64,000 bases of DNA. Source: Lingula anatina. Its lineage: Eukaryota > Animalia > Brachiopoda. Where the stretch lies: positions 9,742,954 to 9,806,953 of the forward strand of contig CM120644.1 in NCBI GenBank assembly GCA_051362555.1, written 5' to 3'. The notes below the pieces were generated by a model, which made no database searches, was not told the DNA's origin, and saw only the letters and a list, made by a program, of their open reading frames with translations. Shown piece after piece: positions 1 through 64,000 of this stretch (the first letter of the stretch is position 1; each line of letters starts with the position of its first letter). The position numbers and the translations under genes are program-made.

Positions 1-274
1 TGAATAATATAATTTTCTGAATAAGCTTTTTAACGATGCAAGTCATACAGCCTTGTCCCTCTCCCACCACTCTGAAAACGATAATATACACACTGTAAAC
101 ATATATCTTAAAACTTTCTTCCCCAACTTTAACCTTAAAGTTATCCACTTAAGATGTCCGGTATGTTGAGCTAAAACCACCTCATTCAGAAATTCCCCAC
201 ACCTGCATGAGCATATTTAATGCTACATGCTTAAAGAATTGATAATATTTACAAAAATAAGTAATCATTCTTAC

Positions 275-3200
275 TGGTCTTTGAGATGGACGTCCACATT
301 TCGTATAAATCGAAGAAGTCCGCATATGGTAGACCTGTAGCCATTCCTCATTGGTTTTGAAACTTCGTCATAAACAGCCTGATCGAGCAATTCTTTCTGC
401 AAAACATTATTTTTTGAAACTCGGTATATTTATTTCGTCAGTACAATATACAGATGGTGAAACAGATTTTTCAATGCCACTTGTGCTGCAATGGTAAAAT
501 AATAAATCGTTTCTGAAAAGAGGAAACGTCATACGTCATTAATAAAATACTATTTTCTTGACATAATTTATGACTAATTTTGTCACACAGATATAAACCG
601 AACTCTACAAAAAACTGTTCAAATTACATTGAAATTATTCTTTATATAATTATTTTATTGAAATAAAGTGCTATATAAAATATTGAAATTAAAGATTTTG
701 TCTTCGTGCCAAGATTTTAGAGGTTCTGTGCATGCCACGTGCGCTGTAAGTGCGTCCTCAACAAATCAAAGATGGAAGATGAGATAAACTGTGATTCGTT
801 ATGTGCCTGGGGCACTTTTGCGTATACATTCAGGTTGTTGCACAATAATATAGAGTAATGCCCTACACGAAAATACATTAAATTTCACGACTGATTTGAT
901 TACATTTCAAGCTCAGTACAGTTTGAAAGATGATAAAAATGCTGGGGATTTTACAGTACAGAGCTTATAGGACATGTGTCGTTTTTGGCCAGTTTTTGGT
1001 AGGCAGTGATATTGGTCTGAAAGAAGAGTTTAAGATCGCCCCATTGATTTTCTCCCTTTCCCTTCCTCCAATCTCTCCGGATGAGTTTACGTAGATTAAT
1101 TAGTCTAATATTACGTGTACGCCAGTAACACACTGGTTATCCGCATTCAAGTATATGCGGAAGCACATTCAAGTATATGTGGAAGCACATTCAAGTATAT
1201 GCAGAAGCAAAATCATCAATAATAATCCAAAAAGACCTACCCAATGTGCTACTGTGTTAAACACGGATACCGTCAACCCATCCAGTGTCAACGTTACGGA
1301 ATGTGGCTGCTGTCTCCAACTGCAATATATTCAGTGGATTAACATGGATTTTATACAAATCAAATATCACATAGATAACGGCTGTTCTTATTGTAAACAA
1401 AAAAATTATTATTAAACTGCTCGCATTAAGTATACTGCTGATATTCTATTCTCACATTTTCTTCAATCCATCTACGTCTACTACGTCTAAGACATTAAAA
1501 GAAATGCTTACATTATTTTGTTTAAGATAAAAAAAAATACAATCTGGAACGTAAAGGACATGAGATTTATGTAACACGAAGCAAAGTACTACTTGTTTGC
1601 ATTTCAACATTGTGTCAAAGCTAATTCTTTCATTTAATGTATAAAATGATTATATGTAGTATCCCTCTATTTTACCTTTCTTTCACTTCCTTCTCGTCCC
1701 CCAGCACACCAAGAAAACGATACCTCATATCCACATTCCAAAAGAACGGGTGCCTGTTAATGAGAGATATATCAATATTTACTGCACATTTACCACGTAA
1801 CTCCCTGTACCTAAATTCTTACCAGTGAAACATTTTTTTTTTAAATATTCCCTTGTCAGTATGCGTTTAAGTGCTTTCATGTATTTGGACAACATTACAC
1901 ACATCCAACTAACATACATTAATAGTTATTATTTTGTCACTTGTTGATAGTCAAAACGACCGTTAACTTTTTAAGTGCGTGTCTTTAATCTAATAGTGTG
2001 CAAGTAGCTGTAGTTGCTTTAAATTTATTATTATTTTTTTATTTATTATTTTTATTTATTTATTTATTTATTTATTATTATTTTTATTTTTTATTTTTTA
2101 TTTTTTTGCCAAATAAATCTATTCAAAAAGGGGAAAAGACACCCTGAGCTTCAGAGCTAACTTGACACTAACCTTTTCACTGTAGCCTATCTCCATCGTG
2201 TCAAGTAACCTCTGACCAGATTCGATTGCCTCCGCCGCCCGCCAATCAAATTTAAAAGCCCGCACTCAATGACTCATTAAACGATCTAGCCAATGAACGC
2301 GAACGAGTCAAAGCGCGCTTTGTTCAAATCCAGACCAATCAAAGATAAGGCTGAATATCAGGGACTTGCCGTAACCTGTGGGCAGCACGCAAATAACATC
2401 GTCTCTCAGTAGATAATGATGCAGGGCCTCAAACTGCTAGACCCTATGGTTTCAATTCCGATTTACTCATATTTTGCAAAGAATCAAGAGATAACTTAAC
2501 ACATTCTTTTTCGTAGTCACTCGCCTTGCTTTCTTTGTGTACGGTAATACACTCGGAACTACTCGGATGTCTCCGCACTCGACAATAACTATGTTGTTAG
2601 TATGGAGCTTGCGGAATCAGCCGAGGGTTGCCGATTGACGGTCAACCAATCAGCGTTTTCACCAAACTTTGGTGAAAAATTTTGAAACATGGATTTGATT
2701 GGCTTATATAAACTAGGTCAAACTATTTTCGTCAGAGGTTACTTGACACGATGGAGATAGGCTACAGTGAAAAGGTTAGTGTCAAGTTAGCTCTGAAGCT
2801 CAGGGTGGGAAAAGACGAATCAAAAAGAAAACTTACGCCAGTGCCTCCTCAATGGTCGGCCTTAGCTCAGGGTCTGGCTGCAGCATCCAGTCCACTAAAT
2901 GTTTTCCAACGATGTCGTCCAAGGCTGAAAGGTCATGTTTTCCGTCTTGAACGTTCTTGTTACACAGAAACACGTCAGCCTCGCCATTTGGCATAAATGG
3001 GTGTATGCCACCTGTTAGTGTGTAGTATACTAACATACCGGCCACCTGCCAGGGAAACAGAAATAAAACGCTTTTTAAATCAAAACTTAACACACATACT
3101 TGTATATCTAAGCTATACATAATGTACGGTTCGTCAATAACTATACCCCGGTACAAAATAGTTATAATAATCACAAATTTCCATGAACATATAAAGGAAA

Positions 3201-6200
3201 TTAAAAAAAAAACATGCTGATGACTGCTTATAAATCTACTTCAATAATACACGTGTACGTGTATCTATGACACCTTCATTAGGATAGTTGTTGACAAGTT
3301 TATGTAGTTAACTGTAATTTTACCTGAATATCGGCATTTTTCTTGTATTTGACTTTCCCAGTGGCGCTATCCAGTATCTCTTTTGCCACCCAGTGGTATG
3401 TCCCTGAAGATACACCAAACATAACAACCACAAGCAGAAATGTAAATACATGTTCCAGCACGGCCTTTTAAAATGCTATAAATTGGTAATGGGTAATATA
3501 AATCAGAGCTTTTAATAGTACGTCTACTATATCCTTGTGGCCAAAATATAATATCATGAGACAGGCAGACAGACAGAGAGACAGACAGATATACACAAGA
3601 TGGTAGAAAAACTGTAATATACCTTTAGCAGTAGTGTAGAAAGTACTCTGGTTATCCGGGAGGACCACACTAATGCCAAAATCCGATAATTTTGCTCGAT
3701 TGCTGATATCTATAAGAACGTTGTGGGGCTGAAAGTGGCGTATATTACTTAATGTTACTACATTTGTATAATCCATAATTATAAGACGGATTTATACTTT
3801 TCTGCATACTAACCATCAGTTACTTACATGAAAATGTTTGCACACAAGTTTTATTTGCAAGTAAAAAATAAGTGTCAACATTTTAAGAATAAAATTTGGA
3901 AAAGCCCAAATGATATTATTACGATAAAACTGTTGACAGGAGCAAAAATAAGTACCCCCAGTATACCAGGATTCCCAAAATTCACTGACTGCTGAATGTG
4001 GGTATCTACCTTGATATCCATGTGAATTACGTTGTGCCCAGTGTGTAAGGTTCTGAGGCTTTCCAAGATTTGCCCTACGAGCTCTCGGGAGATGTTGGTC
4101 TGGTTTTGTTTGTACTCATCTGTAGATATGAATTCATTGAGAGTAAACTCTCCAAGCTCAAGAATCAGGTACAGAAACTCGTCATCCATGGCAATATCAA
4201 GATATCGGATGATATTTGGGGAATCCAATGTAGTTAACAAGCCTTTCTCGTTCTTGAAGTTCTGTGACATGGACCTGGGGAATCTTTTTACGGCGACCTC
4301 TCTGCCATCATGCCGAATACCCAGAAACACCTCAGTTTTGTTGCCGCTGAAAAGAAAATATAATAATCTAATCTGAGGAATCTGAAACTTTAACCACGAT
4401 TGATGACTCTTGCCCCAGATAAAAGAACAAATGAAAGACGTGTGGTAAAATTTTAACCTTGGCCATTTACACTAGTACGTCGGTATTAAATTACTTTGAC
4501 AGAAAACATACTTCAATTTACAACATCAGCAAAGCTAAACACTAAAGCACACAACACACAAACTTTATCTAAGTATTTCATTTCAATTTTACTGATTTTC
4601 GCATGTTATAGTCAACGGGAACGCGTCTATAAACAACTAAAATATTAAAAACCACCACCAGAACCCGACTGGGAGCATAAACGTTTTTAAAATGATACCA
4701 CAATCAAACCAAAAGATTATACAAAACTGAATAAATACAGCACACCTCTCTATACTTACGATCCAATTTTAAATCTGTCGATCTTTGTGCTGAAACATAC
4801 GTTGTTCACTTCCTTCAAGTTCCCGTCGCTGACCTGCAGAAGTTCTTCAAAGAAAGGCCTCCATCTGGCACTGACAGGTGTCCAGTTTGAGGAATACTTT
4901 AGGGCAATCTGTTCCTTCAGGTAGATTAGACTACTGGACGGTACTATAGAATCACAGAGCAGTCCGTCGTCTGCTAAATCGTTTCGACCAATTTGTAAGA
5001 TCTGGCGTGAAACAGGAATGTCTGCGTCTGCCTCTATTTGATTTTTCAAAAACGCCACGTTGTTATTTGGTGAAACTTGATAGTCTCTCAAAGTACCGGT
5101 AGGGAGCAGCACTGATACTCTCCAGGGTTGACTGGTAAGAATGATGTCCATTTCCTCTTCCATTTTGGAGGTCAGGTATTCGGCTAACATCTTATCGTCA
5201 CTAAGAACGTTACCATTGAAACTAAGGTGTTGTTCAAAAAGATGAATGTCTGTATCCACCGCCAGAATCTGCTTAAGTTCGCCGACGACATTGCTTGCCA
5301 ACAAAGAGTATTTATATATTTGACCGCCACGTGCTACAGAAACCTTTACTGACCAGCCAACAGTCACAACTGACCCTTCTTGGAGACCATAATCCTTCAA
5401 CGTTTTGTCGCTCCCGAGTTGTGTCCCTTCGTAAATGAAAATAACTGCCTTCAGAAAGTTCTTCGCCAATGCGTTCACTGTATCCGTTGGGAACACTTTA
5501 ACCGATATTTGGGTGTTCTGTCCTATTATCTTTAACACGACTTGGAATGAAACAGACACCTTTATTTTACGCAGACGATATAGAAGAGTCTTCTTGTCGG
5601 ATTCGACCAATTCTTGGAGTGCAGCTCTTCCTTCCCACTGGGCTTCTATCAGAAGCATATCCTTGCGTGCTGCTTGTGATTTAAGATCAATCATATTCAA
5701 AAAATCTCCGACGGTAAGAAGGGGATCCCAAGATTGTTCTTCAAGGCTGCCATCGGCAAATTGAACAAGAACACTATGTGAGGCATAGGTGACCGTAAAC
5801 TCTTGGTCTGTTCCAAAGTAAATGCCATAACCCGTGAAAGATATGTCTTCGTCAAGACTGTCTGATTCGCCCGGCATAAGACCATGATATACATTCACGT
5901 AATAAAGGGGTAGATTTACAAGTTCAATGACTTTGGTCTTTATGACTCGAATTTTGTCCGTGCTCCTAACGGACATGCGCAGACTCTGTCCGTCTGGCAG
6001 ATGAACAGATATAAATTGAATAGGGTCTGAACTATCCGTTTCAGTTTGTGCAACCATGGGTGTCGCTTCGGGATCTGATTTACATACGCACCTCTGAAAG
6101 GAAAATAAATATGCAGTATTATGCATTTATTGATGAATACAAATAAGTCCAAATTTAAGAAAACTAATAGCATATTAACTTCAACTCAATATATTTCTTT

Positions 6201-6975
6201 CCTTAGATAGTTCTTTTTTTAACCCGTACTGCTTCACTTATTAATTGTACTTCTTACTGATTTACTGTAAGATGATCAATATCATTTGATCGATGCATTT
6301 TTTGATATCATTTAAATATCATTACGTTTCCTTAACAAAAAAGTAGTTCATGTTAGCAATTGGAAATAGAATATGTCTGTTATTTTAATTGTATGCCACG
6401 ACTGTGGATAGAGAGGATACTGGATAGAAAAAAAACAACAAAAAACAGAAAAAAATTACCGAGAAACAGTTTTCGCAACAATCAGAAAACCAATCTCTAC
6501 ATCCCTCTCGACATTCCTCGCAGTCGTCGTAGTCCTTGCAACAACAACACAGACAGCAATCTTCATTGTCCTGACAGCACAGATACACACAGACTCCAAC
6601 ACAGCACAGGATCAGCAGCCCTGCAACACTGGCTGACACGGCAGTGGCTATGATCCAACCTTGAACTCCAGGAGTGGGCGTGGCACCGGTGGTTGTGGGC
6701 GTGGTCGCGGTAGAAGTAGCCGTGGTTTGAGTGGCGTTACCGATACTCTTGTTGTCGGTCGTGCCTGATTGGTTTATACTGGATATAGGCGAGGTCTCTG
6801 TGAAAGTATGTGTGGTCTCGGTGGTGTTGCCGCTATTATGTCTCTGGGAGACCGATCCGATAGAGGGCGTTGTTGCCGTCACGATTCTCGTGTAATCGCT
6901 ATCAGAGGATGCAAAGTGGGGTGTTAAAAATGCCAAAAAGGCTGTAATTGTACACAAAACCTTGCCCGTATCCAT
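275..6975 (-). CDS. Type-I transmembrane IRE1/RNase L-family kinase-ribonuclease with tandem ubiquitin-like domains (3' end incomplete)
   Basis: Nine phase-compatible exons: 6975-6460, 6093-4760, 4346-4010, 3728-3623, 3403-3324, 3045-2837, 1753-1676, 1319-1241, 396-275 (about 953 codons, no stop). Signal peptide MDTGKVLCTITAFLAFLTPHFASS, then a T/S-rich stretch, TM segment WIIATAVSASVAGLLILCCVGVCVYLCC, and ubiquitin-fold repeats (e.g. FIYEGTQLGSDKTLKDYGLQEGS; IPVSRQILQIGRNDLADD). Kinase motifs IGSGNKTEVFLG, VAVK, HMDIKPHNVLI, DFG, GTYHWVAKE, DIQVAG..GG.HPF, RPT..E.LAHPFFW. KEN motif YRSTICGLLRFIRNVDVH. Confidence 0.85.
1145..1209. repeat. Three copies of a 22-bp tandem unit
   Basis: cattcaagtatatg(c/t)(g/a)gaagca repeated three times within an intron. 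Confidence 0.8.
2140..2807. mobile_element. MITE / non-autonomous DNA transposon in an intron
   Basis: Perfect ~77-bp terminal inverted repeats (caccctgagcttcagagctaacttgacac...ctctgac at 2140-2216; reverse complement at 2731-2807). Flanked by direct repeat ggaaaaga (8 bp), or gggaaaagac (10 bp) if the TIR starts at 2141. Confidence 0.9.
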
Positions 6976-7416
6976 TGGCTGAGATTACTCCTGAAAAAGG
7001 TTTTTAAAAAATTATATTTTCGGGCTAATTTTTTCAAGCAAAATTTAAGGGTTATCATGTGCTAATTACATGGATATACTTTTGCCTTTAATTAGATTCG
7101 AAAGAGATGTTTTATAGTATTATCATGAAGATCTCATGCACTTGTGTGGCCAGTTACAAAAATTATATAACTAACTTCGCAAAACTCGGACCAATGATTT
7201 TTGTTATTATAAATAATGACTTAAAACCGAATGTAACACTTTAAAATACGTGCATGTGAAGATGACATTAATATTCTTGGCTAAGGAAGCGCCCAGAAAC
7301 AACACATCCTCCCAGTTGCGACTGGAGAACTCACTCACTGATAACAAATTTTAAAACAATAAATGAAGGCAAAACAAAAAAAAATAATATTTGGCTTTTG
7401 AAGATATGGTCATAAA

Positions 7417-7631
7417 CAGGCGCCACCCAGGATTGTTTGAAGGGGGTTCGCGTATACAAAGCCGACCCTCTCCCTACCCCCGAAGGGCCCCGGGAAATTT
7501 TGGTATTTTAGAGGGCGAACGGTGTCATTTGGTACGGTTTAGAACTATGATTCAGCTAGTCAAAATTCTAATTTCGAGAGGGGACCTGAAATCGAAGCCC
7601 CCCCCCCTACCCCCCTCTAAATCCACCACTG
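7417..7631. mobile_element. Possible degenerate short hAT-like MITE
   Basis: Begins caggcgccacccaggatt...ggggg and ends cccccc..taaatccaccactg, the imperfect CAG...CTG termini with G/C tracts typical of short MITEs. No clean TSD. Confidence 0.4.
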
Positions 7632-10413
7632 CATAGACAACACCCTTAGTGATAAACGATAAAAGGAGTGAGAGAGTAAGTTCCCCGGTCTTTTTAGGTG
7701 TTAAGGTAAGTAGTGCTTTCAGCTGGGAAGAACACGTTTTATATATATGTAATTCAAAAAGGTAAATCAAAGACTTAAGTATTTAAAACTAATGAAAAGA
7801 GCAGAGGTTTCTGATAATAAACTCATACACTTTTTCGTGTTAGTGATCAGATCTACGCTGGAGTACACCTGCCAAGTTTGGCACCCTGGTCTTACGAGAC
7901 AACAAACTGACAAGATTGAAATGACCAGAAAAGTGCATAAAAATGATAAACTCAGACAATAAGATGAGGCACTAACATTTTCTAAAAGTGTAATTCACTT
8001 GCTGGCTGAATGTTTGACCTATCAAACCATTTCACCTCAATATGACCAAATAAAAGACCATAAATTACACCATCTACACTGAGACAAATACGTTAGCCAT
8101 GTATTGTGCTTCGAACTCAAAAATATACTGTACCAAAACTGAGAAGTATCAGACCTTCAAAAACATCCATCCCATGCACACTGAATTCTGAACTCACTTT
8201 AAGTATGTTTTAATTGATATTAAACTTAATGTAGGCCCCCTATTTTTAAATATCCTCAAAGGACCAAATGTTTCATTTCAACCGCAGTGCACTTTTAATT
8301 TAACAGTCTTAACAGTTTTTTTATTATCATTTAGTGAATTTAAGAATTTATATTTTTGTACAATCCGACTATTTTACTTGCAAATAACATTATAACTCTG
8401 AACTTGCCGTGATTGCATTATGCAGTTTTAAATAAGTGACTCCCTATTTAGGGAGGCAAGTAGTGCCCGTGAGTGAGGGATTAACTGTACGAGAAGACAG
8501 ATGTGTTGTCAAAAGCTATATAAAAGGACATTTTAATTGAATCTGTGGACTTCAAATTATTGTCTGAAAATACCTCTTGGACTATTATTTTGAAATCACA
8601 CGCATGAGCCTATACGATATTATCCTAATTTTTATAAACACACTTGAACTATTACTCTTTTAGATAAATATATAGGCTATATACACTGGTAGGCCTATAG
8701 TAAGGTGAATTATTTATGCACCAATTTCATATCAAATGAAACCTCGTTATATATGTTAGCAAAACAATATTCTAAGGACTTTTAAAGATGCATGCTGATC
8801 TAGGCCTATATGTCAGTGATTTCACAATGAATGAATGGATGTTGTTGAAAACCCCATATCTTACAAATTCACCTCGTGTGACCTCCGGCTAGCGGTACCC
8901 GCCACCTTTGCTTACCTGTACCATACCAATACTGTAATGTTGCGGCCAAACGCCTAAGATTTCCTCGTTTCTGCAAGATGTTATAAGAGGCCTACAATAG
9001 CGCCTGTCTATACAGGGTACGTTACTAGTATGAGCTCAAAAAATGACAAAAAGAATCTAGATGTACCCCACACCCACCGCCAGGGTGTTTGGTTTCTCTT
9101 TAAGACTTCAGCTATTGTCGCACGCGTCACAATGGTGGCAAATATCGATTCTATCCAACGCTACATATTCACACAATACCCTGACCTAGTTTGCAGTTAA
9201 GTGATGTCAGGCAGCCAGGCTGAACGCCTTGCTTTGTATACTTATATAGGCCGATACTTGATATATGGGTCGAAAGGCACACGACCATATTCAACATTTT
9301 ACCGGCTTTTACAAAATTCGCAAGTAACATTTGTGTATGTGTAGGCTTACAAATGTACGTTAAAAGCATAGGGGGCCTATAGGCCTATAATTTTGAATTC
9401 CTATTTCTTAAAATGCCTCGTTTAATGTCGCCTGCAATTTAAATTTATGATAACATTAAATTTGTTTTATTTTGGCTATTAGGCGAATAACTAGTATTAA
9501 TATCCATTTATTTTATTTTTTACAGAACTCCTAGCATATAGGCCTACTGTAGCTTCCTCGTGTAGGCCTAAGTTGTTCAATAGGCCTATTAAAATTTTTT
9601 GCAGCAGTCCAAGCCCTACTAGTAGGCCCTATATAGCCCAAGCCACAATTTTTTTTAGATAAATTTTGTATAAATATTTTGTATAAATAAATCATGTTAA
9701 ACTAAATTTGGGGACATATTCAGCTTTATCCAAAAATTGTCAAATGTAAAAACTTTAGCTCTAATATAATAGCCTACCGGGTAGCCTAGCTATATTATTT
9801 GAAAATAGGCCCCTAAATAGATCAATCGATAAACAAAACATGCGATTTAAACAAAATACATAAATGAAACTTTAAATGACAAATCGATAGCACTTTTACT
9901 ATGGCTTTATTACAAACTGTAAATATAGACAAGACCTACCAGATTGTAGGCATATAGCACCCTCCCCTCCCCCCCCCCCCCCCCCGCCCCCGTTATTAAC
10001 ACTATATAGTGAAAGGCCTTACAGAAGACATATATTCAATAAAATGTTAAATGCCAACCAATTTTTAGCATTTATTTTTTTAATGTGTTTGCAATATTTT
10101 ATTTAAAGCAACAAAAAACCAAAGTAGGAAAGAACATTTCAACAGGAAGTCGTATTACGACAATCAAATGTGGGTACTAGCAAAGCATGCCTTGTTGTTG
10201 ATTTCCCGTAATGTTGCAGTCCAATCTCTTTAATAAGCCATGCAGTGGTAAGCTTTTTAGGAAAATGTAGGATTAAATGTTCTAGTGTATGACATAGATT
10301 TGAGATTTTTATTTGTAACTATCAGAAAACTAAAATCAAAGAGATACTGTAAGATGCAGATGTACGTGTTTGACTTCCTCTCAGCCGTTTCGTCTCTCAT
10401 AGGAGGTCTGACT

Positions 10414-10883
10414 GGGTGTGACTGAAATGCGCAATACACTGCAATACAGCGCAACACAGCGCAATACACTTGATAACACAAGTCCTGTTGCAAGTAAACA
10501 CAGGAAAGGGTAATCTCAAATAAAATAGGGTGATATAAAAGCAAAATATAGTACATAGTAATTAATATTGCTGATACAACTAGACAATTTTTTCATTGTT
10601 TGGTCAGCCGCCATGTTGGCGAGTAGCTCTTCTTGGCCAGTAATATATATCCAAGAAGAGCCACTCGCCAACATGGCTGCCAACCGGACAATATAAAAGT
10701 CTTGCTGATTTGTTAGGTTATATCAACAATATTACTTACCTAGTAATATAGGTTGTTTTTATATCACCCTACTTTGCTGGGAATGGTCATTTCTTTTGTG
10801 TAATTGCAATTGGATTTGATTTTTGAAGTGTATTGCGCTGTGTTGCGCTGTATTGCAGTGTATTGCGCATTTCAGTCACACCG
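10414..10883. mobile_element. Foldback MITE with 9-bp TSD (Mutator-like)
   Basis: TIRs ggtgtgactgaaatgcgcaatacactgcaatacagcgcaacacagcgcaatacactt and its reverse complement. Imperfect palindrome over the whole length (centre ccatgttggcgagt..ctcttcttgg / ccaagaagag..actcgccaacatgg). TSD ggtctgact at 10405-10413 and 10884-10892. Confidence 0.9.
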
Positions 10884-11194
10884 GGTCTGACTGTCTCTGG
10901 TCGCAGATTAAGTTATTTAGCAGAGTTATTACCCTAAGGTGAATCAGTGCTTCGTCTGTAGCTTATATATTAAGCCTCGAGTATCAGCATGTACTTCAAC
11001 GTAACTCTTTTTGACTGTCGAATATCGAGCACATTTATTGTGGACAGTGCTCTTTTAAATGGAACCGAAATACCTATAAATTTGATATATTTTAACAGTT
11101 AGTTTTCTCTCTTGATTTAAAGAATTTGATTGCTCTCCCTCTGATCAGTGGATCAATTTTACAAAATTTCTGATGATGAACTTTTTCTCCCCAG

Positions 11195-11388
11195 GTCTGC
11201 ACTTGAAGCTGAAGGACAGATTCTTACCCTGGGAATCCAAGCTGAAGTTAGCCAGGTTTGTGTGGGCATCCAAGGGAGTTGTCATACCTAACAAAGAACA
11301 GTATGTCATCGACTGGCTGACTGGTGCTCTGCTGAATAAAAAGAAGTGAGTGGTGTTTTTACTTGGGGATATTTGTAATAACTCCACT

Positions 11389-11420
<32 letters not shown>

Positions 11421-14400
11421 AGCTGGAATTTATTTATTAATATTTTTTCTTTTGTTTCTCTCATTTTCTTTCGTTTTTTTTTAAGTATATCTGTCAGAGA
11501 AAAAATGTGTATTCTATAGTATTATAGTAGTATATGTTATTATGTTGGTGGTTGGTGTTCTTAATATATATATTTTTTCTGTATGCTAATGTTGATGATC
11601 ATTTCAGATGGCTTGTAGTGGATGAAAATCTTCTCCCTATGTGGGCTTTACTGGCTGAATTACTTCAGATCCTTGAGAGAGGAAAAACCTGTGGTGTTCT
11701 GCTCAAACCATCATTTGTACAGGTAGTTTGTTTGTTTGTTTGTTTGCCTCGTGTCTAATTTAGTGAGTTAAAAGATTGTCAGTTGTTATTAAGTGAATTG
11801 TGCATAAATTGCACTAGACATCAAGGACAGTAACTGTTACAAGTTATTGTTTGGTTTCTAAAGCTTCTCGTCACTTTGATATTTGGGTTTCTGACCTATT
11901 ATTTCCATTTTCAATTCTTTTTACACATAAATCTTTATCTCTGGACTTCTGTATTTATCTCTGTCTTACAAACAATTGTATTTATTAGCAGTAATGTTAA
12001 ATAAAAGTTTCAGTGATGCTGTGTATGATAGTTCTGTCTGCATATTTCATTAACCATTTTATCCTTCCATTCCATCTTTTAACAAGACCCTGACTGACAT
12101 GTTCACCACAACCAATAAGAATGCTGCTTACAAATCATGTCTGAGTCATGTGACCTGTTGCTGTAGGATTGTTCTTGAGACATCATCTTACTGCCATGTA
12201 GTGGCGTCCAGGTTTGAAACTGTGGTAAGTCTGGATTCACTGTAGTGAAAAATGTGAAAATTCTTGTTGGAGGACTTTGGTGAAGATATTTTTTAATCAG
12301 CCTTTTTAGAATTTTTCCTTTATATATAATATCAAGAAGTGGTAATATGTTCTTGTCAATATCAACTCCACCATCTCCATTTGTTATAGATAAGATTTAT
12401 GACTTAAAAATGATTCTCTCAATTATAAAACCATTGTGACCGTTCACTCGTTTGCTTCAGCTGCAGCTATTAAACAGCTATGTGTTAGTGCTGTTGCAAA
12501 GGTGTTCTAAGATGAGTGACAGTCATGGTGGTGATCAACAGTTGTTTCTTCATGTGCTGGATTTGCTGCTGACACGATACAGTATTCTACAGAGACAACA
12601 CGCCAATCAGAAACAGGTAATTGTGTAGAGTGACACACATTCTCTCTCTCTCTCTTTCTCTCTCTCTCTTTCTCTCTCTCTCTGATGAAATCTGCCTTTT
12701 TCTTTGGCCTGTGTAATTCCTGGCAATTTGATTTGTTTATATGGCAGTTGACTTTCTATTGAATTTCATTGCGTGAAAATTCAGCAAAGACATTCTTTTT
12801 GGATACTCCTTATGTGTAACCTTTATTAAAATGGAGGCAATGTAATTAAAAAATCGAACTCATGCACATTACAATTTCTTGATTGTCATCTTCAATTTTT
12901 CTTCTAGGTTTTCCATGCTGTTGTAGACGGTGCTTTGGTGAACTTTGTGCTACTGTTACAGAGTCTCAGGTTGTCCTCTAAGATGGGCATAGCACAGAAA
13001 TTACAGGACATTATTATGGCTGCTATCTACCACAAGTGAGTCCCTTCATCAAAAGAGATTAATGGTTACCAATTTGCACCTGCAGTTTCAGCCAGGAATG
13101 CAAGTTTAACACATGTTGAATAATTCTGGTGAATGATGCCAGATATTAAGTAGATCAGTGATTTGTAGATATTAGATTATATATGATAAATGTTTTTATA
13201 TTTGAAGAATTTACAAATCTCAACCCATTCTGAATGTTAGATGATCTTTTAATGTTTATCACAGAATATGTAAATTAATGGTACCACAACTAATGAAAGA
13301 AGGAAAAGGAAGTTGCATTTTATGATATTTTGTGATGAGTTATGTATGTGTTCACTGGGTATTATTTATAAATATATAATGCATTCCAGGGATCACCAGA
13401 GCCAGTTCTCACTCTACATGTCCATCTTACAAGGAGAGACTGATGCAAAAACTCAACCACCCAAACTACAGGAGGATATGTTCATGAAACTGAAGACTTC
13501 CACAGAGAAAATGGTATTTGTATATACAGGATATTTATTTGAGATTATTTTTGAGTCAGATATCGATATACTATTGAATCTTTTTTATATATAAATTAGG
13601 TGTATTTCTTGCTCTCATTATGTGCTTATAAACACTTAGCCTGTGTCCACAAATTTCATGTAAAATTCATGATAAAATGGAGGATATTTTCCCCCTCAGT
13701 TGACCTAACTTCTGAAGTGTCATAGTACATAGATAAAATTTTGATTCGGGGTGGACATTTTTTTCAGTTAAAAGGGTAGTTTTTTTTTTTAAACCCCCAG
13801 ACCCCTGCATGTAGACCTGTGTTCTGTTTTCTATTTCAGATGAGTTGTCTTGAACTTCAACATCAACAGGAAGCAGTTCTTAACTTTATCTCCATGTTGT
13901 ACGAGGGGTTCTTGGCTAGTATAGGGTAAGGGATATACTTCCATTCAACGAGTTGTAATGCCTCAACTCTGGCATTTTTTCTTTCAGTAGTTTAATGTAA
14001 TGTGTTTTGTAACTGTTCAGAAATCAAAGTTCATGTTTCGCAAAGCACTAGTTCTACATAAATTGTTTGGAAGGACAATTGTTTAAAGCTTTAACTTCAT
14101 ATTTTGAATAAAAACAATTATAGAAAAATTCCAGAATGTTTTTTTCTACTTAAAATATATTTTTATTATTTCAATCTTTTTTTAAATGCAGTTGTTTCTG
14201 TTTATCAATGTGTAATCTATAACATGTATCCACCAGAACATCAAGTACAGCAACACAAGGGTTTGCCATGTTGAAGCACCTGTGCGACCATTTTGGAATA
14301 ATAAGCCAAGGCAGTCCAATCCCAGCCCAGATGAGGATTTCCACCCTGGCTTCATTACTAGAGGTGCTACACAGGAAAGATGTTTATAATGCTGTTACAG

Positions 14401-15289
14401 ACAACAGCAGTGGTGGACATCAGATAAAATGGCTGCAGGGACTGGTGGACTTTTTGCTCAACAATTTTCAGTAAGTTGCTGGGGCCATTAATTTTGCCTT
14501 TATAACTATAGAGTTTTATGAAACAAGGGCTGTTGGACAAATAAAATGACAAGGTGATGGTTATCTTCCCTAACCCCCCACACCCCACCCCCACCATTTT
14601 ACCCACTTATGCAGGCACTTATCAAAAATTACTATCAATAGTGAAGCTGAATGTAAGGTGCGCTGTTGCTTCCACATTACTGCAGATACACATTTTATGC
14701 TGTTTGTGAAAAGATATTAAATTACCTAAATAGCTATATCTTCACAATAAATAAAACATTATTTATTAATATACTGGCAACCATTTTCCAGGTCTGTTCC
14801 ATCTTGGTATAAAAGTGTGAGTAGTTTACTGCAGATCAGCACAGCCACCATACAGACCAAGTTACAGCAGGTGTTCGAGGTGGGATGGCTGAACACGGGA
14901 AACATGGTAAGATTTGCAGATTTCTTCAGTAAGAATAAAGCAGTGATTTTTCTTCTTTCAACAGCTGGTATTGTTGTATTAAAATTATACGTTTATTTCT
15001 AATATTTTGATGTCTGCCCAGAGCATCTCAATCCTGTCAGGGATTGAGGCTATCCTGTAAAAGGCTTCTATTCAGGAGAGATACTTCCCCCTGAATAATT
15101 TCAATACCAGCTGGGGATTGAAGAAAAATTGATGCCTTATTCTTAGTACATAACACAACATATGAAATTCTTTTCTGAGGTACACAATCTGCTTTCATCA
15201 TGTAATTCATGCTGTATGACATCTTTGATTTGATGGCCACATTACATTTGTTCAAACCATTTGATTAAATGTGTTTGCGCATGAGTGAG

Positions 15290-15340
<51 letters not shown>

Positions 15341-16689
15341 TTTCCTGGGTATATTGAATTTCACAAAGACTAAATTGAATGCTTTCACTTCTTCAGCTTG
15401 ATCCACCAACAACAGCAGCCCAAGATTTGTTGTTCTGTGACATCATAACAATGCACGAGAAGTTACGACGTGTGCACAAGTTGATTGGAACATTGCTGCA
15501 GGTGTTACGAGGACATGATAAGCGTGCACAACTTCCAGGAGGCTTTGTTGAGAAGTGAGATTACTTTTAATTTTTCATTCAAAAAAGTGACATTAGTAAC
15601 AGAATGAGGCAAAACCCGTATCCTTTTAAACAGTACTTTGAAAAAAAAGGGAATACAGTAACTTAGTTTGTCATTCAGATCATTGAAAAGAACACTTTCT
15701 TATTGATGTTATACAGAGCTTGAAATGACCCAAGAAGCACCATACCTGTCAAAAAATCCCCACAATTTGAACCACTGGAACTTTTGGTGTCTTTACTTGT
15801 TTTCAGTGACAATTAATAATACATCAGGTAAAGAACTGCAACCAGATAAGAGGATACTTTCTTTGTTTGAAAGGTAATACATTTGTGAGGGCCTTTATAG
15901 GACATTACACTTTCTGGTAATACATAGAAATGTTAACGTAAAAAATGACTGAACCATTTCTATTAACTTATAACATTTCTGTTTCAGATTTTCTCAGTGT
16001 GTGGCACAGTTGCCCCAGGGTCAGACTGTCGATATATGGGCTAGTATTCAGGATGAAGTTTCAAGCTTCTGGGTTAACAATTTGCATCTAGGTGAGTAAT
16101 AACAGTATTTTATGATCTCTATCGCAATGTTTTTGAAATCAATATAAATATGCAAAAGTCAGCAGTGACAGACCCAGTGGGCCTAGGGGGTGGTGGTGGT
16201 TGGGAAACTCGGATCAGTCTGACAGGTGCCCCCTCTTCCCCTAAGGTTCAGAGGTAACCCCTACTGTCCTTTTTCCTGTCCAAGAACAGTATGCTGTACT
16301 AAGTAATACAAGACATAAGCAAGCAGTTTCTCCAACTCTGTCCTGTTATCAACTAGTTTACATTTGCTGTGTGCAGCAAGCCAGAAAATATTTCCCCTTG
16401 CCCCCGCCTTAACAACCTTAGCAAAACCATAGATCTGTTAGTGCCATCACATGACAAAGGCACCAATAATAAATGTATACTTACACTAACATTCCAGCCA
16501 CCTTTCCAACTGTGTGTGAGTTGTACCACCTGTGTCTCCACCATGCCAGGTTATTTGACTACAGTGTCACAGGTCAGACCACCAAGAGAGTCAGCATTCT
16601 CACAGAGGAGATGAAAACCAAAATATTGCTGCCAATGTTGGAGAAAAAAGAAGGGAAAAAGGTATCTAACAGTTCTTTTATTTCGATAA

Positions 16690-16753
<64 letters not shown>

Positions 16754-19700
16754 ATGGTAAAAATTTTTTTTTCATAATTTCAACAATAGTGTTACTTACA
16801 ATTTTTACAGGTCTTTCTGTCAGTGAGTGTTATTCTTAAAGCCGAGCTAGTATCTTACAATAAAAAGTTTTTGAAATGTATTCTAGTACAGTTTCTGATA
16901 ATGCTCTGTTTATCTATTAGCAATATTTGTGTATGATAAAGAACCATTAGAGAAGCACCCTGTGTTTGATTATTTCAGCAGGACAGTGTCTGGTCATCTG
17001 TCATTCTTTTGAGTCATGCTTGGGGAGATGTTTCCTTGATGTCAAGCATTTATAAACAACAGTCCATCACCATGGAAACCAGTCTCCATGGTTACCTCAC
17101 CCAGCAACAGTGGAGTGATATAGCACAGAAAATCATGAAGAAAAAATGGCCTTGTTCTCAGTTACTCATGGTAAGAAAGATTAAAGAAAACATATTTAAT
17201 ATATAGATTGCAGTTTTAGAGCTTGTAAAAAGGACTTGGTTTAGATTTTTTTTTTTTTTTTTTAAATAAGGATGTGATATATTTGTAGTCATACAGTAGA
17301 TAAAGCATATTAAAGTAAATTGAAAAGCACTTTTTATGTAATTGAAAAACATTTTTCATAAGACATGTAACTCTAAATATTATCCCAGCTGAGAATCTCA
17401 AAAGAAGGGGCATTACTAAGCTCTGTATACTCTCTTAGAAGATTTTATTTATTAAGTCTCCAATTATTTAGTCATTCAGTGGAAATTAAGACAGTGTTAA
17501 AGATTTAAATCAAATAATTTTATCATTGATCTCTTTACAGCAAATGCTGTCTCTCCAGTCCCTGAGGTATCATCTTCTGTATGGATCCTCCATGACAGAA
17601 AGTAGTTCTGAGTTGTTTAGCAACCTGGCAGAAGAAAGCGTATCATTGGTTGTCACTAGCTGGGAGGAACTGGATGGAGCAGAAGTAGCAGTGTGGGATG
17701 GAAGGGTATGTTTTTGATTTTAATTGCACACATGTGACCAGTGAGCACAGTGTTTTTCTTTAATGTTGCATCATTAACAATTTCAGCAAAGAATTTCTTT
17801 AGCTTTTTTATTTTTATTTTTTTTTTGTATTCAGAGTTGCAATAATGCATTGTGTCTTCAAACAACAACTCAAAAACTAGAGTTAATTATTACTGCTCCA
17901 ATATTTTGGTCTCTGGTAACAAGACACATTTTCATTCCTATTGTTTCAAACCAACACCAAATTGTGGTCTAAATGTGTAAGCCAGTTTCGCTGCTGCAAT
18001 TCTTGTGACCTTAAGACAAGCTGATCTTCTGCCTAGGTTGAATCAGGTGTGACCTTTTCCACAATCTCCAGCAACTTGATATTTCAGGTGCCCTCCCTGT
18101 CCAAGTTCAATCTTCCTGTGGCCCAGTGGCATCTGGTGGTCTCCAACCTTCCTCTCCTGATTCCTTATCTCAGTTCTGCCACGATACACAGACTTGCCAG
18201 CTTGATGGTGGGAGCTGCACTGAGGGAAGAAGATGACAGTGAGGGGTGAGTGTGTATGAAGGCAGGCTAGAGACCAGACAGCTGGCACATTAGATAAATA
18301 CGCTTTCAGGAGTGCATGTTAATACCTGAGAGAGAGAGATTGAGTTTACGAATTGAGTCCAGTCTTTGTACTTATTAGGTAATAGAATAAAAATGATTCT
18401 GTATAGTAATCAGACAACCGCAAACTAACACTGTTAAGGTAAAGGGGCATTCAATATTGTGTTCACATTTGACAGAATTATTTGAAATTTTTTATGTCCA
18501 TTTCTAGGTCACCAGTTAAAGTTATCAGTGTACAGTTCATGACAGGTTCTGTTTGCCATGAGATGGCACCACTGCATGGGTACTTTGTGTCTGAGGTGTT
18601 TGCCAGGATAGCCCAGTGCCTGCGCTCAGCACGAGTGCTAGAGGGAAAAATGTAAGTTGATATTCATGCCATTGTACATGTGCAAACATATTTTAAGTTT
18701 TGGGTTCTAGTTAGATGCATAGAGCTTGACAGAGATATATATTTTAAATATTTTCTGAAGATGTCCTGTAAAAATAAGTTTAAAAGTGCATTTAATTGGC
18801 ATTATTGTACCACCAGCGTAGGAGTGGCGGTACACATGGTTTTAGTCCCGACCCGTATGTTCCGCCGGCTCCGCCAGCTCCTGCGGCTCCTGCGGCTCCG
18901 CCGCCAAGTCACCGTTACCGCTTCTCCTCCTAGACGGTAAGGGCCTCCATACCCATCTCTTGGATTTAGGTCACCTATAATCTCAACTCGTTCCACGTAA
19001 AATTTGGGCTTTGTCGGTATTGGGGTCTAGGTGTGGCACTCATTGCAATGCACCCTTGTCCAAAAATGGCAAAATTAAATGCTAATTATCTCCCCTACAG
19101 AAGGAATTATGGGAAAAATTTCTACAGACAGCTTTCCAAAAGTCATATGTGTAGATTTCAAATATGCCCTTGGATTTGACCTTTGACCTTTATTTTAAGG
19201 TCAAACGGGCCAAAATTTTCAAAAAAACAAAATTTTTGCCGAAAAAAAAAATTATTTGCGGTCTTATTCAGACACCACACAGACTTAACTAATAATATTA
19301 ATGGAAAGTGTTACCCTTCAGGTCATCTTTCATCTCCGTGAATTTGGGGTCAATCGGTGCATTTTCACGGGAGTAGCGGCCATAAGATATCGAAACTGAA
19401 AACTGTCTCTAATTCGGGAACCGTTAATGCTAGACACCCATTCTTTTTAGCATTTTGCAGAGCATGTAAAGCCCAACACTGGAGGTGGTCTCCGTTTTTT
19501 TGTATTCCATACGGTTTTCGAGTTACGCTGTATCAAAAAGTACATATTGGTGGTGAAAGCAAAATGTGCAGTACGGTAATGGATAATAAATTTTGAACTC
19601 CGGAAAAATAAAACATAAGGCTTGGCAAAGCAGACAACTTGTGGTCAAAAATGACATTATTTCATCAAATTTGAACATCTGGAACTTCAGAGCACCTCCC

Positions 19701-22700
19701 ATTTCAAGAATTTTGACCAAAATGACCTTTTCTTTATTTTAATTAATTTTTTTTTTGTAGGAAATTTATGGCACATTATGGTAACTCCAAAATTATAACA
19801 TTTAGTCCCTTATATCTCCAAAACTGGCAGAGATAGGTCCATAGTTACTATTGAACTTCAATAGGAAGTCATACACTGGCAATCTAAATGTGACCTTAAA
19901 ATTGACCTTTGACCTACTTTTCACCATGAACTGAACTTTGCAAATTTTGCTTCCTTTTTATCTCCAAAACTGGCAGAGATAGGTCCATAGTTTCTATTGA
20001 ACTTGAATAGGAAGTCATATACTGGCAATCTAAATGTGACCTTAAAATTGACCTTTGACCTACTTTTCACCATGAACTGAACTTTGCAAATTTTGCTTCC
20101 CTTTTATCTCCAAAACTGGCAGAGATAGGTCCATAGTTACTATTGAACTTGAATAGGAAGTCATATACTGGCAATCTAAATGTGACCTTAAAATTGACCT
20201 TTGACCTACTTTTTACCATGAACTGAACTTTGCAAATTTTGCTTCCCTTTTATCTCCAAAGTTACGCTGTATCAAAAAGTCATATTGGTGGTGAAAGCAA
20301 AATGTGCAGTACGGTAATGGATAATAAATTTTGAACTCCGGAAAAATAAAACATAAGGCTTGGCAAAGCAGACAACTTGTGGTCAAAAATGACATTTCAT
20401 CAAATTTGAACATCTGGAACTTCAGAGCACCTCCCATTTCAAGAATTTTGACCAAAATGACCTTTTCTTTATTTTAATTAATTTTTTCTGTAGGAAATAT
20501 ATGGCACATTATGGTAACTCCAAAATTATAACATTTAGTCCCTTATATCTCCAAAACTGGCAGAGATACGTCCATAGTTACTATTGAAGTTGAATAGGAA
20601 GACATATACTGGCAATCTAAATGTGACCTTAAAATTGACCTTTGACCTACTTTTCACCATGAACTGAACTTTGCAAATTTTGCTTCCCTTTTATCTCCAA
20701 AACTGGCAGAGATAGGCCCATAGTCTCTATTGAACTTGAACAGGAAGTCATATACTGGCAATCTACATGTGACCTTAAAATTGACCTTTGACCTACTTTT
20801 CACCATGAACTGAACTTTGCATAGTTTGCTTCCCCTTTATCTCCAAAACTGGCAGAGATAGGTCCATAGTTACTATTGAACGTGAATAGGAAGTCATATA
20901 CTGGCAATCTAAGTGTGACCTTGAAATTGACCTTTGACCTACTTATTATCATGAACTGAACTCTGCTAATTTCTTTCTCTTTTAACTCCAAACCTGGCAG
21001 AGATAGGCCCATAGTTACTATTGAAGTTGAATAGGAAGTCATATACTGGCAATTTACTGTGACCTTGGAATTGACCTTTGACCTACCTTGCGATGAACTT
21101 AACTTTGATTGTACCATTTTTAGTAATATATATATTTTTTGCATATTTTGAAAATTCTTGTTGATTGCATTTTTACAGCTTGTCAAGCACAAGACTGGTG
21201 GCTGTGTTCCTTATTTTGTATATGTGGGGGTCTATATGAATGCGCTTGCTCCAGCTGGTGGTACAATATTCGGAGGCGGTATCGCCTCTCTGATCCTCTA
21301 GTTATGACATTTATTTTTATGATGAAAGCTAGTGTCTTAATGTGTAAATGACTGTTTTAGTGTGAAGAAGAGAAAATTGTTTTGGGAAGAGTGTGTAGAT
21401 TTACTGGATACAGCAGCAGTCACTGAGGCTAAGGACAGGTAATCTGTTGACTATTCCGTCACCAGCAAAATCTGGTAAAGATAATAATGTATTCAAGACA
21501 ATCATTTGTCAAACATGCAACCTACTATATTGATGTTTGAAGTGTTGACTGAAAATAAAATGACACAAATTACAGCATTTTTGATGTTTCAAGCATGAAA
21601 AAGAATGAAAAATATTTAGAAAACATAGTAAAATTAATAGGATGAAAGTGTAAAAGACAGGTTTTCTGCCTGCCAGGAAGTCTAAATTTTGAATTCTGCT
21701 CACAGCAGTTGGAAATAATGTTACGAGCTGGATTTAATTACTCAGCTAGTGTTTTTTCGTTTTTCCAGTGGAAAGGAGAACACTCGGGCAGTGGAGAAGT
21801 TGAACCAACTTTTGAAAGAAAGATGTAGACTTCCTTGGTTCAAGTTTGATATCAAGACTGTCCTGGAATGTCTACAGGTCAGTTGTAGGAGTGCCCTCTT
21901 GTAGCAGAAACTTTTACTGAAATGTTGAAGTGTTATAATAAAAATATAAGAACAAGAATTTTGTAGTAGTATGTATTAGAATAAATTTTTTATAAATCTT
22001 TAACTAAAGCTAACGTGGGACATGTAAACTTGTATAACAAAAATCATGTAATAAATTATTTAAGAGTACATCATTTTATGACTTTTTTTTATTTTTCAGC
22101 TTCTAGGATTGGAGTTACTTAAAAAGGAAATATGAGTTAAATGCCATGGCTTTATACAATATAGTCCATGAGCCAAAGGCCAAAAAATCCAATTTGGCTG
22201 CACCCCCCGTCAGGCAAAGGTTTTATGATTGATTCTTGTAGTTTAGAACCTGAATTTTTCATTTCTGCTTGTTTCCGGCTTGAAAAAGTGTCCGTTTGTA
22301 CTGGAAACAGGCCAAATCCAAGATGGCCGCCAGTAAATTCATGTGTCAACTGTAAATACAAAAATTGATTTAAAAGTTACTTAACAACTTAATATTATCA
22401 AAATTTGCACTGATCACAAGTACTTTGGCCTTCTTTGATTTTTCAGGCACTTTACATTTTTCAAGATGGCGACTGAATCCAGATGGCGGCCATTTTCTTT
22501 ACTTTTTGTGAAAAAATACAAATACCTAAATTTGAAATTTTTTTTATTAACCAAAAATTAGGAATATTTTACATGTTTTGATGTATTTGAATAAGTTGAA
22601 GTCTATATTTTTAATTTTTACCAGTTAATTTATCACAAAATTGTACATTTGAACACAGATGGCTCTAATCCAAGATGGCCACCACATAAAATGGGCTTTT

Positions 22701-25700
22701 TGTTTTGATATGTCAACAAGCCTTTCTTAGTATAAAACATCTCAGACTACTTAATAGAGGATTTATTGCACAGGTCATGGTATGAAATGTATGACTGAAT
22801 AATTTAAATTGTTTTGAGATTTTGTTCAGGGTATAAAAATCCAAAATGGCCCCCAATTTCTGGATTCAAAACGTACATTATTTTGATTTGCATGTTAAAA
22901 AACATTAAATTGAATAATAAGTAAATTAAAAATATTTATTTTTTGATAAATTACTCTGTATTGCAATGTCATTTTGCTTCTTATAGACACTTTATTCTGC
23001 CAAAAAGTGGTTAATTTTTCTTCATTTATCATGATTCCAAGTTTGCCATTGATAAAAATGAACTGCACGTGACCCGTATGGACAATACCACATGTTGTGA
23101 GCCTTACTTAAAAGGCTATTTCTGAGCTTTATTGTTCAAGTTATGGAATGGAATACATAACTGAATGATTCAAAATGGTTTTAGGCTTATAGTTTAGGGT
23201 TGGAAAGTCCAAAATGGCCGTCAATTTCTGGATCCAAAACATACATTATTTTGATTTCGTGTTGAAAAACATCAAATTGAGTAATTAGCAAATTAAAGAT
23301 ATTTATTTTTTGATAAATTTATCTGTATTGCAATCTCATTTTGCTTCTTGGACACTTCATTCTGTCAAAAAGTGATTATTTTTGCTTCATTTATCATGAT
23401 TCCAACTTGTCCATTGTTGAAAATGAACTGCAACTACCTGTGTGGACAATACCACGTTGAGAGCCTTACTAAACTGCGTACACAGTATTTCTGTACTTTT
23501 TTGAACTCATTTTTAAATTACTTTTTATCCTTAATAAATTTTTATTTGAATTATTTCAAAGAAACTTTCTCAGATTTTTAGATTGCAATTAATATTCAAG
23601 ATGGCTGCTATTACGTACATTAAATATGCTTATTTATCTGATTCATTACTAATAATATATATATAGAGAGAGGAATTAAAGAAACATTATTTTAAAACCA
23701 CTGTGACGTATATCTTTAATGTATCTTTAACATCCAGGCCTTTCTTGCTACTTTGACCATTCATATTTCCTTAAATTCATCATATTTTACTTGATTGCCA
23801 TAAATCAATGACGGCTACCAATGAAAAAGAGTTGATTATAGTGAGTTGATTATGAACGAAAGCTTTATGTCTTTCTAGATTTCAAATTGAATGTCTTTTT
23901 CATGCAATAATTCATCTACAGTATTTTTTAATACAGTTCAAATTTTTGGAAGGCTACAGAATTGAACAAATGATCCCTTCTGATTTTTTGCCCATAAATT
24001 CTCTGTGCGTAATGAGAAAAAAATCAAACTGCATTGAAAATGAATATAAAAGGCGTAATGTACATGTTTTTGATAAAACTGTATATATTGCAGACTCCTT
24101 TTTCCTATTTTGGTATGATTTTGAAGCTTTCTCTATTTAAAATATTTCAATGTTTCAAATATGACAGGATATCCAAGATGGCAACCATACTACTATTAAC
24201 TGTGAATTCTTACCATAAGCCATTCATGTAAATAAAAAAGTAAAAATAATCGAAATCAAATGTTAATTCTAAAAAGTTATACATTTAATTAATTTGAATG
24301 AATTCCAGTCTCCTTTTGCTAGTAAGTAATGGCCAAAAACATCAATAAAGTCAAGATGGGCTGCCACTGCAAATGATTTTCAAATAATGGGTCTGGGACA
24401 ATCATTACATCAAGTATTTCTTGAATACATCATTTTAAAAAGTTAAGCCTTTATTAAGAAGTTTATTTTTTTTATATTTTAAACAAGGTTCATGTCTACA
24501 ATATTCAATATGTTCACCACTCAAGTTAAGAGTCTTATGCAGCAATGAATGTTTCAATTTGGTATCCATAGTCTTCTAACATCGGATTCTCTCATGGCTC
24601 ATCTTTTCCATGTTTTGTAAGCAAGCTGTTTTAGAATCTACAAGCAAGGGAGGTGTTACAGGGTTTATGTCAGTATTTCATGGTGATTTTGCTTCAAAGT
24701 CTATTCATTTTGCTGTAGCGAGTTGTTGACTTCTTTTAGTCTTTCTTTGAGAGACAATTAGATTTATTCTACTTTGCTGTAAATAATGTTTACTCCTTTG
24801 CCAGTGTGTCACTGTGTGGAAATAAACAGGCTGCTTTTGCAAGTTTCAGTCCTTAAGGCTCAACCATGGTCTTCCTCTGAGATTGCTACCCAAAACCAAT
24901 TGGTCAAATAGTACAGTTGACAGCTGTTTTGGGATTTTGCTATGCAACATTCATCTAGTTCACATGTCCAAGTCTACTTAGTCTTCTTTAGCACAGAAAT
25001 GCCTGTTTAAAACTTCTGTAATAGTTACTCTGGCTTGCCTGATGATGCCAAAGGTTGTGTGCAAACACTTTTGTTTTAAGAGAGTGAGCCTCTTGCCAAG
25101 TGTTTTCAGGTCTCTGATCCATATACACACATGTATTCGGGAGCCTAGTATGCATGCTTTATTACCTCTTCCGAGAAGGTCACATTTTCATCTTCGTTTG
25201 TCCATTTGTTGTGGTTTCTCAGATTGTTATCAGCCTAACTCAAAAATTTCAGGATAGACTGAAATGAGGTGTTCAGGATAGGTCATTTTTTAGGCTAAAA
25301 GTAAGTAGATTTTGGTGGTCATCTATTTTTTAATTAGTTTATTAAGAAAGTTTGTTTTAGTCTGTGTTTCTCCAATGTTTGGATCTCCAAATATTTTTCC
25401 TCTCAACAGAATAATGTTGGATTTTAAAAGAATTCATGGAACATATTGAGCAGTACCTATCCGTGAAGTGCAAGAATTACCTGCACCTATATATACATTG
25501 TATCATAAACATCATTTGTCATGTTGTGCTTGAACTCCTTCATCGTCACTTACATGTGCCATACATCATTCACCATCAATGTACTTCACTTCGCAGCACC
25601 ACTTCATGAGTTCCCTGTATGTATTATTATCCAGCACTGTTCTCTAAAGAGACAAAAGATGTTCTTGGAGATCCAGACATTTTCTTGCGACTTCTTTGCT

Positions 25701-28700
25701 GGTCTTACACCCCATTTCCATAGATTTTTAGATTGATCTATCCCTGTGGGGAGTCTCACTAGATTACTGTCAGCTTAGCCGGCTTAAGCGTCTGTCCCGC
25801 CTACTAAAAGCTGTAAGGGGGTAATTAACTATGGTGCCCGCTCGGCTGACTGCAATTTAGCGTGAAACCCCGAGGAGTTAGGTCGATCTAAGTCTTAATC
25901 TCTAGATCGATCTAAATCTCTGGGAAAGCACCCTTAGTTTATGATAGTGATTGCTTCCCGGATTTATACATGTAGAATAATGCTACAGCTGCATGTTATC
26001 CATCCCTTTTTTTTCAGATAAATTAAAGAATTTACATTTTGGTTGCTTGAGGTTAGGAAAATTCTGATTCTTCTTTACGATCAACACCTAGCAGAATGTG
26101 AGAAATCTTATCACTACTACTAGAAAGTCCCTTGTTTGACTGAGATCCTGGCTCTTTCGTCAAGCTTGACAGGGAACTTTCAACAAGCAATGTACCAGTA
26201 ACCCAAGTCCATTTGAAATGTAACATAGAAGTGCTATCATATGAAAATTAAATTTTACGCCCCCCCCCCCCCCCCCCCCCCCCATCTAACAAACTATTGA
26301 TCCTTAAGTTGTAAATGTTGTACGTTTTGTCTGCAATATTGAAAATTGTCATTTTACTAACCTATATATTGCTGTCCCTTGTGTGTTATGCATCAATTTC
26401 TGTTCAAGAAAAAGGCAAAGCATTTGAGATTCACTGCAGAGGACACTGCAGTTTATCAAAATATAGTCTTTAATCATTTGCCCTCATTCAATTTGATGCT
26501 TTTCAACATGCAAATCAAAATGTCGTTTGTTTTGAATCCAGAAATTGACGGCCATTTTGGACTTTTCAACCCTAAACTACAAGCCTAAAAGCATTTTGAA
26601 TCATTCAGTTATATATTCCATTCCATTACTTGAACAATAAAGCTCAGAAAAAGCCTTTTAAGTATCAATGGCAAACTTGGAATCATGATAAATGAAGAAA
26701 AATTAACCACTTTTTGACAGAATAAAGTGTCCAAGAAGCAGAATGAGATTGCAATACAGATAAATTTATCAAATAATAAATATTTTTAATTTACTTATTA
26801 TTCAATTTAATGTTTTTTAACATGCAAATCAAAATAATGTACGTTTTGAATCCAGAAATTGGCGGCCATTTTGGATTTTTATACCCTGAACAAAATCTCA
26901 AAACAATTTAAATTATTCAGTCATACATTTCATACCATGACCTGTGCAATAAATCCTCCATTAAGTAGTCTGAGATGTTTTATACTAAGAAAGGCTTGTT
27001 GACATATCAAAACAAAAAGCCCATTTTATGTGGTGGCCATCTTGGATTAGAGCCATCTGTGTTCAAATGTACAATTTTGTGATAAATTAACTGGTAAAAA
27101 TTAAAAATATAGACTTCAACTTATTCAAATACATCAAAACATGTAAAATATTCCTAATTTTTGGTTAATAAAAAAAATTTCAAATTTAGGTATTTGTATT
27201 TTTTCACAAAAAGTAAGGAAAATGGCCGCCATCTTGGATTCAGTCGCCATCTTGAAAAATGTAAAGTGCCTGAAAAATCAAAGAAGGCCAAAGTACTTGT
27301 GATCAGTGCAAATTTTGATAATATTAAGTTGTTAAGTAACTTTTAAATCAATTTTTGTATTTACAGTTGACATATGAATTTACTGGCGGCCATCTTGGAT
27401 TTGGCCTGTTTCCGGTACAAACGGACACTTTTTCAAGCCGGAAACAAGCAGAAATGAAAAATTCAGGTTCTAAACTACAAGAATCAATCATAAAACCTTT
27501 GCCTGACGGGGGGTGCAGCCAAATCCTTAAATAAGGCCTTTTTTCAATTTGGCTCATGGACTAATAAAAAATCTCATTTTTACAGGTTTTAAAGATGATG
27601 CCCATAGAGCATTTGGAGTCCAGTTTAAAGATATCCTGTCTGGCCAGTCTGCTGGCCCTCATACTGACCACACAGACAGATCACACTGTGAAGACCCCAC
27701 CAGAAGACAAAGCCATGTCCACTGCACTGTTTAACAGCTGTCTGGACATTGTGGTCATCATCACTGACCAGTGGCCTGGAGTGTGGTCAGTGGCTCATAT
27801 TGAGGTCCTGGATGCCCTCTGCTGGATCATGACCATAGCAGACTCTAAGATTATCATGGTTAGTTGTCTTGGGTTCATTTTATTCAAAGAGTTGTACAAA
27901 TTAGATACATATCCAGTAAATGGTAAACCTGGGTTGGTTATGTTATTATTATGCACTTCATTTGGAAAGCAGGTTGTTGTCAGATACCTTGTATAGCTTG
28001 AGAGATTGGTTTAATATAAATATTTAATTATTTAAATTTATTTATTAATTTATTTATTAAATTATTTTTGCTATTGAATCTGTGCTCGCAAAAATGTTTT
28101 GATAACAGGATATTAGAGTAAAAAGAATTCCATTGTCCATTGTCTCTGTCCATTGTGACTACATTTATACAAGTTGGTGAATCTTTAATTTAGAACATTT
28201 TCATAATTAGGTATCTTTGCTTATTTGACAGGATTACACAGAAGTGCATGCCTTGTTAATTATACATTTTTTATGTTGCATACAGGAAGCAGCTCATTTT
28301 GAAACTACCTAGAACATTACAGTCTGTAAATTTCAGGGCCAGTATGGCAGTGTGGATTTCCAAGAGGAGCTTAACCAGAGACACCTGGTGGAGAGTCTGG
28401 TGAGAGGTATCAGAACAGAGGAGCAGATATCACTGGCTAAAGATTTGGTGAATGTTGTGCTCATCTTATTGTTCAAGCATGTAGAGACTTTATAAAAAAC
28501 TTTATAAAAAATGAGCAGGATAGGGTGCTACAGCATGAGAAGCCATTGAACTTTTTCCTTTACTGACTACTATGAGGATTCGCCTTATTCATATAGACCA
28601 TAATCCTTTGCGCGCAACAGGAGTTCCGTTATTTTTTCCCATATCAAATCTACAGACGCGCGAATAAAATGCCGTACAGGTAAGTGAAAAATGATTATTA

Positions 28701-31700
28701 AATTTCAAATAAAATAGATATGCGTAAATCTAATATTTCTCCTCATAATTATTACCTTTTGCAATGAAATTAGTCGTTTTTTAATAAAGTTTTTTTATTT
28801 AGACAGTAGGCTGACTTGGAGCGCATTTGCGCACTGTAGTGTGTTAGCTGTGTTGAGAGGAGATTGCATTGGTGCTTGTCTTGTTTGACCCATTTTTGGT
28901 TGGTTTGGTTTGTTTTTCAGCGAGTCCGATATGAGTCGGATGTCCATTTTGTAAACCATAGCCAGGCTATATATATATATTAGCATATCTTGGTTAAATA
29001 TATTTAATACTAAATGTGCTCATCTTGCCCTAAAGTCTACTTTAGTGAAACTCATAACTATTATCAAGTTATTGTTTTTTTTTTCTGTAAACATAGTGTG
29101 TTTTACCATCATTTTTTTCCATAATTTTCTACAGGTAATAAAGTGATTCAGGTAAATGAAGAAGGCATATGTGGGCGACTACTGCTGAGTGCCTGGATGC
29201 ACAAACTCCCGTGGGAAATGTAATCGGGAGGGGCAAGCAATAAGCTTTTACCAATTCCCCAAAGATGTCAGACGTAAACACAACTGGCTGTGCCACATAC
29301 CTGTAGATAAGGATTTTATGTCTATAACATCCACAAGGATATGTTCTGTGCATTTTGAAGGAGGTATATATATAATGCAACAATGAATGTTATTATAAAA
29401 TGCATATAAAAGTAGAATTGAGAAAAATGTGTGTGTGTGTGAGTCTGCATGGGTTCCCATGCCTAGATTGATACATCTGGATCAGTGTAACTCCCTGGGG
29501 AGTCTCACTAAATTGCTATCAACTAACCAGCTTAAATGACTGTCATACATACCAAATCAACTAGGGGGTAAAGAAATTACCCTCTATCGGCTATACTAGG
29601 TGTGACAGACATTAAAGCAATTTATTTGATAGCAATATAGTGAGATTCCCCAGGGAGTTACACTGATCCAAGTGGATCAATCTAGGCATGAGATAGGGAA
29701 GATGATCAATCCAAATATCTGTGGGAATGGTTCCTTAAAGCAATAATAACTCTTCCTTTGAGATTCAAAATTCCGCATGAAATACATTGTAAACAACGCA
29801 TGGAAATATATTCTATTGTATTTTACCACTAAAACGGCCGTTATTGTAGTAAAACTAAAATCTGTGCTTGTCAATAGGGCTTTCGATGCTTTCATCAAGG
29901 CATTTGTTGCTAATGACGTAATGGTGTCACGCGGATTTTCGCGTTCATTCGAGACCAAAATAACATATGGCGCCAAACGCATTAATGCGGACGCAGACAT
30001 AAGTTGTGAGTTTTTGTACAGTGCGTCGGATAACGAAAAGCCCAGAATGGCAAACATTGTGGATATTAATGTATTTTTAACAAAAAGACGAATATATCTC
30101 ATGAATCTTATATAGTGTTGTATTTGTCTGCTTTTCCCGCGGTTTTAAGTAGGTCAACAGTGACTATGCGATGTCAGAGAGAGCTCCGTCAGTTAAAATC
30201 TCTTAAGAGATTTTAACAAAAAACCGTACGTTTAGGAAAAAAACCCTGGATTAACTTTGAATGCAGGAATGGGGTCGCTGACCATTGGTAAGTATGGGAA
30301 AATTGCCGTTTACTCCAGGAAAATCCAATTTTTGGCCAAAATGAAGAGTTATTGTACCACCAGCGTTAGCGCTGGCGGTACACATGGTTTCGGTCTCGTC
30401 CGGATCGTTCCGCCGGCTCCGCCGGCTCCGCCGGTTCCGCCGGCTCCGCCGGCTCCGCCGGCTCCGCCGGACGGCTACCGTTACCGCTTCTCCTCCTAGA
30501 CGGTAAGGCCCCCCATACCCATCTCATGGATTTAGGTCACCTATAATCTCAACTCGTTCCACGTAAAATTTGGGCTTTGTCGGTATTGGGGTCTGGGTGT
30601 GGCACTCATTGCAATGCACCCTTGTCTAAAAATGGCAAAATTAAATGCTAATTATCTACCCTACGGAAGGAGTTATGGGAAAAATTTCTATAGACGGCTT
30701 TCCAAAAGTCATATGTGTAGATTTCAAATATACCCTTGGATTTGACCTTTGACCTTTACTTCAAGGTCAAATGGGCCAAAATTTTCAAAAAAATGAAATT
30801 TTTTACGAAAAAAAATTTTTTTGCCCTGTTATTCAGACACCACACAGACTTAACCAATAATATTATTGGAAAGTGTTACCCTTCAGGTCATCTTTCATCT
30901 CCATGAATTTGGGGTCAATCGGTGCATTTTCACGGGAGTAGCGGCCATAAGATACCGAAACTGAAAACTGTCTCTAATTCGGGAACCGTTAATGCTAGAG
31001 ACCCATTCTTTTTTGCATTTTGTAGAGCATGTAAAGCCCAACACTGGAGGTGGTCTCGGTTTTTTTGTATTCCATACGGTTTTCGAGTTACGCTGTATCA
31101 AAAAGTACATATTGGTGGTAAAAGCAAAATGTGCAGTACGGTAATGGATAATAAATTTTGAACTCTGGAAAAATAAAACATTAGGCTTGGCAAAGCAGAC
31201 AACTTGTGTTCAAAAATGACATTATTTCATCAAATTTGAACTTCTGAAACTTCAGAGCACCTCTTATTTCAAGAATTTTGACCAAAATGACATTTTCTTT
31301 ATTTTAATTAATTTTTTCTGTACGAAATTTAAGGCACATTATGGTAACTCCAAAATTATAACATTTAGTCCCTTATATCTCCAAAACTGGCAGAGATAGG
31401 TCTATAGTTACTATTGAAGTTGAATAGGAAGTCATATACTGGCAATCTATATGTGACCTTAAAATTGACCTTTGACCTACTTTTCACCATGAACTGAACT
31501 TTGCAAATTTTTCTTCCCTTTTATCTCCAAAACTGGCAGAGATAGGTCCATAGTTACTATTGAACTTGAATAGGAAGTCATATACTGGCAATCTATATGT
31601 GACCTTAAAATTGACCTTTGACCTACTTTTCACCATGAACTGAACTTTGCAAATTTTTCTTCCATTTTATCGCCAAAACTGGCAGAGATAGGTCCATAGT

Positions 31701-34700
31701 TACTATTGAACTTGAATAGGAAGTCATATACTGGCAATCTATATGTGACCTTAAAATTGACCTTTGACCTACTTTTCACCATGAACTGAACTTTGCAAAT
31801 TTTTCTTCCCTTTTATCTCCAAAACTGTCAGAGATAGGTCCATAGTTACTATTGAACTTGAATAGGAAGTCATATACTGGCAATCTAAATGTGACCTTAA
31901 AATTGACCTTTGACCTACTTTTCACCATGAACTGAACTTTGCAAATTTTGCTTTCCTTTTATCTCCAAAACTGGCTGAGATAGGTCTGTAGTTACTATTG
32001 AACTTGAATAGGAAGTCATATACTGGCAATCTAAATGTGACCTTAAAATTGACCTTTGACCTACTTTTCACCATGAACTGAACTTTGCAAATTTTGCTTC
32101 CCTTTTATCTCCAAAACTGGCAGAGATAGGTCCATAGTTACTATTGAACTTGAATAGGAAGTCATATACTGGCAATCTAAATGTGACCTTAAAATTGACC
32201 TTTGACCTACTTTTCACCATGAACTGAACTTTGCATGTAAAGCCCAATACTGGAGGTGGTCTCGGTTTTTTTGTATTCCATACGGTTTTCGAGTTACGCT
32301 GTATCAAAAAGTACATATTGGTGGTAAAAGCAAAATGTGCAGTACGGTAATGGATAATAAATTTTGAACTCTGGAAAAATAAAACATAAGGCTTGGCAAA
32401 GCAGACAACTTGTGTTCAAAAATGACATTATTTCATCAAACTTGAACTTCTGAAACTTCAGAGCACCTCCTATTTCAAGAATTTTGACCAAAATGACATT
32501 TTCTTTATTTTAATTAATTTTTTCTGTTCGAAATTTAAGGCACATTATGGTAACTCCAAAATTATAACATTTAGTCCCTTATATCTCCAAAACTGGCAGA
32601 GATAGGTCCATAGTTACTATTGAACTTGAATAGGAAGTAATATACTGGCAATATAAATGTGACCTTAAAATTGACCTTTGACCTACTTTTCACCATGAAC
32701 TGAACTTTGCAAATTTTGCTTTCCTTTTATCTCCAAAACTGGCAGAGATAGGTCCATAGTTACTATTGAACTTGAATAGGAAGTCATATACTGGCAATAT
32801 AAATGTGACCTTAAAATTGACCTTTGACCTACTTTTCACCATGAACTGAACATTGCAAATTTTGCTTCCCTTTTATCTCCAAAACTGGCAGAGATAGGTC
32901 CGTAGTTTCTATTGGACTTGAATAGGAAGTCATATACTGGCAATCTTACTGTGACCTTGAAATTGACCTTTGACCTACTTTTCACCATGAACTGAACTTT
33001 GCAAATTTTGGTTTCCTTTTATCTCCAAAACTGGCTGAGATAGGTCCGTAGTTACTATTGGACTTGAATAGGAAGTCATATACTGGCAATCTATATGTGA
33101 CCTTCAAATTGACCTTTGACCTACTTATAATCATGAACTGAACTCTGCTAATTTCTTTCTCTTTTAACTCCAAACCTGGCAGAGATAGGTCCATAGTTAC
33201 TATTGAAGTTGAATAGGAAGTCATATACTGGCAATTTACTGCGACCTTGAAATTGACCTTTGACCTACCTTACGATGAACTTAACTTTGATTGTACCATT
33301 TTAAGTTATATATATTTTTTGCGTATTTTGAAAATTCTTGTTGATTGCATTTTTATAGCTTGTCAAGCATAAGACTGGTGGCTGTGTCCCTTATTTTGTG
33401 TATGTGGGGGTCTATACGAATGCGCTTGCTCCAGCTGGTGGTACAATATTCGGAGGCGGTATCGCCTCTCTGATCCTCTAGTTATGACTTTAATTATATG
33501 ACATTCTTATTTATAATTATATTTACTCATTTACAGGTAGAAAGAATGATGACCCAGCTCATCCAAGCTACTCACCAACTATTTTCCCCAATAGTTCCTC
33601 CAAACCCCGCACAACAAATAACTCTTTATCTGCTAATGGGAGCTACAACCAAAAGCCAAAACAAATTTTCAGAAAAAGATCATCAACTGGCAGGCAAGCT
33701 GCTGGCAGGCCAAATGTTGCAAGACGTTTAGTTGACTGTCTGAATGAAGCAGGAGATCATGATTATTATACAACAAATAAGCAACAAAATTTAACAAAAA
33801 TTCAACAATTGGAAAAAGAGGTAACTGAATTGAAAGAGCAAATATCTGATTTAAAAGGAAAATTTCTTCGTTTAGAAAATATAAAAGATGATGACAGAAA
33901 ATTTCAGTTTTGGACTAATCTGCCAAATTTTTTAGTTTTTTCTTCATTATACAATTACTTAAAAACAAGAACAGATTTTATTTGCCTTTATTAGACATAT
34001 TGTTCTGACCAGAATTACCCTTTTCTTCTTGTACATTTTAGTATCGTTACTTAAAATTCTTACTAAAATATACTTTAATACAAATGTTTTGGTCTAAGAT
34101 TCACGGAACAGCTGACATAGGGCATCATAAAGATAAATGGGTATACGACTTTCCTGACATATCAATTCCCTCTCAGTGTCTCACTCAAGGCTCTCTTGCT
34201 GGAAGTTGGGTATATTTGGCCTGGCTATGGTTTACAAAATGGACATCCGACTCATATCGGACTCACCGAAAAACAAACCAAACCAAAGTGACTTTAAAAA
34301 TGGGTCAAACAAGACAAGCAAGAACGCAATCTCCTCTCAACACATCTAACACACTGCAGTGCGCAAATGCGCTTCAAGTCAGCCTATTGTTTAAATAAAA
34401 AAAAATAATAATTAAAAACAACTAATTTCATTGCAAAAAGTTATAATCATGAGGAGAAATATTAGATTTACACATATCTATTTTATTTGAAATTTAATAA
34501 TCATTTTTCACTTACCTGTACGGCTTTTTATTTGCACGTCTATAGATTTGATATGGGAAAAAATACCGGAACTCCTGTTTTCGCGCAAAGGATTATGGTC
34601 TATATGAATAAGGCAAATTCAGAGAGCTTTTATGTGCGAATATTAAAGGCATTCCTTGTGTGTGTTTGTTTGTGTATAAGTTGATACTTGACTTTTCAAA

Positions 34701-37198
34701 TTTACAGTTATCAATTAATGCAATGTGTCATTGACTGGTGAACTTGTTGTTTTGATCTAGCTCAAGGAAGACAGACAAACACACATGTGGTTGGTTTTCA
34801 CAGAGAAGTTGACAAAACAGCTCCTCAAGGTAAGTGAATAGGGAATAAGTTCTCTTGCAAATAAGAACCAATTTGTACCATAAAGTAATATTTGTTTTTA
34901 TGTAGAAATAAAATTATGATAAATAATGTTACAATTTACAATTGTGGGTTAGTCTGTGATGATTTGAACTTTTTTCTAGCTCCTTAAAAAGCCCAACATG
35001 GATTCCACATTAGAAAGTGCCTGTGTAGCATGTCTGAAACAAGTGGAGTTTCAAGTATCAAATGCCATCAAGGAAGCAGCGGAATGCTCTGAATGTCCCA
35101 CTTTTGCCTTATGTCTAGATGCTTATTGTGCTTTACTACATGGAGGAAGATTGCAAGAAAACAATGAAAACATATCTGCCATGTGCCAGAGGTGTTTAAG
35201 GCTATTAGAAGAGGATGAAAGTAACCATGATATCCTTCAGTCTTGTTTGAACTTCATTAAGACTGTGTCAGAGGTTACTATAGATGAAGAGCTTGTTGAT
35301 AGTGCCTGGAAAAGTTGTCTTACTTGCTATAGAAGGCTGTTTGCCAATCAGGAATCAGGTGATCAAGAAACTGCCAATCAGGAATCTGGTGATACAAAAG
35401 CTGCCAGTCAAGAAAGTCGAAATTTAAAAACTACCAAGCTGAAATCTGGTGAAAAAGAAACTACCAACCAGAATACTGGTGTTGAAAGAAGTGAAAGTGT
35501 GAAATCTTCATTTTGTAACACTGGTAAAATGTTAAACAAAAAAGACATGGCAGAACTGAAAACTTCACAGACAAGTTGTGAATTTGAAGAAAAGCAGCTC
35601 CAGCAAGTCAGAGATTTATTGCTGGAAGTTCTAGTCACCATGTTGGAAAAGTGTAGCGTAGAACAGTTCCAATCACTACTCCATGATCTGATGGCCAGGA
35701 CCACTTATCCGTTCACACCATCTGTCCTTCATGTGTGGACCACCCTTGTTGACAGAGAGCTGGAGGAGACCAAGCTGCCGAGCCTGGCAGTCTCAGTGCA
35801 AAATCTAAACCTCTTGCTTCAGGGTGTGGCCCTTGATTTGCAGACGAAGACACCATTGCAACAGGGGTCTGGACTGCTGCCAGTTCTGCAGTTTGTAACT
35901 AAAGTTCTTTCACAGAAAAAGGTATGGTTCTTGACTTGGCTTGTTGCTGGATGAAATTCCCTAACTTGAATTTGAAATAATTGAAACGGAATAGATGATA
36001 ATTCATGTTATCTACCATTGATGGGTCTCTGAAGAATAGCACATGTTGAGATTTGCTGTAAAATTTACTTTGAAATAGTAACACATTGGGGGCCCATAAT
36101 GGTTCTATAGATGTTGGGGGTCACTGTGGTCATGGGCATGTTCAGTGATAAATGTATTTATGTTTCGTTTTGTTTGATTTAGATACAGTAAGAAAAACTG
36201 CCATATTTTCCCACTTTGTACCAGTAACTCTGTATTTTTCCCTTTCAGATCTTCCTGTCCTCACAGTCTGTTCTAGTCTGCCTTCACAGCTGTCTCTATG
36301 TTCCCCTCAAAGATCTCCAAGACCACACACAATTCTTTGAGATACACAAAGCAACTTATGATGTATTGAATGCTCTGCTGATTGACCATGCCAAAGTTTT
36401 GTATGGTGCTATACCAGTCTTCCAGCAAGCAGTTCGGAGCTTTATGGAAGCCATTTTGGAAGTTGGCTGGCAGAAACAAGATGGCGACTGCATTGTAAGA
36501 GGTGAAGAGGATGTGGTTGGGTGTGCTTTACTGGCCGATAGGTAATTAATCTTTGGTTGATTTTATTATAAAATTATTGTTATTATTATTAATGTTACTG
36601 TATAGGTCTTGTAATATTTCCTCAAAATAAAATTGCAGTATATAGAGACAATGATATTGGATTTACGTGCTTTGAATATCTCATCTCTCTATTTTGCTTG
36701 AGTTTTTTTGAAATTATTTTTCCAGACTTTTCTCACTGATGATCAGTCATAAGTCAGAGTTCAGCAAGGTGGTGATGTACCTGGTGGCAGACTATGTGCA
36801 CTACTTACAAAGGGGAACACTACGACCAGCTGTGAAAGTTAGCATTTCTACATCGCTTCTATCTCCTTAAAACATTTTGGTTTTTGTAAAATTTAAGAAA
36901 TGAATGAAATAGCCACAATATTGCCACATCAGCTTCATTATAAATAGAGATAGCAGTCAGTTGATATTTTAGAGAGTGGTGGTCGGTACCGTTTAACATT
37001 TGGAGAATAACCCTAAATCTCTGTTGTATTTTTATATTTCAGAAAGTACTGGTCAGCGCCATGTGTAAGCTGCTCAGTATATGTGACCAGCACTCCATAG
37101 CTGTACTACACACTGCATTGTCACAGGGAGCCAAGGAGATCTTTAAGGGACTGTATCAGGAATACGAAAAATATCACAAATATACTGGGCGGGTGTGA
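11195..37198 (+). CDS. URB2: Unhealthy ribosome biogenesis protein 2 homolog (multi-exon)
   Basis: First recognisable exon 11195-11345 (LHLKLKDRFLPWESKLKLARFVWASKGVVIPNKEQYVIDWL) matches the URB2 N-terminus. Last exon 37043-37198 ends LYQEYEKYHKYTGRV*, matching the Urb2 C-terminus. Approximate internal exons: 11608-11722, 12087-12224, 12461-12616, 12908-13035, 13390-13512, 13840-13925, 14237-14470, 14792-14905, 15397-15554, 15988-16091, 16498-16661, 16979-17170, 17541-17705, 18037-18245, 18508-18651, 21361-21438, 21769-21877, 27586-27858, 28286-28447, 34761-34829, 34980-35921, 36249-36540, 36726-36837. Start codon uncertain: an in-frame ATG at 11173 or an upstream exon. Confidence 0.88.
15295..15339. 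repeat. (GT)n microsatellite
   Basis: Pure TG dinucleotide run. Confidence 0.95.
16693..16750. repeat. (GT)n microsatellite
   Basis: Pure TG dinucleotide run. Confidence 0.95.
18802..21303 (+). mobile_element. Non-autonomous Helentron/DINE-1-like (HINE) element, family A copy 1, with 146-bp tandem array
   Basis: 5' ttattgtaccaccagc and 3' gctggtggtacaat subterminal inverted repeats. (ccggct)-type simple repeat near the 5' end, 3' stem-loop ggaggcggtatcgcctc, terminus ctagtt. 146-bp monomers at 19815/19961/20107 and 20548/20694/20840/20986. Near-identical copy at 30349-33483. Confidence 0.85.
22162..27563. mobile_element. ~5.4-kb decayed DNA transposon with ~1.1-kb inverted arms (Academ-like termini)
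   Basis: Termini tagtccatgagccaaa / tttggctcatggacta with a 3-bp ata duplication. Arms ~22162-23300 and ~26480-27563 are near-identical reverse complements (mirror ORFs 22168+ and 27348-). No intact internal ORF. Superfamily inferred only from the TAG terminus and 3-bp TSD. Confidence 0.75.
25705..25936. mobile_element. Palindromic MITE (family B), nested in the large inverted-repeat element
   Basis: Shares ggggagtctcacta..., ggggtaatta and gatcgatcta motifs with the copies at 29458 and 55262. Confidence 0.65.
29458..29690. mobile_element. Palindromic MITE (family B)
   Basis: catgcctagattgat...ggatcagtgtaactccctgggga.tctcacta / tagtgagattccccagggagttacactgatcc...atcaatctaggcatg. Confidence 0.85.
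30238..30348. repeat. Short dispersed repeat (also at ~40424-40540 and ~59325-59400)
   Basis: Shared ..accattggtaagtat(g/t)ggaaaattg..gtttactccaggaaaat.ca.ttttt.g.c..aaa.gaagagttatt. Confidence 0.65.
30349..33483 (+). mobile_element. HINE element, family A copy 2, with 146-bp tandem arrays
   Basis: Same termini and body as 18802-21303. Six monomers from 31378 and five from 32584. Lies inside the intron of the THAP transposon. Confidence 0.85.
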
Positions 37199-37465
37199 GA
37201 TGGAGGAATTGGTTTTAGCATTTCATGCAAATTGCTCTTACAAAGAAATGGTTTATGTTTTCAAGGGCCAAAATTGTAAATATTATATGCTAGAAACTGT
37301 TCAAAGTCAGATATAGAGATAAATTATGTGATCATAAAGATCAAGCTAATGATATGATCATATGACTATTTGAATAGTGTTGAAACATAAACTCTGAATT
37401 CTCAGCCAGAAACCTAAATGGGTCCATTTTCTAAAGCATGATTCATCTGGAAGTCATATGCCACT

Positions 37466-38252
37466 TACCCTGAGTGTCAGAGCAACGTAAAAGCTAGCTT
37501 GCTATTAAAATATACCTTGTGGTGGAGTCGCTTTTACTAACTCTGAAGACCAGCGGCAGTGAAAGTTTTCCATCAATCAAATAGAACTGCTCCGCAGTGA
37601 AAATGCAGTTGAATGTCATCAGACCAAAATAAAACGTAAAACAAATTTAATTCTGCTTTATTTAATATTATTTGCTGTATTTAAGATGTAAAATGAAAAA
37701 AAAATAATAATATTCTTCGGAAAGAAAAGATATATCCAATGTTTTTGTATTTTTTGCTTATCAAAGAACATTTAGTCCTGAGTTATACACGTGCACAATA
37801 CATGTGCTTGCCGTGTGCCAAATTTGACGCTGTATGCCCGATACCACTATAAGGGCTGCGCAATGGCTACACGAAAATAAGTTTTTACAGCAGAATGTTG
37901 CTTGTATTGTGGCACTGACCTTCGACTGCAAGATATTTTCAATTCAAACTTCTAACTCCGCGTCAGGCACTTTAATTGCTTCTTGTCTCGCCTGCACGAG
38001 ACTTCAGCGCAAGGCGGGAAAGGCAGCTCCAGGCAGTCAAACCTGTGACGTACGAGACTTATGACCTTCAAATATGGATCCAGGCGGACATAGCTGTGAC
38101 GTGTGACTTCCAAATATGGAAGCGCCCCAGGCAGAATTTTGAAGAAGAACGCCCCCGAGTTGCCACTGTTCGCTAGAGCCTGGTATTGCTACTATGGGTT
38201 ATATATGAAATCAAGATCGAGCTGGCAATACCGGAATCTAGAACCTAGGGTA
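37466..38252. mobile_element. Non-autonomous DNA transposon with 8-bp TSD (hAT-like)
   Basis: TSD atgccact at 37458-37465 and 38253-38260. Imperfect TIRs taccctgagtgtcaga / tctagaacctagggta. Confidence 0.7.
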
Positions 38253-39017
38253 ATGCCACTGAAATATGATTAAAAATGTCATGTAATTTGTTGACAGACA
38301 GTGCATTGATAGCAGAATTAAGACTTGCAGCACTCATTATTTGTTCAACAAAAATATTTATTAACACTTGTAAAATTATCAAGTCTTTGATTACATACAA
38401 GTCATACATTTCAAATGGTATAACAACTGAATAATTACTTGTAATTTAAATATAAACTGTCATTTGTTTTGTTCAAAGTCAAGTTATAATTGTTTTTAAA
38501 GGTTATATTGGAAACTTTATACACTGTACAATTAAATAAATTAAAGAACAAACTTTATGAAGCATTGACATTTATTCCTTATAAAACTGAACTTTTTTTA
38601 GTTTCACAGGTAAAAAATGCCAGCAAAATGTTTTTTTCAAAATGAGCCTTTAACATGAATATCCTTACTTAAATTCTGTAGGTATGAAAAGACCTCATCA
38701 ATAATTTGACAACCAATGAATCCTGAACACTGGCAGTGAATAGTAATCAATTGTCCTACCCAACATAGCATGCTTCCACAAAACTAACAGCACACTGTCT
38801 CTGAAAATGTCATAAGATTTTATCCAACCATGGATATCTATATTTATTTATATATTTTGTAAACCTTTTTATTTTTTTTTCTGTTGTTTGGTCTTTACAA
38901 TTGTCACAAATGCTATGAACAAAAATACTGTTTCCAATCCAAGATAACCCTTCCACCATGTAACCACACTACAACACTTGAGTGCATGTATATAAGATGG
39001 CATGTTGTATATAAAAA

Positions 39018-42000
39018 TCAACTTTCCATCCCAAAATATCCGTGATAAATGTTCTCCACAGAGGTCCAGTACTGCCACATTATGGCTGCTAGCATCATGC
39101 TACAGGAAACGTACAGAGGGAAGAACTGCCCACTAGAAGTATAGTCTTTGTCTGTGCAGCTCCGTTCTAACACTTGGTGGCAGCACCGTCTGGTGATATT
39201 CTGACTAGGGTCTGTACGTGGAATGGAATGAAGTATCTGAAACAGATTCGATATACAGGAATGAGCAACAGAAAATGATAAGGAAAAAGATCCATGTATA
39301 CTAGAAACTTTTTGCCCAGTCAGAATTAAAGGTAAATTGTTTTTAATCAGAAAATGATCATCAGAAGCAAATCAGTTGTTTTAATACAAGCACCTTTCAG
39401 GAGAATATCCTAAAGTTCACTAACAAAGCTCTAGTACTAGACGTACGTAACTTACAGTGCAGTACACATTATTTTTTCACTTTTCCGTGTCTAGCAAAAC
39501 TTAAACCAAGATCTTAACTACCCCTCTGATTAAATAATGAGGATACAAAATCGGACACCAGACCCTACCTGGGCAGTAAAATGGTACATAATGGCCTTGA
39601 CCCCCTCCAAACTGGTGGCATACATCATCATTCTGACGGCCTCGCCTTTTCTTATCTTAACCACCCCTGTGAACAGGCCTGGGTTATTGTAGCATCTCTC
39701 TAGTGTTCCTATAGCCATGACCTAGAGAGATAGGGGAGAGACAGATGTAGGCTAAGGCTGTCCACTACTAAGTACATGATTCAAAGAGTAGGTTAATATT
39801 TTGTGTGTTGCTTCAGAAAATTAATATAGTACATGTATAAGATAAATCCACAACAAATTTGTCAACAGTTTTAGATTAAAAGATTAATTGCAATACACTT
39901 TGAATGAAATAAGATAAATGATAATAATAATAATAAATTAAGAACATTTTATTTAATTAAGAAAGAATTCATGGAAAACAATAAACACAACATTAAAACT
40001 CAAATTCCATCTACTGTCGCTTACTTGAGGAATTGCACAAAAGTTGAAAACACTTTGATTTTTTATCCTGGACATATACAGCAGAACATCTGGCACATGA
40101 TGAAGAGCATTGGTCACCAAATCATTCAGACATGACAACGCAGCACGTCGGTTTGCCGGGTCAGCAAAGTCAGAAAGTTTATTGGCATACTTGCTCCAAA
40201 CCTATAAACATTTTAAAGGGATAATAACTATTCGTATGAGATCTATATTTCACAATAAAAAACCTTGTGAATAACTCATAGAAATATAATATATTCTGTT
40301 TTACCACAAAAACAGCAGGTATAGCTTTTATTCTGATATCTGAACTTGTCTTTAGACCACGTGACCTCCACTGATGTCTATACTCTGCAATTGGTTACAG
40401 TATGTAAGTTTTAAACTTTTTAGAAAAAAAACCAGGGACTAACTTTGAATGTAAATATTGATTCATTAACCATTGGTAAGTATTGGAAAATTGTTGTTTA
40501 CTCCAGGAAAATTCATTTTTGGGCTGAAACGAAGAGTTATTATTGCTTTAATAATAACAAATAAACTGACAATGACAATAATAGAGGAGGTAAGGTTAAC
40601 TGCATATATTACAGAAACCTTTGATTAAAAGAAAGCAATGAGTTATCACACCTAACACACTGGTCCTCACCTCCTTAGGCCAGAACTCACTCCCTTATTA
40701 TCACACCTAACACACTGCTCCTCACCTCCTTAGGCCAGAACTCCCTTCCTTGTTCTATGTCTTCAAGATAGTCTCGTATTATGTTTGTCTTCTGAAGGAA
40801 GAGTCCCATAGAATTTGCCAGCCTGGTATCCTGTCCTACTAAGCTATCTTCTAGTCCGGATGCAGAAAAGAGTCTGGAAAGGCCTATACCCACTAGCCCT
40901 GCTACGTAGTGGCAGTACTGAAATATAAATGTGTTAGGTGTGAAATGTCTAATGTGTTATACTTTTGAGGAATAAAAATAATCTAGAAATGCCTGTACCC
41001 ACCAGGCACCAGGCCTGCTAAATAATAAAGTTGCATTATGTGTGGTGATCATATTTTGTTTACACAAGAGGCAGAAATGAGTTTTGTCAGGCTGACAACC
41101 AAGTAAAAATGTCTGTCCCAAAATGATATAACTAATTTAAAATGAAAATATAATCTATACATACATGATGAAGTACATAATGTTGTAGTGTTAGGTGTGA
41201 CTGAATTGCGATATCACAACTATCATGCTACACACCTCATCCCACTGTTTTGTAGAATCAACATGGCCTTCTAGAAATACTGTCATACCATCTCCCATCT
41301 TGCAACAGATATCTGAGATCACCTCCTGGTACAGGGGGGCAAGCTGACGGAATTCATGAGAGATCTAGAAGGTTTAAAAAAAGAGACAAATTACAAATAC
41401 TTACATGAGAGGCCTGAATGAATGTGTGTTCAAAAAAAGTTCAAGTGCAAAATTAGTTTTTAAGAAATTAAATATAACTTGCTTCACAATGTGACAAGTT
41501 GTGTGCAAATTCCCATCATTTGACCTCGTCATAATTAAGCCCCATTTTAAAACTTACATACTGTAACCAATTGCATTTTACCTGGATAACAAAAGGATTT
41601 TCTCACATTCTGAATTCAGGATGAAAAAAGTACAAGAAAAAGGGACTCACAGTTGAAAAGTCCTCTAAAACTATCTTGTCCTTCTCCTTGCTGTCCATGA
41701 AACACCAGTCTGGCTCCTGTAGCTTGGTATAGAATGACCTCAGTAACGGCACCTTGACCTCCAGGGGTATTGTCATATCATCCTCCACTGTGTCTAGAGC
41801 TCTCAACACAAGATAGAATATACACACTGCATGTCTGGAATATTATTATAATAAAAAGTAATTCTTTGCAACTGATGCTCTCCACGAGGTACGTTCCCCA
41901 AAGGAGTGTAATTTATCTTGTCATCTTAGATCTAACACAAGCATGCACTGGTATCAATATTTGGTATTTTTTGGCTCGATGATTGTTTACTGTTTGTGCC

Positions 42001-42075
42001 AATTTTAAAGTAAAACAAAACTGGTTGACAGGGAATGAGTACAACATGTACCGGTAGGTAGCTTAATGAGCAAAT

Positions 42076-42114
<39 letters not shown>

Positions 42115-42691
42115 AAGAAGGGAGTGCCTATGTGTAACACAACATGACAAAATCTTTGTTCTTTAAATAATTTTTTTCATACCTGAGCTCCCTATCCAAG
42201 GCTTGAATGACTGCAGCAAAACTTCTACTTGTTTTGTTCAAGTACTCATAGCATTTTCTTAGCTGCGGTGACTCGTTTTTCTGAAAAGTTCACGTTTTCT
42301 TACAAAATGAACAACAGCCATACCAGTTTATGCTATATACAGTATTTAGAATAAATACCAGTACAGCTAGTATTAGTCATGGCCACGACACTACTAGTAG
42401 TTTCTTACATTTTATTGTATCAGAAAAACACTTCTTTATCCATCTACCACTCTTTTTCCTTTGCTTAAGACCACCTGCAATCTGTTAGCCTTGACAAAAG
42501 AGAATAAAGATTGCTCCCCCACCCCACCACCAAAAAATAATAATAAAAATACAAATAAAATTTAAAAAAAAAACTTTTTCACACATTCTTACCAAGTCAT
42601 TTTTGGAAATAACAGCCTGACAACCTCCGAATTTGTACTTCAAGAGTGCATACACTTCTTCAGGATAGCGTATAGACTTAACAAGATCCAT
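39018..42691 (-). CDS. FDFT1: Squalene synthase (farnesyl-diphosphate farnesyltransferase 1)
   Basis: Eight exons: 42691-42593, 42280-42183, 41834-41651, 41364-41236, 40917-40726, 40201-40025, 39721-39569, 39236-39018. Motifs [77 protein letters not shown], and a C-terminal TM anchor. Confidence 0.97.
40643..40742. repeat. Tandem duplication spanning the FDFT1 exon 5 splice donor
   Basis: ttatcacacctaacacactg.tcctcacctccttaggccagaactc occurs twice, about 56 bp apart. Confidence 0.8.
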
Positions 42692-43199
42692 CAGAGCGTC
42701 CTAGGGTGACATATGAGCCGCAACTGGACAACTAATATTATCCTCTGGTTGTGTAAGGTCGAAAAAAATCGTCTGCAACTGTGCACGCAACGCAATGGGT
42801 GGGGGGTGCTTAGAAAGGAGCTTCTCGTCGCAAACGCTGCCCAATTTCACAGACAGTTCGTTAGTTCTAAGCCCCGGGGTATGCGGTGTTGAAAATTAAC
42901 TAGACCCTCACTGGTCGCGCAAAACTCGGCAGACCAGAGGTCGGTTTTTATCACTCCTGAGTGCAAAACTCCGTTCACGCACATGTGTGTGATTGTTTAC
43001 AGAAATAAGGTGATTATGTCTCCAAGGATTTGATTAGTCGTTGGCAATCGTACCAGAATTTTTCTGGCCAATGATGTTAAGCGATTGACCGGCAATCAAC
43101 TTCCGGGCACGTGCGACAGCTACTTCCGCCAAAACAAAACTGCAGATTTCACTAAAAATATTTTTACTATCGGATTGAGGCACCTTTTTCTCTGTAGTA
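42692..43199. promoter_or_regulatory. Putative bidirectional promoter for FDFT1 and HSD17B7
   Basis: 508 bp, relatively CpG-rich, between divergent ATGs. NF-Y consensus GGCCAATGA at ~43066. Imperfect SRE-like ATCAC motifs (atcactcctg ~42950; reverse-strand atcacacac ~42985 and atcacctta ~43008). Confidence 0.65.
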
Positions 43200-46100
43200 A
43201 TGTCAGGAAAAGTTGCACTTATTACTGGGGCAAGTTCGTAAGTATATGAAAATCTCATGATGTAAATTGCAATTATATTTCAGTTAAGAAATGATGAAAG
43301 CATTATTTTTTGTTGTTGTTGCTAGAGTAGAGCATTTATTATAACGCGTATTGGTACACAGCACTTGCAGTATTACTGGTAGTAAAGAGGAAATTGCTAT
43401 TTTGCATGACTGACCGAAAATATATTTATACAAGCATGATTCTGGCAGTACCAATGCAGCTGCATTCGTAGTAACTTTGCATATGGATTTTTCATTGGCG
43501 TTTGAATGCATTGCCAGGCAAAATAATAGTTTTAATACACACGTGCAGAACCCCTGTGCAATGTATACTGGTACTTATTGTATGGTATTTCACATTAGAT
43601 TTTGATTTATAAAACAATAATTTGCCAACTTTCAGTCTTTTTTCGACCAGCCCCACTCAACCCTTTCAATATTGAGCACTATTGTATCTGGTACATTAAT
43701 GGTAACAATTACCAAGCAAATTTTGTGATTTCAGCTTAAAGTAACATAAGCAAATGATTAATTTGACATGCAAGTAAAATTTATTCTTAATTATCTTGTA
43801 CATGCAATAGTAGTTTTTTAAGGCATGTCATGTAGTTAATCATATAAGTTCACACACTCCAGAGTGATAGATCAAACCAGATACGTCTGTTGACATAAGA
43901 TATCTGTACATGTACTTAAACATAAAGATTTAAGATAATATATTTACAGTGGTATAGGCCTTGCACTGGCAGAGAGAGTGCTGACTGCCCACCCAGGGAT
44001 ACATCTCTGTCTGGCCTGCAGGAACCAGAGGCGGGGCGAAGCAGCGGTGGCCACCTTGAAGTTGTCCCACCCTGGGGCCGAGATAGACCTGGTCCTGGTG
44101 GATGTCAGCCGAGTGAGCTCTGTCCAGCAGGCAGTGGTGGAGATTAAGATGAGGTGGGTTGCTAGGTTAGTCGGACAAAGTAGTACATATGCTGTGTAAC
44201 TTATACTAGTGCTAGTATGATGTACTCAAACAATGTACAGGGACTTGTATCCATTCAAACAAGAGCTTAACTTGTAACGATTCTTTTGTCTATCTTACCA
44301 TCCAATATTTCATCTGCTTGCATTCAGATTTTGTCAGGGAATGAGATTGTGACAAGTATGACAATCTGTCACCCCCTCTGGTGTGCTATTTTGTCAGATC
44401 CCCCCCCCCCTTGCCAGCCCCTCCCTTAGCTAATGAAACTGTTCTACACAAGAGCTTAACTTACATTTAATGCCACATTATTATTATTATTATATTGTTG
44501 TTGTTGTTGTAATCTAACAAGTTCTAAACTCACACTTATAACCATTTTCATTACCACAAGTGACATTATTATTATTGTTGATGTTGTTGTAAAAGAATAA
44601 TTAAATACGAAAACTAAAGGCATTTATTATTCTAACTTTTATAGTTCATAACATAACATGTACTGTAACAAGATGTCCCTGGTGTATGAACAGCAATAAA
44701 CTTATTATTGTTATATTTATTTTGTGTGCTACAATAATTTTTTTTCTTCAGATATCAAAGACTGGACTATCTCTTTCTAAATGCTGGTGTTATGGGAGAA
44801 ACGAGGGTAAACTGGACAAACTTCTGGAAAGGGCTGTTTTCTGAGTGAGTTCTGAATTTTAGCACACAGTGGCCTTTCTTTATGACATGAATGGTTTCTC
44901 TTACATTTTTAGAAACCTATTTTTAGGGCAACCCTTCTTTTACACCATAACTATTGGCTGAAGGAGTTACAGCAACACCAAAAAGAATTTTAATTCAGTC
45001 ATGTTAAAACTTAATATTTTTATCATGCATAAACTGACGTGCTTACATGGTAATGTGGAAGTGTTTTGTACATGAAACCGAAAGAGATAACACAGTTCAA
45101 TTTTGTAAAACTAAATATTTATTGCACAAATTTAGCAATAGCAAATTCAATAACAGATTCCGGCAAATTATATAAAATTGTGCTAGATGAGATAGAAAAA
45201 AATGCTGCCTGCTGATTAGGTTTTGAAAGTGAAAAAATATGTAGCTCATTTCTGTTTACGTGCCTCAAATATACATAGACATATATATACCAAATTGCTA
45301 TTAAAGCTAACGATATCTGTCCAAATTTAAAAGCATTGGGTGTGACCGCCATATCCACAAGACAGTTAATGAAGATGTCTGTGCAGAGAAAATATTTTAC
45401 TTTATTTTTTTCAGAAATGTCTTCCACATGTTCCACACTGGTATAGGGCTGCTAGAGCATAAAGATCAAGTGACTGAGGAGGGGCTTCAAATGGTCTTTG
45501 CAACTAATATATTTGGGCACTTTGTGATGGTAGGTTCTATTATTATACTTATTTTACATATTCCTGAGGCTATGATCGAGAAAAGCTACAACTGATTGCC
45601 TTACACTAGCCAAAGAAATGGAGTCTACATTTTTAAAATAATTGTTAGATTAATTTTTATGTACAGACACAGATGTGTCTGTACATATAGCCATCATCTG
45701 TGTCTGTCGTCGCCGTCGTCGCCGTGCACTTTTACCGATAACACGATAAGTGGAAAACCATTTTACCTTTTGACTTGAAACTTGCAGAACTGATGAATAT
45801 TCATAATACGCAGGTCAAGTTCGAAAATCAGCATGATCGGGTCACTTTTAGGGAATTTATGCTGTTTTTTCACTTTTTTCAGCATATATGCAGCACCGAT
45901 AACACGATAAGTGGAAAACCATTTTATCTTTTGACTTGAAACTTACAGAACTGATGAATATTCATACTACGCAGGTCAAGTTCGAAAATCAGCATGATCG
46001 GGTCACTTTTAGGGTATTTATGCTGTTTTTTCACTTTTTTCAGCATATATGCAGCACCGATAACACGATAAGTGGAAAACCATTTTACCTTTTGACTTGA

Positions 46101-49100
46101 AACTTACAGAACTGATGAATATTCATAATATGCAGGTCAAGTTCGAAAATCAGCATGCTTGGGCCATTTTTAGGGAATTTATGCTTTTTTTTCACTATTT
46201 TCAATATAAATACAACACTGATAACACAATATAAGAAAAACGGATTAGCCAATTGTAATTATACTCACAGGAGTGGTCAATCTTACTAAAACGCAGGTTG
46301 AGTTCGAAAATCTGCATAATCGGGCCATTATTTTAGAAGTTATACTGTTTTTCACATTTCCTCAGATTCAATTATTAGGCATGTTAACAGTCTCATTATT
46401 TAACTAATAAGATACCTAAAAGTGTTTGTTTGATATTTCCTGCATCTTTACAACATTGTTAGTTGATTATGTAAAAAACATGGTAAACTTGTTATCATGT
46501 ATTGTGTAATAAATTGTCAAAAATGGAAATAAACTCATATCATTGCAGTTTGTCAGATTCAATCATCCACTATGTTCAGAATCTCAGAATGGAGGAAATT
46601 GGACATTTAACACTGTTCTATTGATACTTTTCCCATCTCATCAATTTTCTTAGTTGGTCATATAAAATGGCAGTAAAATGTTTATTTTGTTTTATGTTAA
46701 AAAAGTGTTAAAAATGGAAATAAACCCATTTCAGAACAGTGCTGTCTTGTTTACATTTTGGCATTTTCAAGGCGTGACTTTGAAGTTCCATGGGCCTGAA
46801 GACCTTGCTAGTCACATTTTCTGAATATCTGTGAAACAAATATTTTATAATTAAAAATTGATGGTCATTAAGCTGTTAAACATTATGTAATATTGCATCA
46901 AAATTTGAAGAAACCCCTATTTTGGGCACTGCTTCCATGATGACCATTTAAGGAAAATCATGTCACTTACTGTTCTCAAACTTACAGGAAAGAAACATGG
47001 GTCTAACATACAGCTTCAATAGGCAACGCAGTCTGTTTGGTAAATTTTTCTGGCAATTTAACAGTTTTTTTGTGAAAATTTAATTTTTCACTTATTTGCA
47101 TCTTTATTTTCTGTTCTTTGTCTGTACATTTGACAGCTTTGCTGCCTTGTTTTTACTACATGATGAATATTTAGTTTGTTAGTTTGAGATTAAGAAACAT
47201 TATTTCAAACATCTGTCTCGTATTGATTGTAACCTATAGCTAGCAGCAATGGTGTCTACAATAAATGCTTAGGGGCATTTTAATGGTAAATGGAACAAAT
47301 TGAGATTAGGATTTTTTAAGGGGAAAATGAATTAAAGCATCTCAGTCACTTAAGCATATAAACAAAAATCACTGTCACACTGGAGTCCACACATCATCAT
47401 CATCAAAGTCATCTTAAATTCACATGAATCGAGCCAAAACGAGGAACGCAGATGCCATTAAGCTTGATTGCAGGTTGGGAGCAGCACTGATGTATTGTAC
47501 GTGATCTGCAAGGTCGTAGATCCCTTTCTCGCATGCTGACACACTTCTCAATACCTCAGGCGGCTTGAACACTGGGTCAAACGAAGGGATGATCTTTCTC
47601 AACTTGCCCTGAAATATTGCAATTTTTGTATTGGTTTATTTGATGCATTACTTAGGAGTGAAACAGGTGCTAGGTTTTTCTATAATACATATTTTGGGTA
47701 TCATTTACACCTTATTACAAAATGGTCCAATATGCTCCCACTTCTCAAAAAAACTGTATGTGTGAAAGTGAGCCCCTGTTAATATTCATCAGGACTAAGT
47801 TGAAAATGTAGAGTGAAATTCTTGGGACAGTGTGTTAGGTGTGGCACTGTGTTAGGTGTGAAAGTGACAGTGTGTTTGATGTGCCACTGTGTTAGATGTG
47901 ACACTGTTACTTGACATAGTGTGTTAGTGTGACAATGTGTTAGGTGTGAAGTTGAAGTTGTAAAGTGTGTTGAGTTGTGATAGTGTGTTAAGTGTGAAAA
48001 TTTGCTAGATGTAACAGCTTGTTAGGTGTGAAGTTGGTAAGTATGGAACTGTGTTAGATGTGACAGTGTGTTAGGTGTGACATGGTATTTAAATCCCCAC
48101 CTGCATACAAGGATCATTCATGACTGGTTCAACAATTTCATGGCACTTCCTTGAGCAGTGTCTTCCATCTTGTATATCACAGACCTTCTGAAACTCTCCA
48201 TTTGTCTTCACATTGTCAAGCACTCTGTAGTACTTTCCCAAGTCACAGTTTCCAAATGCTTGAAGGTAAAATTTTTAAGTTGTTGACTACAGCTGACAAT
48301 TGCAATGCAACTTTGATATTTTAAAAAAATTGAAATACAATGACATGAAGATCTCAACAAAAAAGATAAAATCCAGATGTAAATCAAGATGAATTTGCTC
48401 AGTTGAAAGTTTAAAAGAAATAAATGGCCAGGAGTAAGGTCAAGGAGCAATTCCCTCCTTCTTACAGTTGTAAGATTTTACATGAGAAATCTTTTTGATG
48501 CATTAAAGAAGCTTTTATTAGTAGAAACATGGAGATAAAAGTAAAGAATAATGGAAATAAAAAACAGTTACCTTGACCCCCACAACTGTCATAATTGTCA
48601 AACTGGACACAGTCTGGATTGTTGGACTGCAGTGGATGGTAGCTGATGAGAGCAAAACACATTTCATCCTGAAATATAGAGCAAGCACTGACAGATTAAG
48701 AGACCATTGACATACAATGTAGGTTAAACCAGGTACCATCATAGTTAATTTTATAATTGTAACACTCAGTTTTCTATTTTTTTAAGCATATGAACAATAT
48801 CTATTGTGCCAGATAAGGAAATGCTTGAATTTGTACTTATTTCATGCTAAAATCCGACAAATAACACCTTTAAAAGGTAGTTATATAATAAAAAACCAAT
48901 CAGGGATGTCTTTCTCTCCCCTGCCAACACTGGAAGCAATGTGACTGATTTGGCCTGATTTTCCTACCTGTGTTCCTAGCCCAAAATAGGTTGTGTTGGC
49001 ATGTCGCTGCTTTTTACCACGCTTTGAGGTAAATGTACAATATGTGCGGAACTCATCACCTGCAGAAAAAACAATTTGGTTTTTTATTATCTCTCTTTAT

Positions 49101-49768
49101 AACTGTATAACTTTATTCACTGCTTTGAGGTAAATGTACGATATGTGCGGAACTCATCACCTGCAGAAAAAAACAATTTGGCTTTTTATTATATCTCTTT
49201 ATAACTATATAACTTTCTTCACTGTTTATTTAGAACAACAAAGAAAAACATTTTCTGGGGAAAATATTCTTATATAACATCAATTACCTTAATCATTTGG
49301 ACGGTTAAAGTAAATCTTGGTCTCAAAATACCAAAGTAATACAACATGTTCTTGATTTAAAAAAAAACTACCTTTTTTAAAGACAATGGGAGGGTCAAAG
49401 GTGTGCAAATTCGGTGTCTCGTAGGTATAGTATGGATCGTCTGCTACAACTCTCAGTAGTTTGCCATCTCTCCATTGCTCTAGTTTCCCTGCTATACCTG
49501 GGGAAATATAGCAAAATAACACACCTTAATATTTTTATATTTGAAAATATTTTAATATTTATTATAATTATAACACACTAAATATTTTTCTTGGAAATTA
49601 AAAATTTAATGACTGCCTACTGTATCATTTAAAAAATATTTTTCTCTCATTTTTACATGCTTAGGTACCAGCATTATAATATGAAACTGTTAGTCTTCTC
49701 ACCAATACTTTTTATTTGTTAAGGAAAATTTTAAAAAATTAAAATATGCTTCCAAAATGGCTTGGGAT

Positions 49769-49817
<49 letters not shown>

Positions 49818-50188
49818 TTTTGTTTTGTTTATTGTCTGTACATTTGTAAGCTTTGCTGTCTGTTTACTGTAGTAATACTAATTCCAATAAATGGTTGTGT
49901 TGTTGTATACACAGTACCTTGATAATGCATGTGCATAAGAACTGCTGTCACATTAATGTCCTGATTAAACTTCTCCTCGGTACACTTGGACTGGCACACC
50001 CCGGACATGGTCAAACTGTCCACTCCTGGGGGGATCTCCAGTGCATACTGACCAAATGCCGCTGTTCCCTCAGAGAACGGGCGTAGCTGGTCAGTGTAGA
50101 ACATGCGCATTCCGGAGTTGTCTGGAATTTCAGTTCAATTTTTAACCTTTATTGTTGATGAATTTTTAAGGATGATACACACATGTAG

Positions 50189-50235
<47 letters not shown>

Positions 50236-53200
50236 AAATACATTTGTAAAAAAAAGTCTCACATAAGCGTCTACAGGCCCAAACATACTCACCATGCATT
50301 ATTCTATTATAAAAATTAAAGAATGAAATTTAATTTTAAAAAATAAAATTTATTTAAAAAAATTAAAAATTCAGCATTTACTTCCATACAGACCAGTCAG
50401 ACATTGTCATATGAAAATTTATTGTTGACATTGAAAATGTTTTCTTAAGCGAAGTTCTCTTTACACACCCTTGTCATCTAACGCTGTGTCATCACATTAT
50501 AATGGTGTGACAGGGATGGTAGCCCACTAGGAACCATAGTTTGCGCCCCATTAATGTGTACAGGTGACTGACATTCATCCCATATACTAAACCCCATACT
50601 CTTACATACGTGTACCCTAACCTGTACTAATCATATGGGACCCAGGTCTTGAATTCCTGTACTAGGACTACCATCGGCATTTTTGTCACACCGACATAAC
50701 ATTGAAAAATTCTCAGGAATGTACAGCCTACCTGTGTAGTCTGATCTCAGCTCTGGGTTGTTCCAGTGTATTTCTACAGCCAGATATTCATACGAGCCAT
50801 TCCCAAATGGAATCCCTGTATTCTTTGAAAGGCAGTAGCCCTCCATCCCAGTGGACCAAACTGTTAGTAATTGCTGGCACTCACGAACCATGTTACATTG
50901 ATGGGGGCCCTGTTTATTTGAAAACGATTCAGTTATTGATAATATATCTACTTTAGATCTACAGTAATCGGATAAAAACAAAGTGAAACAGAAACCCGCA
51001 TAGCAGCCGTAAACCCTATGGCTGCAAAATTGGCCTGATTATGACGAATTGACAAAATGTATTTTTATACACCAACAAAACATAATAGAGATGAAACACA
51101 GGCGAAAAATACGCCGTGACGATTAACATTTTATTCAACTGGGGATCTTTGGTGGATCAAAGATTTAACTACTTTTAACACATTTATTTAAATATGCCAC
51201 AAAGTAAAATGTCTGGGTTAATTACCATTCTCTGCGGCTTTTTCGAGCACCCATAAACAGTCATGTGGTGAAGAACCATGATGTTGCCAATAATGGGTTC
51301 AAACGCGACAGCGTGGTACCTTTTATCAGTTGGAACCTGCAAGGAAACGATGAATGCCGGTGTATGATCAAAATATGGACATATGCCTAGATTTATAATA
51401 TGCCTATTTATATATATATTGTTATGTACGAACCCTGCTACATCTGCACATGTACTTGTTGGTAATTTTCACTACATATACTTGCCTTGCATTCTATGGC
51501 AAGTTCTCCTTAATTTTTTCCTCTCTTCCCCCAAATTGAAACTGTTATTATAATTATTGTTTGAAAAACGCCAGCTGTATGATTACCTTGAAAACATTAC
51601 ATATGTAAGTCGTTTCCACTGCTGGTACTGAGGTTTCTGGAAACCTGAGGTCAAAGGTCTTCACGTGTGACTCCTTGGTAGCGGTGCAGTTGTATTCTCC
51701 CTGGCATTCGTAAGTGAAATTCTGAACACGACGACAATGTGCTGAGTCCACCGGTTCACAAATACCTGAGGAAGCAAGTTGACTTTAATTACCTCTGAGA
51801 AGGAGATTTGGTTTTTTCTTTGTTTTGTCCGTTACCAGTTTAACGCAAAAAATAATAAAAGATGTTGTTGAAATTTAAGGATACGCCACAAATTGATCAA
51901 GGAAGAATTGACAAGATTTTGGCGACCCTTTAATTTATTAACTAATTATTTACTAAAAGGAACTAATTATTTACAAAAAGAAATGAACAAATTTTGACTA
52001 AATCTTTAGGCTAGGTCACAAATGGGCCAAGGAAGAAATTATTACATTTCGGTGATGACTCATTAATAAATTAATGGTAAATTATAAGTAAATTAACCGT
52101 ATATTAATTAACGGTGTATTATTAGTTGTATTATTTGTCTTGACTGATGTCTGTGAGTGCTCTTGTTCCGTATTGAAAAAACACATTTTCAGTATGTATT
52201 TTATCGTTCAATTCAGCGGTTTTTAGTTTCAAATATACATTGTAATTTTAATTATTACCAGGGTGCGTAATATTTTCGGTCCTTAGAACGGCCGAGGCCG
52301 AGTTTTCTTGCCAGGCACAGTTAGGGTCTCCAAGTTCTTCACCGTTCGTCTTCCCGTCCTGATCAGAGTCCTTCCTGCACAGCTCAGGGGTCCACTGGTA
52401 ATTAGCGGCCTTAAAGTCCTGAAGAGGAACAATATTTCTAGTAATAACCGTATTATAAAGAAATATTTTCACGGACTCATTTCGGTCTTATTGTAACGAT
52501 TTGACAAAATGCATTTTAAATACACCAACCAACAATACATATAATAGAGATGAAACACCTGCGAAGTCAGTGTCTTAGTTATTAACACTATTGCAATATC
52601 TTTGAGACGACAATTGGACATTATGGAGAAGACAATGGAAATTCTACTGGATCAATAAGTTAATAGGTAATTAAAAAAATATTGATCAACTGAATGGGGG
52701 AGGGAGGGTGGTAAGACTGATAATCAAGAAACGCTGAAGGTTTATGTATGTCAAAGGTGATTTGAACGGCGGTCCATACAAAAAGATTTCTTCTCATTTT
52801 GGTCTAAGATAAGATAAGATAAAACTTGGTAAATAACGCACTGTCGGTAATTGTGTCGGATTATTTATTAGAATTGTTCAGGTACCTTGTTCATTGTTCA
52901 GATTTGTACCATTAGGTCACCATTTAAAATAGAAAAAAATTAGAGAATAAATAAGTTAATTGATAAACAAGAAACTTAATTAGTCCCGCCGTAAAAAATC
53001 AACAGATGAAGACAATCCGTGAAAATTAATAAGTGAAAAAAATGTTTAGGAAATTGGATTGAGAACAACGAAATGCATCAATTAAAACAAAGACATTGAT
53101 GACATATGTTGAAGAGAGAACGCTGTATAAAATCTAGGGTCCAAGAGATATCTTGCATCCTAAATGAAATAAGTCAACTTACCAGTCCAAACTGGTTATT

Positions 53201-56200
53201 CGGCTGTCCTCCTGCCAACTTGACATGTCCCAATGCCAGCCATTTGGTGTTCTCCTTGCATGGGTGGGGGACGTTCTGGCCGTTAGGAAGCGTATTACCA
53301 TAGTAGGGGTAGGCACTAGAAATGGTTATAATCGTTGCGAAAGTCGCCGCAAAGCATCCCATGCGTATCGCCATGTTTCGGTAACGGGACTGGGTTTTGT
53401 TCTTGGTTCTTGTTGAGTCGTTGAAGTGCTAGTAAATATTACAGGTAGATTCGACAGACGCTGTCCCGCCTAGACCGACTTCCTGGACTCTTTGAAATAC
53501 TTAATTCCTGAAATAAGGCAATTTTTTACAAATTAAATAACTCTGATGGCACAAAACCAAAGCTAATCTCCAATTCTTGTAAACTGATGTCCCGTGTGCG
53601 CTTGTAGCTGTTTCCCGTGCTACCGTCTTTTAATCTTAACGAAAGGGCACACCTTCTTTTAACCCTGTCGCTATCACGTGGGTTAACACACCTTTCCTGA
53701 CAAGGATTTATTTTAAGTCCTAACGTCAGGGCAGGGGAGTATTAAGACAGAGGACAAACATAGTGGAAAAACATATCCTGGTGTTTGCCCCTCCACAAGC
53801 AGAACTAAACCTTCAAAAGCCGATCTGGCAGCAAATGCCCTCTTTCCATTGTTTTATTTATTTTATTTTTCAATTTATTTATTTGTTTGCTAGGTTGGTT
53901 ATTTATTTATTTACTTTATTGTTAAACATTTGTTACTTATTAGTTATGTTTTATATTGTGTCCTGTGTAGTACGTGAAACAACGTGGATTAAATTTGAGA
54001 GCTGATAACCTTTACAACGGTCACTCAGCTACTCTTCTAATACAAGCATTGTGAAATATTTGGTTTGTCTTCGTAAAATCGTTACCCGGCCTCAAATAAG
54101 TGTGAAAATTCAGGTTCTCTGCTACTGTTGTAATACAAGCATTGTAAAATCTTTCGTTTGTCTTCATAAAATCGGTACCCATACCTCAAATAAGTGTGGA
54201 AAATTCAGGTCATAACTTGGTGGAAGCTTTGGTATTTCCTTGGATGTTGCAACATATTTGACGTCATTCGTTGTGCGCATTGAAAGAAATTGCGTTAAAC
54301 CGAATTGTCCCTGCAAATATCTCTCTAAAACCCTTAGTACCCATCGGCTTCTTATGCGTTTAACTTTTAGTAAGCCCCCTTTTTTCGCCCTAATAGATGT
54401 ACATTTAAGCGCGTCTAAATACCTCAATATCTTTTAAATATGTTAAAGGAATAAGAAACGCATTACTTACCTACCAGTTCGATATTTGGGTCACCACTCT
54501 AGAGTGACGCGCCGTCAAGTGCTACGGCGTTTCCACATGTCAGTGATAATGAAGGGGTCATGGCCGCATTAAGGGAACAGTGCCTAAAATAAAGTTGACG
54601 CACTGAGCACATGGAGAATGTAATGGTTGATATTTTATTAAGTGTTTCTGAAGCATGTGATGACAAGATTTGATGATTGCGCCTTTAAGCCCAAGTTCTA
54701 TGTATTTTTAGGGAAGTTTGGGCACTCACACACAAACACGTTCCCAATTCTATAACCTGCTGAGGTTATTGGTTTGGTATTTAAATTATTTAAAAAGACT
54801 ACACACTTCCCATTTGAAGACAGTAAGAAAGAATAATTAATAATTATGCAATTTATTTACTTTTCCAGATAAAAGAATTAGAAGATATTCTTGGTGGCAG
54901 CCAGCCAACTCAGGTCATATGGTCGTCTTCTAGTAACGCGTGCAAGGACACCTTCAGTTTTGATGACATTCAGCACCGAAGAGGGTAAGAATGAATCTCA
55001 TATTATATATTTGTAAATTATGTAACATATGTAAATTGTTAAGTATGGCCACCGATTTCTTAATCTCAAACGCGTCAAAATGCCTTTTACTACTTTTTTT
55101 TTAATTGTCGGAGTATTATGGGATATGCCCAGGAGTAGATTTTGCACTTTAAAGATATAATAGGGTAAATATAGATACAGCGGAACATGAACCCTTTGTA
55201 TTTATGTAATTTAGTACGAACAGTTTGAGATTATGAATCCACCATGAAAATTCAGTACTTCTAAGGGACCATTCCCACGTATTTGGATCAATCTATCTCC
55301 CTGGGGAGTCTCACTAAATTGCTATCAACTTAACGGCTTAAATGTCTGTCACGCCTAGTAAAGTTGTCAGGGGGTAATTATCTTCAGCCCCTAGCTGATT
55401 TGGTAGGCGTGACAGACAATTAAGCTGGTTAAGTTGATACCAATTTAGTGAGACTCCCCAGGGAGTTAGACCGATCCAGATGGATCGATCTAGCCATGGG
55501 TACCCATTCTTAAAATGCCTTTCTTTTTCCAGGACGTCTGCGTATAGCTCGTCTAAGTATGCCACGGACATGCTAAGTCTAGCACTCAACAAAACACTTA
55601 ACAAAAAGGTACGCATATTGTAATAAGTCATATTTCTAGTGAAAGTCCATTTTGTGTTTTGAGGAGCATAATTTTCCTTCTGTTAGGACTGAAAACTCGA
55701 TTCAATTGTTGAAAAGAGGGGGCAATTTTTATATATCAATTAATTTTTATTTTGACATTTAACTTTTTTTGTTTTCAGAATATTTATTCCCACGTCACCA
55801 ACCCAGGTATAGTAATGTCTAACATGACACACGGTATCATGCCGTCCTGGTTCTGGACCTTAGCAATGCCAATACTCTTCTTGGTAAGATTCATGCCTCT
55901 AGCTCGCTCTCTTTTTCCCTCTCTCTCTCTCTTTTATTTTTACTTGTTATTTTCTTCTTTTTTTTTTTTTTTTGTGATAAAAATACTGATTTAAGAGAAT
56001 TTATGGACACATCATAAGAGCAGTGTCCGTTATCACTTTAGTAAAAAAAACTGGAAGAAATATAAGTGTATAAACCTATTTGATTAATACTGTTTTCGCG
56101 ACTTAATGTGTGCTGCTTTGCAATTCTTTTGTTTACAAGTATACACTGTTCATAAACCCGCTTGCTGTAAACATATGCAAAATTGGATTTGTTAACAATG

Positions 56201-58589
56201 AAAAGTTCCGCGTGCTTTTCTGTGTTATTATGGCGCAATGAGAATGGCTTTTTATGTACAGACACAGATGTGTCTGTACATATAGCCATCATCTGCGTCT
56301 GTCGTCGCCGTCGTCGCCGTCGGCGCCGTCGTCGCCGTCGTCGCCGTGCACTTTTACCGATAACACGATAAGTGGAAAACCATTTTACCTTTTGACTTGA
56401 AACTTGCAGAACTGATGAATATTCATAATACGCAGGTCAAGTTCGAAAATCAGCATGATCGGGTCACTTTTAGGGAATTTATGCTGTTTTTTCACTTTTT
56501 TCAGCATATATGCAGCACCGATAACACGATAAGTGGAAAACCATTTTACCTTTTGACTTGAAACTTACAGAACTGATGAATATTCATAATACGCAGGTCA
56601 AGTTCGAAAATCAGCATGATTGGGCCATTTTTAGGGAATTTATGCTGTTTTTTCACTATTTTCAATATAAATACAACACTGATAACACAATATAAGAAAA
56701 ACGGATTGGCCAATTGTAATCATACTCACAGGAGTGGTCAATCTTACTAAAACGCAGGTTGAGTTCGAAAATCAGCATAATCAGGCCATTATTTTAGAAG
56801 TTATACTGTTTTTCACATTTCCTCAGATTCAATTATTAGGCATGTTAACAGTCTCATTATTTAACTAATAAGATGCCTAAAAGTGTTTGTTTGATATTTC
56901 CTGCATCTTTACAACATTGTTAGTTGATTATGTAAAAAACATGGTAAACTTGTTATCATGTATTGTGTAATAAAGTGTCAAAAATGGAAATAAACTCATA
57001 TCATTGCAGTTTGTCAGATTCAATCATCCACTATCATCAGAATCTCAGAATGGAGGAAATTGGACATTTAACACTGTTCTATTGATACTTTTCCCATCTC
57101 ATCAATTTTCTTAGTTGGTCATATAAAATGGCAGTAAAATGTTTATTTTGTTTTATGTTAAAAAAGTGTTAAAAATGGAAATAAACCCATTTCAGAACAG
57201 TGCTGTCTTGTTTACATTTTGGCATTTTCAAGGCGTGACTTTGAAGTTCCATGGGCCTGAAGACCTTTGCTAGTCACATTTTCTGAATATCTGTGAAACA
57301 AATATTTTATAATTAAAAATTGATGGTCATTAAGCTGTTAAACATTATGTAATATTGCATCAAAATTTGAAGAAACCCCTATTTTGGGCACTGCTTCCAT
57401 GATGACCATTTAAGGAAAATCATGTCACTTACTGTTCTCAAACTTACAGGAAAGAAACATGGGACTAAAATACAGCTTCAGTAGGCAATGCAGTCTGTTT
57501 GGTATTTTTATTTATTTATTTATTTATTTTGGCAGTTAAACAGTTTTTTGTGAAAATTTAATTTTTCACATATTGGCATTTTCAAGGTGTGACTTTAAAG
57601 TTCCATGATCTTGAAGACTTTTGCTTGTCACATTTTCTGAATGTCCATGTTACTAATATTTTATAAATAACATTTGATTGTCATTATGCTGTTAAACATT
57701 ATGTAATGTTGCATCAAAATTTGAAGAAACCCCTATTTTGGGCACTGCTCCTATGATGACCATTTAAGGGAAATCATGTCACTTACTGTTCTCAAACTTA
57801 CAGGAAAGAAACATGGGTCTAACATACAGCTTCAATAGGCAACGCAGTCTGTTTGGTAAATTTTTCTGGCAATTTAACAGTTTTTTGTGAAAATTTAATT
57901 TTTCACTTATTTGCATCTTTATTTTCTGTTCTTTGTCTGTACATTTGACAGCTTTGCTGCCTTGTTATATTATTTCTCCATATATTTGTCAACCCTGCTG
58001 TTAAATTTTAGTGTTGTATGGCGTACATTATTTCCTTTCAGCTCCGATTCTTTATATGTAGTGCTACCATAGATACATACAGCGGATCCGAGTCGTTGGT
58101 GAGTATTGGCGATGTCACGGTGTGGGGGCGGGGCGTCCTGCGTGGTCGGATTAGCTGAAGACAAATAGCGCAGAATTCATTTTCTCCTTTTACGTCTTCT
58201 CTTAAATCCAAAATATGGGATCTTCGAGGTTCTGACTTGGCACATCGCCGATTTATTTTTACCGTTAAGTAAATTTTCTGATTGCTTTAGGTGTGGGTTT
58301 CCCAACAAGACCCGAAGTCTTTGGACTCTACGTTCAAATACCATAGCTCTGTAACAGGATTTGGCAAATTGTACACAACACCCAAAAAGGTAAGGAATCG
58401 GTTCTTGATTGTTTTTATTTACACATTCATATCTGACAGAAGAAAATTTCACACATTGATTCATTTGTTGATATTTTTTCTCTTTTTTTTCCTCAGCTTA
58501 CCGACCTAGATGAAGAGTCATCTTTACGTCTCTTAGAACAGTTAGAACAACTGAATGAAACTGTTCAAAGAAAGCTGAAATCACAGTGA
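43200..58589 (+). CDS. HSD17B7: 3-keto-steroid reductase / 17-beta-hydroxysteroid dehydrogenase 7 (ERG27 ortholog)
   Basis: Exons 43200-43237, 43950-44153, 44752-44844, 45415-45529, 54869-54984, 55533-55608, 55779-55883, 58042-58098, 58291-58389, 58497-58589. Motifs MSGKVALITGASSGIGLALA, LCLACRN, RLDYLFLNAG, VFATNIFGHFVM, WSSS, YSSSKYATD, KYHSSVTGFG. Confidence 0.95.
45654..47151 (+). mobile_element. HINE-like element, family C copy 1, with 161-bp tandem repeats
   Basis: 5' tttttatgtacagacacagatgtgtctgtaca hairpin, then (gtcgcc)n, 161-bp units at 45734/45895/46056, and 3' tgtctgtacatttgacagctttgctgccttgtt stem-loop. Confidence 0.85.
47420..53374 (-). CDS. Temptin-domain copper type II ascorbate-dependent monooxygenase (DBH/MOXD1-like), nested in HSD17B7 intron 4
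   Basis: Exons 53374-53183, 52418-52259, 51765-51587, 51336-51226, 50909-50732, 50121-49918, 49497-49372, 49059-48968, 48668-48572, 48258-48101, 47608-47420. Signal peptide; temptin motifs LPNGQNVPHPC..W..LGH...GG..N.FGLDF and LCRKDSDQDGKTNGEELGDPNC.W; Cu ligands LHHM, EIHWNN, HMH, DEMC; hydrophobic C-terminus. Confidence 0.9.
47828..48082. repeat. Degenerate minisatellite of GTGTTAGGTGTG-like units
   Basis: Repeated tgtgttag(g/a)tgtga motifs. Confidence 0.7.
49021..49224. repeat. ~101-bp tandem duplication of a splice acceptor and exon start
   Basis: gctttgaggtaaatgtac.atatgtgcggaactcatcacctgcagaaaa...ttcactg occurs twice. Confidence 0.85.
54029..54210. repeat. ~93-bp imperfect tandem duplication
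   Basis: ctact..t.taatacaagcattgt.aaat...tttgtcttc.taaaatcg.taccc..cctcaaataagtgtg.aaattcaggt occurs twice. Confidence 0.7.
55262..55500. mobile_element. Palindromic MITE (family B)
   Basis: ctccctggggagtctcactaaattg.tatcaacttaac..cttaa.tgtctgtcacgccta with its reverse complement downstream. Confidence 0.85.
56249..57966 (+). mobile_element. HINE-like element, family C copy 2
   Basis: Near-identical to 45654-47151, with a longer (gtcgcc)n, one fewer 161-bp unit and an extra ~360-bp internal duplication. Confidence 0.85.
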
Positions 58590-60385
58590 TTGTTGCCGCC
58601 AGCGTTCTTCAGGGTTGCAAATGTCACTGTTCAAGTTTTACTTTATTGTCCAACGCACAGTAACCTTTTGACTGCGGGTTTTGGGGATAAAGAGATGACA
58701 TGCAAATGACTAGGTGAATACATGAACAGAATGACAGAAATGAAGTGTGAAAAAAAAACGTGGAAATCGAATAGACATATGGATAAAGTTTGTGCTAGCA
58801 CTAAGGCTGTCCGCCTATTGTACAGCAATGGAGTACATCGTTAAATGCGAAGCGGAGACTCTGTAAAAATTGGGGCAAGGCAGCAATGTCGCAGCACGAG
58901 GGACAGGATTCTAGGAATGAAAAAAATATTAAAGAGTCATTGTAATTTCTTTCAGGAACATTCCGGGCCTTCAAAGGCATTATGGTGAATGAAAAGACAA
59001 TAAATGTATGTATGAATTTAAGTCGTTTATGCATAAAATATCCATTCATTTATTCATTGTAAAAATTGTAAAACTTGCTAATGCTTCATAACAACTCTTC
59101 GTATGATTTTCATATTTCTCAATTAATTCATTGTAACAACTCATCAAAAAAATATTTAACACAAAAATGGCAGTTATCGCAATTGTTCTGGAATCTGCAC
59201 TTGTTATCGGATCATGTGACCTCTATAGATGGCCATCATCTGTAATAATCCGTTATGAGATTTAAACGAAAAACCAAACTTATAAAAAATACCGGGAATA
59301 ACTTAGAATGTCCAAACGAAATCCATAACTATTGGGAAGTATGGGAAAAAGGTTGTTCGTCCCAGGAAAATCTATTTTTTGGCCAAAATTAACAGTTGTT
59401 TTCCCTAATTATGATTCACCGTTCTTGAAAAAGTTTAATTAAAATTTCCTATGGGGAAAATTTAGAATTTGCATTTAAATTGTTGTTCTTTGTGTAACAT
59501 AACTGTAAAACTCACTAATTTACAAGTGCAATTTTCACTGTTTCGTATGCAAAACTGACAAAATAAAGAAACTGCACAGCACAAGAACCCAACAATATCG
59601 ATCGGCGTGGGTTTTATCCGACTGTGCTCAAACCATTAATGATCTATGGGGAATAAATAACAAACCTATTTAGCATCGAATGATATTTAATGGATGACAT
59701 TAAATGTTTTTCTCTTTGATCTAGTATTTTTTTTTTCCAAAAGAAAAAAAGAGTGCAGCTATTATACAATAAAAGAACGCATGATTTATTACGTCATTTT
59801 TTTGTTTAGGTTTGCCCCACCTCAGTTCTTTTATGTGTAGAATTATTTTCACGAAAACAAAATTGCTTGGAAACATATTGTTTGTTAAGTTACATAAAGG
59901 ATTGGCTGAATTCATTAATACCCTTCAATCTTTTTTCAACAGAAATTGTTTAACTTTCACCCTCTCACGGTTAAAGACCTTCTAAAGCTTCAAAACCTGT
60001 TAACTTATCTCACGGTATTGTATGGATGGTTCCCAGTGATAATGGTATTATTGCTGACAATCTAACGCTTTGATTTGATTAAATGCATGTTTATTAAATT
60101 AATAAACGAAAAACATCCAACAAAAGTAAACTTTAATCGCTTCTTGATTTTTTTATTCAAGAAGGCCCTGCACCTTCATTGTAGCTCAATTTTATTGTCC
60201 GTCTCTATAACAGTCACGTATAACAAGTTTATGCCATGATTAAGAACCGTTTGCGTATATCAGGGAACTGAATAATAGGCAACTGGAAGTCAAATGACCA
60301 CAGACGAGACAGCAGATGCTAAACGTTTGGTTCTCGTCTGGAGGGCCACGTCTGATTCTCGTGTGATCTTCAGGGTCCAGTTTTG

Positions 60386-62273
60386 TCACTCGTCTCCCTC
60401 CTCATCGTCAGCATCTTCAACATCATCGTTTGCCAGTTGCTCCACCAAGCGGGCCAGCACATATGCCTGAATAAGATGCAGAATATTAGTTCTTATCTCT
60501 CTACCTCTGCAGAAATTAAATAAAAACGGGACGACGGAAAATCGTTTAAAAATAACTTGAGAAAAGCTTTGTTATTGAATGGAAATTTCACGTTATTCAA
60601 CATCCTCTTTCACGTCATGGACTCAACTTAATGGCTTATCAAGCGTCTCTACGACAGTCTTTGGGTACTCTCTCCAGCCAAAATCTTGCCTCCTCCCTGT
60701 ACCTGCACAAAGTTTTGAGCGTTCTGTGGAAGCATTTACCCTGAACTGCTTCTGACAGATGTAAAGAGATCGTGGTATTTTAATTTTTTGTTTATACTGA
60801 AGACAGTCCGGTGTAACGTGACAGAGTCCCCCTTGATAGAGAGTCCGCTTCCCACTCACTTGTACAGGTAAGCCTCGCCCTCGAGTTTGACCAACTTAGG
60901 TCAGGCTAACCCTAACCATTATAACTAAATAGCCGATTTTCTGTTTACACTGACCCTTAGTTTCGTTACACCGGCACAAAACCTTTTTGGATTCCTTAAA
61001 GATATTGCTGGTATCGAGAAAATAGTTTTAAAATATGATAAAGTCATGTAAACGGGTCTTAGGGTTCAGAATGATACTGACAAAATGGAACTTACTTCCT
61101 CACTGGACTGATCAGCCTCATTTATCAGACTGTTTTCACCTGGAGCTGCTGATGGATCTCTAACCGCTGCACTACGACGACGACGCCGACGACGCCAAGC
61201 TGTTATAAAATGATAAAGAGAAAATGTTAAATGTAAGGAAAATTTAAGTAAAGATGCACGTATAGTTTTTTCCGTGTCCGTGTGTGTATGTGTGTGTGTG
61301 TGTGTGGGGGGGGGGGGGGAGAGAGAGAGAGAGAGAGAGAGGTGTTAAAGGGGTCATGAATATAGGAAGAACACTTAAGATATGAGATGCAAAAGAATAA
61401 TGTACTATTATTATATGAAGAAAATTGCTCCATATGTCAAGACAACTTACAACTTGCTTTTGAAGTCTGATATAATAATTTGCTAACTCTCAAAACGAGG
61501 GTTTAATGGAGTGACATCATAAAAAAGAAGCTGAATAAAAATTTTAAAAAAGCAATTTACAGTAACCATAAAAAGGCATTTCTTCAAGCGTTTTTTCGGA
61601 ATATCAACACTACGAAGTTTCATATTGCCAGTAGAATGCAAATGGTTGTCCAAATTTAATTTACACCGAATTGGTTATTGGCACTTTAAAAGATTTAAAA
61701 ATACCGTTAGCAAATAAAGCAGTCAACAACCACAAAAAGAATCCGCGTCTGTTACTTTAACTTTCAAACATTATAATTCAAGAACAAGTAATTTGAAGGA
61801 ACCTTTCTATTTAGCATTAAAAGATACACTGGGCTCACCTGCAGTAGGCAGTATAGTGTTTTGATTGTGATAAAACCGCAAACTATTCCCACAGTTGTTC
61901 CTTTTTTAAGCCAAGGTCCCAACCGAACGTACAGGCTGCTACGTGTGGTCTACGGCCAAAAAAATGGGGAAAACGTGGGAGTTCGTGCGTGAAGAGCACG
62001 TCCGTCGTGCGACTTTTGGAGGACGCAAACAGCACGTAGAAACTTTTCACCAATTACTTTATTTCTTTCCATCGATCTAGCTACGTCCTAGCCAGACGCA
62101 AGGAACCTAAAAACCGTGCATCCAAAACGTAGTTGGGACCTAGGCATTAACCGGACACGAAAAATTAAACCTAACAATAAAATGCAGTTGGCCAACTCAC
62201 CGTCCGATTCAGCGAACAAATCTATAACTAGCATAGTCACCAAGAGCAAAGCGACTAAGGTTTTCTTCTCCAT
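60386..62273 (-). CDS. Small secreted precursor: signal peptide, WR7, acidic C-terminal region (85 aa)
   Basis: Exons 62273-62201, 61199-61096 and 60466-60386 with canonical phase-matched junctions give MEKKTLVALLLVTMLVIDLFAESDA-WRRRRRRRSAAVRDPSAAPGENSLINEADQSSEEAYVLARLVEQLANDDVEDADDEEGDE*. TATA box upstream, AATAAA at ~60155. Confidence 0.8.
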
Positions 62274-62343
62274 GTTGCTATAACGTGTCTCTCTCGGCAG
62301 TCGTCTGAACAGGTATGTGAAGTTTCATCGATGCGACGGCTCG

Positions 62344-62351
62344 TTATATAA
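62344..62351 (-). promoter_or_regulatory. TATA box of the secreted peptide gene
   Basis: TTATATAA about 70 bp upstream of the ATG. Confidence 0.6.
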
Positions 62352-64000
62352 GCACAGCAAAACCCCACCCAGCTTATGTAACTTACACTGTACTACGCGT
62401 GACAGAACACACTCTCACCTGATATGAGCAAGAGGCCCACGAGCGTCAGCGAGAGGTGTTCATGGCATATATTGGTGCAGGGTGACAGTGTATTACTTGC
62501 CCATACATACCAAAGAAGATGGGGTCTTATCTACCCGTAAAACACCCCTAAAACCAAATGAGAAATTCCAGATCGAGAGGTGTTTCATAGAATATACTCG
62601 TCTTTGTAGCTGGTCAGCTGTCGCAAAATTCATATTGCCCATGATTTGCTGAGAACTTGTTTTGAAAGGTCAGCGTGCTTGAACAATATTCAGTCCTTTT
62701 ATTTTGTCAGTCTGACTCGGTTGTGCTGCACTCTCACAGTTGGAGCCTGGGACAAATTCGTTAGGTGATTGTTTAAAGCCAAAACAGAAAAGAATAATTT
62801 TAAGAGTATTTCTGATGAAGAAACAGTTTTGAAATTTGATTCTAATTACAGTTTAAAATTAATATTAATAAGGATTTATATTACTCCTTTTTAAATATGT
62901 ATCATATAATGGATGCCTATATAAAATATATATTAAGAATCGTTCACTTAAAATAAACATTGAAATATATACTGAATAAAAATAACCAGTAACGTGTTTG
63001 TAACTCTTTTTAATTTCCTAAGTTCATGAATGCGCACATTTCATCGAAACATATATAAAAGGATGGAATAAAAGTGTTATTATATCTTTTTTTCCGATAT
63101 CAAGATAAAACATAAGCACCTTTCCATTGACATGTGCTTTTGTTAATAGGTAGGTGTTCCAATCTTTGGGTACATGTATGTATTCCCATGAAACATTAAT
63201 ACAGATGTTATAGTGCGTCCAATCCCATGGCGGGCAATACAGTGATGGTGTGTGCTTCATTGTTTGTGAGTTCAGGTAATATTATGCGAAAAGCTATATT
63301 GTGGATGTGTTCTTTAGATTTTTAAATTGTTCCGCGGCAAGTCCAGGTTGTCATAGCCAGCAAGTATACTCCAGTGTAGATCTGAAGAGGGTTTTGCAAA
63401 TTTCTATCAGATTATTTTTCTTCACTCCGACATGTCAGACCATGCACCAGATACACAGTCTTGGTCGCTCTTTGGAAGAAAATATTCTATATGTACACTT
63501 TTTAAGATTAAACTGATATTGACTCCAAGAACTTTCGCATGAGTCACTTTTTCAATAGTGAAATTTTCAGTCTCAATTGTTTTTTTTTTTTCTAAAATAA
63601 TAATCGGTGCTACATTTTTCTTTAGGATTGATCAGCATATTTTTCTTTTTTGTCTATTCATATAGGTACATGTATGAGACTGCTATAGGGAATTTATCTT
63701 CTATAAGAGGGATAGGTTCTTTTGCGTGGCCAAAATAGCAAATAGCTTATCATTTCTGCTCTATAAGCTGCTTATCTAGACATAAGTACAATAAGATTTA
63801 ACACTTGAAGAAAAATACGCCATCTTACCAGAATGCTAAAATGAATAACACACATCCATACCGATAGAATACGGGAAAGCTGGTGATTACACGAGTACGT
63901 TTTGAATAAGAAGAGGCATTAAATTAATTACAAAACTCGTGAACTTGATCTAAGCTTTATTAATCAACAAGAAGAAAAATTATTAAAAGAAGTACAATAA

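Follow-up and report, generated by a model that had tools for sequence, protein, structure and literature searches.

The window analysed here is a 64,000-nt stretch of Lingula anatina DNA (GCA_051362555.1, contig CM120644.1; all coordinates are positions in this window), and it holds on its minus strand a spliced, transcribed Lingula gene. Nine coding exons join into 953 stop-free codons with GT-AG borders at eight of eight introns, in line with an earlier note on this DNA, made from the letters alone, which had proposed nine exons splicing in frame. The other five frames carry 31–53 stops, 0/2000 shuffles were stop-free, and GC content is 45% in exons and 33% in introns. The exons, with the evidence that places them, are as follows.

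8916–8945, minus strand: 3′ end of an upstream non-coding exon (donor GTAAGC at 8915; 5′ end unmapped)
6460–6975, minus strand: coding exon 1, aa 1–172 (RNA depth in runs X1, X2, X4 and X7)
4760–6093, minus strand: coding exon 2, aa 173–617, with the entire ubiquitin-like (UBL) array, the pre-kinase helix and the start of the Gly-loop (RNA depth, joint 4760/4346)
4010–4346, minus strand: exon 3, kinase N-lobe with VAVK Lys, helix-C Glu and HMD catalytic loop (non-RD) (Pkinase 59 bits; read evidence)
3623–3728, minus strand: exon 4, PHN, DFG and activation segment (Pfam Pkinase; seven loose read ends at 4010 run into its first bases)
3324–3403, minus strand: exon 5, GTxxW-AKE and DIQ (open frame and match to RefSeq relatives)
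2837–3045, minus strand: exon 6, kinase C-lobe (Pfam Pkinase and match to RefSeq relatives)
1676–1753, minus strand: exon 7, HPFFW and start of KEN (open frame and match to RefSeq relatives)
1241–1319, minus strand: exon 8, KEN (RefSeq relative matched at 96%)
275–396, minus strand: exon 9, KEN catalytic R-N-x3-H (RNVDVH) (Ribonuc_2-5A 20.9 bits; RNase L alignment), ending at a GT donor

Exon 8 was placed at 1319–1241, among many in-frame candidates, because RefSeq relatives match there; these matches also speak against a strong acceptor at 512 and further bridges that keep the frame, all of which were rejected. Position 275, previously taken as the gene end, turned out to be a splice donor, and a tenth exon carries the last ~55 KEN residues; no match to it was found within the window and we place it beyond the window edge. 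At the other end, the upstream exon follows from loose read ends at ~6990 (run X7), of which one motif matches 8920–8939 with two mismatches (0 matches expected by chance), giving an intron 1925 nt long whose acceptor lies at 6991; the second of the two upstream loose-end motifs has no match within the window. RefSeq LOC106151416 (XP_013380124.1) from Lingula anatina has the same exon content and is identical at 934 of 953 residues (98%), and since some of the 19 substitutions are common to the window copy and LOC106158774, the window copy is another allele or close copy. Six neighbouring ORFs were scanned and showed no trace of immune genes.

Read mapping covered 3900–7200, that is exons 1–3, with exons 5–9 outside the mapped span. 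RNA reads there are confined to exons and cross the UBL-to-kinase joint 4760/4346, one of the two junctions at which the earlier note had proposed to look, and transcripts occur in all four RNA runs (X1, X2, X4, X7; unchallenged or of unstated treatment) at a low level of about 0.4–5 reads per kb per million. The TM-to-UBL joint 6460/6093 is absent from the read-joint listing, in which a repeat beside the donor was skipped and one joint row there dropped; the intron bins between exons 1 and 2 have zero depth in four of four runs, and in X1 and X7 both flanking exons are covered. Within exons 1 and 2, the protein divides as follows.

6904–6975, minus strand: signal peptide (hydropathy-based prediction)
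6661–6903, minus strand: Thr/Ser-rich stalk, the ectodomain (from composition)
~6574–6654, minus strand: TM helix (hydropathy-based prediction)
6460–6603, minus strand: Cys/acidic cluster (from sequence)
5782–6018, minus strand: UBL U1, aa 198–276 (AlphaFold beta-beta-alpha-beta-beta, pLDDT 66–88; iterated profile match)
5554–5781, minus strand: half unit U2, aa 277–352 (two strands plus one helix, after which the chain is modelled at low confidence; model residues 121–160 with pLDDT <50)
5350–5550, minus strand: UBL U3, head-to-tail with U4 and U5, no di-Gly end
5125–5349, minus strand: UBL U4, head-to-tail with U3 and U5, no di-Gly end
4906–5124, minus strand: UBL U5, head-to-tail with U3 and U4, no di-Gly end
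4795–4905, minus strand: pre-kinase W-x3-S-x2-W segment, common to animal non-IRE1 kinase-KEN proteins

The signal peptide, Thr/Ser-rich ectodomain, single TM helix and Cys cluster described earlier were all recovered; hydropathy gives a signal-like N-terminus and one strong hydrophobic segment (Kyte-Doolittle peak 2.5), that is a single predicted TM helix before kinase-KEN as in IRE1. The predicted ectodomain counts 81 aa, 44% of them Thr/Ser, with four N-glycosylation sequons; no Pfam family scores above cut-off in it, and no folded IRE1-type luminal sensor was found there. Eighteen Cys lie within the 54 residues following the hydrophobic segment, and this cluster crosses the 6460/6093 joint.

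Between TM helix and kinase, in the predicted cytosolic part, lies the UBL array of 375 aa. Pfam returns ubiquitin on exon 2 (71 bits), Pkinase on exons 3, 4 and 6 and Ribonuc_2-5A on exon 9, as the domain calls of the earlier note would have it, and the full-length relative P0122 clears all three Pfam cut-offs. By AlphaFold model and profiles, the "about five" UBLs of that note come down to four whole units (U1, U3, U4, U5), each with a beta-grasp fold in the model (Foldseek E 7e-22 to tetra-ubiquitin), the fifth, U2, being a half unit that has no match by iterated profile and is kept in the alignment of both Lingula subfamilies. U3–U5 match polyubiquitin (phmmer E 1e-24) and are modelled at pLDDT mostly 79–93; a single-sequence AlphaFold model of exon 2 (pLDDT 35) was discarded. 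U1 gives a weak Raf-RBD-like match (PF02196, 23.5 bits, below the cut-off of 25.7) which is a lead only and was not seen in subfamily B. Structural comparison puts chicken OASL di-UBL (VIA Z 15.6), ISG15 (15.2) and ubiquitin (15.0) among the best matches, tied within 1 Z and in rows that mostly test U5, with FAT10, midnolin and Rad23/Dsk2 UBLs also among the matches. Gly-Gly is absent from the unit ends in seven of seven family proteins checked, which sets the array apart from polyubiquitin and conjugatable precursors; VTVGWS and LTSQP link the units where ubiquitin has LRLRGG, and the ubiquitin Ile44 position is retained in one of three aligned units (U3). The proposal that the UBLs act as deubiquitinase (DUB) bait by being cleaved is weakened by these ends and by the Ile44 count.

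By sequence, both kinase and KEN retain their catalytic residues: K, E, H-x-D-x-K-x-x-N and DFG of the kinase and R, R, N and H of KEN are kept in four of four Lingula tree rows. Taken by itself, KEN matches RNase L at 44.5 bits and IRE1 at 20, and its catalytic His falls on that of RNase L (RNVDVH with RNLGEH); the whole kinase-KEN module compared with structures places IRE1 above RNase L (127 vs 95 bits; in a second comparison 290 vs 228). In the pre-kinase segment the non-IRE1 rows carry W in 25/36 and S in 32/36; alone or as a 10-row profile it retrieved neither RNase L nor IRE1 chains from the PDB, which gives no support for homology with the linker between ankyrin repeats and kinase in RNase L, and a WKPQS fragment is the sole pre-kinase trace in the KEN/RNase L structural-database comparison. 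The DIQ of exon 5 is replaced by Phe in 20/20 IRE1-like rows.

A careful tree was built from 56 of 96 rows, no RNase L sequence being among them. Lingula A and B cluster together (100/97) and fall within a 30-row non-IRE1 group of Lingula, teleost, coral, mollusc and amphioxus proteins (99/97), and 20 IRE1-like rows, a group drawn after the first tree and confirmed by name in two of 20 rows, separate at 100/99; this is the outcome of the kinase-KEN phylogeny suggested earlier, subject to an AU test in which a split uniting Lingula with IRE1 is not rejected (p 0.14). Kinase and KEN in one chain (Pfam, P0122), W..S..W with DIQ, and the 99/97 group place the protein, with the AU caveat, in this animal non-IRE1 radiation, in which its closest sequences (36–48% identity) are also found. 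N-termini of its relatives there (ankyrin, TPR, GT4-conflict, HEPN_DZIP3) are typical of conflict proteins, and a strong hydrophobic segment occurs in 1/63 non-IRE1 non-Lingula tree rows, 0/116 teleost-type matches and 5/7 Lingula models. With that caveat, the sequence evidence partly supports placing the catalytic module nearer RNase L than IRE1 within the family; of the "RNA-cleaving stress or immune effector" proposed before, this placement favours the immune over the ER-stress reading.

UBL and kinase occur in one protein in 9 of the 296 proteins compared, all from Lingula, which agrees with the lineage restriction put forward earlier. There are at least six Lingula loci or copies, varying in UBL number and N-termini, and in a divergent subfamily this UBL-kinase module is preceded by a multipass membrane region or, as modelled in LOC106171780, by LRRs. 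The UBL units stay in register across subfamilies despite only about 17–34% unit identity; between paralogs U1–U2 diverge faster than U4–U5, and the window copy differs from the closest RefSeq copy at 0/224 positions in U2, U4 and U5. Relative to P0002 the ectodomain changes fastest (24/46 identical) and the kinase slowest (251/260). The paralog P0005/P0123 retains TM, kinase and KEN with almost no array left, which means that an array is not required. In four RefSeq gene models a TM exon is spliced to the UBL exon, and the RefSeq copy P0004 is modelled without TM. As for novelty, no description of gene or architecture was found in literature from which subscription papers were mostly absent, and the clade architectures of PMC10400998 may include a Lingula protein; the claim of an uncharacterised architecture holds to that extent, qualified by the existing RefSeq model (named uncharacterized) and by a KEN-ubiquitin fusion in one table row of PMC3710099.

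From the sequence we favour, with about even confidence, an RNase L-like defence nuclease that is tethered to the membrane, would be switched on by clustering and would be regulated through the UBL array. The nuclease site of IRE1 and of RNase L is assembled only on dimerisation; if the Lingula site likewise needs a dimer, local concentration may be the switch, with clustering bringing two kinase-KEN modules together for RNA cutting. A glycosylated stalk and TM helix would direct the protein into the secretory pathway or to the plasma membrane; palmitoylation of the Cys cluster is likely. The uncleavable array, positioned where RNase L has ankyrin repeats, is likely a cytosolic regulator that holds the enzyme apart or binds a clustering partner. 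The output would be broad RNA decay and translation arrest in the stressed or infected cell, not XBP1-type splicing. The kept catalytic residues, the RNase L-leaning KEN, the 99/97 group outside IRE1, the swapped conflict-type N-termini of the radiation, the varied Lingula copies with units in register, the fast ectodomain and slow kinase, and the rarity of membrane anchors elsewhere in the radiation all argue for this. So do the signalling of engineered IRE1 chimeras with foreign sensor domains (bioRxiv 10.1101/2025.04.27.650769) and, if that protein belongs to the radiation, the poly(I:C) induction of a Nematostella RNase L homologue (PMC8476169). On the other side are the AU result, the higher whole-module score on IRE1 structures, a tree without RNase L, the unlisted 6460/6093 joint, a paralog nearly without array, neighbouring ORFs without immune genes, and a stalk without a folded ligand-binding domain. 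More tentatively, brachiopods may possess a family of receptor kinase-ribonucleases, with swappable outer modules on a conserved UBL array and RNase L-type nuclease, in which a surface pattern receptor would cut RNA without a second messenger and an IRE1-like layout would have been reached independently from the RNase L side. Outer modules in such a family would comprise a mucin stalk with TM, a multipass membrane domain and possibly a signal-peptide LRR ectodomain.

We consider it unlikely that the protein is instead a sensor-less IRE1-type transducer of ER or lipid stress, in the manner of Arabidopsis IRE1C, and that its TM helix and Cys cluster would sense membrane state and trigger regulated mRNA decay at the ER. 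The SP-TM-kinase-KEN order, apparently active kinase, whole-module scores and AU p 0.14 are consistent with it, as is the activation by lipid saturation of IRE1 lacking its luminal domain, which performs RIDD (PMC6788458); the tree, DIQ in place of Phe and the KEN scores speak against it, as do nearest relatives without TM and a turnover of copies and N-termini unlike that of a housekeeping sensor. Equally doubtful is an integrated decoy, in which the array would bait pathogen proteins with affinity for ubiquitin, ISG15-like or OASL-like domains, and binding or proteolysis would trip the nuclease. The OASL, ISG15 and linear ubiquitin matches and the faster divergence of U1–U2 fit a decoy, and OASL UBLs are able to mimic K63 chains (PMC6019448); however, the tied matches indicate fold only, canonical DUB cleavage is unlikely at ends without di-Gly, Ile44 is kept only in U3, and 0/224 differences give no hint of rapid evolution on a bait surface. 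A receptor with a non-immune role in development or physiology, acting through its kinase or selective mRNA cleavage, would suit the intact kinase motifs and the transcripts in all four runs, but a lineage-restricted expansion inside a radiation rich in conflict-type domains makes it quite improbable. We give little credence, too, to the array as a built-in degron, of which FAT10 and midnolin are models, keeping the nuclease scarce until proteasome block lets it build up and self-activate: degron-type structural matches and low transcript level are compatible with this, but fold likeness shows no function, the array is internal, and the Ile44 patch is mostly lost. A soluble UBL-kinase-KEN protein, with the TM exon part of another gene, might be suggested by the unlisted joint and P0004 but is very improbable given the in-frame GT-AG joint, the silent intron, the skipped repeat and dropped row, the four RefSeq models and the Cys cluster spanning the joint.

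On the preferred reading, the Lingula protein would represent a third solution from the same kinase-KEN stock, a membrane anchor plus UBL array with swappable N-termini, in one lineage so far. It offers a compact case for how invertebrate kinase-RNases switch on, to which the yeast growth-arrest assay of PMC10400998 applies directly. Engineered IRE1 receptors may also have a natural counterpart in it.

The well-studied kinase-KEN triggers are two, luminal stress for IRE1 and 2-5A on ankyrin repeats for RNase L, and neither canonical sensor is present here, as first noted: no folded luminal sensor was found, and no ankyrin family on the full-length relative. With IRE1/ERN1 (PDB 4pl3, 2rio) the protein shares type I order (SP-ectodomain-TM-kinase-KEN) and catalytic residues; it differs in the 81-aa low-complexity stalk that replaces the luminal sensor, the 375-aa UBL array, a non-RD loop and a separate tree branch. 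OASL and ISG15 have head-to-tail ubiquitin folds as well (U4–U5 on chicken OASL di-UBL: Z 15.6, rmsd 5.6, 148 aligned), whereas the Lingula protein lacks an OAS domain and di-Gly, its 4.5 units being fused to a nuclease rather than to a pathway sensor. The animal non-IRE1 kinase-KEN proteins (teleost ANK-kinase-KEN, coral, amphioxus, mollusc), which are PK-RNase clades outside RNase L in PMC10400998, share pre-kinase W..S..W, DIQ and the 99/97 group; none was seen with UBLs, almost none with TM, and all are uncharacterised by database names. The authors of PMC10400998 argue for descent of RNase L from an older kinase-RNase that gained ankyrin repeats, and they leave the ancestor's own trigger an open question. 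RNase L itself (jawed vertebrates; PDB 4o1o, 4oau) resembles the Lingula protein in kinase-KEN, in KEN as best structural-database match and in a sensor position directly N-terminal of the kinase, but the Lingula protein is without ankyrin repeats, which makes 2-5A activation unlikely, and has a predicted membrane anchor, the UBL array in sensor position, and intact kinase motifs with DFG, where RNase L, a pseudokinase, carries Asp in place of the DFG Gly (PMC4718504). The protein is thus best read as neither IRE1 nor RNase L.

The gene near the window start lies on the minus strand, with nine coding exons forming an in-frame GT-AG chain:

6975-6460, minus strand, coding exon 1 (transmembrane, TM, exon)
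6093-4760, minus strand, coding exon 2 (ubiquitin-like, UBL, units)
4346-4010, minus strand, coding exon 3 (kinase N-lobe)
3728-3623, minus strand, coding exon 4
3403-3324, minus strand, coding exon 5
3045-2837, minus strand, coding exon 6
1753-1676, minus strand, coding exon 7
1319-1241, minus strand, coding exon 8
396-275, minus strand, coding exon 9

All introns (8/8) are GT-AG and the joined exons give 953 stop-free codons, with 31-53 stops in the remaining five frames and 0/2000 stop-free shuffles, bearing out the earlier note, which had nine exons joining in frame. The gene extent it proposed, 275..6975, stands for the exon chain but not for the end, position 275 being a splice donor and the KEN remainder lying outside the window; the KEN C-terminal portion, which RefSeq relatives do have, finds no match within the window. 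An upstream non-coding exon lies 5' of exon 1, with its donor at 8915. MITE-like inverted repeats occupy intron 6 (2140-2807; 89-nt arms, 94% complementary) and a site upstream of the gene (10406-10891; 182-nt arms). Elsewhere the window holds 146-bp and 161-bp satellite families at two sites each (19806-21107 and 31369-33289; 45734-46359 and 56356-56820), a copper type II monooxygenase exon scoring 40.8 bits (50634-51038, minus strand), and an open frame of 324 codons (34980-35954, plus strand) to which no Pfam family could be assigned with confidence.

Residues 1-24 of the protein are predicted to be signal-peptide-like and are followed by a stretch (residues 25-105; Thr/Ser 44%, four N-glycosylation sequons) in which no Pfam family was found, and then by a single hydrophobic segment. 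C-terminal to this segment, 18 of 54 residues are Cys, interspersed with acidic residues; we infer that these juxtamembrane cysteines are palmitoylated, metal binding being a possible alternative. The kinase motifs are intact (Lys, helix-C Glu, H-M-D-x-K-x-x-N and DFG), and the KEN residues R, R, N and H are kept, with the His aligned to that of RNase L (Asn in the mutant chain 4oau).

The nuclease site of IRE1 and RNase L arises in the dimer, and we therefore read the window protein as a putative latent nuclease switched by clustering. The dimer-formed site of RNase L is described in PMC4718504. The nuclease would be tethered at the membrane, with clustering as its on-switch and an uncleavable UBL array as cytosolic regulator in the position that ankyrin repeats occupy in RNase L; candidate triggers are stalk shedding, stalk cross-linking or a cytosolic UBL-binding partner. 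We give this membrane-held, clustering-activated nuclease with its regulating array about an even chance of being correct.

An IRE1-type stress transducer devoid of the sensor is an unlikely alternative, on which the kinase-KEN phylogeny bears. For a careful tree, 56 rows were chosen from P0278, a divergent Lingula protein, and the 95 rows that span the whole kinase-KEN (used in a quick tree); near-copies were removed by hand, and none of the rows is an RNase L sequence. The careful tree unites subfamily A (the window gene and close Lingula copies) and subfamily B (divergent Lingula copies) in a single clade (support 100/97), nested in a group of 30 rows (99/97) that also contains proteins of teleosts, molluscs, amphioxus and the coral Xenia; 20 IRE1-like rows separate at 100/99. 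Against this placement, a split that joins Lingula with IRE1 was not rejected by the AU test (p 0.14), the grouping was defined once the first tree had been seen, and the whole kinase-KEN module scores higher on IRE1 than on RNase L structures. KEN alone gives 44.5 bits for RNase L versus 20 for IRE1. A strong hydrophobic segment occurs in 5/7 Lingula models and 13/27 IRE1-like rows (many partial), in 1/63 rows that are neither, and in 0/116 non-Lingula matches from the best 120 of 204 in a kinase-KEN search; these counts suggest that the membrane anchor was acquired in the Lingula lineage. The Xenia model P0172 carries four hydrophobic segments near its N-terminus, possibly an independent anchor.

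That the UBL array acts as a decoy is improbable to the same degree. AlphaFold on a 16-row alignment (mean pLDDT 74.7, pTM 0.47) models units U1, U3, U4 and U5, numbered from the N-terminus, as ubiquitin-type folds, while for U2 it gives a pair of strands and one helix, then a low-confidence stretch; an iterated profile search recovers the same four. Thus the ubiquitin-fold array proposed earlier holds, but "about five" domains becomes four whole units plus a partial U2. Foldseek top matches of the array model are linear tetra-ubiquitin, and the VIA-align scores for chicken OASL di-UBL, ISG15 and ubiquitin lie no more than one Z unit apart, with U5 carrying most of the alignment. The position that we take to be equivalent to ubiquitin Ile44 is Ile in U3 only. 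A terminal Gly-Gly was found on none of the window protein's units.

The kinase-KEN search returned 204 matches. Among the best 120, four are Lingula, the only rows with a ubiquitin Pfam match; the other 116 are ray-finned fish by name, with one exception, mostly ANK-kinase-KEN (ankyrin repeats before the kinase) at 36-48% identity. In these fish proteins (P0006-P0121) the catalytic R-N-H is kept in the rows used in the tree; RNase L is reported lost in ray-finned fish in PMC10400998. A search run without an index over 1.84 billion representatives yielded 274 matches at E 1e-30 or better, the best 150 including P0184/P0271 (LOC106171780), a divergent Lingula protein with LRRs, a UBL array and half a kinase. 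Used as query, it returned two matches among 7988 scored candidates, both Lingula, the second locus being P0278 (LOC106175591), in which a multipass-membrane N-terminus (about three to five hydrophobic segments, no Pfam family) precedes the UBL array and a complete RD-type kinase-KEN. Subfamily-B UBL units align in register with those of subfamily A, and the N-termini of the two B models diverge at one common point. With many LRRs and a signal-like segment but no TM, and located on a 30.5-kb contig, the LRR model may be a mis-join; if real, P0184/P0271 may be a receptor. For the window protein itself a non-immune receptor is less likely than the two alternatives above, and an array serving as degron marginally less likely again. 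A further Lingula paralog retains TM, kinase and KEN, and of the UBLs only the last half unit.

A split-gene artefact is very improbable. Within 3900-7200, the interval to which RNA was mapped, reads occur in 4/4 runs (30, 8, 120 and 55 reads), with coverage confined to exons and the first mate on the plus strand in all three stranded runs, as expected for minus-strand RNA, although paralogs or other alleles may contribute. The UBL-to-kinase junction 4760/4346, singled out earlier for checking, is spliced in 9 spanning reads from 2/4 runs, and 7 loose read ends at 4010 extend into exon 4. The TM-to-UBL junction 6460/6093 is absent among the joints reported for 3900-7200 in the four runs, the mapping having skipped a repeat beside the donor; this intron has zero depth with both flanking exons covered in two runs, which indirectly supports the join, and four RefSeq models contain it, as predictions rather than independent proof. 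The gene is weakly expressed, at about 0.4-5 reads per kb per million.

Exon 2, searched against long proteins (7142 candidates), has 3 matches; two of them belong to Lingula anatina (98% and 82%). The closest model, XP_013380124.1 (LOC106151416, 1008 aa), shares 934/953 residues; the window gene's model is thus already public, under the name uncharacterized only. UBL matches occur in 17/296 collected proteins and UBL plus kinase in 9, every one Lingula, a distribution to be read as a lower bound because it draws on the best 150 of 274 matches and databases may hold few brachiopod relatives. The earlier interpretation is partly supported. The TM-UBL-kinase-KEN architecture was not found elsewhere in the searches made, nor described in the literature searched. 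A table row in PMC3710099 gives a KEN-ubiquitin fusion in one protein, and the text of PMC10400998 has 0 occurrences of "Lingula".

N-termini across the 35 representatives scanned include ankyrin, TPR (P0179), GT4-conflict and HEPN_DZIP3 (with kinase-KEN in P0218). In P0181, P0197 and P0207 a GT4-conflict glycosyltransferase is joined to the kinase and the KEN catalytic residues are gone. The clade P0213, P0221, P0226, P0240 and P0268 (four rows mollusc by name; several with ankyrin repeats) combines a pseudokinase (catalytic Asp to Asn, DFG lost) with a degenerate KEN (Arg to Tyr). The window protein is best placed as a member of this uncharacterised animal kinase-KEN radiation. It lacks the defining sensors of both IRE1 and RNase L, and on that measure belongs to neither.

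What the first reader, a model, noticed from the sequence alone, without database searches (positions are those of the whole stretch)
39018..58589. Two non-homologous sterol-biosynthesis genes (FDFT1, HSD17B7) head-to-head 508 bp apart
Seen: divergent ATGs at 42691 and 43200, with a CCAAT box and ATCAC-type motifs between them. Known: FDFT1 catalyses the first committed sterol step, HSD17B7 the 3-keto reduction in C4-demethylation; in mammals both are SREBP targets, and in human they lie on different chromosomes. Pathway gene clustering is rare in animals. Inference: a co-regulated mini metabolic cluster under one sterol-responsive bidirectional promoter, and evidence of de novo sterol synthesis in this invertebrate.
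Basis: partly seen in the sequence, partly recalled or inferred. Interest (0 to 1): 0.75.

Follow-up and report, generated by a model that had tools for sequence, protein, structure and literature searches.

The report
Brachiopod sterol genes sharing one promoter
In the lamp shell Lingula, two unrelated, intact cholesterol-pathway genes are read in opposite directions from start points about 130 bases apart, likely from one shared general-purpose promoter; the pairing was absent in the other animals that could be checked, and cholesterol-sensitive joint control is untested.

Summary
Observation confirmed. FDFT1 (minus strand, 8 exons, 416 aa) and HSD17B7 (plus strand, 10 exons, 331 aa) are intact and spliced, with ATGs 508 bp apart; their closest database proteins are from Lingula anatina. 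An independent DNA run spans the spacer. RNA reads show divergent transcription, with the outermost 5' ends about 133 bp apart, so a compact bidirectional promoter is likely. The sterol-responsive cluster idea is weaker. ATCAC, CCAAT and SRE-like matches are at chance level; the clearest signal is two ETS/GABP-type sites, typical of ordinary divergent promoters. The ratio of FDFT1 to HSD17B7 reads differs strongly between runs. The link was not found in 9 of 9 vertebrates, a snail, a tubeworm, a leech gene model, or 9 of 9 informative invertebrate contigs; in one contig FDFT1 faces ACMSD instead. Other brachiopods, phoronids and nemerteans were not testable. Lingula's sterol gene set was already tabulated in 2018. 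One lead remains: a published tubeworm table puts LSS, CYP51 and part of HSD17B7 on one scaffold. The scan had not noted this pair before on other DNA. Verdict: real, probably lineage-restricted same-pathway head-to-head pair; moderate-low interest.

The parts
39018..42691 (-). FDFT1 (squalene synthase), 416 aa; coding exons 42691-42593, 42280-42183, 41834-41651, 41364-41236, 40917-40726, 40201-40025, 39721-39569, 39236-39018; DTVEDD and NIIRDYLED motifs intact
   Evidence: splice joints in RNA
42692..42993 (-). FDFT1 5' UTR as covered by RNA reads (about 300 nt; holds two upstream ATGs and two of the three ATCAC 5-mers)
   Evidence: (X13 stranded, X20)
42994..43126 (.). Read-free gap of 133 bp between the outermost 5' ends: inferred shared core promoter. 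Holds an SRE-like ATCACCTTAT (43005-43014, 2 mismatches), a forkhead-like TGTAAACA (42994-43001), GGCCAATGA (43066-43074), ETS-type CGGAAG (43100 and 43123) and CACGTG (43108)
   Evidence: motif names recalled, except the GABP consensus from PMC2077898
43127..43199 (+). HSD17B7 5' UTR as covered by RNA reads (about 73 nt, no upstream ATG)
43200..58589 (+). HSD17B7 (3-keto-steroid reductase), 331 aa; coding exons 43200-43237, 43950-44153, 44752-44844, 45415-45529, 54869-54984, 55533-55608, 55779-55883, 58042-58098, 58291-58389, 58497-58589; TGASSGIG, NAG and Y193xxxK197 intact
   Evidence: joints exon 1-2 and exon 3-4 in RNA
42692..43199 (.). 508-bp ATG-to-ATG spacer, GC 46%, CpG observed/expected 1.0 against a window median of 0.49
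47423..53377 (-). Nested antisense gene in HSD17B7 intron 4: temptin-like domain plus copper type II monooxygenase N- and C-terminal domains (ends approximate, model not finished)
34980..37195 (+). 3' exons of URB2, convergent with FDFT1 (flanking gene, not a sterol gene)

Best explanation
Two intact sterol-pathway genes of Lingula, FDFT1 and HSD17B7, are transcribed in opposite directions from 5' ends about 130 bases apart, likely from one shared CpG-rich promoter driven by general factors (predicted: ETS/GABP, NF-Y, E-box), in an arrangement that likely arose in the brachiopod line. Shown: gene structures, splicing, divergent strands, approximate 5' ends, spacer contiguity in a second DNA run. 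Inferred: a rearrangement set HSD17B7 against the FDFT1 promoter, which faces a different gene (ACMSD) in another invertebrate. One open, nucleosome-free region would then serve both genes and couple their on/off state, while their levels are tuned separately (different UTRs, upstream ATGs in the FDFT1 UTR, mRNA stability, gene-proximal elements). Any SREBP input would be a modest extra layer and is untested.
For: Stranded runs X12-X15 put FDFT1 exons and 42692-42991 on minus-strand RNA and HSD17B7 exon 1 on plus-strand RNA; no read lies in 42994-43126 in 4 of 4 runs (50 reads). The spacer is CpG-rich. Two CGGAAG sites lie in the 142-bp core against 0.06 expected (P 0.003); the 64-kb window has 5 in all; RRCCAATSR P 0.026, CACGTG P 0.03. 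GABP and CCAAT motifs mark ordinary human divergent promoters, and about 10% of human genes are in such pairs (PMC2077898, abstract and passages). Link absent elsewhere: different contigs in 9 of 9 vertebrate species with contig lengths in both lists; Pomacea 34,737,321 vs 34,494,602 bp; Lamellibrachia luymesi SQS on SDWI01000012.1, HSD17B7 on other scaffolds; the Helobdella HSD17B7 model is fused to an upstream R3H-associated domain; no HSD17B7 exon 1 or 2 in 9 of 9 metagenome contigs with at least 600 bp upstream of the FDFT1 ATG; in L010 the divergent partner is ACMSD. Read ratio FDFT1:HSD17B7 was 4:5, 0:10, 7:3, 16:5 (chi-square P 0.0006), and junction reads were 2:24 in X12 vs 16:9 in X18 (P 3e-5).
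Against: A same-pathway head-to-head pair is rare by chance in a given genome: my rough estimate for 12-20 sterol genes is 0.0002-0.004 (assumed inputs), which argues for selection on co-regulation. One SRE-like 10-mer (8 of 10) lies 12-21 bp beyond the FDFT1 5' end and about 55 bp from a good CCAAT box, and SRE plus CCAAT is the mammalian sterol-gene signature (PMC4811486 passages). The expression test is weak: few reads, mates not independent, tissues and stages unknown to me, different libraries, and X18-X20 are only 90-95% alike to the window. RNA-seq ends are not start sites. The motif P values are post hoc and not corrected for the several motifs tried. The closest relatives were not tested, and most contigs give only 0.6-1.2 kb upstream, so a wider-spaced pair would be missed.
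Confidence: 0.55

Rival explanations
1. A selected, sterol-responsive mini-cluster: SREBP with NF-Y binds the shared core and raises both genes together when sterols fall, as at MVK-MMAB.
For: 5' ends about 133 bp apart, so any bound factor sits near both. SRE-like ATCACCTTAT and a CCAAT box lie in the gap. Low chance of a same-pathway pair. Lingula keeps most of the post-squalene genes. Precedent: MVK-MMAB share SREBP2 and NF-Y sites (PMC8575900 passages). A tubeworm table lists LSS, CYP51 and one HSD17B7 piece on one scaffold.
Against: SRE-like matches are at chance level; the window holds 231 matches with up to 2 mismatches against 279 expected, and its one perfect match shown lies at 17110, far from the pair. 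Two of the three ATCAC lie inside the transcribed FDFT1 UTR. The read ratio swings more than tenfold between runs. No conservation was found in any other animal tested.
Confidence: 0.3
2. Two separate promoters that merely abut, each driving one gene, with no shared element.
For: The varying ratio, including 0:10 in X14. The ETS and E-box sites sit at the HSD17B7 end; the forkhead-like and SRE-like sites sit at the FDFT1 end.
Against: About 133 bp leaves little room for two independent proximal promoters (inference). Both genes are expressed in 7 of 8 RNA runs laid.
Confidence: 0.13
3. Assembly artefact or misannotation: the genes are not really adjacent, or one is a different enzyme.
For: Repeats lie in nearby introns. 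DNA run X3 might be the source of the assembly.
Against: One X3 contig spans both first exons with 5 substitutions. RefSeq proteins that differ from the window at 5 residues lie on one contig. Identities agree across Pfam, PDB, named homologues and the Atlas.
Confidence: 0.02

Closest known systems
MVK-MMAB head-to-head pair (human; PMC8575900, passages read)
   Same: A sterol-pathway gene on a divergent promoter with NF-Y-type sites; shows that SREBP2 can drive both directions.
   Different: MMAB is not a sterol enzyme, and SREBP2 control is shown by ChIP and reporter assays there. Here both genes are sterol enzymes and the SRE evidence is at chance level.
PPAT-PAICS purine pair (PMC2871058, table row read: 70 bp apart, conservation score 0.43)
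   Same: Two non-homologous enzymes of one biosynthetic pathway on a very short divergent spacer.
   Different: PPAT-PAICS is conserved across many eukaryotes; this pair was found only in Lingula. 'sterol', 'FDFT1' and 'ERG9' do not occur in that paper's main text.
Ordinary GABP/NF-Y divergent promoters (PMC2077898, abstract and passages)
   Same: Starts under 1 kb apart, CpG-rich, with CGGAAG and CCAAT motifs.
   Different: Partners are usually functionally unrelated (recalled). The two sites here (CCGGAAGTT, GCGGAAGTA) are not the strict CCGGAAGTG consensus, and binding is untested.
Bacterial sterol gene clusters
   Same: Squalene synthase next to other sterol genes.
   Different: Operon-like, intronless, several early steps; unrelated in origin to this intron-rich animal pair.

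Membership tests
Squalene synthase (FDFT1) | SQS_PSY domain with two aspartate-rich motifs and orthology to animal FDFT1 | tested here: met
   DTVEDD at 80, NIIRDYLED at 215; 58-72% identity to 11 invertebrate FDFT1s
HSD17B7 / 3-keto-steroid reductase | SDR motifs (TGxxxGIG, NAG, YxxxK) and closest relatives HSD17B7 | tested here: met
HSD17B7 / FDFT1 | Enzyme activity | not testable with these tools
   no assay
Bidirectional (head-to-head) gene pair | Opposite strands, transcript starts under 1 kb apart | tested here: met
   outermost reads at 42993 and 43127
Bidirectional (head-to-head) gene pair | One DNA fragment drives both directions through shared elements | not testable with these tools
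   needs a dual reporter
SREBP-regulated promoter | SRE above chance, next to NF-Y or Sp1 sites | tested here: inconclusive
   best SRE 8 of 10, P 0.12-0.14; one good CCAAT box; no GGGCGG box
SREBP-regulated promoter | Response to sterol depletion or SREBP binding | not testable with these tools
   no such data reached
Metabolic gene cluster | Three or more non-homologous pathway genes together (definition recalled) | tested here: not met
   Flanks are URB2 and a nested monooxygenase; no LSS, CYP51, SQLE, NSDHL or DHCR motif in six frames of the window; no curated Pfam hit in 36 further candidate frames
Metabolic gene cluster | Co-expression | tested here: inconclusive
   Both expressed in 7 of 8 RNA runs, but the ratio varies strongly; low counts
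Conserved microsynteny (like PPAT-PAICS) | Same pair in other phyla | tested here: not met
   other brachiopods, phoronids, nemerteans, chitons and limpets not tested

The most novel reading that the evidence does not exclude
Sterol-synthesis genes are repeatedly drawn together in lophotrochozoan genomes (FDFT1-HSD17B7 on one 130-bp SREBP-responsive core in Lingula; LSS-CYP51-HSD17B7 on one scaffold in a tubeworm), either as remnants of an ancestral animal sterol cluster or by convergent selection: operon-like organisation of a core animal pathway.
Probability: 0.13. Interest if true: 0.75.

Novelty: new member of a known kind. Interest (0 to 1): 0.36.

Why it matters
Same-pathway gene pairs on one promoter are few in animals, and my ten searches listed no paper on such a pair of two sterol enzymes. 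A 133-bp core between the first committed sterol gene and a late one is a small, tractable reporter for a question that a 2025 perspective treats as unsettled for molluscs (PMC12350143, parts 1-2 of 4 read): how lophotrochozoans make and regulate sterols, and by extension whether SREBP senses sterols outside chordates. If the pair is an accident of one lineage, it is a tidy example of gene shuffling at a housekeeping promoter and little more.

Tried and rejected
No genome is held for this window, so I could not survey other sterol genes or SREBP/SCAP/INSIG in Lingula. The run search listed no indexed RNA holder; raw-read runs were laid instead. The FDFT1 pattern found nothing in prokaryote genomes. 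The metagenome loci could not be extended. Of the 36 loci, 25 lack FDFT1 exon 1 and were dropped, and 2 more (L006 250 bp, L026 540 bp upstream) are too short to count. L035 was left out of the tree. Same-species pairs were sought through accession and contig look-ups on 30 proteins: only Pomacea gave a clean invertebrate pair. Amphioxus accessions XP_002611932 (HSD17B7) and XP_002588446 (an SQS hit labelled otherwise) are far apart, but assigning the second to amphioxus is from recall, so it is not counted. Vertebrates lacking a contig length in one list (5 species) were not counted; my notebook's '10' is corrected to 9. Ten paper searches listed no paper on this pair. Zhang et al. 2019 (MBE) is not held. 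Supplement searches were blank for PMC4595640, PMC13121700 (3 files; its large spreadsheets, which may hold expression data, were unreadable), PMC8848322 and PMC5440852 (12 of 42 files searched); the supplement of PMC12350143 was unreadable. PMC12965858 and PMC5421315 (passages) gave no gene positions. Eight look-ups in earlier findings gave no note on this pair. The bacterial promoter scan is not applicable. No HSD17B7 representative among the best 150 is fused to FDFT1. I did not run complex or structure predictions, since I make no binding claim.
Full report
Observation. The sequence shows an ATG at 42691 on the minus strand and one at 43200 on the plus strand, with 508 bp between them. Exon models built from coordinates give an open 416-aa FDFT1 (8 exons, to 39018) and an open 331-aa HSD17B7 (10 exons, to 58589); all 16 introns are GT-AG. 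FDFT1 exon 5 hits Pfam SQS_PSY and human squalene synthase in the PDB. Protein searches returned Lingula anatina 3-keto-steroid reductase P0001, identical to the HSD17B7 model, and Lingula squalene synthase P0122, 5 residues different. Both are on a 430,084-bp contig, with accessions 21 apart. Catalytic motifs are intact and the two families are unrelated. A contig from DNA run X3 spans 42582-44321.

Transcription. I laid 8 of the 9 raw RNA runs listed. In the stranded runs, reads over FDFT1 exons and over 42692-42991 come from minus-strand RNA, and reads over HSD17B7 exons come from plus-strand RNA. At 24-bp resolution (4 runs, 50 reads) the FDFT1 side reaches 42991-42993 in X13 and X20, the HSD17B7 side begins at about 43127-43135, and nothing lies between. 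Loose ends at 43237 and 42593 read into the second exons. So FDFT1 has a 5' UTR of about 300 nt, HSD17B7 about 73 nt, and the untranscribed core is at most about 133 bp. RNA-seq ends only approximate start sites.

Promoter anatomy. The spacer is GC- and CpG-rich for this window (46%, o/e 1.0 vs median 0.49). Two of the three ATCAC fall in the transcribed UTR. In the 142-bp core the stronger signals are two CGGAAG sites (P 0.003; 5 in the whole window), three CAATC (P 0.005), one RRCCAATSR (P 0.026) and a CACGTG (P 0.03), all post hoc and uncorrected. GABP and CCAAT motifs are the usual signature of divergent promoters (PMC2077898, abstract and passages).

Co-expression. Both genes had reads in 7 of 8 runs; X14 had none on the FDFT1 side. 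FDFT1:HSD17B7 first-exon reads were 4:5, 0:10, 7:3 and 16:5 (chi-square P 0.0006; study against study P 0.0004, or 0.014 with counts halved for mates). One junction per gene gave 2:24 in X12, 2:2 in X15 and 16:9 in X18 (X12 vs X18 P 3e-5). This argues against lock-step control. It is thin evidence: tissues are unknown to me, libraries differ, and X18-X20 come from animals 90-95% alike to the window.

Conservation. Nine vertebrate species had contig lengths in both hit lists, and 9 of 9 carry the genes on different contigs. In the snail Pomacea they are on different 34-Mb contigs. In Lamellibrachia luymesi SQS maps to SDWI01000012.1 and HSD17B7 to other scaffolds (PMC10077716 Table S2, read whole). 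The Helobdella HSD17B7 model is fused to an upstream R3H-associated domain, so its 5' neighbour is another gene. A pattern for animal FDFT1 exon 2 with its splice donor found 36 metagenome contigs. None has an HSD17B7 match; 11 hold exon 1; 9 of those have 601-3804 bp upstream, and 9 of 9 lack HSD17B7 exons 1 and 2, while the same tests find them in the window. These nine are not independent: five belong to one six-member clade, and the other four are separate (L010, L020, L034, L035; tree and best hits). In L010 the divergent partner, with its ATG about 845 bp away, is ACMSD. Other brachiopods, phoronids, nemerteans, chitons and limpets could not be tested.

Chance. With 12-20 sterol genes, 30,000 genes and 10-25% of them in head-to-head pairs, a within-pathway pair is expected 0.0002-0.004 times per genome (inputs assumed). 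That is unusual for one pathway in one genome, but not across many pathways and a scan of many genomes, so conservation or regulation would have to carry the case, and neither does yet.

No larger cluster. The flanks are URB2 and a nested antisense temptin/copper-monooxygenase gene in HSD17B7 intron 4. Recalled motifs for LSS, CYP51, SQLE, NSDHL and DHCR found nothing in the window, and six loose histidine-box matches were not followed up; 36 further frames gave no curated Pfam hit.

De novo synthesis. Table S18 of PMC6018497 (read whole) already lists SQE, LAS, CYP51A1, TM7SF2, SC4MOL, HSD17B7, EBP, SC5DL, DHCR7 and DHCR24 for Lingula, with NSDHL only as the paralogue SDR42E1. HSD17B7 is also kept by bivalves that lack SQE, LAS and CYP51 in that table, so it is a poor marker; FDFT1 is the better one. 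The capacity is therefore inferred from gene content and is not new. I found no labelling experiment.

Comparison. It works like MVK-MMAB in layout (PMC8575900, passages) and like PPAT-PAICS in pairing two enzymes of one pathway (PMC2871058, table row). It meets the definition of a head-to-head pair. It does not meet those of a metabolic gene cluster or of conserved microsynteny, and membership among SREBP-driven promoters is open.

Lead. The tubeworm table places lanosterol synthase, CYP51A1 and one of two HSD17B7 transcript pieces on scaffold SDWI01001111.1. The HSD17B7 cell repeats the LSS cell exactly, so it may be a copying slip; the paper's main text has no mention of scaffolds. The LSS-CYP51 co-location would remain even so. 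If real, sterol genes pair up more than once in lophotrochozoans, which is the novel case.

Verdict. Real, expressed, apparently unreported in the library searched, probably lineage-restricted: a new member of a known kind. Interest 0.36.

Noticed in passing
window 47423-53377 (-): Multi-exon gene nested antisense in HSD17B7 intron 4: signal-peptide-like start, temptin-like domain (PF24784) and two copper type II monooxygenase domains.
   Followed up: partly
window 45654-47151 and 56249-57966: Two near-identical copies of a 1.5-1.7-kb element with 161-bp internal tandem units in HSD17B7 introns 4 and 7, probably a non-autonomous transposon.
   Followed up: partly
window 40213-40551: Very high-copy repeat in FDFT1 intron 5, abundant in RNA on both strands.
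   Followed up: no
PMC10077716 Table S2: LSS, CYP51A1 and one HSD17B7 piece listed on one Lamellibrachia scaffold, SDWI01001111.1; real linkage or table slip.
   Followed up: no
L010 1088-2966 (-): ACMSD lies head-to-head with FDFT1, ATGs about 845 bp apart.
   Followed up: yes
L001, L002, L019, L021, L026, L027, 80-220 bp upstream of the FDFT1 ATG: Conserved promoter block: two opposed CCAAT-like boxes, a GTGAGCTGGTG-like element, CAGCTGG and GTAAACA. GTAAACA occurs upstream of FDFT1 in 9 of 12 loci including Lingula (42994-43000), a forkhead-type site by recall; post hoc.
   Followed up: partly
window 42984 and 42712 (-): Two upstream ATGs in the FDFT1 5' UTR: an out-of-frame frame of at least 30 codons and a three-codon in-frame one.
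   Followed up: no
window 2836-6981 (-): Exons with several ubiquitin-like domains and a protein kinase domain, plus an exon with a single membrane-spanning-like stretch; possibly an IRE1/RNase L-like gene (name from recall).
   Followed up: no
runs X18-X20: Reads labelled as the same species are only 90-95% alike to the window even in coding exons, which suggests a distinct population or cryptic species.
   Followed up: no
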